From Diplonema japonicum (lineage: Eukaryota > Protista > Euglenozoa: Diplonemea): DNA of 64,000 bases. The DNA is taken from positions 248,001 to 312,000 of the forward strand of contig OZ025680.1 of the NCBI GenBank assembly GCA_964019335.1, given 5' to 3'. The translations under genes were made by a program, and so were the position numbers. Of the stretch, positions 1 through 64,000 are shown one piece after another; the stretch's first letter is position 1; each line of letters begins with the position of its first letter. The notes beneath the pieces are model-generated. The model did not search any database. It was not told the origin of the DNA and saw only the letters and a list, made by a program, of their open reading frames with translations.

Positions 1-796
1 AGCCCCGGACCAGTACCCAGTAGAACAGAGGAAGGGATGTGGTGCGTGGAGAAAACACGAATAACGCCAAAATCGCCCGTGAATGATTTTTTTTTTCTTT
101 TCTTTCTTTTTTTTTTCTTTTTTTTTTTTTGAATAAATACCTTTGCATTCTATTTTTGCATTTTATTTTATTTTATTTTATTTTCTTTTTTGTTTTCTCA
201 TACTCTTCTTTTTTTTTTTCTTTTTTTTTCTGGGGATGTTGCAGCCCACACCCAAGTTACATAAAGGAAGCACCTACCAGTGATAGACTCCACAGGAAGT
301 GCGTGGTGTGAAAGAGATCAGGGCAGTGGACGGAACTATATAAGATATGAAGAAAACAACAGGAAGAAGAGAGCTTTGTGAAAGTTGTGAAAGTTGGGAG
401 AGTTAGATTCAACTGAAGTTAGAAGATAAACTGGCTGGCGTTGTGTACAAATGGCAGAGACGTAATGAGTGCCTTTGTGTTGCTTGGGAGAGAGAAACAA
501 AGAGATAGAAAAAAAAAGATTCTATTTTTCACCTCTTTCGGGTCAGAGATCCCGATTTTTTTTTTCTTTTTCTTTTTCTTTTTTTTCGCTACGGATCCGT
601 TAAATGAGCGCAAGTGCCCCTACCATGGGAAACGAAAACAAAAATTCCAATTGCAATCACAACATGACACAGTTACCTTATTTTGAAAAGACGCCACCAG
701 GCTGCTCCTATGGATCGCAGTGGTGGCTAACAAAGAAAAAGGTTTACTTAATCAAAATTGTAGTGCAAGCGATATGGTTGGTCAATTGTTCTTTGC

Positions 797-1141
797 AAGG
801 TGCGAACGCAACTGGTGCGCAACGTAAACACCTCACAAAAGCAACTGACCCACGAGAATGAAGTGGGGAAAAAAAAAAAAAATAGCTGTTTCATCGGAAG
901 AAAATAAAAGCATTTCTAGAATATCCGTGAAGAAGCATGGGAGGGGGGGGGTCATTAAACAAATCAGAAAAAGGTAAATCAAACTGGTCCAAGGGTGCAA
1001 CGAAACTGGCGCGCAAACCAAAAGCGACTGACCCACGAGAATAGGGGCGGGAAGTAGAAAATGGGAAGAAGAAAAAAGAAAAAAGAAGAATAAAGTGGTC
1101 CGCAGTTTCATCGGACGAGATAAGAGAATATAATCCATGAA
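797..1141. repeat. Degenerate tandem duplication (~140-150 bp units at ~797-930 and ~991-1141)
   Basis: Shared blocks ggtgc..actgg(t/c)gcgcaa, caaaagc(a/g)actgacccacgagaat and gtttcatcgga occur in the same order in both units. Confidence 0.6.
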
Positions 1142-1476
1142 AGGCAAAGGGGGATGATTTCCAGTAGTAGTAGTGATTTGGATATGTTGTGTTGAACTGA
1201 GAGGGAAAGAAAGGCAGCTGCGTGTGGCGTCCGGGATTTGTACGAATTCATGTTTGTCGAGACACCCCGTTATTTTGCACGAAAGCTCCAGAGAAGATCT
1301 TGCAGAAGGGTGCTCGGAAACAAAAAGAATTAATTTAAACAACAATAATTCACTATGATAGGAACGAAGTGGTTAGCAACGGCCCGAAAGAATAAACAAA
1401 AAGATTAAGAACATAAGAAAGAAGAACAAATAAAAATAGAATAATTTAAAACAAATATTTTTTCCCTTGTCCCCGC

Positions 1477-4400
1477 CTAAACAACGGTTGTACGCTCCTC
1501 TTTGACGGGTTCGCTATCCGAGAAGGCGGCCTTTGGCTTGCGCAGGAAGAAGTAGTAGACGAGGAAAGCAACGACAGCGACAACAACAAGAGAGCCGAAC
1601 ACGATGCCGACGATGGCGCCCGTCGAGAGCGAGTCGCCCCCGTCGCCCCCCTGCTGGTCCTCCTCCTTCGGAGTAGGAAGCGGTGCCCTCTCGTTGGTCA
1701 CGGTCACGTCCTGCAGCTCCCCGCCCAGCCGGCCCTCGATCATTGCCTTGTTCGCCTGCAGCCTGTCTCGCACCGCCCCATTGTCCATCTCAGAGGGGAC
1801 CCTCAGGTCTGCCCTCACCGTGATGCTCTCCGCCGATCCTTGCTGTGTTGTTATTGCTGCACGCCCTGTCGAAGAGGCTCCCTCCCCACAGGTCACGCAG
1901 TACCCGCTTGTCGCCCTTTCCAGACACACGTTGAAGCAGCTCGCCCTCCCCCCCAGCAACAGCTCCAGTGCGGGCATGAGGTCCCTGCTCCCCGCCACAG
2001 CCTTCCCCATGTCGCTCGAGGCGATGCGGAAGACTGCCTGCACCCCCCTCAGCCCGGTCTCGGGGGAGAGAGTCACCGGCTCCTGCGTGGGAGGGACGGG
2101 TTCAGGTTCCAACGTGGGTGCGGCGGTGACCGGGGGATCCCTGCAGAAGTGCCTTGCCGTGAAGCCCGCTCCCTCTGTTCCGAGGTCGGAGGTGAAGTGC
2201 AGGTACAGGTCCCCGGTGCTGGCAAGAACAGTCGTCTCGTTCCCCGTCACCTCCCCCAGCCACGCCCCCTCCCGCCCGTAGACCCCCACCTTGTCGAAAC
2301 CGGGCTCCAACGAGGCCTCCAACGTCACCCTCGACTCGTGTCCAGCAGGGCACCCAAACCTCCAGCAGCGGCTCTTCAAAGGAAGGTAATCCTCCCTCTC
2401 CGCCTCATCTCCCGAATCAGCAGCAGCAGCAGCAGCAGCAGGGTACTGTACAGTGCGGGAGTAGCTCTCAAAAGAGTGGTCACAGTTCCTGTCGTTCTTC
2501 CCCCACGCGATCGGGTTGCTCGGAACACTCAGCTCGACGCTCCTCTCCGGTACCTCCTCCCCACACAGCCAGCGCAGCTCGAACTTGCTGTCCACCGTCT
2601 CGTCAAAGGCCGCCTTCACCACAATGTCGCCCGTGTAGCCAACATGCACCGTCCCCGTCCCTGTGAACCTGTCCAGCGGGGTCCTTCCGTCAGCCTTGTA
2701 CACCTCCACGTAGTCGTACCCAGCCTCAAGCTCCAGGTTCATCGTCAGCACCTTCACAGGCTTCTCGCAGGTCAGCCGGACACACTTCTCCCTCTGCAAG
2801 GTCAAGGATCCGGTGTCGCTGCCGTAGGTGCTGTAGGCAGAGCAGTGCTCCTTCACCGGGATCAAGGACGAGTAGTCGCACGTCCAGGAGAACGACGCGG
2901 CCGACCCCAGGGGGAGCGCGGCCTCCAGCGACACCGCCGCCGTTTTCGTCATCCTCACCGTGGGGTTTGCCGGACCGAGAGGCAACCCATCGCCGTCGCT
3001 GTTGCTGTTGCTCTTGACAGAGAGGGCCGCCCCAGAAACGTGTGTAAGGGTCAAAGGCACGCTGTAGTCGCAAGTGAGGTCCCAGCAGTGCACAGGGCTG
3101 TCCCTCTCCACCTCCACAAGCCCAGGTACCCTGCTTTGAGGAGCGCATTTATAGTTCCAGCTCACCTGTGCCCAGCCACCCCCACTCTTCGTCATCAGCA
3201 CCGCGTTCCTCGTCACCTCCATGATCTGGTACTGGTAGCCGTTCCCTCCCACGATCCTGTAATTCTCCACCTCGTCCCCTGTGTCCACCTCGAAGCGCCC
3301 GTCGCCTTCTCTCAGGTCGTACGCCACATTGATGTACAGTCGCTCCGGCGGATTCAGCGTGATGTACCAGCAGGTTGTCGTCTCGTCCGTCTCGTTCGTG
3401 CTGAAGCTTCCGGACCACCCGGAGAGGCGTTGGCAGTCTCCCGTGGGTGGCGACAGGGTTCTCGGAGCATCCGTCTCGGGAACCCCGCACGTCCAGTCCA
3501 AGGAGAAGGCCTCCCCGAGCCCGTAGGTCCCGATGTTTCGGATGTTCGAGGTCACCACCACGTCCCCCGTCAGGCTCACCACAATGCTGCGCACAAGGTT
3601 CGCCGCGTATCTGTTGCTGTCCACCACCTGCACGTAGTTCCCCTGAGTCCCCTGGGTCCCCCCCAGAGTGAGGTTCAGCGTCACCGTCTGGTCGCATCGG
3701 ATCGTCCAGCACTCCTTCCCAGTCTCCTCCACGTCTTGGCGGGGATAGGTGAGCACAGCGGCCGTCAGGTCCTGGCACTTGCACGACCAGTTCAGCGTCA
3801 TTGCCTTCCGCGTCCTCCCCAACACCGCAGAGTTCACGTTCGTCGCGACAACCCTGGTCCTGCAGTCAGCCGTCGCAAGAGGGTTCTCCTCCGTGTCGAG
3901 GAGCGGGGTGGAGTAGCCGCACGTCGTTGTGAAACCCCTGAACACAATCTTCTGCGAGGGGAGGGGACACCGGAAGTGCCAGCAGTCCACACCCATCGCA
4001 TCCTCCCCGTTGATCCGGAACCTGTCGTTCTTTTCGTCGTTGTCGTTGTTGTAGTCGACCGTGGTGCAAGACCCCCACCGCCCGCAGCCCCAGCTCAGGG
4101 TCGCGCTCCCGTGGACCACCACCTGCGTTCGGTGTGCGAGGTGCCTGCTCATGAAGGTGTCTTGCCCCCGTACAACCGTCCCCGTCTCCAGGTCCAACAA
4201 GGTCACAGAGCCCACGAGGTTCGCCGCAGAGAAGAGGGACTCCCCGTCGCACCCCACCCGGAAGCAGTCGCCGTTCACCACCGAGGTCGGTGTCCTCGCA
4301 GGGAGCTCCGGACACGGGTCTGCGGGAAGGCAGTTGAACTCCAATTCGAAGGTGCTGAAGGGGCGTGTCTCGTAGACCACCACAACCTCCAGGTTCCCGT

Positions 4401-6606
4401 TCGTGCTGACCCTGTCGGAGGAGCCTTCCCCGAACCCCACCCTCTGCAGCAGCATCTGCTGAGCCCCGTCCCTGATCTCGATGCTCTCGTTGTAGGCGAT
4501 GTGCCACTTCGCGTTCACGACCTCAGACCTCCCCCCGCCCCCGCACTCCAGCAGGTACTTCACAGTCGACCCCGCCGTCGCCTTCCTCGTCACCAGCGCT
4601 GTAGAGCTGACCGTCACTGCACGCCCCTCTTCGAACCCGGGGGGGGTAAAGGGAGCAGGTTCCGGGAGGGGGTTGTTTTTGCACGTCCAGCTGAAGCGGA
4701 ACCCACTCCCCTTCGGGTGGAACCCGGACCTGAAGCGGACCCTCAAGGATCTTCCGAAGGAGCGTGGAGGGGGAGCTGCCTGCCCACTCAGGTGCGTCGC
4801 GACCACCCACTCGCCGTCATCCTTCTCCTCTTCCAGGGTCAGCAGGTCGGTGTTGTCCTCGCTCGTCACGTCCAGGTACTGCCACCTCACCTCCATGTGC
4901 TGCGTGCTGCAGCTCAGTGTCCAGCACTCGTCTGCGAACGCGGGGTAGCGCCCATTGTCCACCGGGTAGCTCAGCACACCACCACCACCACCACCACCAC
5001 CACCACCACCACCTTCTTCTTCGGAAGAGGGAGCCACCGCCGTGCACCTTGGCCTCATCATCGGTGTCTTGCACTCCCAAGAGAACTCGAACTGAGCACC
5101 AACACTCCTCGTTTGAGAGGACACAATCATCGCAGCACCACCGGGGACGACCAAAGGGTGTCCGGGGGAGGTGTCCCCCTCCCACACCTCCTGCTCCGGT
5201 TGGTAGAAGTTGTCCAGACTGTGCAGGTTTGCGAGGTTCATCCCGTCGCTCGGCTCGACAGAACCCATCGTGACGTGGAGCTCCTCCCCGACCGTTGGGC
5301 AGAGCATCACCCAGCACTTCGACTCGAATCGAGTGGTCTTGTAGGACACGGTACCTGTTGTCGAGGTGCTAGGGACGACGCTGCCCCCACAGATGCCCGT
5401 CCCCAGGAACTGAGCCCCGTCTCCCGGGGTCGTCGACTGGCTCTCGTCGCACCGCATGAACAGCGCCTTGTTCGGGGTTGCCTTCACCAGCACTCCCTCC
5501 AGAGCCGACTCCCGCAGCCACACCTTCACGTCCAACGGGGATGCTGCAGGGTTCCCGCTCAAGAAGGCGGCCGCCGCCCCTGCCGCGTAGCCGGCCGCCG
5601 CAGAAGACCCAGACTTCGTCACCCCGCCGTCCAGATCGTCTGCAGAGGCCCCCAGAACCCCCTCACCAGGCGCGAAGAGGTCAGCGTACAGCACAGAGCC
5701 GGTGGTCTCCCCTTCCTTGTTGTGGGCCCCGACAGTGATCACCTCGTCCACCCTTTTGGAGAGAGTGTTCCCCCTGTTGTTCCCGGAAGAGGTCACCACC
5801 GATATCCCGAGCTCAATGAGGGCGCGAACCGCCATGCGCACCGTCTCAGAATCACTGGGGTCGAAGGCCATCACCACGAGGGAGGGGGGCTGTCTCATCA
5901 TCTTGCTGGTGACAGCAACCTGCGTCAGCGCCTCCACCACCCTGCTGCGCAACACGGTCCCAGAGGAGGAAACCACCTTCGTCGACATCACAGTGGCCCG
6001 CCTCGCCACGCCGTAGGTGCTTCCCGCGACAAGGCTCGCGACGTAGGTCCCGTGGCCGTTGTCGTCTCTCTGCAGCTCATCGCTCACCACCCCTTTGTAG
6101 TCCAACCCGTTGTAGCAGCGCCCCTTCAGCTCCCTGTGCCCGCACTCCACTCCAGTGTCGAGGACGAACACATAGACCCCTTCTCCCCACTCAGAGTTGT
6201 GCTTGAAGGATTGTTGGCTTCTGGTGCTGGTGCTGGTGCTGCTGCTGCTGCTTGCCTCCCAGTCCTGCCTGTGTGTGAGCCTGCTGAGACCCCAGAGCCC
6301 TTCCGCCCCAGCAGCCTCCTCGACACAGCCCCCAGGCATCGCGTGCAGCACGTCTTCGTGGACAACATCACGCTCCACAGCCACCCTCCCCTCGAGGAAC
6401 TGTTCAAGCTGCTCCACCTCCCTCTCGCTCACCCCTTTGCAATGCACCGCACTGAAACCCCCGAACTTGAAGGCCGCGCTGCTGGTCCCACACACACGGC
6501 GCACCTCCCGCACGTCCGCCTCCGTGCTGTTCCTGTGCATGGTAACGAGGTATCCCGCGTCGCTCAGCACCCCTGCGCACAGCAAGGGGAGAAGCAAGGC
6601 TCCCAT
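1477..6606 (-). CDS. Type I membrane subtilisin-like (S8) serine protease with I9-like prodomain and multiple CUB/CUB-like domains (copy 1, ~1709 aa)
   Basis: True start is MGALLLPLLCAG (ATG at 6606); the ORF-track extension is (GT)n/poly-A. Triad motifs VLDTG, DDNGHGTYVA and SGSSAA (GTSMA-like), oxyanion SGNN. CUB-like segments such as CWTLSC...LRVRFRSG...GFRFSWTC and CWRFGC...LYLHFTSD...GFTA. C-terminal TM GAIVGIVFGSLVVVAVVAFLVYYFFL. Confidence 0.9.
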   Translation of the reverse strand: MGALLLPLLCAGVLSDAGYLVTMHRNSTEADVREVRRVCGTSSAAFKFGGFSAVHCKGVSEREVEQLEQFLEGRVAVERDVVHEDVLHAMPGGCVEEAAGAEGLWGLSRLTHRQDWEASSSSSTSTSTRSQQSFKHNSEWGEGVYVFVLDTGVECGHRELKGRCYNGLDYKGVVSDELQRDDNGHGTYVASLVAGSTYGVARRATVMSTKVVSSSGTVLRSRVVEALTQVAVTSKMMRQPPSLVVMAFDPSDSETVRMAVRALIELGISVVTSSGNNRGNTLSKRVDEVITVGAHNKEGETTGSVLYADLFAPGEGVLGASADDLDGGVTKSGSSAAAGYAAGAAAAFLSGNPAASPLDVKVWLRESALEGVLVKATPNKALFMRCDESQSTTPGDGAQFLGTGICGGSVVPSTSTTGTVSYKTTRFESKCWVMLCPTVGEELHVTMGSVEPSDGMNLANLHSLDNFYQPEQEVWEGDTSPGHPLVVPGGAAMIVSSQTRSVGAQFEFSWECKTPMMRPRCTAVAPSSEEEGGGGGGGGGGGGVLSYPVDNGRYPAFADECWTLSCSTQHMEVRWQYLDVTSEDNTDLLTLEEEKDDGEWVVATHLSGQAAPPPRSFGRSLRVRFRSGFHPKGSGFRFSWTCKNNPLPEPAPFTPPGFEEGRAVTVSSTALVTRKATAGSTVKYLLECGGGGRSEVVNAKWHIAYNESIEIRDGAQQMLLQRVGFGEGSSDRVSTNGNLEVVVVYETRPFSTFELEFNCLPADPCPELPARTPTSVVNGDCFRVGCDGESLFSAANLVGSVTLLDLETGTVVRGQDTFMSRHLAHRTQVVVHGSATLSWGCGRWGSCTTVDYNNDNDEKNDRFRINGEDAMGVDCWHFRCPLPSQKIVFRGFTTTCGYSTPLLDTEENPLATADCRTRVVATNVNSAVLGRTRKAMTLNWSCKCQDLTAAVLTYPRQDVEETGKECWTIRCDQTVTLNLTLGGTQGTQGNYVQVVDSNRYAANLVRSIVVSLTGDVVVTSNIRNIGTYGLGEAFSLDWTCGVPETDAPRTLSPPTGDCQRLSGWSGSFSTNETDETTTCWYITLNPPERLYINVAYDLREGDGRFEVDTGDEVENYRIVGGNGYQYQIMEVTRNAVLMTKSGGGWAQVSWNYKCAPQSRVPGLVEVERDSPVHCWDLTCDYSVPLTLTHVSGAALSVKSNSNSDGDGLPLGPANPTVRMTKTAAVSLEAALPLGSAASFSWTCDYSSLIPVKEHCSAYSTYGSDTGSLTLQREKCVRLTCEKPVKVLTMNLELEAGYDYVEVYKADGRTPLDRFTGTGTVHVGYTGDIVVKAAFDETVDSKFELRWLCGEEVPERSVELSVPSNPIAWGKNDRNCDHSFESYSRTVQYPAAAAAAADSGDEAEREDYLPLKSRCWRFGCPAGHESRVTLEASLEPGFDKVGVYGREGAWLGEVTGNETTVLASTGDLYLHFTSDLGTEGAGFTARHFCRDPPVTAAPTLEPEPVPPTQEPVTLSPETGLRGVQAVFRIASSDMGKAVAGSRDLMPALELLLGGRASCFNVCLERATSGYCVTCGEGASSTGRAAITTQQGSAESITVRADLRVPSEMDNGAVRDRLQANKAMIEGRLGGELQDVTVTNERAPLPTPKEEDQQGGDGGDSLSTGAIVGIVFGSLVVVAVVAFLVYYFFLRKPKAAFSDSEPVKEERTTVV

Positions 6607-6862
6607 TGTTCTTGGTTTCTTTTTTTTTTTTTTTTTTTTAACGAGTAAACTGTTGAAAAGGTAAAAAAGCAATGTGAAGAGAGTGCCAAGGAGAGAATAG
6701 CAGAAAGAAAAGAGAGAAAGAGAGGGAGAAGCAGCGATCGCTTTTAAGTTCTTAGAAAAACAAAACAAAAGAAAAATGGGTAGATATCTTCTCGAAATTA
6801 TCGACGAAGAAAATTTAAAAAAAGAAAAAGGAAATGGGTGTTTGAAGTAGTCACCCCTTTCC

Positions 6863-6863
<1 letters not shown>

Positions 6864-6915
<52 letters not shown>
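6864..6915. repeat. (CA)n microsatellite (also at ~54610-54661)
   Basis: Perfect CA dinucleotide run. Confidence 0.95.
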
Positions 6916-6918
<3 letters not shown>

Positions 6919-7066
6919 CCTTCATGGATCAGTACCCTCGAAAGAGCCACATGAAGGGGTGTTTTTTTGGGAGAAGGGACAACTCTGGCAGAAAACAAAC
7001 AAAATAGAGAGAGGGAAAAGCATAAGAAACACAAACACAACTTCTTTCAATCAGCAGTAGTGAAGA

Positions 7067-7097
<31 letters not shown>

Positions 7098-7249
7098 TCC
7101 TTTTCCACCGTGTTCGACAAAGAGAAGAAAAGAATTCCCTGCGATGGGCGAGTGTGTTAGCAACAACGCCCATCCAAAGAAAAAGAAAGGAGGGGAATAT
7201 ATAGGAGAAGACTGGGGTCCCTGATCCGGGAACCCCTCATCCTTTTCTC

Positions 7250-7285
<36 letters not shown>

Positions 7286-7543
7286 AAAAACACCATTCCC
7301 CTTGCTGCTGCTGCTGGGGTGGTGGGAATAAAAAGAAAGAAGAATTGAAGAATTTAAAAAAAAAAAAGAGAGACATTTAAGGGTACCTGCGGTGTGTGGC
7401 AGGACGCCTAAAAAAAAAAAAAAAAAAAAAACCGTCCTTTTTGAGACACATAGGACGGATAGGTGTTTGCTGCTCCGTGGTAAAAAAAATAGAGAGAGGG
7501 GGGTCTCTTTTGCTTTCTCTTCTCTTTTTTTTTCCCCACTCTA

Positions 7544-8182
7544 TCACTCTCTTGTCTCCCTCCTCACAATTCTCATGGGAAGCTCTGCGGTGGTTGCGAA
7601 GATGATCCTCCCGCAGAGGGCGAGGCAGTCCCTCCCGTTGCACTGCTGGTGGCAGCCATCGTGCGCGACGTCGAAGCACTCCTCGTCTGCCCCGCAGGTG
7701 GTGGGGTGGATCCCACCGCAGGCCTGCCCAGTTGTCTTCGCGCACACCCCGAGGCAGTCCGCTCCCCCGCAGTCCGGGCTGCACTCCTTCCTGTACATGC
7801 AGGTCTCCCCAGTCCCGCACTGCAGCCCTGCAACCCCCCCGCACTCCTTCTCCACCTTCACCTCGAAGCACTTCCCCAGGCAGTCCCTCCCGTTGCACCC
7901 TGCGTTGCACCCGTCAGCCACAGTGTCCACACACATCTCCTCTCCCTTGCACTTCAGCCCAGCGATCCCCCCGCACTCCCCGTACTTCCTCTTCGCACAG
8001 ATCCCTCCGCAGTCCGCTCCCCCGCACTCCTTCACACACCCCGTGTTCCGAGGGTCCGGGATGCACTCCAACCCAGAGGGGCAGCCAAGGCCCGCGATCC
8101 CCCCGCACTGCATCGGTTCCGCCGCTCCAACCACTGCCACCACAGCCATCATCACAGACAACAAAGCAAGAGGAGAGCTCAT
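7544..8182 (-). CDS. Secreted Cys-rich repeat protein (4 x CGGIAGLxC...GxDCxGxC), copy 1
   Basis: Signal peptide MSSPLALLSVMMAVVAVVGA followed by four ~43-aa repeats, each with 6 Cys. Confidence 0.85.
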   Translation of the reverse strand: MSSPLALLSVMMAVVAVVGAAEPMQCGGIAGLGCPSGLECIPDPRNTGCVKECGGADCGGICAKRKYGECGGIAGLKCKGEEMCVDTVADGCNAGCNGRDCLGKCFEVKVEKECGGVAGLQCGTGETCMYRKECSPDCGGADCLGVCAKTTGQACGGIHPTTCGADEECFDVAHDGCHQQCNGRDCLALCGRIIFATTAELPMRIVRRETRE

Positions 8183-9088
8183 TTTTCGAGGGAGGGTTTT
8201 TCTTTTTTTTGTTGAGAATACGGTAAAAAGTAACCTTTTTGATTTTTTTGGTTAATAGTTGTTGTGTTGTCTTGAGGACAGGGAACTAAAAATAAAAAAG
8301 AATAGAAGGTAACTTCTGTGTGGCCAAGAAGAAGGAGAAGAGATGGAGGAGGAGAAGGCAGGACAGGAGGAAGAAGAATAAGATACAACCGTAAAACAGC
8401 ACACAAAGTATTCTATTTCTTTTTATATTTTTCTTCCCTTTTAAATACTAAAGGATCAACTGCAAATGGACCGTTCCCACTGAAGAAGTCACTGTGCTTC
8501 CTAATGTGGGGGTGTAGAGTCCCCAGTGTCACACCCCTTTTTACTCTGCTACATGTTTTACGGTTCTTTCCGGCTTTCCCCCCTGTCCCTGCCGACTTGC
8601 AACACCTGCACCATTCCATTATATTACTAGCCCAACACAGCAAGCACACGGGTGCTCGAAAAGAGAAAAAAAAGAATATTTTTTGAAAACAAGAGCATAG
8701 TAGCACTCTATTTTTTTCCCCCCTCTTTTTTTTTTTCTTTCTTCCCACTTTATTCTTTTCTCGGCCCCTCAAACGAGAGAAAACATGCCACACGTCCCAC
8801 GAGCAGGGGGAGGGGTGCTATAGCACGGTGGCTATGATGCACTCCTCCCCAACATGTGGTACACAACAGGACCAAAAGAGAAAAAGAAAAAGAGAAAAAG
8901 AGGAAAAAAAAAAAAAAAAAAAAAGAAGAAGAGAGAAAAAAATAAGTGAGCACATGTAAGGAGGAAGGAAAATGAAACCAGCGAGGCAACAAGAGGAGGT
9001 CCGCTTGTTGGCCCCACCTGAGTCAAGAAAACAATCAGATCGCGAAAACTAAAACACCGCTAAAAACTTTTCAGTCCTCACTCCTCCT

Positions 9089-9778
9089 TTACCTACAACC
9101 AGCAGGCTTCGTCCCTTCCCAGTCCTTGCAAACTGTCTCGAGGAGGTTGTCGCTGTTCCTGAGGACCTTCCCGTTCACTGTGAAGTAGGGGACGTAGTTG
9201 AGACCCTTGACCATGACGGTGGCCCTGGCTGCGACAGCCATGAGGGTCTTCCCGGAGGAGCCCGACTGGCAGGAGGTGATGACCGCCGGGTTCAGGTTGT
9301 ACTGCTGCGCACACTTCTCCATGTGCGCCTTCGACCCCGCACCGGGCTCGTGCGCCTCGTAGCAGTCCACGAAGGGCATGTACTTCCACGGGTCGTTGTT
9401 CGTCATGTTCTTCACGCACACCTCCACGAGGTTCCCGTAGCACTCCCCGCTCCCGTGCTGGCAGTTGATCGGCCCCGTGAAGCAGTCCGACGGGATCGGC
9501 GGCGTCGCCCCAAGCCCGCACTTCCTCTTCCAGCACGAGTAGTCGTTCTTCGGGTCCGCGCACTCCTTGATCTCCACGAACGCGTTCCCGAACGGCACGT
9601 AGTCGAAGTCCATGATCCCCTGGATCCCCTCCGCCGCTAGGGTCTGCTTCACAGGTCCCTTCACGGCCGCCTTGCACCCGGGTCACAGAGACTCCCCGTA
9701 GAACATCACCTCCACCTTCTCCTGACCGCTCACCGCAACCGCAAGCAGCAGCACCGAGGCAACAGATCTTCCGAGCAT
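9089..9778 (-). CDS. GILT: GILT (gamma-interferon-inducible lysosomal thiol reductase) family protein with in-frame TGA in a UxxC motif; probable selenoprotein (229 aa), copy 1
   Basis: The frame extends upstream of the tracked ORF: MLGRSVASVLLLAVAVSGQEKVEVMFYGESL[TGA 9685-9683]PGC. GILT signatures YxESLCPxC, VPFGNA, CQHGxxECxxN and YVP are present. Confidence 0.88.
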
Positions 9779-11372
9779 TCTTTTAATTATTTATTTATTT
9801 ATTTATTCTCTTTTTTTTTTTTTTTTTTTTTTCTTTTTTTTTTTTTTTTTGTCAGAGTTGTTGTTGTTGTTGTTATTGTAAAAAATAAAGGTGAGGAAAA
9901 AAATAAGGAAACAAACAAGGAGAGAAAGAATTAGGGTGATCCACCATTTGGTTATGCCCAACCTCAGGCATTCCAACGTATGGGGTTGTAAAGGAGAACC
10001 ATGGAAGATATTTAAAGAGAACAAACGAGGGGGGAAAAAAGGGGGGGGTGAAGCAAAAAATAGAAAAACAAGGAAAATAAAAGGCTTGTGATGTAGGTTC
10101 GTTATATAAAGCAACCCCCCACAAAAAGCCCTTCCTCTTTGATTTTTCTCTTTTTTTTGGGGGGGGGGAAAGGGGATCAATCTATAAAATTTTATTTCCT
10201 TTTTTTTTTTTCGTGCTCTTGTGTTTCGCAGCAAGCAAAAAGCAAGGCACTACAAAAACACAAAAAATTTTTATGAAAACAAAATACAGATTCTTATGGG
10301 AATACGAGAGGAAGAAACAAAACGGGTAAAAAAAAAAAAAAAAAAAAAAAAAAGAAGGACCGCTCTTAAATAAAAGAAGAGCGGGAAGAAAGGTCGTTGG
10401 CTTCAATATCACGGAGGCTCTAACAAGCCGCTTTGTGTTGCCAACGAGCTTCCCTTCCCCTCCTTTTGAAAGTAAGTTTATTTTGTCATAACTGCCACAA
10501 TTCTTCTTTGGCGCAGAATGCTTTATAAACGCCCATGACCGATGTCAATCATGGTGTCATTCAACAAAAAAAAAAAAAAAAAAAAAAGAAAATAATAATA
10601 AGAGAAGAAAGGTGGCCAGTGTTGGTGGCGCTTTGCTTTAAAAGAAAAAAAATTAAACAAAAGCAACAACACAAAGTGCACTTTTACCTTTCCGCCAGTA
10701 GCTTCCTGGTGGTTTAGTTCAAAAAGAAATTCGCAAAAACTATATGTCAGTTGTTGGTTCGCGCACATATAGTTATAAAAAAGATCATAATAAATAATTA
10801 AAAAAAAAAAAAAAAAAAAAAAGGTTGTCTCGATCATAGTGGTGCCACACAGTATGTGACACCCTTGTGAAGCTTCGCCCGAAGCCTCCCAAGTCCCCCT
10901 GTGGTCCCGTAGAATGACTGTAAAAGTGGAGGTACAGAATTCCTTTTGAAATAGGGAGAGGGGCTGCAAAAGAATCGAAGAGGTTAATAAAGCTGTTGTT
11001 CCAGCCATAAAAAAAGGCGGACGAAAATAAATAAAAAAAGAATAAGGGGGGGTGGGGAGAAAAAATGAGGTGGCTCGCATGGCAACACCTTCATCTTTTC
11101 TTCGTAAAAGCTAGAGTAAAAAAGAATCAAGAAGGGAAACAAGATAGTGTCCAGCTACTCACCTGGTAGCGAGAGACAAAACAATACGGGGGAGGAGGAA
11201 GGAGGACAGGAAAAAAAAGAGGGAAAAAAAAACACCGACCGAGTAAGATGAGGTCAAGGTGTGTCCCGGCGGCAGTGTGGTTTGTACCGCCATCTTGTGT
11301 AAGTTGGGAATTAGAAGTGTTAAAATAGGAAATAGAAATAGAAAAAAAATGAGAGGAAAACGCGTAGATTTT

Positions 11373-14300
11373 TCACTTTACACTGCCACCGCATCCCCTG
11401 GCAGGGCTGACCGTACCGCCAACAGCCTTCGACCAAGCACCCATCAGGTCGTGAGCGGCATTCCAGAAGAAGGCCCCACCGTTGCAGGCATACTCCTGCT
11501 TCAAGTCGTTCATAACACTGACCGCCTGCTGTGCATTGCTGTTGGAGTTGGTGCCTCCACAGTCGCTGATGCAGAAGCCGAACACCACCTTCGTGGGATC
11601 GCTCCCGAAGCAGTCCTCGACAAGGGTCTTGAAGTGTGCCAGAGCAGAGGAGAAGACCCCCCCGTTGATCCCGTCCGTGTTGGGGCGCGTGATCCCGTTG
11701 TAGTACTGCGGCATGACGAAGTCCACAGAGCCTGCCACCTCCCTGATGATGTCGAAGTAGCGGGTTCCCTTCGCAAGGTCGATGTCCACAGGGGAGTGTG
11801 TCACGAGGCTCCCGGTGGGGAGGTTCTGCTTCAACCCCACTGTCACTTCCTTCAGGAAGGCTTGTGCTTGTGCCCCCTTTGCGAACGACGACCCGCGCTG
11901 CCCGTCCTCGTAGTAGTACTCGTAGTCGAGGTTGATCCCGTCGAAGCCCTGGCTGCTCGCGACCGCCACCAGCTGCCGCACCACGGAGGCCTCCTTTCCG
12001 TAGCAGTGTTCCCAGCAGTCGTTCAGCCCGTCCCACGAGCCCCCCATCCCGGCCCCGCCGAAGGACAGCATCACCTTCTTCCCGGCCGCTTTCCACTTCG
12101 CCACGAGCTCGGGTTGTGGGGAGTTCCCGCAAACGGGCACAGACCCTGTGATCTTGCACTGCTGGTTGCACTGGTTCCCTCTGGGAGTCCACGTGTAGGT
12201 CACTGCGAAGGACACGAGGATGTGTGTGTAGGCCTCCATCTGGGCGTCTGTGGGACATGCTTGCCAGTTCCCGATGTAGGCGATGAGCCTGCTGTCAACA
12301 GAGGCGGTGGAGAGAGCGGGGGTCGGGGCCGTGACCGTGGCTGGGGAGGGGTTGGTCGGGACGCCGCCTCCACTATTGCCACCGCATCCCCTGGCAGGGC
12401 TGACCGCACCGCCAACAGCCTTCGACCAGGCACCGTTCGTGTCGCGAAGGGAGTTCCAGAAGAAGGCCCCACCGTTGCAGGCATACTCCTGCTTCAAGTC
12501 GTTCATAACACTGACCGCCTGCTGTGCATTGCTGTTGGAGTTGGTGTCCCCACAGTCGCCGATGCAGAAGCCGAACACCACCTTCGTGGGATCGTTCCCG
12601 AAGCAGTCCTCGACAAGGGTCTTGAAGTGTGCCAGAGCAGAGGAGAAGACCCCCCCGTTGATCCCGTCCGTGTTGGGGCGCGTGATCCCGTTGTAGTACT
12701 GCGGCATGACGAAGTCCACAGAGCCCGCCACCTCCTTCATGATGTCGAAGTAGCGGGTCCCCTTCGCAAGGTCGATGTCCACAGGGGAGTGTGTCACGAG
12801 GCTCCCGGTGGGGAGGTTCTGCTTCAACCCCACTGTCACTTCCTTCAGGAAGGCTTGTGCTTGTGCCCCCTTTGCGAACGACGACCCGCGCTGCCCGTCC
12901 TCGTAGTAGTACCCGTAGTCGAGGTTGATCCCGTCGAAGCCCAGGCTGCTCGCGACCGCCACCAGCTGCCGCACCAGGTGTTCCTCCTTTCCGTAGCAGT
13001 GTTCCCAGCAGTCGTTCAGCCCGTCCCACGAGCCCCCCATCCCGGCCCCGCCGAAGGACAGCATCACCTTCTTCCCGGCCGCTTTCCACTTCGCCACGAG
13101 CTCGGGGTGTGGGGCGTTTCCGCAAACGGAGACCGGCGTCAAGTCGCACTGCTGGTTGCACTGGTTTTTCATGGGACCCCACGTGTAGGTCACTGCGAAG
13201 GACACGAGGATGTGTGTGTAGGCCTCCATCTGGGCGTCTGTGGGACACTCTTGCCAGTTTCCGATGGAGGCAACAAGCCTGCTGTCCCCTGAAGAAGAAG
13301 AAGAAGAAGAAGAAGAAGAGGGGGGGGTTGCAGGAACAGAAACAGGAGCGGGTTGAGGAGTAGAGGGTGCAGAGGTTGTCTCGTCGACGACTGTGATGGT
13401 CTGGGTTCGGCTGCTGCCTTCAGCTGTGGCTCCGGTGCACTCCGACTTCGGGAAGAAGGGGAGGATGGTCCACACACGGTTGACCGTCCACTGACCGTTC
13501 CCGTTCGACCCCTCCACGGGGACAGGGTCGCTGTCCATGTAAAAAACGTCGAACTCTTGGCTGCAGGCAGAGGCCCCCTCTGCCAACCCCAGCACCGTGG
13601 GGTCGGTCGACTGCTCCGTGTTCACGCGGGTGTCCGCTGGGAAGGAGGCGAAGACGGGCGAAATCGGCTCAACCGTGATGATCTGGGTCACCTCCTCCGA
13701 GACGCCGCCGCAAACGGGGCTGTCGCGGAGCTGCCACGTCACCTCCAAGAAGGAGGACCCGCACACCCTGTTCGGGAACTGCGACTCCGGAAGCACGCGT
13801 TGCCTCAGAAGGTTCACCCTCGCCCCCGAGGTGCACGCGGGGTCGACAAACCAAGGCAGGGGCTTCAGGCTCTCCAGGTTCACCGGTTGATCACAGCGGA
13901 AGGTGTAGGAGGTGGCTCCCCCGAGAACAGGGCGCTTCCGGAGCACCATCCCCGCCTCGCTGCTCACCTCGCCGTTCAGGAGGGCCTGCTTTTCCAACGC
14001 CTTGTCCGCCATCGCCGACACCATCCTGTTTTGCGTGTTCCGCACGCTCGCCTCGTAGCTCGCCTGGCTGCTCAGGTCGTACGGCATGTTCGACAGGGTC
14101 ACCTCCGCCTCGGAGGCCGACAACCCGCCTCCCGACCCCTTCCCCCCGTAGGTCCTCACCCCGCCGCTGAAACCCCCGGAGGCAGTCGCCGCGTTCGACC
14201 CGAACGGCACCATCACCGTCGACTTCGGAAGCGACGGCATCGGGACCTCCATCCCCGAGGCGATGTTCTGCAACCCGGGGTTCTCCTCCTTCGACCCCTC

Positions 14301-17300
14301 GATGATCGCGTTCTTCTGCGCCATCTCGTCCGTCTTCGTCTTCACATCCGCAGCGGCGAGGGCCACCTCCTCCATGCACCCGGGGTCCGCGTACCTCGGC
14401 CCGTGCTTCGTCTTGCAGGTCTTCCCGAAGAAGCAGAACAGGTGGCACCAGCACTCTTTCCACTGCGCCCTCAGATACCTGCAACCGTACTCGTTCCTGC
14501 CCCCTGCCCCCACGATCCTGTGGCCCGCCGTGTGGAACAGCCCGCTGATGCTCCCGATGGACTGCGCCGCCCCTTCGAAGTCCCCTCGAAGGAGCCTCTC
14601 CCCCGCCCTCACGATGTCCCCGAGGACCGGGATCCCCTTCAGCCACGTCACCGCGTCCCGAAACGCCGCCGCCACGTTGTTCAGGAACTCCTCCACCTTG
14701 TCCTTGATGTACCTGAGGGTGGTCTCGAAGATCCTCTTCACCTTGTTCCACAGCACCGTCACCTTCTCCGAGATGTAGTTCCAGGCCTCCGTCGCAGCCT
14801 TCGCGATCGCCTTCACCGCCACGTTGATCCCGTCCACGATCTTCTGCCCGAGGTCCCCCAAGGACACCGACACCGAGATGTCGAACTCCGAGTCCTCGAA
14901 CCTCTTCGCCACAACGGCGTGCCCGCTCACCGTCGTCTCCACCAGCGCCAAATCCAGCGTCACCGCGAAGTCGATCACGTTCCCGTTCACCTCCACCCTC
15001 GCCCGCAGGTTGATGAACAGGACCTGGATGTCGCAGGAGAAGATGGCGTACGGGATCGGGCGGTTCAGGTCGTACATGAAGAGGACCTGTCGGATCTTCA
15101 CGATCTCCAGGAAGTTCATGTCCCGCAGCTCCATCTTGAAGAAGGTGAGGTCCCAGTTCCAGGTCACGTGAACGTGCGAGGACAGCGCCCCGTCGAAGAG
15201 GTCGATCCCTGCCCTGAAGGAGAAGATGTCCGCGTTCAGGGTAACGTTCAGGTAGCCGTACGACCTCAGCATAGGGATGTCGAAGGCTCCCCCGATGTCG
15301 ATCAGGGCCCGCGGCTGCGGCTTCACCTGCAGGTCCACCAGGAACTTCGCCCCGCCCACCGCCACCTTGTTCTCCAAGCGGTTCCCGATGCGGAGCTGGA
15401 AGGCCCCGATTTTCAAGTCCACGTGGTCCATCCAGGCGTCGATGTAGAAGCGCGTCTTGCTCACCGCGAGGTCGATCGCGATCTCCCACCCGAGGAAGTT
15501 CAAACGCCCCTGCAGAGCGACCCCCGCAGGGATCACCACGTCCCCGCTCCTGAACGACAGCCTCTGCTCCTTGATCGGGCTGAAGGAGAAGAAGGCGAAG
15601 CACTCCAAATCCAGCGTCGTCTCGTTCGCGTAGCCGTCCAGCTTCCCCGCACACCTCGTCTTGTAGTCCTTGTCGAAGGGGTAGATCCCCGACTCCGCGA
15701 GCTTCCCGGGGATCACCACCTTGTCCAGGGCTGGAACGTAGTCCGACAGCACGTCGATGATCCCGCCGATCGTGAGCTCCGACACCATCGCGATGAAGAA
15801 GTTGTCCTCGGGGACCGTCCCGCTCACCCCGACGTAGGTGCGCCCCTCGATGTACGCCCCCGTCTTCGTCGTGCAGCTTCCTTCCTTCCCGAAGCAGACC
15901 GCTCCCCCCAGGGTGAACCCGGTCGGGACCGGCGACTTCAAATCCCACTCCACCCCGAGGATGACGTCCCCGATGTGCAGGAAGGGGAGCCCCAGGGCCC
16001 GGTACCACCACCCGTCCAGCTTCAGCGACCCCCGCACCAGCTGCGCCGACGGGCTCACCACCAGAGACAGGTCCCCGATCAGGAACAGGAAGCGCCTCTC
16101 CTCATAGTCCTCCTTGCAGCGCTCCACGCAGATCTTTAGAGGGATGTTCACCCCGAGCTTCGACAGCGGCAGCCCCCCGAAGTTGTGCTCGTACTGCGCG
16201 TAGATGCTCATCCCGAGCGTCCCCTCCACGTTCACGATCGCGAAGTTGCTCTCCGAAGTGTCCGGGTCCGTCCCGATCCGCAGCTCCAGCAAGGCCGACC
16301 CGGAGAACTGAAGCTCCGCGCTCGCCGACACTCGGAAGTTCTCCGTCACGTCCCCCACCACCTCCAAGAAGTCCCCTTCCAGGATGTCCGGCAGCTTCGG
16401 AGACCCGATCGCGTACAGCTTCACCCCCGAGGTCGTCGCCGCCAGTGCGAGCTTCGTGTCCTGGATCCCGAACGACAGCACGGGAGACAGGGCTGTGTCC
16501 AACGCCTGCGCCACCCCTTCGTCGAAGTTGCTCGTCACCAAATAGGCCACGTTCGCCATCGTCAGCTCCTCCACCCACACGCTCGCCTCCACCCCGTCGC
16601 ACGCGGGGGTCTGCCCGATCCGTCCCACTCCAGACACTGTCGTCGTCGGGGTTGGAGCCGCGCAGTTTCCGAGACAGAAAGGCATCGTCACTTCTCCCTT
16701 CTGCAGAATCGGTTTCATGAGCTCCAAGAAGTCTCCGAGGTCTGACGAAGCGTCCAGAAGTTCTCTTGTGCTGTGCTTCGTGGTGGTGGTGGTGGTGGTG
16801 GTGTTGACGCCGTCGTTCTTGTTGTCGTCGCCCTTCACAATGCTAGTGTACATGCGTGCCCCCGTAGCAGTGCTCGCAGAAGCGGAGTCCATGGGACAAG
16901 CAGAAGGGTCGTATGCCACACTCGCTCCCTTGTTCGAGTCCTCCAGCGTCACCGCCATCCCCAAGCTGAACCCGATCCCTGACCACTTGTTCCCCTTGGC
17001 GTCCGTGATGGAGCTCCTCTTCTGGCTCAACCATGATCTCGGGAGCTCCTTGACCGCCTCTTTGATCTTCCCTGCAAGTCCGTCCAGCGCGAAGTCCATG
17101 TCCCTGATCGCCTCCCTGTTCTTCTTCTTGAAGATGTGCTTCCCCCACGACTTCAAGCTCACCCCGAATCCTCCGAACAGCACGTTCTCCCACCAGGTGC
17201 TCGCCGAGATCACCTCGACACACCTCCAGTGCGGGTGCGTGAACACGATCGTGATCCCGTCGATCCCCACCGTCGACGAGATGATGGCAGGCATGTCGAT

Positions 17301-18554
17301 CCCGACCTCGAAGGCGAACCCGCTGAAGGCCCCTGCGCTCGCGAACCACTCCACCGACAGCGACACCTCGAACAGCGTGTTGGCGAAGAAGCCCTTCTCC
17401 CCTGTCTTCTCGCCGGAGCGAGCCTTCTTCTTGGTCCTGCCTCGAAACAGTACTTCCCCTTCCCTCTCCTTCTTCTTCTCCTTCTCCTGCTCCGCAGAAA
17501 GAACCTTCCCCCCGTGCCCGAACGAGGTTTCCTTCACGCACACCCCGTTCTCGCACTCTTCGTTCAATCCGCAGTCGTTGTCGCTGGTGCAACCATCAGA
17601 CTCAACGGCTCGAGGGGTCAACACAGACAGCTCTCTATCGGGAGCAGGAGTGGGAGGGGCGGGAGTAGCAGGAGCAGGAGTGCGAGGGGCAGGGGTGCGA
17701 GGAGCAGGAGTACGAGGGGCAGGGGTACGAGGGGCGGGAGTACGAGGGGCAGGGGTGCGAGGGGCGGGAGTGGAAGGAGCAGGGGTCGTCGCGGAGGTGT
17801 TCTTGTTCTGCCTCTCGTAGTTGATGCCCGCACCCCATCCAAGACCCAGACCCGAGAAGAGGTTCGCCTTTCCACCTGGGACAGCCTCCAACCCGATGCT
17901 CCACCCGAGCCCAACAGAGGGGGTGAACTGGAAGCTCCCCACCTTCAGCCCTTCATACGAGACACTGAAGCCGATCGTCACAGTGAAGAGCGGACACCCG
18001 AAGTTCGAGTTTGCCTTCGAGGCGCAGAGGTACCCGATCGCACAGCAGTCCTCCAGGGGCTTCACCACCCTCCGCTTTTGGTGGTTCTGCTGCGCCTCGA
18101 GGAGCATCGCCGCCCTGTCCGCAGAGGCGGCGGCGGTCGTCGTTGTCGAGTTGCACTGCCCGGAGAAGGTGCGGATGTAGGGCTTCAAGCTGTTCGCGAG
18201 GTCGGGGATGTCGGCCAGGAAGGTCTCCACCGTCGCAGTGTCCTCGAAGAACTCCATCAGCCCGTCCGCCGCCTCCACCGCCTTGTCCTTCAGGGTGTTC
18301 AGCTGGTCGAGGGACTGCGTCACCGCCTCTATCGCCTCCTGCACCCCGAGGGCCTCCAGCACTTCTTCCGCCCTGTCCGCAAGGGCGTCCGCCACCGCCC
18401 CCCTGAAGGCGTCCACCGTGTCCACCAGCGACGAGGCCAGCGACGTCACCGTCAGCGGCTCAGAGGTCGACGTCGTTGTCGGCGCCGTGTCCTGCGCTGC
18501 TCCCACCAGAAGTACCGCGGCTCCCACCGCTAGCAGCATCTGCAAGTTTACCAT
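11373..18554 (-). CDS. Giant secreted multidomain protein (2393 aa): signal peptide, TPAPR linker, large beta-rich region of unknown family, HYR-like module, two tandem GH18 chitinase domains
   Basis: Hydrophobic N-terminus. GH18 motifs KKVMLSFGG and FDGINLDY(G/E)Y, MPQYYN and GGAFFW each occur twice. HYR-like PVFASFPAD...QTITVVD. Confidence 0.88.
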   Translation of the reverse strand: MVNLQMLLAVGAAVLLVGAAQDTAPTTTSTSEPLTVTSLASSLVDTVDAFRGAVADALADRAEEVLEALGVQEAIEAVTQSLDQLNTLKDKAVEAADGLMEFFEDTATVETFLADIPDLANSLKPYIRTFSGQCNSTTTTAAASADRAAMLLEAQQNHQKRRVVKPLEDCCAIGYLCASKANSNFGCPLFTVTIGFSVSYEGLKVGSFQFTPSVGLGWSIGLEAVPGGKANLFSGLGLGWGAGINYERQNKNTSATTPAPSTPAPRTPAPRTPAPRTPAPRTPAPRTPAPRTPAPATPAPPTPAPDRELSVLTPRAVESDGCTSDNDCGLNEECENGVCVKETSFGHGGKVLSAEQEKEKKKEREGEVLFRGRTKKKARSGEKTGEKGFFANTLFEVSLSVEWFASAGAFSGFAFEVGIDMPAIISSTVGIDGITIVFTHPHWRCVEVISASTWWENVLFGGFGVSLKSWGKHIFKKKNREAIRDMDFALDGLAGKIKEAVKELPRSWLSQKRSSITDAKGNKWSGIGFSLGMAVTLEDSNKGASVAYDPSACPMDSASASTATGARMYTSIVKGDDNKNDGVNTTTTTTTTKHSTRELLDASSDLGDFLELMKPILQKGEVTMPFCLGNCAAPTPTTTVSGVGRIGQTPACDGVEASVWVEELTMANVAYLVTSNFDEGVAQALDTALSPVLSFGIQDTKLALAATTSGVKLYAIGSPKLPDILEGDFLEVVGDVTENFRVSASAELQFSGSALLELRIGTDPDTSESNFAIVNVEGTLGMSIYAQYEHNFGGLPLSKLGVNIPLKICVERCKEDYEERRFLFLIGDLSLVVSPSAQLVRGSLKLDGWWYRALGLPFLHIGDVILGVEWDLKSPVPTGFTLGGAVCFGKEGSCTTKTGAYIEGRTYVGVSGTVPEDNFFIAMVSELTIGGIIDVLSDYVPALDKVVIPGKLAESGIYPFDKDYKTRCAGKLDGYANETTLDLECFAFFSFSPIKEQRLSFRSGDVVIPAGVALQGRLNFLGWEIAIDLAVSKTRFYIDAWMDHVDLKIGAFQLRIGNRLENKVAVGGAKFLVDLQVKPQPRALIDIGGAFDIPMLRSYGYLNVTLNADIFSFRAGIDLFDGALSSHVHVTWNWDLTFFKMELRDMNFLEIVKIRQVLFMYDLNRPIPYAIFSCDIQVLFINLRARVEVNGNVIDFAVTLDLALVETTVSGHAVVAKRFEDSEFDISVSVSLGDLGQKIVDGINVAVKAIAKAATEAWNYISEKVTVLWNKVKRIFETTLRYIKDKVEEFLNNVAAAFRDAVTWLKGIPVLGDIVRAGERLLRGDFEGAAQSIGSISGLFHTAGHRIVGAGGRNEYGCRYLRAQWKECWCHLFCFFGKTCKTKHGPRYADPGCMEEVALAAADVKTKTDEMAQKNAIIEGSKEENPGLQNIASGMEVPMPSLPKSTVMVPFGSNAATASGGFSGGVRTYGGKGSGGGLSASEAEVTLSNMPYDLSSQASYEASVRNTQNRMVSAMADKALEKQALLNGEVSSEAGMVLRKRPVLGGATSYTFRCDQPVNLESLKPLPWFVDPACTSGARVNLLRQRVLPESQFPNRVCGSSFLEVTWQLRDSPVCGGVSEEVTQIITVEPISPVFASFPADTRVNTEQSTDPTVLGLAEGASACSQEFDVFYMDSDPVPVEGSNGNGQWTVNRVWTILPFFPKSECTGATAEGSSRTQTITVVDETTSAPSTPQPAPVSVPATPPSSSSSSSSSSGDSRLVASIGNWQECPTDAQMEAYTHILVSFAVTYTWGPMKNQCNQQCDLTPVSVCGNAPHPELVAKWKAAGKKVMLSFGGAGMGGSWDGLNDCWEHCYGKEEHLVRQLVAVASSLGFDGINLDYGYYYEDGQRGSSFAKGAQAQAFLKEVTVGLKQNLPTGSLVTHSPVDIDLAKGTRYFDIMKEVAGSVDFVMPQYYNGITRPNTDGINGGVFSSALAHFKTLVEDCFGNDPTKVVFGFCIGDCGDTNSNSNAQQAVSVMNDLKQEYACNGGAFFWNSLRDTNGAWSKAVGGAVSPARGCGGNSGGGVPTNPSPATVTAPTPALSTASVDSRLIAYIGNWQACPTDAQMEAYTHILVSFAVTYTWTPRGNQCNQQCKITGSVPVCGNSPQPELVAKWKAAGKKVMLSFGGAGMGGSWDGLNDCWEHCYGKEASVVRQLVAVASSQGFDGINLDYEYYYEDGQRGSSFAKGAQAQAFLKEVTVGLKQNLPTGSLVTHSPVDIDLAKGTRYFDIIREVAGSVDFVMPQYYNGITRPNTDGINGGVFSSALAHFKTLVEDCFGSDPTKVVFGFCISDCGGTNSNSNAQQAVSVMNDLKQEYACNGGAFFWNAAHDLMGAWSKAVGGTVSPARGCGGSVK
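11390..13288 (-). repeat. Intragenic tandem duplication of a ~0.9-kb GH18 domain
   Basis: ~11390-12300 and ~12380-13288 are nearly identical at DNA level. Confidence 0.95.
17640..17790 (-). repeat. 15-bp coding minisatellite encoding (TPAPR)n
   Basis: Repeated ggagcaggagt(a/g)cga / ggggcaggggt(a/g)cga units. Confidence 0.9.
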
Positions 18555-19191
18555 CTTGTCAACCTTAACAGAAGGGACGGTTGGGGTGCCTTCTTGGTTT
18601 CTCTTTTTCTTCTTCTTCTTCTTCTTTTTGTGTGTGTATTAACCTGTAGGTGGTAAACTAGAGGGGGAAATGAAGTTGGGAAACGGAAAAAAAAGCAGAG
18701 GTAAATAAGATAAGAAAAAGAAAGAGTCGGCTGTTGTTGTTTTGTACAAGCCGATTGAAACCTACTGAAGGTTAACCGACAAGTTCTACCCACTCTTTTC
18801 AGCAAAGACAGTTGTCAAAAGCTTTTTAAAAGGGGGAAACAATTGAAATGAAAAGCTAGGTTTTCAAAAATTAAATAAGACTAAGTTTGAATCTCATTGA
18901 CATTTGGGTGTCGAGTCAAAGAGAGCAAGGTGTGTGTTCCAATTCATTTTTTATCTCAAAGAAGAAAAAAGGGAAAGTGACCCAACGATCCCATGACCGT
19001 AAGGACAACTCATCAGTATGGATAAGTTTCATAAAATTTATTCAGCGGGAGGTAAACATATACGTATTCAGAGAACACAAAGCCCTGGTGTCCATTCAGC
19101 TCAGCGTTATTGAACAAAGACTGGCTTTGTGTGTTGGTGTTTTTGATTTTTTTCTTTGTGTACTTGCTTCTGGAGTAGAATTATTTCATTT

Positions 19192-20253
19192 TCAGCCAAT
19201 CCTTTCGCCACCCCAGTAGTTGGCCCCGGGCTTCACACACTGTGCGTACCACCTGCTCTGCTTGTAGCACCCCGCACCGGTAACACAGCAGCTCGGCGCC
19301 TGTAAACAGTTGCCCCACAGGGGAACAACAAAGGAGCAGCTGCCAGGGGAAGGTGGCGGTGTGGCAGGAGGAGTCGGTGTGGAAGGTTGCGGTGTGGGGA
19401 CAGGGGTCGGTGGCGAAGGGGTGGGAACGGGTGTTGGGGGCGAGGGTGTGGGAACAGGTGTAGGAAGGGGTGTCGGAGGGGGCGTAGGAGGGTGGGGGGT
19501 CAGGTTTGCAGGTCTGCAATGCGCGAACCACTTGTTCACCTGGTGGCACTTGGCCCCAGGCGCACAGCAGTGCTGTTCGTTGAGGCATGTCGCCCACAGT
19601 GGGATCACACGCGAGCACGAGGCGGGAGGGACAGGGACAGGCGGTACCGGAACAGGAGGGACAGGCGGGACGGGGTTGCCACCACCACCGCCGCGGAAGT
19701 CCAAGTCAATAGCGTTGTAGAAGGTGTTGGCCGTGTCACCGACGTCCCAGACGGCGAGGACGACGTGGTAGCCCGCCTTGGAGGGGAGGGTGCAGGAGTG
19801 CGTCGTCAAAGTCTGCGGCTGCATCATGTTCCCCATCACGGAGCAGAAGGGGGTCCCCTCGAAGCTGCTCCTCGCAAGCGGCGCATTCTCGTCCCACCCG
19901 TCCTTCGTGATGTAGTACCTCCAGTCCAGGGTCGCGTGGTTCGCCTCGAACCACCAAGTGAAGTCTGTTTGCCCAGCAGACGCTGCTGTCCTCGCCCACC
20001 TCGTCGACGTCTGCTCGTTCAGCGGTGTCCATCTGTTGCTCCCCGCTGCAGCCAGTGTCCCGTCAGGGGGGCCGCTCACAGGGTACCTGTCCGGGCCCTC
20101 CACGCTCTGAGGCTCATACTGCACCGCACCGCAGTTCTGGTTCTCCCCCCCGGTCCTGCACATGTAGTTCCTCGAAGGAGGGACCTTCACGTACCCGTGG
20201 CCCTCTACACCCGCTGCTGCAAGCAGCACGGGGAGTGCTAGGCGGTGCAACAT
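19192..20253 (-). CDS. AA10 lytic polysaccharide monooxygenase (CBP21/GbpA-like) with Pro-rich linkers and two CBM1-like modules
   Basis: An 18-aa signal peptide is followed directly by His (HGYVKVPPSR). Motifs YEPQSVEG, second His in ANHA, WRYYITK and AVWDVGDTANTFYNAIDL. Two C-terminal W..C...CC..G..C.....W(F/Y)A(H/Q)C modules. Confidence 0.93.
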   Translation of the reverse strand: MLHRLALPVLLAAAGVEGHGYVKVPPSRNYMCRTGGENQNCGAVQYEPQSVEGPDRYPVSGPPDGTLAAAGSNRWTPLNEQTSTRWARTAASAGQTDFTWWFEANHATLDWRYYITKDGWDENAPLARSSFEGTPFCSVMGNMMQPQTLTTHSCTLPSKAGYHVVLAVWDVGDTANTFYNAIDLDFRGGGGGNPVPPVPPVPVPPVPVPPASCSRVIPLWATCLNEQHCCAPGAKCHQVNKWFAHCRPANLTPHPPTPPPTPLPTPVPTPSPPTPVPTPSPPTPVPTPQPSTPTPPATPPPSPGSCSFVVPLWGNCLQAPSCCVTGAGCYKQSRWYAQCVKPGANYWGGERIG

Positions 20254-20288
20254 GTTGGTGAGTGGTAAGTCAGAAGGACTGTGGGTTT

Positions 20289-22150
20289 AAATATTTTATT
20301 TCACTCTTCAGAAATTACTTCACGCACTGGGGGGGCCATTACTTCACGCTAAATCTCATTACTTCACGGTGAAATAATGGCCTGTTTTCCGTGAAGTAAT
20401 AGGGGGTTTCCGTTAAATAATATGCCTCGGTAGGCCAATTTTTGCCTCGGTTCGGTTCCCAGTGGGGCTACTTTTTCTCTCAGTTTGCTATTTCCCCCCA
20501 GGTTCAGCTCAATTGGCCAACTTTTGCCTCGGCTCAGTTCCAAGTTGGACTACTTTTTCCTCCCAATTTGCCCACTTTTGGCTAGGCCTTATTCCCAGTT
20601 TCTGTGGGTAACTCTTCTGTGGGTAAGGGTAACTTAGTCAGCTTACCCAAGCCCCCCAAAAGACTTCAAAATACCGAAGCAGCAGAAAAAAAGGAGCCAG
20701 CGGCCGCGCTAGGTATGGGAAGGCCTGATTAGAGATGGTGACAGTGGCAATGCCAGCGACAGCGGCAGCTCTTAGTCAACAAAAGGAGGAAAAACAACTT
20801 GTATTGTAACCTTTGTAACCCCTCTCTTGTTGTACCCCCTTGTCACCCTGTTGTGCCCCTCGTGGTGAAGTAATTTCAGAGTGTCGTGAAATAAAACCAC
20901 TTACCTACCGCCAAGTAATGCTTTACCGACCTCTCGAGGTAACGGTAAAGTCATTACTTGTTGGCAGTAAATAGCTATTATTTTCACTCTTCGTCATTTT
21001 CTTCACTCACTAGAGGTCATTATTTAACGCGAAATGGGCATTATTTAGTTATTATTTAATTCGAGCCGGGTTTTCAAGGGTGGGAGTGAAAATAATATTT
21101 CACTTTATATCACGCTCAACATTATATTCACTCCCAGCTTATAGAGAAATAAGGCCCAGGAGTGACATAATGTACAGGAGTGATATAATGTTACATTATG
21201 TCACTCCTGCACCTATTTTAAGCCAAACTCCCTAGAAACACAGAAAACTATGGGAAGAAAGCCTAAGGCGATGGGGAGGATTACACGTCTCGGGGGTGCT
21301 AGTCAGTCTGCTCAACCCATCCCAGAATCAAGATTCTGCAGTGGGCCCCTGCATCCACCATACATGCAACCTCAGATGGTTCCGGCGGTAGCGATGCACA
21401 CAGGATAAGCCTCGACATCAACATTAATGTTAAGACCAACGAGAATTGGTAACTTGAAATCCCCTTGTAGCTTGTAATACCCAACCTTTTTTGCTGCCTC
21501 TCAGTTTTGATTTCTTCTTGCAACCTGTGCCCTGCGCCTGTAACCTCCCACCCTTTCAAACCCGGCTCTTATTAAATAAAACAACATATTAAATGAAAAT
21601 AAGTGCATTATTTCACTTGTGGTGGCGGGTTTAACTCGAAATTATTACTACACTCACTATGCTCGTGAAGTAATTCGGATCTTACTACACTCGCTTCGCT
21701 CGTGAAGTAAGATCCTCTCTCGTTAAACCCCCTGCCACCACGCGTGAAATAATGCAATCTTATTTTCATTTAATAAATAGTTAAAAAATAATGAGATTTT
21801 GCAGTTAAATAATGGCCCTTCAGAGTGAAAAAATGGGTCTCGCCGTGGAAAAAAAATGCACCCAACCCCTTGAAAAATCTTTTTGGGGTGGGGGGTATCA
21901 TCTGAGGCCATTCCAGCCCTTAAAAGTGGGAATAAGTGCCTTACTTCCCCTTTAAATGCCACGGCGAAATAGCTACCCTGTATTACCTTAGGAAAATCCC
22001 AAAAAGCTGACCTGCGTGAAAAAAAAACAGCAGTGAAAGCAGTGAAGAGTGAGTGACTCAAATGACGAAAAGTGAAATAAAACGACTTACTTGCCGCCAA
22101 ATGAGCCATTATTTAACACTCGTTACTGTTTTTTTTTGATCGAGGGCCCG
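20289..22150. mobile_element. Composite palindromic repeat region (nested non-autonomous inverted-repeat elements)
   Basis: Many copies of ATTA(C/T)TT(C/A)AC in both orientations. Inverted-repeat pairs at ~20980/22079, 21052/21579 and 21587/21775. 21787-22150 is nearly identical to 58630-59008. Confidence 0.7.
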
Positions 22151-22272
22151 CAGGGAACTCGATGGTTGAAAACGCGACACACCGAGAAGATGAACAACGT
22201 ATTCGGCATGCATGGCGGTGGGCAAAGCGGAGAGAATACAACCATCCCAAAATACCCCAACTCCTCTCTTGA

Positions 22273-22339
22273 CTCCGATCGAGCTACTCGTGTACAAGGG
22301 CCGCGGGTGGCCGCCCCCCGTCCTCGTCATGCGTCGTGC
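22273..22339. repeat. Dispersed ~68-bp GC-rich repeat (diverged copy; others at 47754 and 47909)
   Basis: ctactcgtg(g)tacaaggg...cgggtggcc...cgtcctcgtcatgcgtcgtgc is shared by three loci. Confidence 0.85.
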
Positions 22340-22922
22340 TATGAAAAAAAATAATAAAGGGAAAAGTTTGTGTGGAAAGGGAAGGAGAAAGGGGGGGGAA
22401 AAGAAGAAAAGAAAAAAGGAAAAGAAGGCCCTTCAATGGTGCTTGTTTTTTTTTTTTTTTTGAGATCTCGAAAAAAAAGGGGGGAAAAGAAAGGAATAAA
22501 AAAAAAAAAAGCGGGCCAAAATTCCCAGCCGTGGGGAATTTGGATAAACATGCTGGAGGGCACCACTAACCTTCTTGAGAGCTGAGGATGGAGGAAAAAA
22601 AAGGGGGGGGGAAAAGAGTAAATGAGAACCATGATCTTTTAATTGTTATTGAAACTCAGGAAGAACAAGGGGGGGGGGGGGGGGGGGAAGCTTCCTTACC
22701 CCCAAACTATAACCCTTCGGGGTTCCAAGTTTGAAGTCACTATTTCCCTCAATTTTGGAAAAAAGAAAAAAAAAAATCGTTGTCGCCAAATTGGAAACCC
22801 GAAGCGCAGCAGAAAAGAACACAGAAAAGAAAGAAAATCATAGAAAGGGAATGGGGAAGAAAGGGACTTGACGAAAGAAGGGAGTCGGAAAAATGGGCAT
22901 TGAATAAATAAACGTTTTCTTT

Positions 22923-22953
<31 letters not shown>

Positions 22954-23320
22954 CAAATTACTTTATTCCAAGAAAAACTCATCTCAAAACAAGAAATCAC
23001 AGTTTTTGAAGAAAGAAAAACTGGGGATTCTCTTTAGGATGAAGGGAAAAAAAAAAAAAAAAAAAAATGGGGGGAAAAAAACAGGGTTGTTATTTCAACC
23101 GCAACATGTTTCCCCCCTGCCTTCATATCATCTATGAAGCAAAGTACCCCCCCACTACCATAGGTAAGAAACCACCCCCCCCGAAACCTACTCCAAAAGG
23201 TATTTTTTTCCCCCCCGCTACCTCCGAAAAAGAAAAACATGCCCCCCCGCTACCTTGAAAAAAAAGAGAACAAAAAAAAAAAAAAAAAAAAAAACAAAAA
23301 AAAGCACACAGAACAGTCAG

Positions 23321-23351
<31 letters not shown>

Positions 23352-23366
23352 CCCTTTTATTTTTTT

Positions 23367-25498
23367 TTACTCCTCAACACGGATCTTAGCGAGCATGGCC
23401 TTGTACTTGTCGCTGGTGATCTTGAGCTTCTCATTACCCTTTTTTTTTTTTTTTTTTTTTTTTTTTGTATCGCTTCCAATACATACCGCTTCCTTCAACT
23501 TCCTCCACTCCTCGGCCTTGGCAAGGTGCTTGGCCTTGACCTCCTCGTTAGCTGCTTCGTTGGAAAGATCGAGCTCATCTGCCTCAGCAGTCATGGCGTC
23601 ACTGATACCGGTCAGGATGGGGTTGGACTCGTCAAGCTGGTTGGTAAGTGCCTCAACGATCTTGGTCTGCTTGGCAGCAGCCTTAGCGTCGCCCGTCTTG
23701 GTGGCGTCCTCCACGCCAAGCATGGCCTTGGATACCTCAATGGAGAGGAACAGAGTCAGGAAGTTCCTGATACCGAACCCACCACACCCAGGCCTGATCT
23801 TCAACGGCTTGCCCTCCGCCCCGCACACCGACGCAGAGCACACCCTCTGGATGAACTCAAAGAACGGCGCCTCCTCACCAGCCTTCTTCTGCAGAATGTT
23901 GCAAGTGAAGATCTGGTACAGAATGTCTTGACCCTGTGTTTTTTTTTAGTGTGGCAATTAAAAAAAGGTGGGCATACCTGAATGTCCACCAGCACCTTGT
24001 TCGTCACGATCTTGAGGTACGTCCCCTCGTCGATGTGGTCCTTCAGCAGGCTGTACATGTTGTTGTACCTGGCACGCTTCACGACCTGCACGACTGTCGC
24101 CATGTTGGAGGCGAACTCCTCCTTCAGGTCAGACGCCACATTCAGTGCCTTGATCTGCTCGTCGGTGATGTCCAGTTCCACCACACCTGTGGGGCTCGAA
24201 AGCTTGGCCTCCTGCATGGCGGCGCACACGGCGGCAGCGAGCTTCTCGGGCACACCCGCCCTGACGAGGTTCTGCTCAGCCAGCCTCCCGTAGTACGACC
24301 TGGGGATGTTCAGGAAGGTGAAGCCCTTCCCGGTGATCTTCCTGTAGTTGTTCACACGCTCGATGAACATGGTCAGGTCGGCCACCCTGCAGGCCAGGTG
24401 CTGCACACCCTGACCCATCTCCTTGATGAACCCGTGCACGTGCCCCACCTCACTGAGCGCGTTATTGATCGGGAGATACACCTGGGACTGGTCCTCGAAG
24501 ACAGTCTGGAGGTCGGTGGTGTTGAGGTTGCTAGTGTTCCCTGTCACAGTGGACTCAATGATGGCTTCGCCGGCGGCAACGACCCCAGCGTTGAAGTCGA
24601 CCTTCGGGGTGAACCCAAGCACGTCCTCAAGGGTGTTGAGGAAGGACTTCCTGTCGACGACGTTGCTGACCCAGTGGTCGGCGTACGAGGCAATCGAGGT
24701 ACCGTCGTACTTGGCGGGGACGTCCTCAAGACCGGGGAGCACACCCTGGGGGTTGCCGAAGCCGGCCTTGTGGGCGAAAGAACCGGTCCTCGAGGAGAAC
24801 CTGATGAAGGTACCCTTGTCGGCCTCGCCGCTCACAAGGTAGTAGGCGTACACGTCGAAGGACACGAAGGAGCCGAAGTCCACCATCTTGGTCTCACCGT
24901 TCCTGGTGACCTTCCTGGTGTCCTCGTACCTGTTGAGGCCCTTGTGGGCGAGGAGTTTGGGGTGCTTGGTCTCGTAGTTCTTGAAGACGCTCTCGATCTC
25001 GCTGGCGTCGAGTTCGAAGCCGAGGGCTGCGACACCGTCCCTGCCCACGTGGCAGTCGCGGAAGGTGTCGATGTTGGAGGCAAGGAAGTGCTGGTAGGGC
25101 TCATCAGCGTCGCTGTCGCCGGTCTTAGTGGTCACAACGCACTTCTGGCCGCAGGGGTCGTTGGAGCAGACGAGGAGGGACCTGGTCGAAGGGCCCACGT
25201 ACTCAGCGGTGACCCTCCACCCGGCACCGACGATGAGCTGCTCCACGACATCCTGCCCGCTGCCCTTGAACTCATCAGGGTCCTTCACGTCATTCGAGAT
25301 CGTCTTCCAGACCTCCCTCCCCTCCCTCACCCTCTCAGGAAGGGCGTCGGCGTTGAGGAACCTCATACCACCCGAGAAGGGGTCGTAGCTGCCCTTGTTC
25401 GCCAGGCTGCAAAGATCCTCCTCAAGCTGCTTGTACTCGCTGAGAGGCTTCAGCGAGGACTGGTACATGTGCGTGTGGTGGAAACGGCAATTGCTCAT
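23367..25498 (-). CDS. HPD: 4-hydroxyphenylpyruvate dioxygenase; exons 25498-23978, 23933-23487, 23438-23367 (~679 aa)
   Basis: Fe-ligand motifs DHWVSN, GVQHLA and FFEFIQR. Splicing restores VLVDIQGQDILYQIFT and GCGGFGIRNF. Confidence 0.92.
23439..23486 (-). other. Intron, 48 nt, phase 0, in frame with no stop (HPPD intron 2)
   Basis: GCG|gtatgt...poly(A)ag|GGT; removal deletes a spurious VCIGSDTKKKKKKKKK insert. Confidence 0.75.
23934..23977 (-). other. Intron, 44 nt, phase 0 (HPPD intron 1)
   Basis: CAG|gtatgc...cactaaaaaaaaacacag|GGT; required to join conserved HPPD motifs. Confidence 0.92.
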
Positions 25499-25617
25499 TT
25501 TGACTAAAAACTAAACTTAAACTTTAAAAAAAAACTGGAAGAAGGGGGTGGCCCTTTTTTTAAAACTCTTTTTTTTCCTATGATGGTTATATTCCTCTAG
25601 AATAGAAAAAGTACTAC

Positions 25618-25649
<32 letters not shown>

Positions 25650-25651
<2 letters not shown>

Positions 25652-26660
25652 AAACCGAGAACTGCTCCACAATTCTGTCCACGACCGTAGGGTCCTCTAA
25701 AGGCGGCCCGCAAATGTAAATAGAGGTAGGGAACGTTGCAGTGACGATCTTCCCAGTAGGGGAAATGTACTTGTGCCCGTTTGCGGGCAGGTGTATTGTA
25801 GATTGGATGTAAGGATCGAGAGGTTGGTAAGGCGAATACTTTTGAATTTTTTTATGCGGAGAAAAGGGCGTATCAACAGCATGAGACCGACCGACCACCA
25901 CCACACGAAGGGATGGATTGTCTCGAAGCCAGGAAGCTGCCAGGCAACTTGCCTTGTTGAGGTGATACAATGTAAAGGGCGGGTTGAGAACCCAACCCGA
26001 TGCCAAGCTTGGGCTGACATTAAAAACGTTCCCCCGTGAGTTGAAAGCTTTGTCCACATCAGGAAAAAGTGAACAATACGCCCCACCGTAGGGAAGCAGG
26101 TGGGAGTTGAAAGGACTTGCAAATCCTTCACCGTTGCACAACAGTTCCAGGCGCAGTATTTCGTAAACCTCAGGAGGGATGCTCCATTGTTGGGACGATG
26201 CTAAAGCCGCTTTGTATCTTAACACCACAGACATGACAGGTGCAACCCCGCACATAGAGGTGAGTAGCTTGATCCTTCCTGAGTAAGGAACGGTTAACTT
26301 ACTCATCTTAATAGTGTCATTCGTTGTGTGTATCGGTATCGTGGACCACGCTGCGCGTTTGTGTCTTGATCTCGCTCCGTTCACTTCGGTCATGATTTTT
26401 AAAACTCTTTCGGATGATCTTTCCGTGCCGATGCGGTCCAGGTCCCCCTTTAGTTTGGCGACGAACTTGTCTCCAACATCTTTGCTCTTCGAGTACATTT
26501 TCGGCCACTCGCCACCAGCATCATAGTTCGCTAGACAAAACACCTCCACCGCCTTTCGCACCCCACCTTGCTGCTTAGCTTGAACACCTTCGTTCGCAAT
26601 ACCCAACACCCTCCGTGTCAACCGCCATTGGAAATACTCTAATGTTGCAACCCTCTCCAT
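25650..26660 (-). CDS. PCIF1/CAPAM-like adenine-N6 methyltransferase domain protein
   Basis: Motifs QWSIPPEVY, EGFASPFN, YCSLFPDVD..F.SRG and NPPF. Confidence 0.8.
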
Positions 26661-26818
26661 TGGTTTGCCTTGGGCTTGATAAGATCAAAAGCCGAGAATC
26701 AGGTTTTCCTCTTTTTTAAGGGGAAAAAAAAAAAAAAAAAAAGAAAGAAAAATAAACGGTTATGGGAAGGGAGAGATTTTTTTTTTTTTTTTTTTTTTTT
26801 CCATTTTCCTTTTTTTTT

Positions 26819-28781
26819 TTAATGCCGCTCATGGTAAAAACTCTCTTCCAAACTTGTAGGATATCGAGGACTGTGCTTGGTTTGGGTAGTGAGCCCAGTG
26901 AGCACGGCGTTGGTCGGGGTAGTCTGTATGTTATCATCCCCATCCCACAAACACAACTCATACCATACAGTAACCACCAGAGGCCTTGGTGACGTTGTCT
27001 AAATCATCTAAAAACCAAGCATTCGAGGCCCGCAGCCAGTTGATCTTGGAAATGGCGCCGTCGAGACAGGTTGCGTGGAAGATATACCAATCGAATTTGT
27101 CTCTATTCCGCTGTTGAGGTTTCCATTTAAACGTACGTTGCCCCGTGTCGGAACGATGCTCGGAACTGGGGACTTTGTAGTTGCACTTCATGTTGTAAAG
27201 CCACTTGTCGAGGCAGGTATTCGATGTGCCGTGGGTGTGATCGTATTTTAAAGAGAGTTTCAACGCGTTTTGATCCGATATGGATGGAGGGGGGAACATC
27301 AATATCGACTCGAACAGCCTTGCAGCGTTGCCGTCGGTTCTCAGCAGGTAGAACCCGGTGTTCACGCTGAACCTGTTTGGAGTGTCGCATTGGTGCGAGA
27401 AATCCACGTTTTTTTTCAACACATCCGGCAACGGGTTGTTCCAAAACGACATATCCATATCGACCATTAAGAAATTGTACCCAAGCGACAGAACCTTCAA
27501 AGCCAGCCTTGGTTTGATCCAAGACAGTTCCTCGGTGACTTTTCGGTTGAATCCTTTTTTAAACCCGGAGCCGCCTTCTTTCATATCGTCCTCGGATTCT
27601 GCGTATTTGACGGCGTTGAAGCAAGGCAGCCTGTTTGCAATGCAAAGCTGTAAGGAAGCACAATCAAGTGTTGCGACAATATAATTCCGCATCGCTGCGT
27701 TCGCCACCATCGAGTGGACTATGTTGTGCAAATGGTCCACCCAGAATGAATTGAATATGAACACGGACACAACGTTGTTACCGTCGGCTTGTGTTTTCAA
27801 AAGTTTTGGTAGGTTCGCGTGTAAGCCTTCGTATGGAAAGGTAACGTCTTCCTTCGGGGCAAGCCAAGGGGCGGAGTGTGCTTCAATGCATTTACGTGCT
27901 TGTTTTTGATTCGTTTTGCGGTAGATTTCAAAATCGAATTTTATCCGGTTGTTGGGTTTTGTTGTGTTTTTCGAAAGGCGTTTCGGGAACGCGTCCTGCG
28001 AAGGGAGCGGTGTTAGATCGTCCTTGCAATGCCGGCAGAGGCAGAAATGAATCGGAACAAAGGCAGCCGGTTCCGCCCCGCCTCGGCATAGGTACTTCGC
28101 CATGTGTAGCCGTTCCCACATGCAGACGACAAGCGCAGTTTTGTCAGCCAACATTGCGTTGTACGTTACCCCGTTTACAGTAAACGTTTTTGTCCACACC
28201 GCTTTGTACTTTTCAATGTAATAGCTGTTGTCCCTCCCTCTTGAGGACGCTTCGACGGTCTCGCCCCTTACGTTTTTCCCTGGTTTCTGCGGCGGCATGA
28301 ATTTCTCGGATACCCACACCACCACCACCGACCCGGATCTTGTTCTCCTCGCGACGTCTTCTGCCTCGTCCTTCAAAGCATTGTACACTGCTGGCAATGC
28401 TGTGGGGGCTCGTACTGCTTCCCTAGTTAGATCGTTGTAGCATCCCAAAAAATTATTTTGCACGGTTTTTCCCATTTTTTTCAGTGGTGTTGTGTCGTGT
28501 GTCGGCCATTGGATCGGGTTGGATTCAGTGTGTTTCGTGCCCAGTTCGCAAACTTCTGGGAGGACCGACACCTCCGTGGGGGTGGGTGTCTGGTGGTCCA
28601 AAACTGATTGTACTGAAGTATGTTCCACGGATGCGGAGGATATTCCCCTTATTTGGCTCAGTTGTGAATGCTGCAGCCATACTCCTGCCGTCACCAATAA
28701 CCCTGCTGCTGCTAGGATCACTGTTTTTACCTTGCTCGCACCCACGGCGCCTCCCTTTCGCTTCCTTTGTATTGGTGTCAT
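26819..28781 (-). CDS. Type II membrane nucleotide-diphospho-sugar transferase (GT77-like); exons 28781-26964, 26923-26819
   Basis: N-terminal TM; LGYNFLMVDMD (DxD), NP, NTGFYLLR and DQ motifs. Inferred 40-nt intron ATG|gtatga...acag at 26963-26924. Confidence 0.78.
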
Positions 28782-29469
28782 TTTCGCATTTTTTTTTTGT
28801 TTTTATTGTTATTATTTATTTTTTTTTTTTAAATTAAAATGCTCTAAATGTAGGGTGAGTGAGGGTGGCGAAAAAAAAAAAAAAAGAAACAAAAGTAATA
28901 ATAATAATAATAATCGAGATAGGGAGAGGGCGGACAATGCCTCTTTTTTTTTTTTGTTGTTGCAAAACAGGGGCTAGCAAGCAGGAAGAAAGGTAAGGGA
29001 AATAATAAAAAAAAAAGAGAAAAAAAGAATGAAAACAAAGATCTAACAAATAGAGGTAGAGTAAAAATGAAAAGAGAGAGGGAAATTAACAAAGATGAGA
29101 AAAAAAAACCACCCCCCCTAACCCGAGAAGAAAGAAATAACATTAACAAAAACTCACAAGAAAATACTTTCCAAAAAAAAAGAAAAAAAAAAAGAAAAAA
29201 AAAAAAAACAATTATCGAAGTTTTCTCTCCTTTTCTTTATTTTTTTTTTTCTTTCGTGGTTAATTTTTCTTTTTCCTTCTTATAAGCCAATTGGGCATTC
29301 ATTTCAAGTCGGAGAAATGAGAGGGAACGTAAGTAAAAGAAACAAAAACGACATAAAATAAAATAAAATAAAATAAAAAAAAACTCTCCTTCACAGGGAG
29401 AAAGAGCTGTGATTAGGATGACATTTTTTTTTTCCTTTAAATTCATCATTTTTTCATTCTTTCTTCGTT

Positions 29470-31392
29470 TCACGCGCACCCCAACAACCGCCTACGTTGC
29501 TCGAGGAGTTCCTCCAGGGCTTGGGCCTCTGCTTCAGCACCTTCCAAACGGTACACGGTGACCTCTTCCTCTTCGTCAATGTGCTCAGCAGCAGAGTACT
29601 CGACGCCCTCCCCTGAGGCGGGAGGAGGGGCATTCTCGTCTACATCTGCTACTCGAGCTCGCTTGATCTTCTTCTGTACCCATTTCTCGCTAGATTTCAC
29701 GTTCTCCTCCGCCTTGGCGATCTCAACATCTAGCTCAGCAACCATCCTCTGCACAGCCCGTGCTGTGGCGTCAAGCCTCGAATTGCTCGTCACCACAGCC
29801 CTGCAGCTCTCCCCGAACCTCAGTGTGTTCACTGTCTCAAGTGCATCCACTGCGCAAGGTGACCCTGTGATCAGTACCGAAGCAGATGCGTTCCCCCCTA
29901 TGACAGGTGCCAACAGGTGTGTCAGCTTGCTGTCCTGAAAGGGTACGTGTACCTTCTCCCCGCACTGCCTTGCATGCAAGGCCCGCACGCACTGCTTCAA
30001 CGCCAGCAGGCCTTTGTTGATGTGAATCGCCTCCTGCAGCCTCTCCCTCTTCTGGTAGTATTCGTTCCAGTTGGCACCCTCTTCCCCGTCGGTCCTCCCT
30101 GGCAGCTGGATGCCTTCGTGCACACCGGACTTTCTAATGTCCTCGCTCCCGCCTAAGTCGGCCAGGATCAGCATGGAGCTCACCACAGCCCCCGTCACAA
30201 GGTGGGTCTGCTTCAGTGTTAGGATGACCAGTGCGTGCGCTCGTGTCGACTTGTCGTTCATCTTGGTGCACGCACGTCGCTTCTGTTGGTCGCCTGTTTC
30301 GAGCAGTTCCTCAAGATGCTTGAGGGACTCGACGGTGTGCTGGGCACGTCCTTCGAGGACCCATCGCTGTGCGGCGGTTTTGCTCCGCGAGAGGGGCGCA
30401 CTCCCGTTCAGCAGGTCGGTGAGCTCATCACCGAAGATCTCGACATACGAGACGGCGAGGTCCGCGTCGATGATGTGGGAGCGGGTATCGGTCGCCTTCA
30501 TCACCTCCTCACAAGCAAGGGGGACAATGCCCTTGTTGGGACCCTCGCCGAACATGGTGTATGTCTTCCCGCTGCCCGTCTGCCCGAAGACGATGCAGCA
30601 CGCGTCGTTCCCGTTGATGAAGTCACGCACGGGTGCCGATGCGGCTGCGATGTAGACTTCTTGCTGGGTCCCGTTGTTGAAGGCAGCGTCGTAGTCAAAG
30701 ACACGCATTCCGGTACCGGGCGCCAAGGCGAGAACAGAGGTGTCGGTGATGTTGAGGATGGAGGCAGGCTGCTCGAAGGTCGTTTGGTTTTGAGCTTCGA
30801 TTTGAACAGTTGTTTCCTTTGAGCTGAAGACGTCTTTGAAGGGGTCGCAGGATTCACGCCCGCTCTCCTTCATGAGGATCTTCGCGGCCTCGGAGGTGGT
30901 TGTGCAGTTTTGGGCTTTTTTGATGCCCTCGAGGCGCTGGTGCAGAGGGAGCACCACGCGCTTCCCTGCCACAGTCCGCTTTCTGTCTGCTCCAATGTCG
31001 TCAGGACGGAAGCGGCATGTTACAGAGATGTTGAAGGTTTCCCCTGCACGGCCTGAGTCGTCGTCGGCTGCTGCTGCTGCTGCTGTGGTGGTGGTGGTGG
31101 TGGTGGTGGCGTCCGCTTGCCAAAGGTCACGGTACCTCCAGGTTCGCATGAATTCCTCTTTTCTAGTCCCCCTGCGCATCTTCATAGCATGGGGTGAAAC
31201 GTAAATATTGTACTTGTTACACAATTGTTTATCAAGCATTGTCCACCCGTGGCTTTCCTCTGTTCTCAGGAGCTCGAACCATGACTTGTTGAGGCTCAGC
31301 ATGTTCACGGCTTCCTGGATATCGCAGTACTGCAGCAACTCCGATACATTCTCTGCAAGAGCCGCAGAAGTGATCGTGACGATTTCTCTCAT
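29470..31392 (-). CDS. Divergent kinesin motor protein with N-terminal F-box-like segment
   Basis: CRFRP, P-loop GQTGSGKT, switch I NDKSTRAH, switch II DLGGSE, HVPFQDSKLT and ETVNTLRFG. N-terminal ELLQYCDIQEAVNMLSLNKSWFELL. Confidence 0.9.
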   Translation of the reverse strand: MREIVTITSAALAENVSELLQYCDIQEAVNMLSLNKSWFELLRTEESHGWTMLDKQLCNKYNIYVSPHAMKMRRGTRKEEFMRTWRYRDLWQADATTTTTTTTAAAAAADDDSGRAGETFNISVTCRFRPDDIGADRKRTVAGKRVVLPLHQRLEGIKKAQNCTTTSEAAKILMKESGRESCDPFKDVFSSKETTVQIEAQNQTTFEQPASILNITDTSVLALAPGTGMRVFDYDAAFNNGTQQEVYIAAASAPVRDFINGNDACCIVFGQTGSGKTYTMFGEGPNKGIVPLACEEVMKATDTRSHIIDADLAVSYVEIFGDELTDLLNGSAPLSRSKTAAQRWVLEGRAQHTVESLKHLEELLETGDQQKRRACTKMNDKSTRAHALVILTLKQTHLVTGAVVSSMLILADLGGSEDIRKSGVHEGIQLPGRTDGEEGANWNEYYQKRERLQEAIHINKGLLALKQCVRALHARQCGEKVHVPFQDSKLTHLLAPVIGGNASASVLITGSPCAVDALETVNTLRFGESCRAVVTSNSRLDATARAVQRMVAELDVEIAKAEENVKSSEKWVQKKIKRARVADVDENAPPPASGEGVEYSAAEHIDEEEEVTVYRLEGAEAEAQALEELLEQRRRLLGCA

Positions 31393-31799
31393 TTTCTTTT
31401 CTTGGGTTGGTTTTTTTTTTTTTTTTTTTTTAAAGATTACCTTTTTTTGTTTGATAGAGTGAGAAGAAAAACGGGGGAAACAAAAAAAAAAGAAGATACG
31501 TATAGTCTACAAAGGAGAAACTGAAGAGGGGGGGGGAGGGGGGAAGAACAGTAGCTAGAGCTGCACAAGAAATAAAAAGGGAATGAAAAGGAGATAAAAT
31601 AAAAAAGGGGGAAATATAATAATCTTTTGAAAGCTATTTTTTTTTTTCTTCTTCTTTTTTTATATTGTAATCAGAAAAATTATCTTTTTTCTCTTGCTTG
31701 ACACAAAATGCTTTGTGCCCCAAGAAAAAAAAAAAAAAAAAAAACGAAAACAAATGGGGCTTTGATTGCAACACTAGGTGGCGTTAAGCGTGCAATGAA

Positions 31800-32079
31800 G
31801 CACGAACTACCTACTTGATTACAGGGGCGCTCCTCGGCCGAGCAGTAGCTTCTTCTGCGTTCCGCGTCGTGTCCTTAATGCGTGCGGTGTGCTCAACCCT
31901 AGCCGGGGCGTCCCGGGTAACCAAGATTCTGCGCTCGTGCAGTTTGCTGCCTGTTCGTCACCCTGAGCATCTGCGTTACGTTCTTCCACTCGGGCGCCAC
32001 CGGTGATGACCGACGAGGAGGTCAACAGCGAACAACGCATCTGATGTACTTCTTATATTTCCATGTTATCCCCACCACC
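31800..32079 (-). mobile_element. ~280-bp short retroposon-like element, copy 1
   Basis: Reverse-complement match to 39300-39577 with scattered substitutions and indels; homology starts at the ribozyme G1. Confidence 0.75.
31946..32079 (-). ncRNA. HDV-like self-cleaving ribozyme, copy 1
   Basis: P1 GGUGGUG/CAUCACC; P2 GCUGUUG/CA(G)GCAGC; P3 ACC/GGU; L3 UCCUCGUC; P1.1 GG; P4 CGCCC-GAGU/GCUC(A)GGGUG; J4/2 ACGAA. Confidence 0.82.
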
Positions 32080-32456
32080 CAACAAATCCGATAGAAGTTC
32101 AGTGTGCGGGACTCCCTGTTCGTACTAGAAAAAAGAAAGTGGGATACCTTGGCCTTTTAAAACAATTATTATTATTCAACCCATATTTTACAAAAAAAAA
32201 AAAAAAAAAAGGTTGTAAGAAGAAAAAAAGTTGGGGGGAAAAGGGTGACTTCGTTCATTCCAGTCCCCTGACACACAAAAAAAAAAAGTAGAGGGAGAGG
32301 GAGAAAAAAAAATTTGTCGACAAAAAAAAAAACCCCCCTCCATAGGTGAATTGACTACAGGTGGGGAGGGGGGGGGTTTTTACAATAATAAAGAAAAAAA
32401 GAAAAGCGGTTAACAATCTAGGGAAAAAAAAAAAAAAAAAAAAAAAAAAAACTTCA

Positions 32457-33515
32457 TCAACACCTCGCCTTTCGCTTCGTCAACCTACTGAATACATCAC
32501 CATGCTGCTGGTTCAGATGGTCAGAATTTGTAAAATCGTGCGGCGTTAGCTTCGGCTTGAATGTGCACGAAGTACTGTTGCCATGCCCTATATACCCGGG
32601 AACTCTTTTGTTCAAAGGCCGCGCAAAGCGATCGTCTCTCTTCTTGCCAACACCCGCAGAGCGTGCCCTCTTAGGCGCTTCGTACAAAGGAACCTCGTGA
32701 AGCGCGAGCAATTCCTTTTGTTTCCTGGCGAGGCCCGCCTTGCTAGGGAACAACCTGCTGACCACCGCATCAACGTTCACATCTTTCGGTGGCTCCATGG
32801 CTTCCCTGTCAAGATTACGCGCAAGCTCATCGACAGCGTGTTCAGTACCACATATAATTTCAGCCTCCTTACGGAGCTTCTTGGGTGCGACCCATTCTTG
32901 CTCTCTAGCAAGCCTCCATTTTCTATCAGTTGTACACTGCCGTCTACCGGTGTTGAGACTACGGCATCGTGGCCGGACTGTGGGAACAGGGTTTGTACGA
33001 GGTGGGGTTGCTACGTGAATGCGTCGTTCTGTTTCAGCCTCTTCTTCCTCCTCTGCATCTGAGTAGTCATACGCTGCCACTCTTGTCGTGATAGGTTTTG
33101 GTACCGGTGATGAAACTGGAGAGAATTCTAATATGTTGCTTAGATCGACATCAGAGGATTTGAGTTCTTTCAGGTCCTCGAAGACTATGGAGTCGTAGTC
33201 GGGTTCGGGTTCGGGTAAGGGTGGGAGGGGGATCTTCGTTCTTGGGAGGAACAGAGTCTCCGCAGACTGAATCCTCTTGTCGGGTGTTGGGTCCTCCAGG
33301 ATTGGTTCCAGTGAGGATTCGGAGCTCCCTGCGTTGGTGTACTCTTCAGACGATAGTTCCTCGACCTGTGTTGTGCCCTCGGATGACAGGTCTCGTTCCT
33401 TGCTTGTTGTCTTTTGCACCATTGGTAACGGAACTTCTTCCGCTCTTGCCGCACGTGGCCCCACGCGTATTTTAAAGGCCGCACCGTTCAGTATGCTCAT
33501 ATCGATGCTTTCCAT
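32457..33515 (-). CDS. Hypothetical protein, low complexity, with C-terminal CTFKPKL...VFSRL motif (possibly cytoskeletal)
   Basis: 352-aa ORF from MESIDMS on the coding strand of the cluster. Confidence 0.7.
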   Translation of the reverse strand: MESIDMSILNGAAFKIRVGPRAARAEEVPLPMVQKTTSKERDLSSEGTTQVEELSSEEYTNAGSSESSLEPILEDPTPDKRIQSAETLFLPRTKIPLPPLPEPEPDYDSIVFEDLKELKSSDVDLSNILEFSPVSSPVPKPITTRVAAYDYSDAEEEEEAETERRIHVATPPRTNPVPTVRPRCRSLNTGRRQCTTDRKWRLAREQEWVAPKKLRKEAEIICGTEHAVDELARNLDREAMEPPKDVNVDAVVSRLFPSKAGLARKQKELLALHEVPLYEAPKRARSAGVGKKRDDRFARPLNKRVPGYIGHGNSTSCTFKPKLTPHDFTNSDHLNQQHGDVFSRLTKRKARC

Positions 33516-33627
33516 GGTTTTTACTATTTTTTTTTTTTTAAATCCCTTTTTCATAGTATCCAGGGTTAACCGATCACCCGCGGGTTTTTAATTAATCGGG
33601 TTTTAAATTGACGTCAAATGAAAGGCG

Positions 33628-34330
33628 AGCATGCAACCATGCTTAAAACCCTTATATTCGTATCCCGGGCCCCCCAGATACACAAAGCCGACCCCAGGGA
33701 GCATCAAAACGACTTAGAAAAGGATTATTTTCTCGAAAAGCTGTTTTTTCGCTTTTTTTGACGGGTTTTTAATTAAAAGCGAAAAAACAAAAAAAATCGA
33801 AAATCAAAAATTAAAACAGGAGGAGAGCATGCAATCATGCTTAAAACCCTTCGTTTCATCCCCCGGGCCCCCCAGATACACAAAGCCGACCCCAGGGAGC
33901 ATCAAAATGACATAGAAAAGGATTATTTTCCCGAAAAGCTGGTGCTTCCCTGTTTCAGGCAGGATCCTAATTGGGAGCGAAATCAAAAGTCAATAATTAA
34001 AACGGGAGGAGAGCACGCAACCATGCATATGATAACCCTTTTATTCGTCCCCCGGGCCCCCCAGATACACAAAGCCGACCCCAGGGAGCATCAAAACGAC
34101 TTAGAAAAGGATTATTTTCCCGAAAAGCTGTTTTTTCGCTTTTTTTGGCGGGTTTTCTTCTTTTTTCTGTTTAAATAGGAGCGAAATCAAAAATCAATAA
34201 TTAGAACGGGAGGAGAGCATGCAACCATACTTATAACCCTTCTATTCGTCTCTCGGACCTCCCAGGTACACAACGCCTGCATCGAAACAACTTAGAAAAG
34301 GATTATTTTCCCGAAAATCGGCATTCTCCC
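33628..34330. repeat. Tandem repeat, 4 x ~190 bp, inside the TIR element
   Basis: Units starting gagca(t/c)gcaa at ~33628, 33826, 34011 and 34216, each with ...gaaaaggattatttt. Confidence 0.9.
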
Positions 34331-34529
34331 TGTTTTTGGCGGGTTTTTAACTGGGCACGAAAGTCAATAATGAAAAACATTGAAACTTGAACGGGAAGTA
34401 GCAACGCACAAAGTAAGGGGGCGCCTTGAAAAGCTCCATGGGACACACGGAAGCGTGCCCGTTGAGGCAGGATGTTCACCCACAGAGAACTGAATGCACG
34501 CACACAGCGATGAACGCACAATTTCTTAC

Positions 34530-35066
34530 CTCCCTGCTTGCAACCCGGCGTGCCTGAGAACGTGGTGCCTGTCAGACGAAGACAGAGCACCACCGATGTC
34601 CTGGTTCAGGTACAAGAACAACAGCTGCCTTCGTACGTCTGGTGTGAGGCGGAATAGCAGACTTGCAAACAGAGCACCATATTACATGGGTGCCCCCCCG
34701 CAAGAGACCCCTGGACGGTTCCGAAAGAGTTTCGACAGACACCACGGAGAAGAATCTGTCGATGGCGGGGTTTCGGGTCACAAGGTTAGTGAAAACGATG
34801 TGCTCCGGCGTATCTTCCGCAGGTACGGTTTTGGGAGGTGCGTCTTGGAGTGTAGGCTGGCTTAGCACCCTCAACTGAGCCGCTGAGTTCTTCACCTCCA
34901 CCGTTTGTGAAGGGGTGCGCGCCCCCGCTTCTTGACTTCCGGGCTTGCGTTATCGGTGTCCTCCCCACCGTTCTTAGCCTTGTCAGCAGCGATCCTGCTA
35001 GCAAGTGTGCCCTTGGTGCCGTAGGAGCTTAATTTCCTCCTTTTGGCATGGGCCACCAGTTGTTTA
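34530..35066 (-). pseudogene. Frameshifted remnant with SAP-like motif and CxxC...H zinc-finger-like motif (transposon cargo or transposase N-terminus)
   Basis: QLVAHAKRRKLSSYGTKGTLASRI (SAP-like), then after frameshifts VIWCSVCK and HHVLRH. Confidence 0.45.
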
Positions 35067-35072
35067 AAAAAG

Positions 35073-35426
35073 TATTTTGGGTTTTGATGGCTGGAATGGG
35101 CTCAGATCGTCAAAATAGGGTTTTTAGAAAAAAGAATTTTTGAGCATGGTCTTGGTATTTTTTGCCAGAAATATGGGTTTTGGATCGATCAAACCGATCA
35201 TAAATCCTGTTGTTTTTAACTTGGACCTCCCTGACCCAGGAGAATCACAGGTCTGAAAACCAGTTTTTTCAAAACTGCATTTAAGGCCTTAAATAAGGCT
35301 CTATTTTGGGTTTTAATGGCTGGAATGGGCTCAGATCGTCAAAATAGGGTTTTTGAAAAAAAAAATTTGAGAATGGTCTTGGTATTTTTTGCCAGAAATA
35401 TGGGTTTTGGATCGATCAAACCGATC
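35073..35426. repeat. ~125-bp direct repeat pair inside the TIR element
   Basis: tattttgggtttt.atggctggaatgggctcagatcgtc...ggatcgatcaaaccgatc occurs at ~35073 and ~35302. Confidence 0.9.
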
Positions 35427-35897
35427 CGAAATTAGAAAAAAACCGATCATAAACCGATCAGACCGATCCGAAATTAAAAAAAAACCGATCAAACCGATCC
35501 GAAATTAGAAAAAAACCGATCATTAACCCGACTGTGATCGAAAATCTAAAATTGCTCGGGTCGGGTTTCAAAACCCGAAGGTGATCTGTTAATCCTGGAC
35601 ACTATGTTTTTTGGAAAAAAAAAAAGTGGGAAAAAGAAGAAACAGAAAAAAAAAACTAGTAACTAGCGAATCGGACTTCTTCTTCTAAAGTTTCTTTTTA
35701 ATAAAACAAAAAAAAAAAAAGCCAAATAACACCTTTCATGGGCGAGTGAGGAGGGGGATACGGTGTGTTGAGGAGAAAAAAAAACTTTCTTTTTTGGATA
35801 ATTTGTATTCTCCTGTCCCGTTACACCGAAGAACCGCACGAGCGCGCAAAAAAAAAAAAAAAAGCTGCACGCTGGGTTCCTTTTCATTCTTTAAAGA

Positions 35898-35933
<36 letters not shown>

Positions 35934-36591
35934 GCCTAACAGCAGGCTTTCATTCTACACCCTTTAGCTCAGCCACACGCACTCCCCCTTTCCGACATTA
36001 TAAGGGGGGAAAGAAAAAAAAAGAGAAAAAAAAAAAAAAAAAGAGAGAGGGCAAAAGCATAGGGGCTTTTCTTATTCTTCTTCCCAAGGGAAAAAAAAAA
36101 AAAAAATGGGAAGAAAAATGGGGGAAAAAATACCCCCCTGCGCCCGAGGTAGAATAGAGGGAGTAGGGGTATGGAAAAAAAAAAAGAAGACACACACACA
36201 CACACACCAGCAAGGCAACCTTTTTTAAAAAAAGAAAACCTGGATCAAATACCTATCGAGCATGAATGCTCTAGACAGGTGATCACAAAAGAAAGTTACG
36301 AGAGGAGGAAGGGAACGAGATATAACAAAAGAAAAAAAGAGAAAAAGGAGAAAATAAAATAAGAAAGGGCACACGGTTTTTCTTTCTTATTCTTTTCCTT
36401 CTCCCCTTCCCCAAATTTGAGATATCTGGGCTCTTCGGAATCTTCTCTCTTTTTGTTCTTTCTAAAAGAATTCCCCTTTCTCTGCTTTTTCCCGGGAAAA
36501 GCAAAAAAGAGTCGGTTGATTGTTGTTTGTGCACAGCCGGCAAATTAAAACAACAGGTCCACCCTTTTTAAAAAAAAAGAAAAACACGAAA

Positions 36592-36624
<33 letters not shown>

Positions 36625-36628
36625 ATTC

Positions 36629-36708
36629 TTATTCCACAAATAACCTGGTATTCGAAATATCAGTGGTTAAAATGGCGACGGCACCGAGTTCGGCAAGCTT
36701 GTCCATCA

Positions 36709-36750
<42 letters not shown>

Positions 36751-37638
36751 TTCCACAAATACCTCGTGAGTCTGCGCAGATTTAACCATAGCTTGCACGG
36801 CGACCCACTCAGGGTCGACAAGAGCGGTCACAGTGGGGGCGGTCTGACCGGGGGTCAGAGCGCTTGCTTCTTCAAGGCAGGATTTTTTAATGTTGTAAGT
36901 GAGCATTTTGTACTGCTTGGCAGCGATGACACCCTGGACACGGCGGTTAAGCTTCTTGACCATCTTAGGGAAAGATGTTTTTGCGTTGCTGACGAGGACG
37001 GCCTCTGTCTGCATCAAGGTGTCGACCACACACAGGTTGTGAGCGACCATCGTGTCCCCAGATTCCACAAGATCAACAATGGCATCAGCAAGACCAAGCC
37101 CGCATGCCACTTCGACAGACCCTGACAGGTATGTAACTTTTGTCTCTGTCACACCGCCCTTCTCTTTGAAGTACTTCCTAGTGAGGTTCGGGAAGGATGT
37201 TGAAATCTTCGCCCCGACAAGATCCTCACCGCCTTTGTACTCCTTCGACACAGGGGCCTGCAAGCATAGTTTGCACTTCCCAAAACCAAGCTTTGCCCCA
37301 ACCTCAAGGTCGACATCTTTCTCCGCGATCATGTCCTCGCCGGTGATGCCCAGATCCACGTGGGAGTTCGCCACGTACCTAGGGATGTCCGCTGCCGGTA
37401 GGAATACCAGTGCAACAGGAAGGTTTGTACAGAATGCGATGTCGAGCCTCGGCTTTCTCCTGTACTTCAACCCTATCCTCTCCAACAGCTCCAAGCACTG
37501 CTCATTGAGCCTCCCCTTCTTCGGAACCGCAAACAACAGCTTGTCTCTCAGCTCGAACGTCGCCGCATCAGGGTGCAGCCCCGACAGGTTCTGCGAGCTG
37601 GGCCTCCTCTCACCGCTGGGGGTACCTGCCTCAGACAT
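36629..37638 (-). CDS. hisG: ATP phosphoribosyltransferase (long form); exons 37638-36763, 36709-36629
   Basis: AVPKKGRL, DIPRYV, DLGITGED, LGFGKCKL, GSVEVA, ADAIVDLVESGDT and PTVT. The 53-nt intron GAG|gtattt...poly(A)ag restores MMDKLAELGAVAIL. The last few residues are uncertain. Confidence 0.93.
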
Positions 37639-37879
37639 TTTTTTTTCTTTTTTTTTTTTTTTCGAGGACCTTTTTTTTTTTTTTGAGGGGTCGGAGGGGG
37701 AAAGGACTCTCTTTAAAAAAAAGAGGAAAAAAAAAATAATAAAAAAAGAGAATACAAAAAAGAAAGAAAGAAAGAAAGAAGGAAGAAGAAAAAAAAGAAA
37801 AAAAAAAGGTACATAATAATAATAATAATAATAATAAACATGGGTAAAAAAAGTACAAAAAAAGAAGAAGAAATAGTCT

Positions 37880-38707
37880 TCACGGTGTGCTAATCAACCG
37901 CTGCCAGTGTTGCTCCCACTGGTTCTCCGCCAAGCTTCCTGTCTCCTCGCTGCGGACATGCTCCAATGCGACTGCTCCGCGGGCGGCGGCTTCCTTTGTG
38001 CGCTGCCGCTCTAATGCGTGCTTGAGGGTTGCCTCGAGGGAGGGATCGAACCCCTTTGGCGCGGCAGGCGTCATCTTAGAATCGTCGGGGCTGCCTGCAG
38101 GTGTTACAATGTGGGGGTTTCTTTCAGGAACAGCTGCAGGTTGTACTGATGCAGGTTTTTCTTCTTGCCGCTTTGCTTCTTGTTCGATTTCTTTTTTCTG
38201 TGCTGTGAGGACTTTCTCAATGATTTTTTTGAACCCTGCAAGCCCGAGCTTATGCGCAAGGCTGTATACCTCTGCCACCACAGGATCACCTTTCTTCACG
38301 AAAAATTTTTCCCCACGGAGATACTTTAACACGAAACTGAATGGCGCCCCAGCATAGTCTAGGAAAAATCTTCCATCAGCATCCAAAGGAATCTCAGAGG
38401 GCGTTCTGAAAAGAGCTGCAAGTTCTGAATCGGGATCGGCGAGAAGGGTTTCAAGGGAAGTAGTGTAATGCGTCCCGCCTACGTTGAGTTCTGCCACGTT
38501 GCCGGTCAAAGGTGAGACAAACCCAGTGCCGCGGTGTAGGCGGTCTCGTAGAGCTTTCTTCTCGACTTCAAACAGGCGTCTTTCCTCCTCCAGTTGCCTT
38601 CTTTCTTCTTGCAGTTGTGCCTTAGATAGTTCAAGTGCGTTGACCTCAGCGGCGATCGTCTCGCGTATGGCCTCTACGTGATGGAAAACTTCGCTAATGG
38701 ACTCCAT
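37880..38707 (-). CDS. KCTD-type BTB/POZ (T1) domain protein with N-terminal coiled coil
   Basis: LNVGGTHYTTSLETL..DPDS.L...F...DGRFFLD....F..VL.YLRG; start MESISEV at 38707. Confidence 0.88.
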   Translation of the reverse strand: MESISEVFHHVEAIRETIAAEVNALELSKAQLQEERRQLEEERRLFEVEKKALRDRLHRGTGFVSPLTGNVAELNVGGTHYTTSLETLLADPDSELAALFRTPSEIPLDADGRFFLDYAGAPFSFVLKYLRGEKFFVKKGDPVVAEVYSLAHKLGLAGFKKIIEKVLTAQKKEIEQEAKRQEEKPASVQPAAVPERNPHIVTPAGSPDDSKMTPAAPKGFDPSLEATLKHALERQRTKEAAARGAVALEHVRSEETGSLAENQWEQHWQRLISTP

Positions 38708-39299
38708 TGTTCCCTCTTTTTTTTTTTTCCACCCCCTTGCCCCCCACCCGCTCCGCCTGTCGGTGAATTTATTGAAATGCGATGACTTTTTAGAGGGGGG
38801 GGGGAAAATTGTAATCACACAAAAAAAAACTTCAGCGTATATGGCACCAATCCAGTTAATTCTAAACAAAAAAAAATGCGACGCGGAACGGAAACTTGTG
38901 ATTTTTCCTCCTCTTTTTATTTTCCCTTTCTTCTCACGATGAGCCCCCAACTGCACACGACAATTTATCTTCCTGTGGTGGCTGGGCGTGGTGTCAGATT
39001 TATTGTTTCCCGCAATTTCTTTTTTTTTATAAAAAAAAAAAGAAGGAAACGAAAAAAAAAAAGGGGAGAGGACTAGCTATTTATTACCAACAAAAAAATA
39101 AAAAAAAATGATAATTGGCTCATTTTGCGGTACCCTTTTTTTTTTTTTTTTTTTTTTTTTTTATATTTCGTTCCCCCACTGCTGCTCCGGCCGTTTTCAA
39201 GACCGTGGTCAGTACTTTTAGAGGGCACGTAGGGCAAAACTCAAAAAAAAAACCCCCCTTCTACGGTTTCACTTTGCTTTAAACATTTTTATATTCTTT

Positions 39300-39428
39300 G
39301 GTGGTGGGGATAACATGGAAATATAAAGAAGTACATCAGATGTGTTGTTCGCTGTTGACCTCCCCGTCGGTCATCACCGGTAGCGCCCAAGTGGAAGAAG
39401 CAGATGCTCTGGGTGGCGAACAGGCAGC
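39300..39428 (+). ncRNA. HDV-like self-cleaving ribozyme, copy 2
   Basis: Same P1, P2 and P3 as copy 1; L3 UCCCCGUC; P4 CGCCCA-AGU/GCU(C)UGGGUG; J4/2 GCGAA. Confidence 0.82.
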
Positions 39429-39577
39429 AAACTACACGGGCTCAGAATCTTGGTTACCCGGGGCGCCCCGGTTGGGGTTGAGCTGCACACCGCACGCATT
39501 AAGGACACGACGCGGAACGCAGAAGCTACAGCTAGGCCGAGGTGCGCCCCCTGTAATCAAGTAAATGGTGCTTGTGC
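39300..39577 (+). mobile_element. ~280-bp short retroposon-like element, copy 2
   Basis: Inverted homolog of 31800-32079. Confidence 0.75.
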
Positions 39578-39696
39578 AGGGTGCCCCCACCGGCTTCCTT
39601 TAAATCATCGAGTTCTTTTTTTTTTTCTTTCTTTCTTTCTTCTTGTCTTCTGGAAAGGAGAACAAAAATTCATTCAAAAAAAAAAAAAAAATCGTT

Positions 39697-42600
39697 TTAT
39701 GCAACTGTAAGCTTCACAAGTCCATAATAAGTGCTGTTCGACGTCACAGCGGTAAAGTAGTCCTCCCACGACGCATTCCATGAACGGTGAAACTTTTTTT
39801 TTTTTTTTATTTTTTTTTTTTTTTTTTTTGAAACGATACCTTTGTCGGGTTGACACCCGTGACCGTGACCCCGAAGCTGTCTGCTTCGGTGATGATTCCA
39901 CACAAAATGGAATGATCCTTGATTCGCAACGCGAGGTTCGAGGGGACTATCGAGAGAAACAACAGCTTCGAGCTCAGCTTTGTGTCCAAATCGCTCAAAA
40001 CCTCTTTCAGCTCCTCGACTGTACTGAAACTAAGAAGCTCATGCGTCAACGGCACAGAGAACGTCTTCGCCGCAACATCTATAACAGTAAACAGCTTTTC
40101 AAGCACAAGCTTAGAAGACAACGACGAAAGCGTGACCACCTCACTAGACACGCTCCGGTAGTACGCGTAGAATACGTCCTCCGGCGAGATCCTCTGGAAC
40201 AGCTCGGACACAGCGAATGCAACTGCGACAATATGCGGGGAGACAGGGGGTTTGAAAGGGTGCGAGATGGCTGCCCTTGTCAACACGTACCGCCACCCGG
40301 TTTCGGGTACACCCTTTGAAACTATGAGGTACCCCCTTGCCCTTTGAGATATCTGGTCCATACGCTTACAAAGCCCGTACAACACCCCAAGGGGTATCTC
40401 GAACACTCGTTTCATTTTCAAAGGACACGCTGATAAAACCGTGACCAGTGTGGTCTCATCGTCGTACTCCTGCAGGATTCCGTAGCTTCCGTTGTTGGCC
40501 CCGTTGTACCATTCCTCTGTTTCTGTTAATGCCGCACCTGAGAAGTTAAACACGAGCAACGACTGGTCCGGGTGCTTCATCACATCGATGACATCTGATC
40601 TAAACCCGTCAAGGTCTATCTTCTCAACACCGCTTGCGTCTTGTTCTACATGTTTCGACTTGACTGTCAACGGGTAGTTCTTCCCTGCAATGCAGTTCTG
40701 CAACACCCTCTCGAAGTCCCCCAAGGTCAAGTGATCCGACAGTAAAAACGACAGTGGGAAACCTCCTTTATACACAACCTCCTCAATGTCAGTCGGGTGT
40801 CCTGACAACGTCAGGGCAATCGCGATAACCGTCACACAGTACACCTTAGCAGGGAACTCGATGGGTGTGAAGGACAGTGGTGGAGGAAGCTTGAACTCTC
40901 CTGTTTTCATGATGGCTTCGGCGTGAGTGCCTGCATTGTTGTCAGAAAGGCGGTCGGGTGTAGGGGTTAGTAGAATGTATCCGAAGTTGATCATTGATTC
41001 CCAGAGCCTCTCTAGAGGGGCGTGCCAGACTTTTTTGAATTTTTTGGGTGAGACGTCTGCGATGGAGACAACGTCCGTCTCGGGGTTGAAGCCTACTAAG
41101 ATGCCGAAGTGCGAGACTTTTCCGTCGGACTCCAGCCCCACCACATTGTGGGATTTGTTCACATGGAAGTTCAGAATCATGACCTCTTTGCCCTTCCCGT
41201 TGAGGACGATCTCAACCTGTTCACGCAGCTCGTCGCAGTCGTAGTTAGGCATACCGTCTTCAGCTCCGGATTTCCGTTCCAACGGAGCAACGCCGAGATG
41301 GACCGAACTGCATTCTGTTTTGTCCAAATACGCTTTTAAAAGCGAGAAACCCTCCTGCAACGCGGTTTTCTCCGAGCCACCCACAATGGCCTGCACGGGT
41401 AAGTTCAGCATTGTGCATATGTCGGACACTGCAACACCCTTGGTCACACGGGGTATCGCATTGCCGTGTGCGGAATTGTACAGATGGATGGCAAGGCCGA
41501 TGGCCACGATGTGAGGCGATATCTGAGGGTCTATAAGCTCAAGTAACATCCCGTAATCCGTCGATGCTTCGATGACCTCCATGGGGTACACCAAAGGAGG
41601 CGACAGCGTTGCGAGATCCCTTTCCGAACAGGTTTGATCCGCAAGGGAAAGCCTGACGAAGCCCCTCGGACGCTTGGTGTACCCGTCCTTCCCAGAGCAA
41701 GCTCCGTAAAGAACCGACAACGGTGCTTCCTCTTTGGACAGGTAAACACCGTCCGTGTTTAACACCGGGGTGGACACCTGCGCTTTCGACAGTGAAGGAT
41801 TGTATGAGGAAAGAATGGCGAACGCGCCTTGATTCTTCTTGCGCACCACGCGTAGGGCGGCGATTTTTTTTTTATGCTGCTCGCGAATTTCTTTTACACA
41901 ATCAACATCTTCATCGTCGCTGTCGAACTCCTCGTCCAAAAGCGCGATCTTCGCCTCTTGCAAAACGTAAGGATCGAGGTTTAAGATATGTGTGATACCC
42001 GGTTCATGCATGTCCTTGGTAAGCTCCTTGCAGAAACCTGTCAAAGAGAGAACGGGTTCAGTGGAGTAACAGTCCTCGTATGTCTCAAATTCGTCTAGAT
42101 CGAAATGGACGACCTTTGCTTGGATTCGTGCGTTGGCGGCTTTTGGTTTCTCCCCTCGGGTGGAGTACTTTGATGCAAGGTCGAACGCCTCTGCCATTGT
42201 CAATGCGGGCAATGTTACATAGTGTAAAGGAAGCTTTAAGTCGTAGAATATATCTTCCACAGTGACTTTTTCTGTTGGGCTGTTTTGTGTTGCGTCCCTT
42301 AGCAAGAGCGACATTGCAACTGCGATGCAGCCGATTGGAGCGCATTTTACTATGCTTGGGTCTGTGGGTTCCTCTGGTTGCTGGTATTTTGAGAAGAAAG
42401 ACGTCCTTCTCGCTTTGACAGCGGTTTGTTTCTTTTTGTTGGCGATGAGTTCGTTGCGTCTGGCGTCGTCTGTGTCGTTCTGTTGGTCTTCGTTCTGGAC
42501 CACTTGTGCCTTTGCTTCTTTGACAACTTCTTTTTCGCCAAATGTTACGCTGGTTTTTCGTTCTTTTGAACCTTTTCTCGATGTTGATGCTGCTGGTGGT

Positions 42601-42851
42601 GAAGCTTGTTTTGACAGTTTGAGGCTTGATGTTTTTTTTACCAGTGGGGCTTCGTCGTTGGTTTCATATGGCTCTTCGGCGGTCTTTCCGGGGGGTACTG
42701 TTTTGTCGTTTTCTGCCTTCATCCCGTCCCGTACCTTCACCATGTGCGAGTTGTCACCTTCACCGTTACCTTTCATTCCGTCAAGGATGCCCTCGATTCT
42801 GTCCAGTCTTGCGATGACCTTCGTGTCATCACGGGAAGCTCCGCTGCCCAT
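39697..42851 (-). CDS. Putatively N-myristoylated protein with ~4 degenerate phytochelatin-synthase-like (papain-fold) repeats; exons 42851-39840, 39792-39697
   Basis: Start MGSGAS. Repeats such as SHFGILVGFNPETDVVSIADVSPKKF..W resemble the PCS motif GHFSP.GY...D..LILDVA..KY...W. A 47-nt intron AAG|gtatcg...poly(A)ag completes the last repeat. Confidence 0.72.
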
Positions 42852-43618
42852 CTTCCCCTCCTTTTTTTTTGTTTGGTTTTTTTTTGCAGGGGGAAAGAAA
42901 AAAAAACTCAAGAACGAGATTAAAAAAAGGGGGGGGGGCGGGCCCAAACGAATAGTATTCAAAAAAAAAAATGAATGCGGTTAGAAATGAGGTTTTTTTT
43001 TTCTTTTTTTTAAAATAGTACTCGTTGGGTTTTAGTTTTTTTTTTCCCAAATCCGCTAAGTAGTTGCCTAAAAACGGTTTTTTTTCCCCTCGGGTATTTT
43101 TTTTTTTCTCTTCAAATTACAAATAACGTTGCTATGGCTTTTGGAGTCATGGGGGGGGGGGGGGGGGGGGGGGGGCGGACCCAGGGGAACCCAGAGTCGC
43201 CAGCATTCCCGAAAACAGAGTGCAAACCCGCAACATAAGTAGCGTTCTTTAGCGGATTTGGGACGGGTTTTGATCAAAAAAAAAAGCCAGAAAGAAAATG
43301 AAAAAAATGAAGGGAAAAAAAAAAAAAAACCTTACACAAACTGATCTCTTTTTTATTGTAAGGGGAAATACCTCTTCTGTAGGGGGGGAATCAACATCCA
43401 AAACCACAAAGGACTACCTTTTCGGGAAATGGAAGGGGTTCTTTTTTTTTTTTTTTTTTTTTTTTTGCTTAGCAGAATTAGAAACGTACAAAGATGAGAA
43501 CGTAAAAGAGAAGAAAAAAAAAAGGAGAAAAAAGAGGAACCAAGGCGCTAAAAAAAAAAAAAAATCATTTCAGCAGCTCTTTCTTCTTCTTTTTTTTTTT
43601 AAAGTATCTTTTTATCCC

Positions 43619-44784
43619 TCACTCAAATGTTGCTTTGTTGCCAGATGCAGCACGGAAGAGCCTGTCCTGGACAGCAGCGAGAACCTCATCTGACGCGGCT
43701 TGGGCTTGAAGATTAGGGAGGATAACGATCTTTGCGGAAGGGAAAGTCTCAGTCCATCGAAGTCCTGCAAAAAGCGTTGCAGCCGCCTCCGAGCTGCACC
43801 CCTTGGAGCTCAGATCCATGTACGCATGTGCCTTCTCTTTGAGGGGCAATCTCTTCGAGGCAAAGTCAACAACAACCACATCAGCCACAGGGTACCGCCT
43901 GCCCTCGACAACGGTTACATCCCTGTCCTCACCCTCGCCTTCATGGAGGTACGCAGGCAAGTTGGGCGCATAGTGCGTCAGCTATTTTTTTATTTTATTT
44001 TTTTCTTCTTTTTTTGAAATACCATTTGTCCAGGTCCTTCCATCTGCTCCGTAACCGTTTTCGGTTTTTTCCGCGTGTCTCTTTCGGTAATCGCGACCTT
44101 GAACGAGAGAGATGAAGCACTGTCTTGCAGCTGCCGCATGGTCACTGCACCGCGACGGAGAACCTGTGGGAACGTTTAAACTTTTTTTTTCTTCATCCAT
44201 ACCTCCAGTGTATCGTCATGGATCTTGACCACAGTGGACTCGATGCCGACGTCGGAGGGACCGCCATCAACAACGATGAGTGTGGGGTCACGTTCCCCGA
44301 GGTCTGTGATGACGTGTTCGGGGAGGGTGGGCGAGACGTGGTTGAAGCGGTTTGCCGATGGTGCGGCAATAGGGATGTTAGAGATGGCGAGAAGCTTCCG
44401 TGCTACTAGGTGTTTGGGTGATCTGACGCCCACCCACCCACTACTCCCTGTCACCGCACTCGGCACACTACTCGCCGCGGGCAGCACCATAGTCAGTGGC
44501 CCAGGCCACAACTTGTCCGCAAGCACTTTCGCAATCTCCATTTGCCTTTCATTTCCCACGACGAGCTGCTCCGCCTGTTCCCACTCCAACACATGCACGA
44601 TTAAGGGGTCGCTTGCAGGTCTTCCTTTAACTTCGAATACTTTCATTGCTGCCTTCTCGTCCATCGCGTGTGCCCCCAGCCCGTAGACCGTCTCTGTCGA
44701 GAAGGCGACAAGACCCCCCGCCTTCAGTTGCTCTGCTGCATTCGCCATCTCAGCGTCATCGGTGTGCTGGATGATGCGCGCCAT
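43619..44784 (-). CDS. SUA5: Threonylcarbamoyl-AMP synthase Sua5; exons 44784-44203, 44163-44023, 43981-43619 (~361 aa)
   Basis: TETVYGL, KGRP.DPLIVH, WPGPLT, APSAN and GIESTV. Two introns (39 and 41 nt) restore VLRRG and PGQMLTHYAP. Confidence 0.93.
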
Positions 44785-44896
44785 GCGTTCGTCTGGTCCT
44801 TCGAGTGTGAGGGCAGGAGAGACAGAAAAAGAATGAAATAAAAAAAAAGAAAAAAAAGAAAGAGACTTTTTTGATAAAAAAAGTCTTCATAAGTTT

Positions 44897-46585
44897 TCAT
44901 AAAGGGCCGTCTTTCTGTTTCTTTCGGCAAGTGACAATGTTTTTGATGGCCTCCCTCTCGGTCTGAATGCGTTCCTGATCGGTAACAGCAAGGTAGGCCC
45001 TGTTGTCAAGAGTGCGCTGCCTCATGGAGAGCACGATCTCGGCACCTTCGTCAATAGGGTGCAAAGGGAAGACACCATGTCCAGCCAATTCTTGAATAAG
45101 CTGTGTGCAAGACTCGTCGAGAGAAGAAAGCTCAGGGGCGATCGTTTGTAGCTCCTTCTGAACCGTTTCGAACATGTCTCGCAGACGGCTGTACTCGATG
45201 CTGTGGTGCTTGGCTGAAGGGTCCATTCTGTCAGTGGCAAGCTCTTGCTGCATCGCGTGGTACCTGAGCTCGTCTTTTAAAACAGTTTCTTGCATCGTTT
45301 TTCTATGGTTTCTGTACGTGAATATCAGGTACAACCGCCTGCGGTAGGCAAACTGCTCCTTCAAAGCCTTGACACGAAGGTCATGGGTAAGGCTGCGGAC
45401 GGAACTTAAATGCACATAGCATTTTCTAAGAACAAATATAAAGAGGGTTTCAAGCTTGCCGATCGACTCAAGAATCTGTTGAGTGGTACCAATATCTGCC
45501 TCGAGACGGGTTTTGCAAACGGTAGCTGCCGTGAGGAACTGGCAGAATCGCGAATCGACGTTCGAACGGGTTTCCACATTCTTGACGAAAGATTTTATTA
45601 AGTCCGATCGTTGTTTCACAAGCTCGTGTTGGGTCCCCTCCCAGACGTCAAGATCAGTGCCGTACCTGCCTCGGTACATTTTCTCTCCGTTTGAAAGTAG
45701 TTCCCCTTCGATCCTGTCAAGCTGCAATGTGAAATTCGTGTTGAAACAAACGTAATTTTCTTCAGAGTCACGGTCAGACCGCTCTTCCTCTTGAATGTGC
45801 TTGTGGAGATCGGTAAGCTGTTTGTACCGTGCCTTGCGGTTGACCTCGATTCGCCGTTTTGTATGAAGTGTTGAGGAGCAGATGCTGCGAAGGGTTGTCC
45901 AGGATGGCCCGAAGTATCTCTCATGGTTGGAAGCGACAATTTCAATTATCCGCGACTTCTCGTCTGCTAGCGACATGAGCTGCTTCATGGTCTGAACAAC
46001 AGCTTCAAACATGTCGTTAATCAGATTAATCTCGCCGTCCACTTCCGCGTTTTGCTCTTCTGAGATCAACTGGTGTAGTTCTTTCAGTTTTTCCATGGTG
46101 GCTTCGGAGGCCTCGCCGAGAGCCTTGTCGATCGGTTCCACTTCCAGCACAGACTCGAAAAAATCAACTCCGGATTTTATAGAATCCTCCAAACCGTGTA
46201 GTCCACGGTGGCTGTGTTGTAAGTCTTGTAGCATCTTGCATGCTTCGTCTCGCCCGCCGTCTAGAACATAGCTGCCGTTTTGTAAAAGTGTTTTGAAATA
46301 TCTGAACACCTTCTCTAGGTCCCCTTCCGTTAGTGTCGCTGTGGCAACGGGCGGGGTGGCTTCTAAGAATTGCCAACAATCATCTTCGGTCACTAAGAGG
46401 GCTTCTGTTTTTTGGTACTCGTTAGTTAATCTCTCCCGGAGGTTCTTCGCCTCGTCAAACCATGTTATGCACGTTTCCCTGCAGTGCTCGAGATACCGCG
46501 GGAGCCGTGCCTCGTTCATGATTTCAGTTAAGGAAACAGCCTCCTTCAGCTTTGAGTTGCCCTCGTCGATGGCATCACAATTCAT
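44897..46585 (-). CDS. Divergent paraflagellar rod (PFR1/PFR2-family) protein
   Basis: The C-terminal segment RRLYL...ELATDRMDPSAKHHS...GVFPLHP...RAYLA...IQTERE parallels the PFR signature FRRLYL...ETFDPNAKKHS...GIEFVHP...RAHLA. Confidence 0.8.
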   Translation of the reverse strand: MNCDAIDEGNSKLKEAVSLTEIMNEARLPRYLEHCRETCITWFDEAKNLRERLTNEYQKTEALLVTEDDCWQFLEATPPVATATLTEGDLEKVFRYFKTLLQNGSYVLDGGRDEACKMLQDLQHSHRGLHGLEDSIKSGVDFFESVLEVEPIDKALGEASEATMEKLKELHQLISEEQNAEVDGEINLINDMFEAVVQTMKQLMSLADEKSRIIEIVASNHERYFGPSWTTLRSICSSTLHTKRRIEVNRKARYKQLTDLHKHIQEEERSDRDSEENYVCFNTNFTLQLDRIEGELLSNGEKMYRGRYGTDLDVWEGTQHELVKQRSDLIKSFVKNVETRSNVDSRFCQFLTAATVCKTRLEADIGTTQQILESIGKLETLFIFVLRKCYVHLSSVRSLTHDLRVKALKEQFAYRRRLYLIFTYRNHRKTMQETVLKDELRYHAMQQELATDRMDPSAKHHSIEYSRLRDMFETVQKELQTIAPELSSLDESCTQLIQELAGHGVFPLHPIDEGAEIVLSMRQRTLDNRAYLAVTDQERIQTEREAIKNIVTCRKKQKDGPL

Positions 46586-47049
46586 TTTCCCCGGAAATGT
46601 TAGACTGGAAAGTTAACATAAAAGTAACCCATGCAGATGTCTTTGGAAAGATGGATTGTAAATATCTGGACCCCCCCCCACCCCCCGATGCTTTCCAGAA
46701 AAAAGAAATAAGAATAAAAAAGAAAAAGAAAAAGAAAAGGGGAACGAGAACAAGTCGATAACGAGTGACACAGAAATTGGAGTTGAAACGAGAGGCTTAA
46801 CCAAGTTAAAAAGACTTCCGACTGGTGAGGAACACAAAAGGAAGTATCAGATAATTAAAGGGAGAGAACGGTGAGAGACAAAAAGAAACTCACGAGGAAG
46901 AAAGAAAGAAAAGGAATTCTCTGTGTTGAGAGAAGTTCCAAAAGTAAAAAGGACGGTAAGAATTTCACCGGAAAAAGAGTGAGAGATAGATAACGAGACG
47001 AAAAAATAGACGGTAGTGATAGGTGATAGGTGCTTGAGTAGAAGAAACA

Positions 47050-47225
<176 letters not shown>

Positions 47226-47287
47226 CAAGTCACCACCACATAACATGACATAACATCACTTGTTGAGGAAGGGATGGAATCCCCTCT

Positions 47288-47653
47288 TCAGGCGTGAGTC
47301 CCAACGTGGGAGGTCTTCAGAAGCTTCTTGCAATGGGGCCCGTGGGTCCCAGCCTTCAAGTGGCACAACCCACAGCAGTGCACAGGGCTCACCCCAGTCA
47401 CCTGGTAGTCGCAGCCGGTACACTTCACAGCAACCTTTTGGCACTTGGGGCCGTGCGTCCCAGCCTTCACAGCACACAACCCACAGCAGTGCTTCTCAAC
47501 AGCACCCGACAGGGCGTAGAAGCAGCCAGGGCACTTCACCTCCTGCTTCTTGCAGAGGGGGCCGTGCGTCCCAGCCTTCATGTGGCACAACCCACAGCAG
47601 TTCGTGGGGTTCACACCAGTCACAGCGAAGTGGCAGCCAGCACACTTGGACAT
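47288..47653 (-). CDS. Small Cys/His-rich protein, 3 x CxGC...CCGLCxxKAGTHGPxC (putative metal-binding)
   Basis: 121-aa ORF with three 37-aa repeats, an A-rich leader before the ATG and no signal peptide. Confidence 0.82.
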   Translation of the reverse strand: MSKCAGCHFAVTGVNPTNCCGLCHMKAGTHGPLCKKQEVKCPGCFYALSGAVEKHCCGLCAVKAGTHGPKCQKVAVKCTGCDYQVTGVSPVHCCGLCHLKAGTHGPHCKKLLKTSHVGTHA

Positions 47654-47753
47654 TGGTTTTTTTTTTCTTTTTTTTTTTTCTTGTAAAGTTCCTTTATTTT
47701 TTCATTTAGTGTTGTTTGTAAAAGCACCTCAACCCTTCCCTTTTTGGTGTGTA

Positions 47754-47976
47754 ATTCTCCGAAGCCTACTCGTGGTACAAGGGGCACGGGTGGCCACTCT
47801 CGTCCTCGTCATGCGTCGTGCTGATTTTGAATGAAGAGTCGCCTCCTGTGGCTGTGGTCGCAGTCACCAGGGGGGGGTACCCCTCTTAACAGAAAAATCA
47901 AGTAAAATATTCTCCGAAGCCTACTCGTGGTACAAGGGGCACGGGTGGCCACTCTCGTCCTCGTCATGCGTCGTGC
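47754..47976. repeat. Two identical 68-bp direct repeats (47754-47821, 47909-47976)
   Basis: attctccgaagcctactcgtgg...catgcgtcgtgc occurs twice. Confidence 0.95.
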
Positions 47977-49216
47977 ACACCTATAAGTCTTCCCCAACAG
48001 GAAGGGCAAAACGTAAACCCGCAAAACCCACACTCGTTGTGCATCACCGTAGAAATCATAAAATCGTAAAAAGGAAGACGAAAAGAACGAACAGTCAAAC
48101 TGCCCGATTGAAGAAAGGACTGAAAAGAGGGGAAGTAGAGGGGAAGGAGAGGAGAGGAACATAAAAGAATAAGACCAACTGATATACTTTCATTCAACAC
48201 CAACCCTCTCAATTCTTATAAAGCACGGGCACAAAAAAAAGGGGGGAGGTTGCGATTTGCTGAACAGCAAGAGAACCCTTCATCCCCGGGCCCGTACCCA
48301 GTAGAACAGAGGAAGGGCTGTGATAAAATATGAAACGAAAGAACGTCAAAACAAAGGAGAAATTATATTTCTTTTCATTATATTATTATTCCTCTCCGAG
48401 TGCACCAACCACTACAAAGCATTTTGTTTGTCAAATTTAGTTTATTTTCTTTTTTGCGTTGTTTTATTTTATTTTATTTTTGTTTCACTTTTGGTTTCCT
48501 GTCTTCCCTCATGTTTCACGGTTTCCCAAATATATTTAAGAATTAAAATAAAGATCGTGCGCTTTAAGTACCCGAACTCTTACCCGACCGAACGGTTTTC
48601 TTAGTTCAGATTTTTAGCCTTCGATGCTGGGGAATATATTTGAGAAATCGTGTCACATGTTGTTTCTTTCTTTTTTCTTTCGGTTTTGTTCTGCTTGTCT
48701 TCCTTCCCACACCATAGTGACATGGCAGCGGGGGTCGGAAATTCGAAGCAGAACTCAAAAAGACGAAAGAAACAAGCGGGAAAAGACAGATTGTGAGTTG
48801 ATAAAGAAAATGGATGACAAGAGAGAGAAAAAAGAAGAAATCTTTTGACCGGTCACCGTGCCTAAAAAAAACCAGAATAAAGCCATCGTATGTTTCTTAT
48901 TTTATTCCTTGCCCGTGAATACAGCGCACTGGCATATGATGAATAAAAAACACGTCCTCTTTTCAGTGGTTATTTTTCTACCGGATTTCTCTTTTTTTTT
49001 GTTCCCTGAAATAGTAAATAGAAGGAGATCTATTCCCCCCCTATAAAAAAAATTGCAAAAGGGCTTCTCGGTTTATTTTTAAACTACGCAAACTTCAGAG
49101 AAGACGCTCGAGCAGAAGGGTGCTTGGAAACAAAAAAAAGATGTCTTTGAAGGGAACCTGCAGTATGTGACAGGATCGCCTAAAAAAAAGGGGGATAGAA
49201 ACAAAAGAATTGATAC

Positions 49217-52200
49217 CTAAACCACGATTGTTGCGTTCCCTTCTTTGGTGGGTTCGCTATCCGAGAAGGCGGCCTTTCGCTTGCGCAGGAAGAAGTAGTA
49301 GACGAGGAAAGCAACGACAGCGACAACAACAAGAGAGCCGAACACGATGCCGACGATGGCGCCCGTCGAGAGCGAGTCGCCCCCGTCGCCCCCCTGCTGG
49401 TCCTCCTCCTTCGGAGTAGGAAGCGGTGCCCTCTCGTTGGTCACGGTCACGTCCTGCAGCTCCCCGCCCAGCCGGCCCTCGATCATTGCCTTGTTCGCCT
49501 GCAGCCTGTCTCGCACCGCCCCATTGTCCATCTCAGAGGGGACCCTCAGGTCTGCCCTCACCGTGATGCTCTCCGCCGATCCTTGCTGTGTTGTTATTGC
49601 TGCACGCCCTGTCGAAGAGGCTCCCTCCCCACAGGTCACGCAGTACCCGCTTGTCGCCCTTTCCAGACACACGTTGAAGCAGCTCGCCCTCCCCCCCAGC
49701 AACAGCTCCAGTGCGGGCATGAGGTCCCTGCTCCCCGCCACAGCCTTCCCCATGTCGCTCGAGGCGATGCGGAAGACTGCCTGCACCCCCCTCAGCCCGG
49801 TCTCGGGGGAGAGAGTCACCGGCTCCTGCGTGGGAGGGACGGGTTCAGGTTCCAACGTGGGTGCGGCGGTGACCGGGGGATCCCTGCAGAAGTGCCTTGC
49901 CGTGAAGCCCGCTCCCTCTGTTCCGAGGTCGGAGGTGAAGTGCAGGTACAGGTCCCCGGTGCTGGCAAGAACAGTCGTCTCGTTCCCCGTCACCTCCCCC
50001 AGCCACGCCCCCTCCCGCCCGTAGACCCCCACCTTGTCGAAACCGGGCTCCAACGAGGCCTCCAACGTCACCCTCGACTCGTGTCCAGCAGGGCACCCAA
50101 ACCTCCAGCAGCGGCTCTTCAAAGGAAGGTAATCCTCCCTCTCCGCCTCATCTCCCGAATCAGCAGCAGCAGCAGCAGCAGCAGCAGGGTACTGTACAGT
50201 GCGGGAGTAGCTCTCAAAAGAGTGGTCACAGTTCCTGTCGTTCTTCCCCCACGCGATCGGGTTGCTCGGAACACTCAGCTCGACGCTCCTCTCCGGTACC
50301 TCCTCCCCACACAGCCAGCGCAGCTCGAACTTGCTGTCCACCGTCTCGTCAAAGGCCGCCTTCACCACAATGTCGCCCGTGTAGCCAACATGCACCGTCC
50401 CCGTCCCTGTGAACCTGTCCAGCGGGGTCCTTCCGTCAGCCTTGTACACCTCCACGTAGTCGTACCCAGCCTCAAGCTCCAGGTTCATCGTCAGCACCTT
50501 CACAGGCTTCTCGCAGGTCAGCCGGACACACTTCTCCCTCTGCAAGGTCAAGGATCCGGTGTCGCTGCCGTAGGTGCTGTAGGCAGAGCAGTGCTCCTTC
50601 ACCGGGATCAGGGACGAGTAGTCGCACGTCCAGGAGAACGACGCGGCCGACCCCAGGGGGAGCGCGGCCTCCAGCGACACCGCCGCCGTTTTCGTCATCC
50701 TCACCGTGGGGTTTGCCGGACCGAGAGGCAACCCATCGCCGTCGCTGTTGCTGTTGCTCTTGACAGAGAGGGCCGCCCCAGAAACGTGTGTAAGGGTCAA
50801 AGGCACGCTGTAGTCGCAAGTGAGGTCCCAGCAGTGCACAGGGCTGTCCCTCTCCACCTCCACAAGCCCAGGTACCCTGCTTTGAGGAGCGCATTTATAG
50901 TTCCAGCTCACCTGTGCCCAGCCACCCCCACTCTTCGTCATCAGCACCGCGTTCCTCGTCACCTCCATGATCTGGTACTGGTAGCCGTTCCCTCCCACGA
51001 TCCTGTAATTCTCCACCTCGTCCCCTGTGTCCACCTCGAAGCGCCCGTCGCCTTCTCTCAGGTCGTACGCCACATTGATGTACAGTCGCTCCGGCGGATT
51101 CAGCGTGATGTACCAGCAGGTTGTCGTCTCGTCCGTCTCGTTCGTGCTGAAGCTTCCGGACCACCCGGAGAGGCGTTGGCAGTCTCCCGTGGGTGGCGAC
51201 AGGGTTCTCGGAGCATCCGTCTCGGGAACCCCGCACGTCCAGTCCAAGGAGAAGGCCTCCCCGAGCCCGTAGGTCCCGATGTTTCGGATGTTCGAGGTCA
51301 CCACCACGTCCCCCGTCAGGCTCACCACAATGCTGCGCACAAGGTTCGCCGCGTATCTGTTGCTGTCCACCACCTGCACGTAGTTCCCCTGAGTCCCCTG
51401 GGTCCCCCCCAGAGTGAGGTTCAGCGTCACCGTCTGGTCGCATCGGATCGTCCAGCACTCCTTCCCAGTCTCCTCCACGTCTTGGCGGGGATAGGTGAGC
51501 ACAGCGGCCGTCAGGTCCTGGCACTTGCACGACCAGTTCAGCGTCATTGCCTTCCGCGTCCTCCCCAACACCGCAGAGTTCACGTTCGTCGCGACAACCC
51601 TGGTCCTGCAGTCAGCCGTCGCAAGAGGGTTCTCCTCCGTGTCGAGGAGCGGGGTGGAGTAGCCGCACGTCGTTGTGAAACCCCTGAACACAATCTTCTG
51701 CGAGGGGAGGGGACACCGGAAGTGCCAGCAGTCCACACCCATCGCATCCTCCCCGTTGATCCGGAACCTGTCGTTCTTTTCGTCGTTGTCGTTGTTGTAG
51801 TCGACCGTGGTGCAAGACCCCCACCGCCCGCAGCCCCAGCTCAGGGTCGCGCTCCCGTGGACCACCACCTGCGTTCGGTGTGCGAGGTGCCTGCTCATGA
51901 AGGTGTCTTGCCCCCGTACAACCGTCCCCGTCTCCAGGTCCAACAAGGTCACAGAGCCCACGAGGTTCGCCGCAGAGAAGAGGGACTCCCCGTCGCACCC
52001 CACCCGGAAGCAGTCGCCGTTCACCACCGAGGTCGGTGTCCTCGCAGGGAGCTCCGGACACGGGTCTGCGGGAAGGCAGTTGAACTCCAATTCGAAGGTG
52101 CTGAAGGGGCGTGTCTCGTAGACCACCACAACCTCCAGGTTCCCGTTCGTGCTGACCCTGTCGGAGGAGCCTTCCCCGAACCCCACCCTCTGCAGCAGCA

Positions 52201-54352
52201 TCTGCTGAGCCCCGTCCCTGATCTCGATGCTCTCGTTGTAGGCGATGTGCCACTTCGCGTTCACGACCTCAGACCTCCCCCCGCCCCCGCACTCCAGCAG
52301 GTACTTCACAGTCGACCCCGCCGTCGCCTTCCTCGTCACCAGCGCTGTAGAGCTGACCGTCACTGCACGCCCCTCTTCGAACCCGGGGGGGGTAAAGGGA
52401 GCAGGTTCCGGGAGGGGGTTGTTTTTGCACGTCCAGCTGAAGCGGAACCCACTCCCCTTCGGGTGGAACCCGGACCTGAAGCGGACCCTCAAGGATCTTC
52501 CGAAGGAGCGTGGAGGGGGAGCTGCCTGCCCACTCAGGTGCGTCGCGACCACCCACTCGCCGTCATCCTTCTCCTCTTCCAGGGTCAGCAGGTCGGTGTT
52601 GTCCTCGCTCGTCACGTCCAGGTACTGCCACCTCACCTCCATGTGCTGCGTGCTGCAGCTCAGTGTCCAGCACTCGTCTGCGAACGCGGGGTAGCGCCCA
52701 TTGTCCACCGGGTAGCTCAGCACACCACCACCACCACCACCACCACCACCACCACCACCTTCTTCTTCGGAAGAGGGAGCCACCGCCGTGCACCTTGGCC
52801 TCATCATCGGTGTCTTGCACTCCCAAGAGAACTCGAACTGAGCACCAACACTCCTCGTTTGAGAGGACACAATCATCGCAGCACCACCGGGGACGACCAA
52901 AGGGTGTCCGGGGGAGGTGTCCCCCTCCCACACCTCCTGCTCCGGTTGGTAGAAGTTGTCCAGACTGTGCAGGTTTGCGAGGTTCATCCCGTCGCTCGGC
53001 TCGACAGAACCCATCGTGACGTGGAGCTCCTCCCCGACCGTTGGGCAGAGCATCACCCAGCACTTCGACTCGAATCGAGTGGTCTTGTAGGACACGGTAC
53101 CTGTTGTCGAGGTGCTAGGGACGACGCTGCCCCCACAGATGCCCGTCCCCAGGAACTGAGCCCCGTCTCCCGGGGTCGTCGACTGGCTCTCGTCGCACCG
53201 CATGAACAGCGCCTTGTTCGGGGTTGCCTTCACCAGCACTCCCTCCAGAGCCGACTCCCGCAGCCACACCTTCACGTCCAACGGGGATGCTGCAGGGTTC
53301 CCGCTCAAGAAGGCGGCCGCCGCCCCTGCCGCGTAGCCGGCCGCCGCAGAAGACCCAGACTTCGTCACCCCGCCGTCCAGATCGTCTGCAGAGGCCCCCA
53401 GAACCCCCTCACCAGGCGCGAAGAGGTCAGCGTACAGCACAGAGCCGGTGGTCTCCCCTTCCTTGTTGTGGGCCCCGACAGTGATCACCTCGTCCACCCT
53501 TTTGGAGAGAGTGTTCCCCCTGTTGTTCCCGGAAGAGGTCACCACCGATATCCCGAGCTCAATGAGGGCGCGAACCGCCATGCGCACCGTCTCAGAATCA
53601 CTGGGGTCGAAGGCCATCACCACGAGGGAGGGGGGCTGTCTCATCATCTTGCTGGTGACAGCAACCTGCGTCAGCGCCTCCACCACCCTGCTGCGCAACA
53701 CGGTCCCAGAGGAGGAAACCACCTTCGTCGACATCACAGTGGCCCGCCTCGCCACGCCGTAGGTGCTTCCCGCGACAAGGCTCGCGACGTAGGTCCCGTG
53801 GCCGTTGTCGTCTCTCTGCAGCTCATCGCTCACCACCCCTTTGTAGTCCAACCCGTTGTAGCAGCGCCCCTTCAGCTCCCTGTGCCCGCACTCCACTCCA
53901 GTGTCGAGGACGAACACATAGACCCCTTCTCCCCACTCAGAGTTGTGCTTGAAGGATTGTTGGCTTCTGGTGCTGGTGCTGGTGCTGCTGCTGCTGCTTG
54001 CCTCCCAGTCCTGCCTGTGTGTGAGCCTGCTGAGACCCCAGAGCCCTTCCGCCCCAGCAGCCTCCTCGACACAGCCCCCAGGCATCGCGTGCAGCACGTC
54101 TTCGTGGACAACATCACGCTCCACAGCCACCCTCCCCTCGAGGAACTGTTCAAGCTGCTCCACCTCCCTCTCGCTCACCCCTTTGCAATGCACCGCACTG
54201 AAACCCCCGAACTTGAAGGCCGCGCTGCTGGTCCCACACACACGGCGCACCTCCCGCACGTCCGCCTCCGTGCTGTTCCTGTGCATGGTAACGAGGTATC
54301 CCGCGTCGCTCAGCACCCCTGCGCACAGCAAGGGGAGAAGCAAGGCTCCCAT
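49217..54352 (-). CDS. Subtilisin-CUB membrane protease, copy 2
   Basis: Identical to copy 1 except for one extra Ala and a diverged cytoplasmic tail. Confidence 0.9.
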   Translation of the reverse strand: MGALLLPLLCAGVLSDAGYLVTMHRNSTEADVREVRRVCGTSSAAFKFGGFSAVHCKGVSEREVEQLEQFLEGRVAVERDVVHEDVLHAMPGGCVEEAAGAEGLWGLSRLTHRQDWEASSSSSTSTSTRSQQSFKHNSEWGEGVYVFVLDTGVECGHRELKGRCYNGLDYKGVVSDELQRDDNGHGTYVASLVAGSTYGVARRATVMSTKVVSSSGTVLRSRVVEALTQVAVTSKMMRQPPSLVVMAFDPSDSETVRMAVRALIELGISVVTSSGNNRGNTLSKRVDEVITVGAHNKEGETTGSVLYADLFAPGEGVLGASADDLDGGVTKSGSSAAAGYAAGAAAAFLSGNPAASPLDVKVWLRESALEGVLVKATPNKALFMRCDESQSTTPGDGAQFLGTGICGGSVVPSTSTTGTVSYKTTRFESKCWVMLCPTVGEELHVTMGSVEPSDGMNLANLHSLDNFYQPEQEVWEGDTSPGHPLVVPGGAAMIVSSQTRSVGAQFEFSWECKTPMMRPRCTAVAPSSEEEGGGGGGGGGGGGVLSYPVDNGRYPAFADECWTLSCSTQHMEVRWQYLDVTSEDNTDLLTLEEEKDDGEWVVATHLSGQAAPPPRSFGRSLRVRFRSGFHPKGSGFRFSWTCKNNPLPEPAPFTPPGFEEGRAVTVSSTALVTRKATAGSTVKYLLECGGGGRSEVVNAKWHIAYNESIEIRDGAQQMLLQRVGFGEGSSDRVSTNGNLEVVVVYETRPFSTFELEFNCLPADPCPELPARTPTSVVNGDCFRVGCDGESLFSAANLVGSVTLLDLETGTVVRGQDTFMSRHLAHRTQVVVHGSATLSWGCGRWGSCTTVDYNNDNDEKNDRFRINGEDAMGVDCWHFRCPLPSQKIVFRGFTTTCGYSTPLLDTEENPLATADCRTRVVATNVNSAVLGRTRKAMTLNWSCKCQDLTAAVLTYPRQDVEETGKECWTIRCDQTVTLNLTLGGTQGTQGNYVQVVDSNRYAANLVRSIVVSLTGDVVVTSNIRNIGTYGLGEAFSLDWTCGVPETDAPRTLSPPTGDCQRLSGWSGSFSTNETDETTTCWYITLNPPERLYINVAYDLREGDGRFEVDTGDEVENYRIVGGNGYQYQIMEVTRNAVLMTKSGGGWAQVSWNYKCAPQSRVPGLVEVERDSPVHCWDLTCDYSVPLTLTHVSGAALSVKSNSNSDGDGLPLGPANPTVRMTKTAAVSLEAALPLGSAASFSWTCDYSSLIPVKEHCSAYSTYGSDTGSLTLQREKCVRLTCEKPVKVLTMNLELEAGYDYVEVYKADGRTPLDRFTGTGTVHVGYTGDIVVKAAFDETVDSKFELRWLCGEEVPERSVELSVPSNPIAWGKNDRNCDHSFESYSRTVQYPAAAAAAAADSGDEAEREDYLPLKSRCWRFGCPAGHESRVTLEASLEPGFDKVGVYGREGAWLGEVTGNETTVLASTGDLYLHFTSDLGTEGAGFTARHFCRDPPVTAAPTLEPEPVPPTQEPVTLSPETGLRGVQAVFRIASSDMGKAVAGSRDLMPALELLLGGRASCFNVCLERATSGYCVTCGEGASSTGRAAITTQQGSAESITVRADLRVPSEMDNGAVRDRLQANKAMIEGRLGGELQDVTVTNERAPLPTPKEEDQQGGDGGDSLSTGAIVGIVFGSLVVVAVVAFLVYYFFLRKRKAAFSDSEPTKEGNATIVV

Positions 54353-54608
54353 TGTTCTTGGTTTCTTTTTTTTTTTTTTTTTTTTAACGAGTAAACTGTT
54401 GAAAAGGTAAAAAAGCAATGTGAAGAGAGTGCCAAGGAGAGAATAGCAGAAAGAAAAGAGAGAAAGAGAGGGAGAAGCAGCGATCGCTTTTAAGTTCTTA
54501 GAAAAACAAAACAAAAGAAAAATGGGTAGATATCTTCTCGAAATTATCGACGAAGAAAATTTAAAAAAAGAAAAAGGAAATGGGTGTTTGAAGTAGTCAC
54601 CCCTTTCC

Positions 54609-54664
<56 letters not shown>

Positions 54665-54812
54665 CCTTCATGGATCAGTACCCTCGAAAGAGCCACATGA
54701 AGGGGTGTTTTTTTGGGAGAAGGGACAACTCTGGCAGAAAACAAACAAAATAGAGAGAGGGAAAAGCATAAGAAACACAAACACAACTTCTTTCAATCAG
54801 CAGTAGTGAAGA

Positions 54813-54845
<33 letters not shown>

Positions 54846-54996
54846 CCTTTTCCACCGTGTTCGACAAAGAGAAGAAAAGAATTCCCTGCGATGGGCGAGT
54901 GTGTTAGCAACAACGCCCATCCAAAGAAAAAGAAAGGAGGGGAATATATAGGAGAAGACTGGGGTCCCTGATCCGGGAACCCCTCATCCTTTTCTC

Positions 54997-55032
<36 letters not shown>

Positions 55033-55290
55033 AAAAACACCATTCCCCTTGCTGCTGCTGCTGGGGTGGTGGGAATAAAAAGAAAGAAGAATTGAAGAAT
55101 TTAAAAAAAAAAAAGAGAGACATTTAAGGGTACCTGCGGTGTGTGGCAGGACGCCTAAAAAAAAAAAAAAAAAAAAAACCGTCCTTTTTGAGACACATAG
55201 GACGGATAGGTGTTTGCTGCTCCGTGGTAAAAAAAATAGAGAGAGGGGGGTCTCTTTTGCTTTCTCTTCTCTTTTTTTTTCCCCACTCTA

Positions 55291-55929
55291 TCACTCTCTT
55301 GTCTCCCTCCTCACAATTCTCATGGGAAGCTCTGCGGTGGTTGCGAAGATGATCCTCCCGCAGAGGGCGAGGCAGTCCCTCCCGTTGCACTGCTGGTGGC
55401 AGCCATCGTGCGCGACGTCGAAGCACTCCTCGTCTGCCCCGCAGGTGGTGGGGTGGATCCCACCGCAGGCCTGCCCAGTTGTCTTCGCGCACACCCCGAG
55501 GCAGTCCGCTCCCCCGCAGTCCGGGCTGCACTCCTTCCTGTACATGCAGGTCTCCCCAGTCCCGCACTGCAGCCCTGCAACCCCCCCGCACTCCTTCTCC
55601 ACCTTCACCTCGAAGCACTTCCCCAGGCAGTCCCTCCCGTTGCACCCTGCGTTGCACCCGTCAGCCACAGTGTCCACACACATCTCCTCTCCCTTGCACT
55701 TCAGCCCAGCGATCCCCCCGCACTCCCCGTACTTCCTCTTCGCACAGATCCCTCCGCAGTCCGCTCCCCCGCACTCCTTCACACACCCCGTGTTCCGAGG
55801 GTCCGGGATGCACTCCAACCCAGAGGGGCAGCCAAGGCCCGCGATCCCCCCGCACTGCATCGGTTCCGCCGCTCCAACCACTGCCACCACAGCCATCATC
55901 ACAGACAACAAAGCAAGAGGAGAGCTCAT
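55291..55929 (-). CDS. Secreted Cys-rich repeat protein, copy 2
   Basis: Identical to 7544-8182. Confidence 0.85.
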   Translation of the reverse strand: MSSPLALLSVMMAVVAVVGAAEPMQCGGIAGLGCPSGLECIPDPRNTGCVKECGGADCGGICAKRKYGECGGIAGLKCKGEEMCVDTVADGCNAGCNGRDCLGKCFEVKVEKECGGVAGLQCGTGETCMYRKECSPDCGGADCLGVCAKTTGQACGGIHPTTCGADEECFDVAHDGCHQQCNGRDCLALCGRIIFATTAELPMRIVRRETRE

Positions 55930-56835
55930 TTTTCGAGGGAGGGTTTTTCTTTTTTTTGTTGAGAATACGGTAAAAAGTAACCTTTTTGATTTTTTTGGTT
56001 AATAGTTGTTGTGTTGTCTTGAGGACAGGGAACTAAAAATAAAAAAGAATAGAAGGTAACTTCTGTGTGGCCAAGAAGAAGGAGAAGAGATGGAGGAGGA
56101 GAAGGCAGGACAGGAGGAAGAAGAATAAGATACAACCGTAAAACAGCACACAAAGTATTCTATTTCTTTTTATATTTTTCTTCCCTTTTAAATACTAAAG
56201 GATCAACTGCAAATGGACCGTTCCCACTGAAGAAGTCACTGTGCTTCCTAATGTGGGGGTGTAGAGTCCCCAGTGTCACACCCCTTTTTACTCTACTACA
56301 TGTTTTACGGTTCTTTCCGGCTTTCCCCCCTGTCCCTGCCGACTTGCAACACCTGCACCATTCCATTATATTACTAGCCCAACACAGCAAGCACACGGGT
56401 GCTCGAAAAGAGAAAAAAAAGAATATTTTTTGAAAACAAGAGCATAGTAGCACTCTATTTTTTTCCCCCCTCTTTTTTTTTTTCTTTCTTCCCACTTTAT
56501 TCTTTTCTCGGCCCCTCAAACGAGAGAAAACATGCCACACGTCCCACGAGCAGGGGGAGGGGTGCTATAGCACGGTGGCTATGATGCACTCCTCCCCAAC
56601 ATGTGGTACACAACAGGACCAAAAGAGAAAAAGAAAAAGAGAAAAAGAGGAAAAAAAAAAAAAAAAAAAAAGAAGAAGAGAGAAAAAAATAAGTGAGCAC
56701 ATGTAAGGAGGAAGGAAAATGAAACCAGCGAGGCAACAAGAGGAGGTCCGCTTGTTGGCCCCACCTGAGTCAAGAAAACAATCAGATCGCGAAAACTAAA
56801 ACACCGCTAAAAACTTTTCAGTCCTCACTCCTCCT

Positions 56836-57525
56836 TTACCTACAACCAGCAGGCTTCGTCCCTTCCCAGTCCTTGCAAACTGTCTCGAGGAGGTTGTCGC
56901 TGTTCCTGAGGACCTTCCCGTTCACTGTGAAGTAGGGGACGTAGTTGAGACCCTTGACCATGACGGTGGCCCTGGCTGCGACAGCCATGAGGGTCTTCCC
57001 GGAGGAGCCCGACTGGCAGGAGGTGATGACCGCCGGGTTCAGGTTGTACTGCTGCGCACACTTCTCCATGTGCGCCTTCGACCCCGCACCGGGCTCGTGC
57101 GCCTCGTAGCAGTCCACGAAGGGCATGTACTTCCACGGGTCGTTGTTCGTCATGTTCTTCACGCACACCTCCACGAGGTTCCCGTAGCACTCCCCGCTCC
57201 CGTGCTGGCAGTTGATCGGCCCCGTGAAGCAGTCCGACGGGATCGGCGGCGTCGCCCCAAGCCCGCACTTCCTCTTCCAGCACGAGTAGTCGTTCTTCGG
57301 GTCCGCGCACTCCTTGATCTCCACGAACGCGTTCCCGAACGGCACGTAGTCGAAGTCCATGATCCCCTGGATCCCCTCCGCCGCTAGGGTCTGCTTCACA
57401 GGTCCCTTCACGGCCGCCTTGCACCCGGGTCACAGAGACTCCCCGTAGAACATCACCTCCACCTTCTCCTGACCGCTCACCGCAACCGCAAGCAGCAGCA
57501 CCGAGGCAACAGATCTTCCGAGCAT
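56836..57525 (-). CDS. GILT: GILT family probable selenoprotein, copy 2 (TGA at 57432-57430)
   Basis: Identical to 9089-9778, including the in-frame TGA. Confidence 0.88.
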
Positions 57526-57641
57526 TGTTTTTAGTGTATTTCTCCCTTTTTTGTTGGGGTGTAAATTACTTGCGATTCGTTGTGCTTTGGGTAAACTTGG
57601 AGGGAGGGGAAACGTTTATTTCTTCGTTGCTCCCTCCACGC

Positions 57642-58445
57642 TCAGTGTGGAAGAGGGACTTCACGCTGAGGGATGTTCTTTTTCTCCAACACATGGCGGT
57701 AGTCCACCCAATCCCCATTTGAAAAGGTGTTCTCTTTCAACACCAAGGTGAGCATTTCTGCAGAGTGGTAGGGATCCACGATCCCACCCTTCTCCTTGAG
57801 GGAAATGAACATATTTCTTACATCTGTTACTGGATGCTTCGCACGAATGTCAGTTTGCATTCCAGTGTCCATAGGACCAGGGGAATAGTTCAGGGTACGT
57901 GTTGAGGGGTTATCTGCTGAGAGGGCTCGTGTGAACATATCACGCAGAGCCTTAACAGCGCAGTAGAGGGCCATACCAGGTTTTGGGTTCACAGCAAGGC
58001 CCGATGAAATGTTCACAACAGTCACCTTTTTACAAGTACAACCTTTTAGAAAGGCTGTCGTCACGACCAGGCACGACACCACGTTCGTGTCCATGCATTC
58101 TTGAATATCAGCAGGCGTCAGGTCTGTGGGTGCTGAAAGCTTCCCAAGCGTGGCAGCGTTGTTGATGAGAAGGACCTCATCGTAGGGCTTTGCGTTCACT
58201 ACCTCCAGGCCTTTGTTGGTCTGTACCTCCACTTCGCTCCCCGGTTTTGAGATGTCAAGGTTCCACCTCGAGAGGCACCCCGTTCCTCCAACTTTCTTCA
58301 CTTCATCCTCGGTGTCCTCCATTCCTTTGCTGCTGCTTCTCATCGACAGGAGAAGGTCGGCCTTCGGCCACACCTTCGCCGCCTCCACAGCTATTGCCCT
58401 GCCGAACCCACGGTTCGCACCAGTGATGGCGATCAGGCGTGACAT
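57642..58445 (-). CDS. Short-chain dehydrogenase/reductase, sepiapterin-reductase-like
   Basis: ITGANRGFG, LINNA, VNISS, YCAVK and LNYSPGPMDTGMQ; start MSRLIAITG at 58445. Confidence 0.88.
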   Translation of the reverse strand: MSRLIAITGANRGFGRAIAVEAAKVWPKADLLLSMRSSSKGMEDTEDEVKKVGGTGCLSRWNLDISKPGSEVEVQTNKGLEVVNAKPYDEVLLINNAATLGKLSAPTDLTPADIQECMDTNVVSCLVVTTAFLKGCTCKKVTVVNISSGLAVNPKPGMALYCAVKALRDMFTRALSADNPSTRTLNYSPGPMDTGMQTDIRAKHPVTDVRNMFISLKEKGGIVDPYHSAEMLTLVLKENTFSNGDWVDYRHVLEKKNIPQREVPLPH

Positions 58446-58530
58446 CCTTTTGCTTTTTTTTTTTTTTTTTTTGGAAAACAAATATCCCTGTCTCGGGGGG
58501 GCTTTTTTTTCTTCTCGTTCTTTTTTTTTA

Positions 58531-59070
58531 TATTTCACTCTTCGTCATTTTCTTCACTCACTAGGGGCCTCATTATTTAACGCGAAATGGCCATTATTTA
58601 ACGCGAAATCGCCATTATTTAACTAGTTAAATAATGAGATTTGCAGTTAAATAATGGCCCTTCAGAGTGGAAAAATGAGTCTCGCCGTGGAAAAAAATGC
58701 ACCCAACCCCTTGAAATTTCTTTTTGGGGTGGGGGTATTTTGACTATTTTTGGCCATCTGAGGCCATTCCAGCCCTTAAAAGTGGGAATAAGTGCCTTAC
58801 TTCCCCTTTAAATGCCACGGCGAAATAGCTACCCTGTATTACCTTAGGAAAATCCCCAAAAAGCTGACCTGCGTGAAAAAAAAACAGCAGTGAAAGCAGT
58901 GAAGAGTGAGTGACTCAAATGACGAAAAGTGAAATAAAACGACTTACTTGCCGCCAAATGAGCCATTATTTAACACTCGTTACTGTTTTTTTTTTGCACG
59001 AGGGCCCGTTAAAAATTCGGGAACTCGAGTTAAATAATGACTCATTATTTGTTGGCAATAAATAGCTATT
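58531..59070. mobile_element. Palindromic repeat element of the same family as 20289-22150
   Basis: Inverted repeat tatttcactcttcgtcattttcttcactcact / agtgagtgactcaaatgacgaaaagtgaaata, and arrays of cattatttaac. Confidence 0.75.
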
Positions 59071-59131
59071 TTTTTTCCAAGGAAAGGAAATAAGGAAAAT
59101 TAAGTAACACACTCCCCCCCCACTACTACCC

Positions 59132-59602
59132 TTAGATGTCAAGCATATATGAGGACTGCAGAATATGAGATTGGTTCTGTTTTTTGGTATTTTTTTTTTT
59201 TTTTTTTGCTTCCATTCCCCTAAAAATATTGTGGTATACCATAAGAGTTGCGGGTCGAACAGGGGGGCCGCTGATTTTGTGAGAGAAGCTGGAGATGCCT
59301 TGGAGGGTAGGGTCCATAGCGTAGGTGTGGTGGGTGGGGGGCGTGGATGCAAGAAGACGTGGGGAGTGAAGAAGCATCCCGAAAACCACTTCCGACACCA
59401 CTTTGTGCTGCCTGGCAGCCGCAAGCATCACTGGATTCGCCGCAATATGAAAATTCCAGAACAAGTTTCCATGATAAAAACCCCTGAAACACATGTACAT
59501 CGTCAACGCAGTACTAAGCGCCGTGCTGTTCGACCGCCGGCTTATCTTGTACAGAGACACTGCTTTAGGGGCTGCCCTGTACCTTATTAACGCGCTTGCC
59601 AT
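59132..59602 (-). CDS. Hypothetical protein (~135 aa) with probable 63-nt intron at 59239-59177
   Basis: A-run before the ATG, correct strand, and ATG|gtatac...poly(A)...acag matching the intron pattern of the other genes. Confidence 0.5.
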   Translation of the reverse strand: MASALIRYRAAPKAVSLYKISRRSNSTALSTALTMYMCFRGFYHGNLFWNFHIAANPVMLAAARQHKVVSEVVFGMLLHSPRLLASTPPTHHTYAMDPTLQGISSFSHKISGPPVRPATLMVYHNIFRGMEAKKKKKNTKKQNQSHILQSSYMLDI

Positions 59603-61197
59603 TTTTTTTTTAAATCTTCTTCTCCCTTCTTGTGTGTAATGTAACGTTGAGGGATATAAAAAAAAAGAAAGAAACAGATATCATACTGTAGATGAAAAAG
59701 TACTAGATGCTAATCTGGATTGGGAACGAATTGAAAAGCTTGGTATGTGTGCGTGTGTTGTGGGGTTGAAAGGGAACGAGAGATTAAAACAAAGGGGCGG
59801 GGGGAGGTGGGGAACTCGACGGGCTTCCTCGTTCGATTTGAATGGATACCACCCTGCTCTACTCTCATGCCGTGGACGAAAGAATATTCGTTCCAGGGCC
59901 CCGTTCCATTTCTTCTCTCTCTTTGGGGGGGGGGGGGGGGTTATTCCTTCTTTATTACACAAGTGAATCCGCCATTTTTTGTTTATCGCTATGATTTCGA
60001 TTTTACAATGGACAAAAAAATGTAACTTGTATCAAGGCAGGTTCACTCGTATGGTTCTTCGTTATTTTTTTTTTCTTTTCCCCCTTTCTTTAAATTCTCA
60101 TTCCTTTTCTTTCTTATCCTCCTTTTTTTTTTTTTTACCTTTAAATTATCTTCAGGTCGGGTCACCTTTAAAGAACACAAAAAAAAAGGAAAGGGAAAGG
60201 GGGAAATGAAACAACAGCTTTTAAATTAAAAAAAGAAAAGCAAGATAAAACAGACTCTACAGCTTTTGCACATGGGTTTTTTTTTTCCTCTTTTTTCTTC
60301 TTCTTCCCTTTCTTCTATTTCCACAACGGAATAAAAACACCGTTTAGAAAAGGAGAAAAAAAGGGGGGGGGAATATTTTTAAAGTTTTTTTGTTCCAGTT
60401 TCCACCTCATTCTCTCACTTTTTTTTTTTTGGGAAAAAAGGGAGGATTTTAAGGACCGGTACCGCGTAGCAGTTTCTTAAACATATCGAGGGTGCCCATC
60501 CTTAAAAAAAAAAAAAACAGAGAAATAAAAAAAAAACTTTTTTTTTCCCCCTTTCCATGTGTAAATAAATTAACTGTTGTATCAAATAGCAAAAAAAGAA
60601 ATGTCATTCCTTTGCCCCCCCTCCCCCCCAATCTAAGGCAGCCACGCACAAATAATCAAAGGCCTCAATTCTGCTTACAAAACTTAACCCTCAACGGGCG
60701 GATGTTGAAGCTGTGCCGGTATCGCGCAAGCGATTACTAAAGAACACAAAAATAAATAAATAGATATACTGTGGAAGGTGACTATGGGAAGAGAGAGGCA
60801 GTGAGAGAAGAAAATGAAAAAGTTGGATGGAAGCGGGAGGGGAAGTCCCCTCCCCCCCCCCTTTTTTTTGAACTCTATTCATTTGTTCTCCACCAATCCT
60901 CCTATATTTACTTCTCCGGCATTTTTTCCCTTTTCTGAATTGCGCTTTTGGTAGTTGGTCACCCTATGTTAAAAGGGGTGAAACAAGTTGCAAGAAAGTA
61001 AATACAGGTTTTTTTCCCCCCCCCTCGTTGTCAGTTCACTCGAATTGCTGTTATTTATTCAATTTCTAAAAAAAAAGGGGGGATACCTAGAAAATGGAGG
61101 AAGGGGGGGGGGGCAACCGACTGGAGAAAAAAAACAGAAAAAAAGTTACTACTGTACTATGGAGAAGAACAAAGAAAAAAAAAAAAAAAGGGTGGAG

Positions 61198-61425
61198 TGC
61201 TGACTAGACCCCTAAGTTTAGAAATGCTCGAAGTCCTTCAAATCTAAGTTTCCAGAATGCCCCCTAGATTAGTTTGAGTTTTTCTAAAAGTTGGGTAAGA
61301 GCAATTATGAAACCTTGGGGGGCTGTGTCAGAAACTTTTTTCCCCTAAAAGACAGACCTTGAGTACTTCTCAAACCAAGGGAGTTGATTTTGAGCATTTT
61401 CCCAAACTTTGGGGTCTAGTCAGCA
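61198..61425. mobile_element. MITE-like element (~228 bp)
   Basis: ~38-bp imperfect TIR tgctgactagacccctaagttt..gaaatgctc / gagcatttt..aaactttggggtctagtcagca; no clear TSD. Confidence 0.7.
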
Positions 61426-61433
61426 GTTTTCTC

Positions 61434-61468
<35 letters not shown>

Positions 61469-62607
61469 CATCGCGCACTTTGCCCAGGTTGCCAGAAGAA
61501 AGAACAAGAAAAAAAGAAAAGGAAGAGGGGCGGAACAAATAAAAATAAATATACTACCCCCTTCTGTTTCTTTCTTCTTGCATCTCTTCCTCTCTTCTTT
61601 TACTTAATGCCCCGGTCCACCCATCTTTCCTTTTGGCGACAAAAAGAAGAAAAAAAAAACCTTACACCAGGCGTTTTATATTGTGCGCACTAGCACGCTG
61701 ATTTCTTTTTTGGGGTAATTCACTTAATGCCCAAAAAAAAAAAGTCAAAAATTCACTTAATAAAATCAGAGGTTGTAAATAATAACTAAGGGGGAAGAAA
61801 AAAAAAAACTGTTTTCCAAAACCAATTGTGGATATTAAGTGAATTACCCCTTTCTCTTTATAATTTTATATTTTTTTTTTTAAGCAACCCCTATAATAAA
61901 AAGGGTAAGCAAAACTGCACAAGTCAAAGAATGCTTGTTGCACCGACTAAAAGAAGAAAAAAAAACACGGAAGAAAAGGCCATCATTTGTACAATACCCT
62001 CCCAATAAAAAATATTAAAAAAAAAAAAACATAGTAGTGACCACAATTGAGACTGCATTTGAGAGGGAGAGATCCTAACCTCGCGCGTGACCATTTATGG
62101 GGGCTTTATCAAAATACATGCCTCCTCCCCCCTTAATCTTCACATGTGAAAATAAATACTGCAAAGGCGGCAAAGTTGGGTGGTCACTCCCCCCCCCCCC
62201 CCCCCCTCTTTTTTTCATTGGATGGGTTAGAGGGCAATGTTTCTAAACAATAAACAACGACTTCAATAGGGCACTTGCTGTTCCTGCCAACACTACCCCT
62301 AGAGTAGAACCTATACCGCCTCAAAGAAACAAAAAATGGGGCTTTCTTGAAAAAAAAGAGGGGGGTAAACTCTACACCACTCTGCAAAGCGGCAGTCTAT
62401 AGAGAAATAAGACACAACAAAATTCACTGTGATGGGGGGGGGGGGGGGGGGTGTTTAGCAAAAGGGATGGGGGCAAGATCACTGCTGAATCAAGAAAAAA
62501 AAATTTTTTTTGGCCCAACTGACCTCGCGATATTTTTTTTTTTCTTCTTTCAAAAAGAAGAATAGAAGGGGTGTGTGTGTGGGGGGAGGGGGAGGGGGGA
62601 GAAAATC

Positions 62608-63975
62608 TCAACATTCCCCCTCATCCGTATCATTTCCATCTTCGCTCTCGTCAGTGAGGTCATCCTCCTCTTGTTCCGTGGGCACAAAGTGAACCACAGA
62701 TGGAAGCTCTAAAGTGAATCGCACCTTCTTGATATCATCCCTGACTGGGACAAGAAACCGGGCGACCGAAGGGGTCGTCTTCACAGTCGATACCGCAGGA
62801 GGGTGCGGCACAGGGCTACACACCACACAAACCCCCGGTTTATAATGATTACCAATCGACACTGGCGCGCTATAAGGATAACTGCCCACCCACCAAAGAC
62901 AAGGCGGCGGGTTGCTCACCGCCTTGTTGAAAATATCCGAATACGAGACATCCAAGCAGTCATCGGTTAGATACAGCACCCAGTTTGAACCGTTCCTAGC
63001 AGGGCCCAGGTTGGACTCACGCGGGGTGACTAACAACCGCATATGTGCTACCTCTTCCACATCGTCCACATGCTGTATCATCCACAGTTTGTCATTGTGT
63101 GATACGGTGACACCAGGCGCGTTTCGTTTGCTTGTTAATTGTAGTTTCGGTGGTTGCCAAACAACCCCTGCATCGTCCACCATGGTGGGCCTTTGTTGAG
63201 CATTGCATGTTGACCATGCATGCGCCCATTTCCCGATTTGCGGTGTCACACGTTCCGCAGGCGACGATACTATAGGTACGGTATCATTGCCTTCGTCCTG
63301 TTCCACGACAGTCGATACGTTTGTGTATTCAATATGCCGGCGGAACCCTCTTGAAGGTGATGACGGGGGTGGGCTTCTAGGGGATAATGCGTGAGGGAAA
63401 GGTATGCTCAACCCTGACAGCATTAACGCCTTTGTCTGCCGTTCTATCGATTCCCTGTTGGAGATGGATCGTTTCCTGCCGTGTGCAGCGGGGCTTAATG
63501 GTGGTTTTGTTGCGAATACTGCGCTGAAAGGGAAGCCCAGTGGGAGGACAACATACTCTTCAGACTGTGAAAGCTTCTCCAACGAGTTTACCTCCGTCCC
63601 GTCCCTCAACCATAAGCAGTTCGGGTAGGGTCGGATCGGTGGTGTAACACTTGCGCAGCACTGCGCAATGACATCGCTGAAGCACCTGACTCGCTTCAGC
63701 TTCAAGCAGGTAGACACCCCATTGGTCGCCATCCCATTGATTACAGTCAGAGCCTTAGGTATCCCTTTCAAGACATGTTGTGTCAGTTCAGGGTCTAGCC
63801 TCGCACGAACATTAGGAGTAGGGGGTTCATAGGTGGATTTAACCTTGACAGGGCCCTCCGGTACAGGCCATCTTCCTTTAAGCTGCCGACGCTTTGCAGG
63901 TGTGTGGGTTCTCCTTGCCCTGCCCAGGTCAATTATGTTGAATCTTGTAAGCGTCGAAGTGTGTGCTTCATTCAT
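62608..63975 (-). CDS. Hypothetical protein with doublecortin-like domain
   Basis: PKALTVING...F..VI..C....LW..DG.EV.SLE.L...E.YVV...G.PF resembles a DCX domain; acidic tail. Confidence 0.65.
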   Translation of the reverse strand: MNEAHTSTLTRFNIIDLGRARRTHTPAKRRQLKGRWPVPEGPVKVKSTYEPPTPNVRARLDPELTQHVLKGIPKALTVINGMATNGVSTCLKLKRVRCFSDVIAQCCASVTPPIRPYPNCLWLRDGTEVNSLEKLSQSEEYVVLPLGFPFSAVFATKPPLSPAAHGRKRSISNRESIERQTKALMLSGLSIPFPHALSPRSPPPSSPSRGFRRHIEYTNVSTVVEQDEGNDTVPIVSSPAERVTPQIGKWAHAWSTCNAQQRPTMVDDAGVVWQPPKLQLTSKRNAPGVTVSHNDKLWMIQHVDDVEEVAHMRLLVTPRESNLGPARNGSNWVLYLTDDCLDVSYSDIFNKAVSNPPPCLWWVGSYPYSAPVSIGNHYKPGVCVVCSPVPHPPAVSTVKTTPSVARFLVPVRDDIKKVRFTLELPSVVHFVPTEQEEDDLTDESEDGNDTDEGEC

Positions 63976-64000
63976 TTTTTTTTTCTTTTTTTGGTCACCA

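What the first reader, a model, noticed from the sequence alone, without database searches (positions are those of the whole stretch)
9089..9778. Hidden selenoprotein: GILT with a UPGC active site, missed by the ORF track
Seen: ATG at 9778, a signal peptide, then FYGESL-TGA-PGC continuing in frame into a complete GILT domain. The TGA (codon 32) occupies exactly the first, catalytic Cys of the family motif YESLCPxC. Many neighbouring genes end in TGA, so this is not a global code change. Established: Sec typically replaces the nucleophilic Cys in CxxC redox motifs; to my recollection Sec-GILT has been reported in some algae, while trypanosomatids have only a few selenoproteins and GILT is not among them. 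Inference: a secretory-pathway selenoenzyme in a euglenozoan, present in two copies. The copies are too similar to count as independent evidence.
Basis: partly seen in the sequence, partly recalled or inferred. Interest (0 to 1): 0.82.

Follow-up and report, generated by a model that had tools for sequence, protein, structure and literature searches.

The report
Selenocysteine GILT thiol reductase, Diplonema
Two identical genes in this window encode a secreted or lysosomal disulfide-reducing enzyme (GILT) whose catalytic cysteine is replaced by a TGA codon almost certainly read as selenocysteine. The selenoprotein family is already known; here it appears as a family of at least ten genes in the marine protist Diplonema japonicum.

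Summary
Window 9778-9089 (-) and its identical copy 57525-56836 (-) are 229-codon frames. Each has a signal-peptide-like start, FYGESL-TGA-PGC at codon 32, and a GILT domain carrying the family signature CQHGx2ECx2Nx4C.

The TGA is not an error or a pseudogene lesion:
- All ten GILT loci scored in the genome (seven distinct sequences, about 45-90% identical) keep TGA at this codon. Neighbouring codons vary synonymously, and pN/pS is below 1 on both sides in nearly all comparisons.
- Eleven distant homologues have TGC/TGT at this position.
- An unrelated metagenome contig has TGA here, followed by a canonical SECIS.

The genome matches Diplonema japonicum. It carries tRNA-Sec, SepSecS, a Sec-containing SPS2, at least two Sec glutathione peroxidases and Sec peroxiredoxin-like genes. 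TGA is the commonest ordinary stop in the window.

A SECIS-like kink-turn hairpin with a UGUGAY core (not AUGA) lies in the 3' UTR of every Sec gene family examined except one doubtful GPx. The window's candidate is at 8533-8455. It rests on motif and paralogue conservation only; a covariance model built from other GILT paralogues did not find it.

Sec-GILT has been published (ocean metagenomes 2008, algae 2020). This scan already noted the family on other DNA of the same genome. Verdict: real, a new member of a known kind.

The parts
9089..9778 (-). Sec-GILT gene, copy 1. It has 229 codons including the in-frame TGA; the stop is TAA at 9091-9089.
   Evidence: A transcriptome protein of D. japonicum (P0010) is identical from Met56 onward.
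9725..9778 (-). Predicted signal peptide, MLGRSVASVLLLAVAVSG.
   Evidence: Read from the sequence. A hydrophobic N-terminus is kept in all paralogues. No signal-peptide predictor was available.
9683..9685 (-). In-frame TGA, codon 32: the proposed selenocysteine, first residue of the U-P-G-C redox motif (9685-9674).
   Evidence: TGA is invariant in 7 distinct paralogues while the preceding Leu codon varies (CTG/CTC/CTT/ATG). It aligns with Cys TGC/TGT in 11 metagenome homologues and with TGA in L023.
9416..9463 (-). GILT family signature, CQHGSGECYGNLVEVC.
   Evidence: The motif definition CQHGX2ECX2NX4C is from PMC7017176.
8444..8543 (-). Candidate SECIS of copy 1. The 5' core UGUGAC is at 8533-8528 and the 3' core UGAU at 8458-8455, about 555 nt after the stop.
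   Evidence: The core is shared with the GILT-C paralogues and conserved with paralogue L001 in an otherwise diverged UTR. The same UGUGAY core occurs in SPS2, GPx and Prx-like Sec genes. It was not detected by Rfam or by model R1, and it folds no better than shuffled sequence.
56836..57525 (-). Sec-GILT gene, copy 2, with a coding sequence identical to copy 1. The TGA is at 57432-57430.
56191..56290 (-). Candidate SECIS of copy 2. The 5' core is at 56280-56275 and the 3' core at 56205-56202. The 100 nt are identical to copy 1.
8788..8859 (-). Conserved hairpin of unknown role in the 3' UTR, with apex CAUAGCCACCGUGCUAU. Copy 2 has it at 56535-56606.
   Evidence: The 17-mer occurs only 4 times in the 62.5-Mb genome, each time behind an A-group GILT gene. 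The lower stems differ between the window copy and L001, but both pair (reading).

Best explanation
Both window genes encode a secretory-pathway GILT-type thiol reductase. Its attacking active-site residue is selenocysteine, in a U-P-G-C motif replacing C-x-x-C.

Inferred mechanism: UGA at codon 32 is recoded by tRNA-Sec. A SECIS kink-turn hairpin in the long 3' UTR directs this; in this organism the core reads UGUGAY...NGAN instead of AUGA...GA. The mature enzyme enters the ER through its signal peptide. It then reduces substrate disulfides in a lysosome, digestive vacuole or outside the cell: Sec32 attacks the disulfide and Cys35 resolves the selenenylsulfide. Sec stays ionised at acid pH, so a selenolate would suit an acidic compartment.

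Shown here: the frame, the conserved TGA, the Cys/Sec alignment, family membership, the Sec machinery, other Sec genes and transcription. Inferred: actual Sec insertion, the exact SECIS of the window copies, localisation and chemistry.
For: - Frame and motifs.
- All 10 scored GILT loci in the genome carry TGA at the same codon, and no Cys paralogue was found.
- Seven distinct paralogues keep TGA although synonymous sites differ by 13-66%.
  - pN/pS for the whole upstream part is 0.27-0.78 in the seven pairs with an informative number of synonymous changes.
  - pN/pS downstream is 0.07-0.71.
  - The adjacent Leu codon varies synonymously.
- Eleven distant homologues have Cys (TGC/TGT) at the aligned codon. 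One independent marine contig, L023, has TGA plus a canonical AUGA...UGAU SECIS.
- Sec machinery and other Sec genes:
  - tRNA-Sec scores 72.9 bits and has anticodon TCA.
  - SepSecS scores 384 bits.
  - SPS2 has its own G-TGA-GCK.
  - Three GPx have TGA at the NVASxUG site.
  - Prx-like genes carry W-TGA-PPC.
- Transcription: D. japonicum Trinity ORFs are identical to the window copy and to two paralogues, and each starts at the first Met after the TGA.
- TGA is the usual stop in the window.
- SECIS:
  - The hairpins of the B and C paralogues share a structure in which 11 of 31 pairs carry compensatory changes.
  - A model built from them finds the D paralogue's hairpin as the only hit in 92 kb (21 bits, E 0.011).
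  - A UGUGAY 5' core opposite an NGAN 3' core recurs in GILT A-D, SPS2, GPx L020 and Prx-like UTRs.
Against: - There is no protein-level evidence of selenium.
- Rfam SECIS models find nothing in these UTRs. They also miss the canonical SECIS of L023, so this counts for little.
- The window's own SECIS candidate is not found by model R1.
- It folds no better than shuffled sequence (z = +0.56).
- It shows only one-sided changes against its paralogue.
- It lies about 555 nt after the stop, beyond a long pyrimidine tract. Its presence on the GILT mRNA is therefore assumed, not shown.
- A simple descriptor scan did not separate it from background.
Confidence: 0.88

Rival explanations
1. The UGA is read through, but by a near-cognate or suppressor tRNA inserting Cys, Trp or Arg rather than selenocysteine. 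The protein would be full length but contain no selenium.
For: All paralogues have UGA followed by C (TGA CCC G). From general knowledge, this is a weak termination context. The SECIS of the window copy is not firmly established.
Against: The site is the Cys/Sec position of a redox motif. The genome has a complete-looking Sec toolkit and other classical Sec genes. Conserved structured hairpins with a kink-turn core follow the GILT genes. TGA is the main genuine stop in the window.
Confidence: 0.06
2. The TGA is a true stop. The genes are pseudogenes, or they express only the part from Met56, which lacks a signal peptide and the CxxC site.
For: Automatic ORF callers on transcriptomes start the protein at Met56 or its equivalent.
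Against: The signal peptide and the QxKVxVxFYGES block upstream of the TGA are conserved in frame. pN/pS is below 1 there, and there are no other stops or frameshifts in seven diverged paralogues. Ten independently retained pseudogenes with the same single lesion are implausible. A Met56 product would lack the active site.
Confidence: 0.04
3. Sequencing or assembly error produced a false TGA.
For: None found.
Against: The same codon occurs at ten loci on six contigs. The published assembly is from 102-fold PacBio HiFi data. The transcriptome ORFs break at the same place.
Confidence: 0.01

Closest known systems
Sec-containing GILT, described from Global Ocean Sampling reads (Zhang and Gladyshev 2008, PMC2398784) and listed among rare algal selenoproteins (PMC7539508)
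   Same: Same protein family, with Sec at the first position of the CxxC motif and a eukaryotic SECIS in the 3' UTR. L023 from the metagenome scan is such a gene.
   Different: The host here is a named, cultured heterotrophic diplonemid. In 2008 the source organisms were unknown. The family is expanded to at least 10 genes with no Cys paralogue seen. The SECIS core reads GUGA rather than AUGA. The closest non-diplonemid Sec-GILT found (L023) is only 35% identical.
Cys-type GILT (human IFI30, plant OSH1)
   Same: Pfam PF03227, a signal peptide, the CxxC position, the CQHGx2ECx2Nx4C signature and many conserved cysteines.
   Different: Sec replaces the first active-site Cys. No interferon or MHC context applies. 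The neighbouring genes suggest a digestive role.
Kinetoplastid selenoproteome (SelK, SelT, SelTryp)
   Same: Sister lineage within Euglenozoa, with the same Sec toolkit.
   Different: Kinetoplastids are reported to have three selenoproteins, and GILT is not among them. This diplonemid has Sec-GILT, Sec-SPS2, Sec-GPx and Sec Prx-like genes. The one Rdx-family (SelT/SelW-like) gene read through its motif has Cys.
Eukaryotic type II SECIS element
   Same: A hairpin with tandem G.A/A.G kink-turn core, helix II, unpaired A residues on the 5' side and a further helix.
   Different: The base before UGA is G (UGUGAY) in every Sec-gene candidate found here. The upper arms are long: 61-120 nt lie between the two core halves. 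Rfam models do not score them.

Membership tests
GILT (PF03227) | Match to the family profile above the curated cut-off | tested here: met
   The downstream piece scores 56.1 bits against a cut-off of 22.4. In paralogue C64 the N-terminal half of the profile spans the TGA.
GILT (PF03227) | CxxC active-site motif near the N-terminus | tested here: met
   The motif is U-P-G-C at codons 32-35. It aligns with C-P-G/D-C of 11 homologues.
GILT (PF03227) | Signature CQHGX2ECX2NX4C | tested here: met
   CQHGSGECYGNLVEVC at codons 106-121. The definition is from PMC7017176.
GILT (PF03227) | Signal peptide and secretory or lysosomal routing | tested here: inconclusive
   A hydrophobic N-terminus and a conserved N-x-T/S sequon (NQS in paralogue D) are seen by eye. 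No predictor or localisation data were available.
GILT (PF03227) | Disulfide reductase activity at acid pH | not testable with these tools
   This needs recombinant enzyme.
Eukaryotic selenoprotein | In-frame UGA aligned with Cys in homologues, with coding conservation on both sides | tested here: met
Eukaryotic selenoprotein | Sec machinery in the genome (tRNA-Sec, SepSecS, SPS2) | tested here: met
   eEFSec, SBP2 and PSTK were not searched.
Eukaryotic selenoprotein | SECIS element in the 3' UTR | tested here: inconclusive
   Paralogues B, C and D are well supported by covariation and the model hit. For the window copies there is only a motif-level candidate at 8533-8455, and both R1 and Rfam are negative.
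Eukaryotic selenoprotein | Selenium in the protein | not testable with these tools
   This needs 75Se labelling or mass spectrometry.

The most novel reading that the evidence does not exclude
Diplonemids, among the most abundant marine heterotrophs, may have a sizeable selenoproteome that standard tools miss. Their SECIS would use a UGUGAY (GUGA) core with long upper arms. Their whole GILT family, at least ten genes, would depend on selenium, tying their digestive disulfide reduction to ocean selenium supply.
Probability: 0.55. Interest if true: 0.6.

Novelty: new member of a known kind. Interest (0 to 1): 0.5.

Why it matters
- **Host organism.** When Sec-GILT was described from ocean metagenomes in 2008, no host organism was known. 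This places the family, expanded, in a cultured diplonemid with a chromosome-level genome, so it can be tested directly.
- **Euglenozoan selenoproteomes.** They are not uniformly small: kinetoplastids are reported to have three selenoproteins.
- **Annotation.** All ten genes are likely to be mis-annotated as truncated proteins. Transcriptome ORF callers already start them at the first Met after the TGA.
- **SECIS detection.** The recurrent GUGA core suggests SECIS detectors need adjusting for this lineage.

Tried and rejected
- **Rfam.** Scans of the window's 3' region and of seven paralogue loci at E up to 10 gave no SECIS hit. I discounted this because Rfam also missed the canonical SECIS of L023.
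- **My own descriptor scan** (TGTGAY, then GA, with a 3-bp stem and constrained energy) over the window. It was not specific: GC-rich coding regions dominated, and the Sec codon context of the window copies itself matched.
- **Covariance model R1**, built from the B and C hairpins. It found D but not the window/A-group candidate, SPS2 or GPx elements. A genome-wide run returned only its training sequences.
- **MAFFT alignments.** Aligning all SECIS candidates misplaced the 3' cores, as did the A1/A2 pair. No covariation statistic exists for the A group.
- **The CAUAGCCACCGUGCUAU hairpin** was considered as an alternative SECIS. I rejected it because it has no UGA/GA core.
- **The TGTGACA motif close to the stop in B paralogues** was rejected because it has no 3' GA partner.
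The nucleotide sequences of the D. ambulator, Flectonema and Lacrimia orthologues and the 393-kb ENA contig could not be checked.
The pieces were searched separately.

Full report
**Observation.**
- On the minus strand an ATG at 9778 opens a frame of 229 codons ending at TAA 9091-9089.
- The only interruption is TGA at codon 32 (window 9685-9683), in FYGESL-TGA-PGCK.
- Stops lie in frame just upstream of the ATG, so this is the first possible start.
- The first 18 residues (MLGRSVASVLLLAVAVSG) look like a signal peptide.
- The piece after the TGA matches Pfam GILT at 56 bits. It carries CQHGSGECYGNLVEVC, which fits the family signature CQHGX2ECX2NX4C.
- A second copy with an identical coding sequence lies at 57525-56836. 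It sits inside an 8.3-kb duplication (1476-9784 versus 49216-57531, 99.8% identical) that ends 6 nt upstream of the ATG.

**Is TGA a general sense codon? No.**
- Of the 16 minus-strand ORFs of at least 250 aa in the window, 11 end in TGA.
- Frames of up to 2393 codons are free of it.

**Organism.**
- The downstream piece finds transcriptome proteins of Diplonema japonicum. They are 100% identical to the window copy (P0010), to paralogue L001 (P0001) and to paralogue L009 (P0005).
- The published D. japonicum assembly is 62.30 Mb from 102-fold HiFi reads. The window's genome is 62.5 Mb.
- These genes are therefore transcribed.
- Relatives in D. ambulator, Flectonema neradi, Lacrimia lanifica, an ENA contig and Logan contigs are all 170-187 aa. 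Nearly all start at the first Met after the expected Sec site. The longer Lacrimia isoform (P0016, 247 aa) has the same start.
- That pattern is what an ORF caller produces when it stops at a TGA.

**Independent evidence for the TGA.**
- A profile search of the whole genome gave ten GILT loci on six contigs. Every one has TGA at the same codon, in FYGE[SA][LM]-TGA-P[GA]C.
- They form seven distinct sequences, down to roughly 45% identity.
- In a codon alignment TGA is invariant, while uncorrected synonymous differences between paralogues reach 0.4-0.66.
- pN/pS for the whole upstream part is 0.27-0.78 in the seven pairs with an informative number of synonymous changes, and 0.07-0.71 downstream.
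- The Leu codon next to the TGA varies: CTG, CTC, CTT, and ATG in one paralogue.
- No Cys-type GILT was seen in this genome.
- In a metagenome scan, 11 distant homologues have TGC/TGT exactly at this position (C-P-G/D-C).
- One unrelated marine contig (L023, 35% identical) has FYGEAH-TGA-PGC followed by a canonical AUGA...UGAU hairpin.

**Sec machinery and other selenoproteins in the genome.**
- tRNA-Sec scores 72.9 bits against a gathering score of 47, and ARAGORN calls it SeC with anticodon TCA.
- SepSecS scores 384 bits.
- SelD/SPS2 scores 208 bits and carries its own G-TGA-GCK.
- Three glutathione peroxidases have TGA at the NVASx-U site, beside one Cys form. One of the three, L022, has an atypical motif and is doubtful.
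- Peroxiredoxin-like genes carry W-TGA-PPC.

**SECIS.**
- Rfam gives no hit. It also misses the textbook element of L023, so that negative carries little weight.
- The 3' UTRs of the paralogues are otherwise diverged. In B1/B2 and C1/C2 the conserved islands coincide with a long hairpin.
- RNAalifold on B and C gives a common structure in which 11 of 31 pairs carry compensatory double changes.
- In that structure an unpaired UGUGAY sits on the 5' side and a GA on the 3' side of helix II. Unpaired A residues follow, then an ACCAG/CUGGU helix. This is the layout of a type II SECIS.
- A covariance model built from B and C only found the D paralogue's hairpin as the single hit in 92 kb (21 bits, E 0.011).
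- The same core (UGUGAY opposite NGAN at the base of a hairpin) is present behind several other genes:
  - SPS2: UUGUGAC...CUGAA.
  - GPx L020: AUGUGAU...GGAA.
  - The Prx-like genes: UUGUGAU, then a 9-of-10-bp helix, then GGAA.
- GPx L019 has the hexamer, but I could not place its 3' partner. GPx L022 lacks it.
- The hexamer occurs about once per 2.6 kb in the window (49 sites on both strands).
- Finding it in the UTR of eight independent gene groups is therefore unlikely by chance. My rough estimate is below 1e-3.

**The window's own SECIS candidate is weaker.**
- It lies at 8533-8455 (copy 2: 56280-56202).
- It shares UGUGACAC and GUUGAUC with the C paralogues and is conserved with L001.
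- It is not detected by model R1.
- It folds no better than shuffled sequence.
- It shows only one-sided changes against L001.
- I therefore call it probable, at about 0.6.

**Mechanism.**
- Shown: a conserved, transcribed GILT frame with UGA at the nucleophilic Cys position, in a genome equipped for Sec.
- Inferred:
  - SECIS-directed Sec insertion.
  - Entry into the ER.
  - Disulfide reduction by Sec32, with Cys35 as the resolving residue.
  - A benefit from the low pKa of Sec in an acidic compartment.
- The neighbours fit a digestive role. They are a 1812-aa subtilase, a secreted Cys-rich protein, a 2393-aa GH18 chitinase-like protein and an LPMO10, all on the same strand.

**Comparison with what is known.**
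- Sec-GILT was described as a new eukaryotic selenoprotein family from ocean metagenome reads in 2008, with the hosts unknown.
- It is listed among the least widespread algal selenoproteins.
- Kinetoplastids are reported to have only SelK, SelT and SelTryp.
- Searches of the held library found no paper on diplonemid selenoproteins.
- Two earlier notes of this scan, on other pieces of the same genome, reached the same reading for the tandem GILT genes and their long hairpin. My results agree with them and rest on my own tests.

**Verdict.** This is a real feature and a new member of a known kind. The family size and the GUGA core are the parts most worth following up.

Noticed in passing
window 8788-8859 and 56535-56606 (-): A conserved hairpin with apex CAUAGCCACCGUGCUAU lies in the GILT 3' UTR. 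The 17-mer occurs only four times in the genome, always behind an A-group GILT gene (C5 and three copies on C33). It has no kink-turn core, and its function is unknown.
   Followed up: partly
G000 loci L016 (SPS2), L020 (GPx), L056/L057 (Prx-like), L002/L007/L008/L009/L010 (GILT): Every SECIS candidate found in this genome has G, not A, before the UGA of the core (consensus UGUGAY). Arms are often long. Rfam SECIS models do not score the GILT candidates, the only ones scanned.
   Followed up: partly
window 1476-9784 and 49216-57531: An 8.3-kb segmental duplication, 99.8% identical, carries a 1812-aa subtilase, a secreted Cys-rich ORF (7544-8182) and the GILT gene. A third GILT copy with an identical protein lies about 27 kb upstream of the window, at C33:221166-221336 (L004).
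   Followed up: partly
window 11373-20253 (-): A 2393-aa protein has a C-terminal GH18 domain and internal 993-nt direct repeats (11384 and 12377, 95% identical). An LPMO10 gene follows. Together with the subtilase they form a one-strand cluster of secreted hydrolases.
   Followed up: no
G000:C8:141761-143056 (L056, L057) and C77:410891-411139: Peroxiredoxin-like genes carry W-TGA-PPC. The tandem C8 pair has a compact SECIS-like hairpin (UUGUGAU...GGAA) about 360-410 nt after the stop. The C77 locus shows an in-frame TGA in the profile match but was not read.
   Followed up: partly
all ten GILT loci, Sec codon context: The TGA is always followed by CCC G (UGA-C), while the preceding codon varies.
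   Followed up: no
L023 (Ga0307391_10202952): A marine contig has a Sec-GILT (FYGEAH-TGA-PGC) and a canonical AUGA...UGAU SECIS with a long arm. The host is unknown, and the protein is 35% identical to the window protein.
   Followed up: partly
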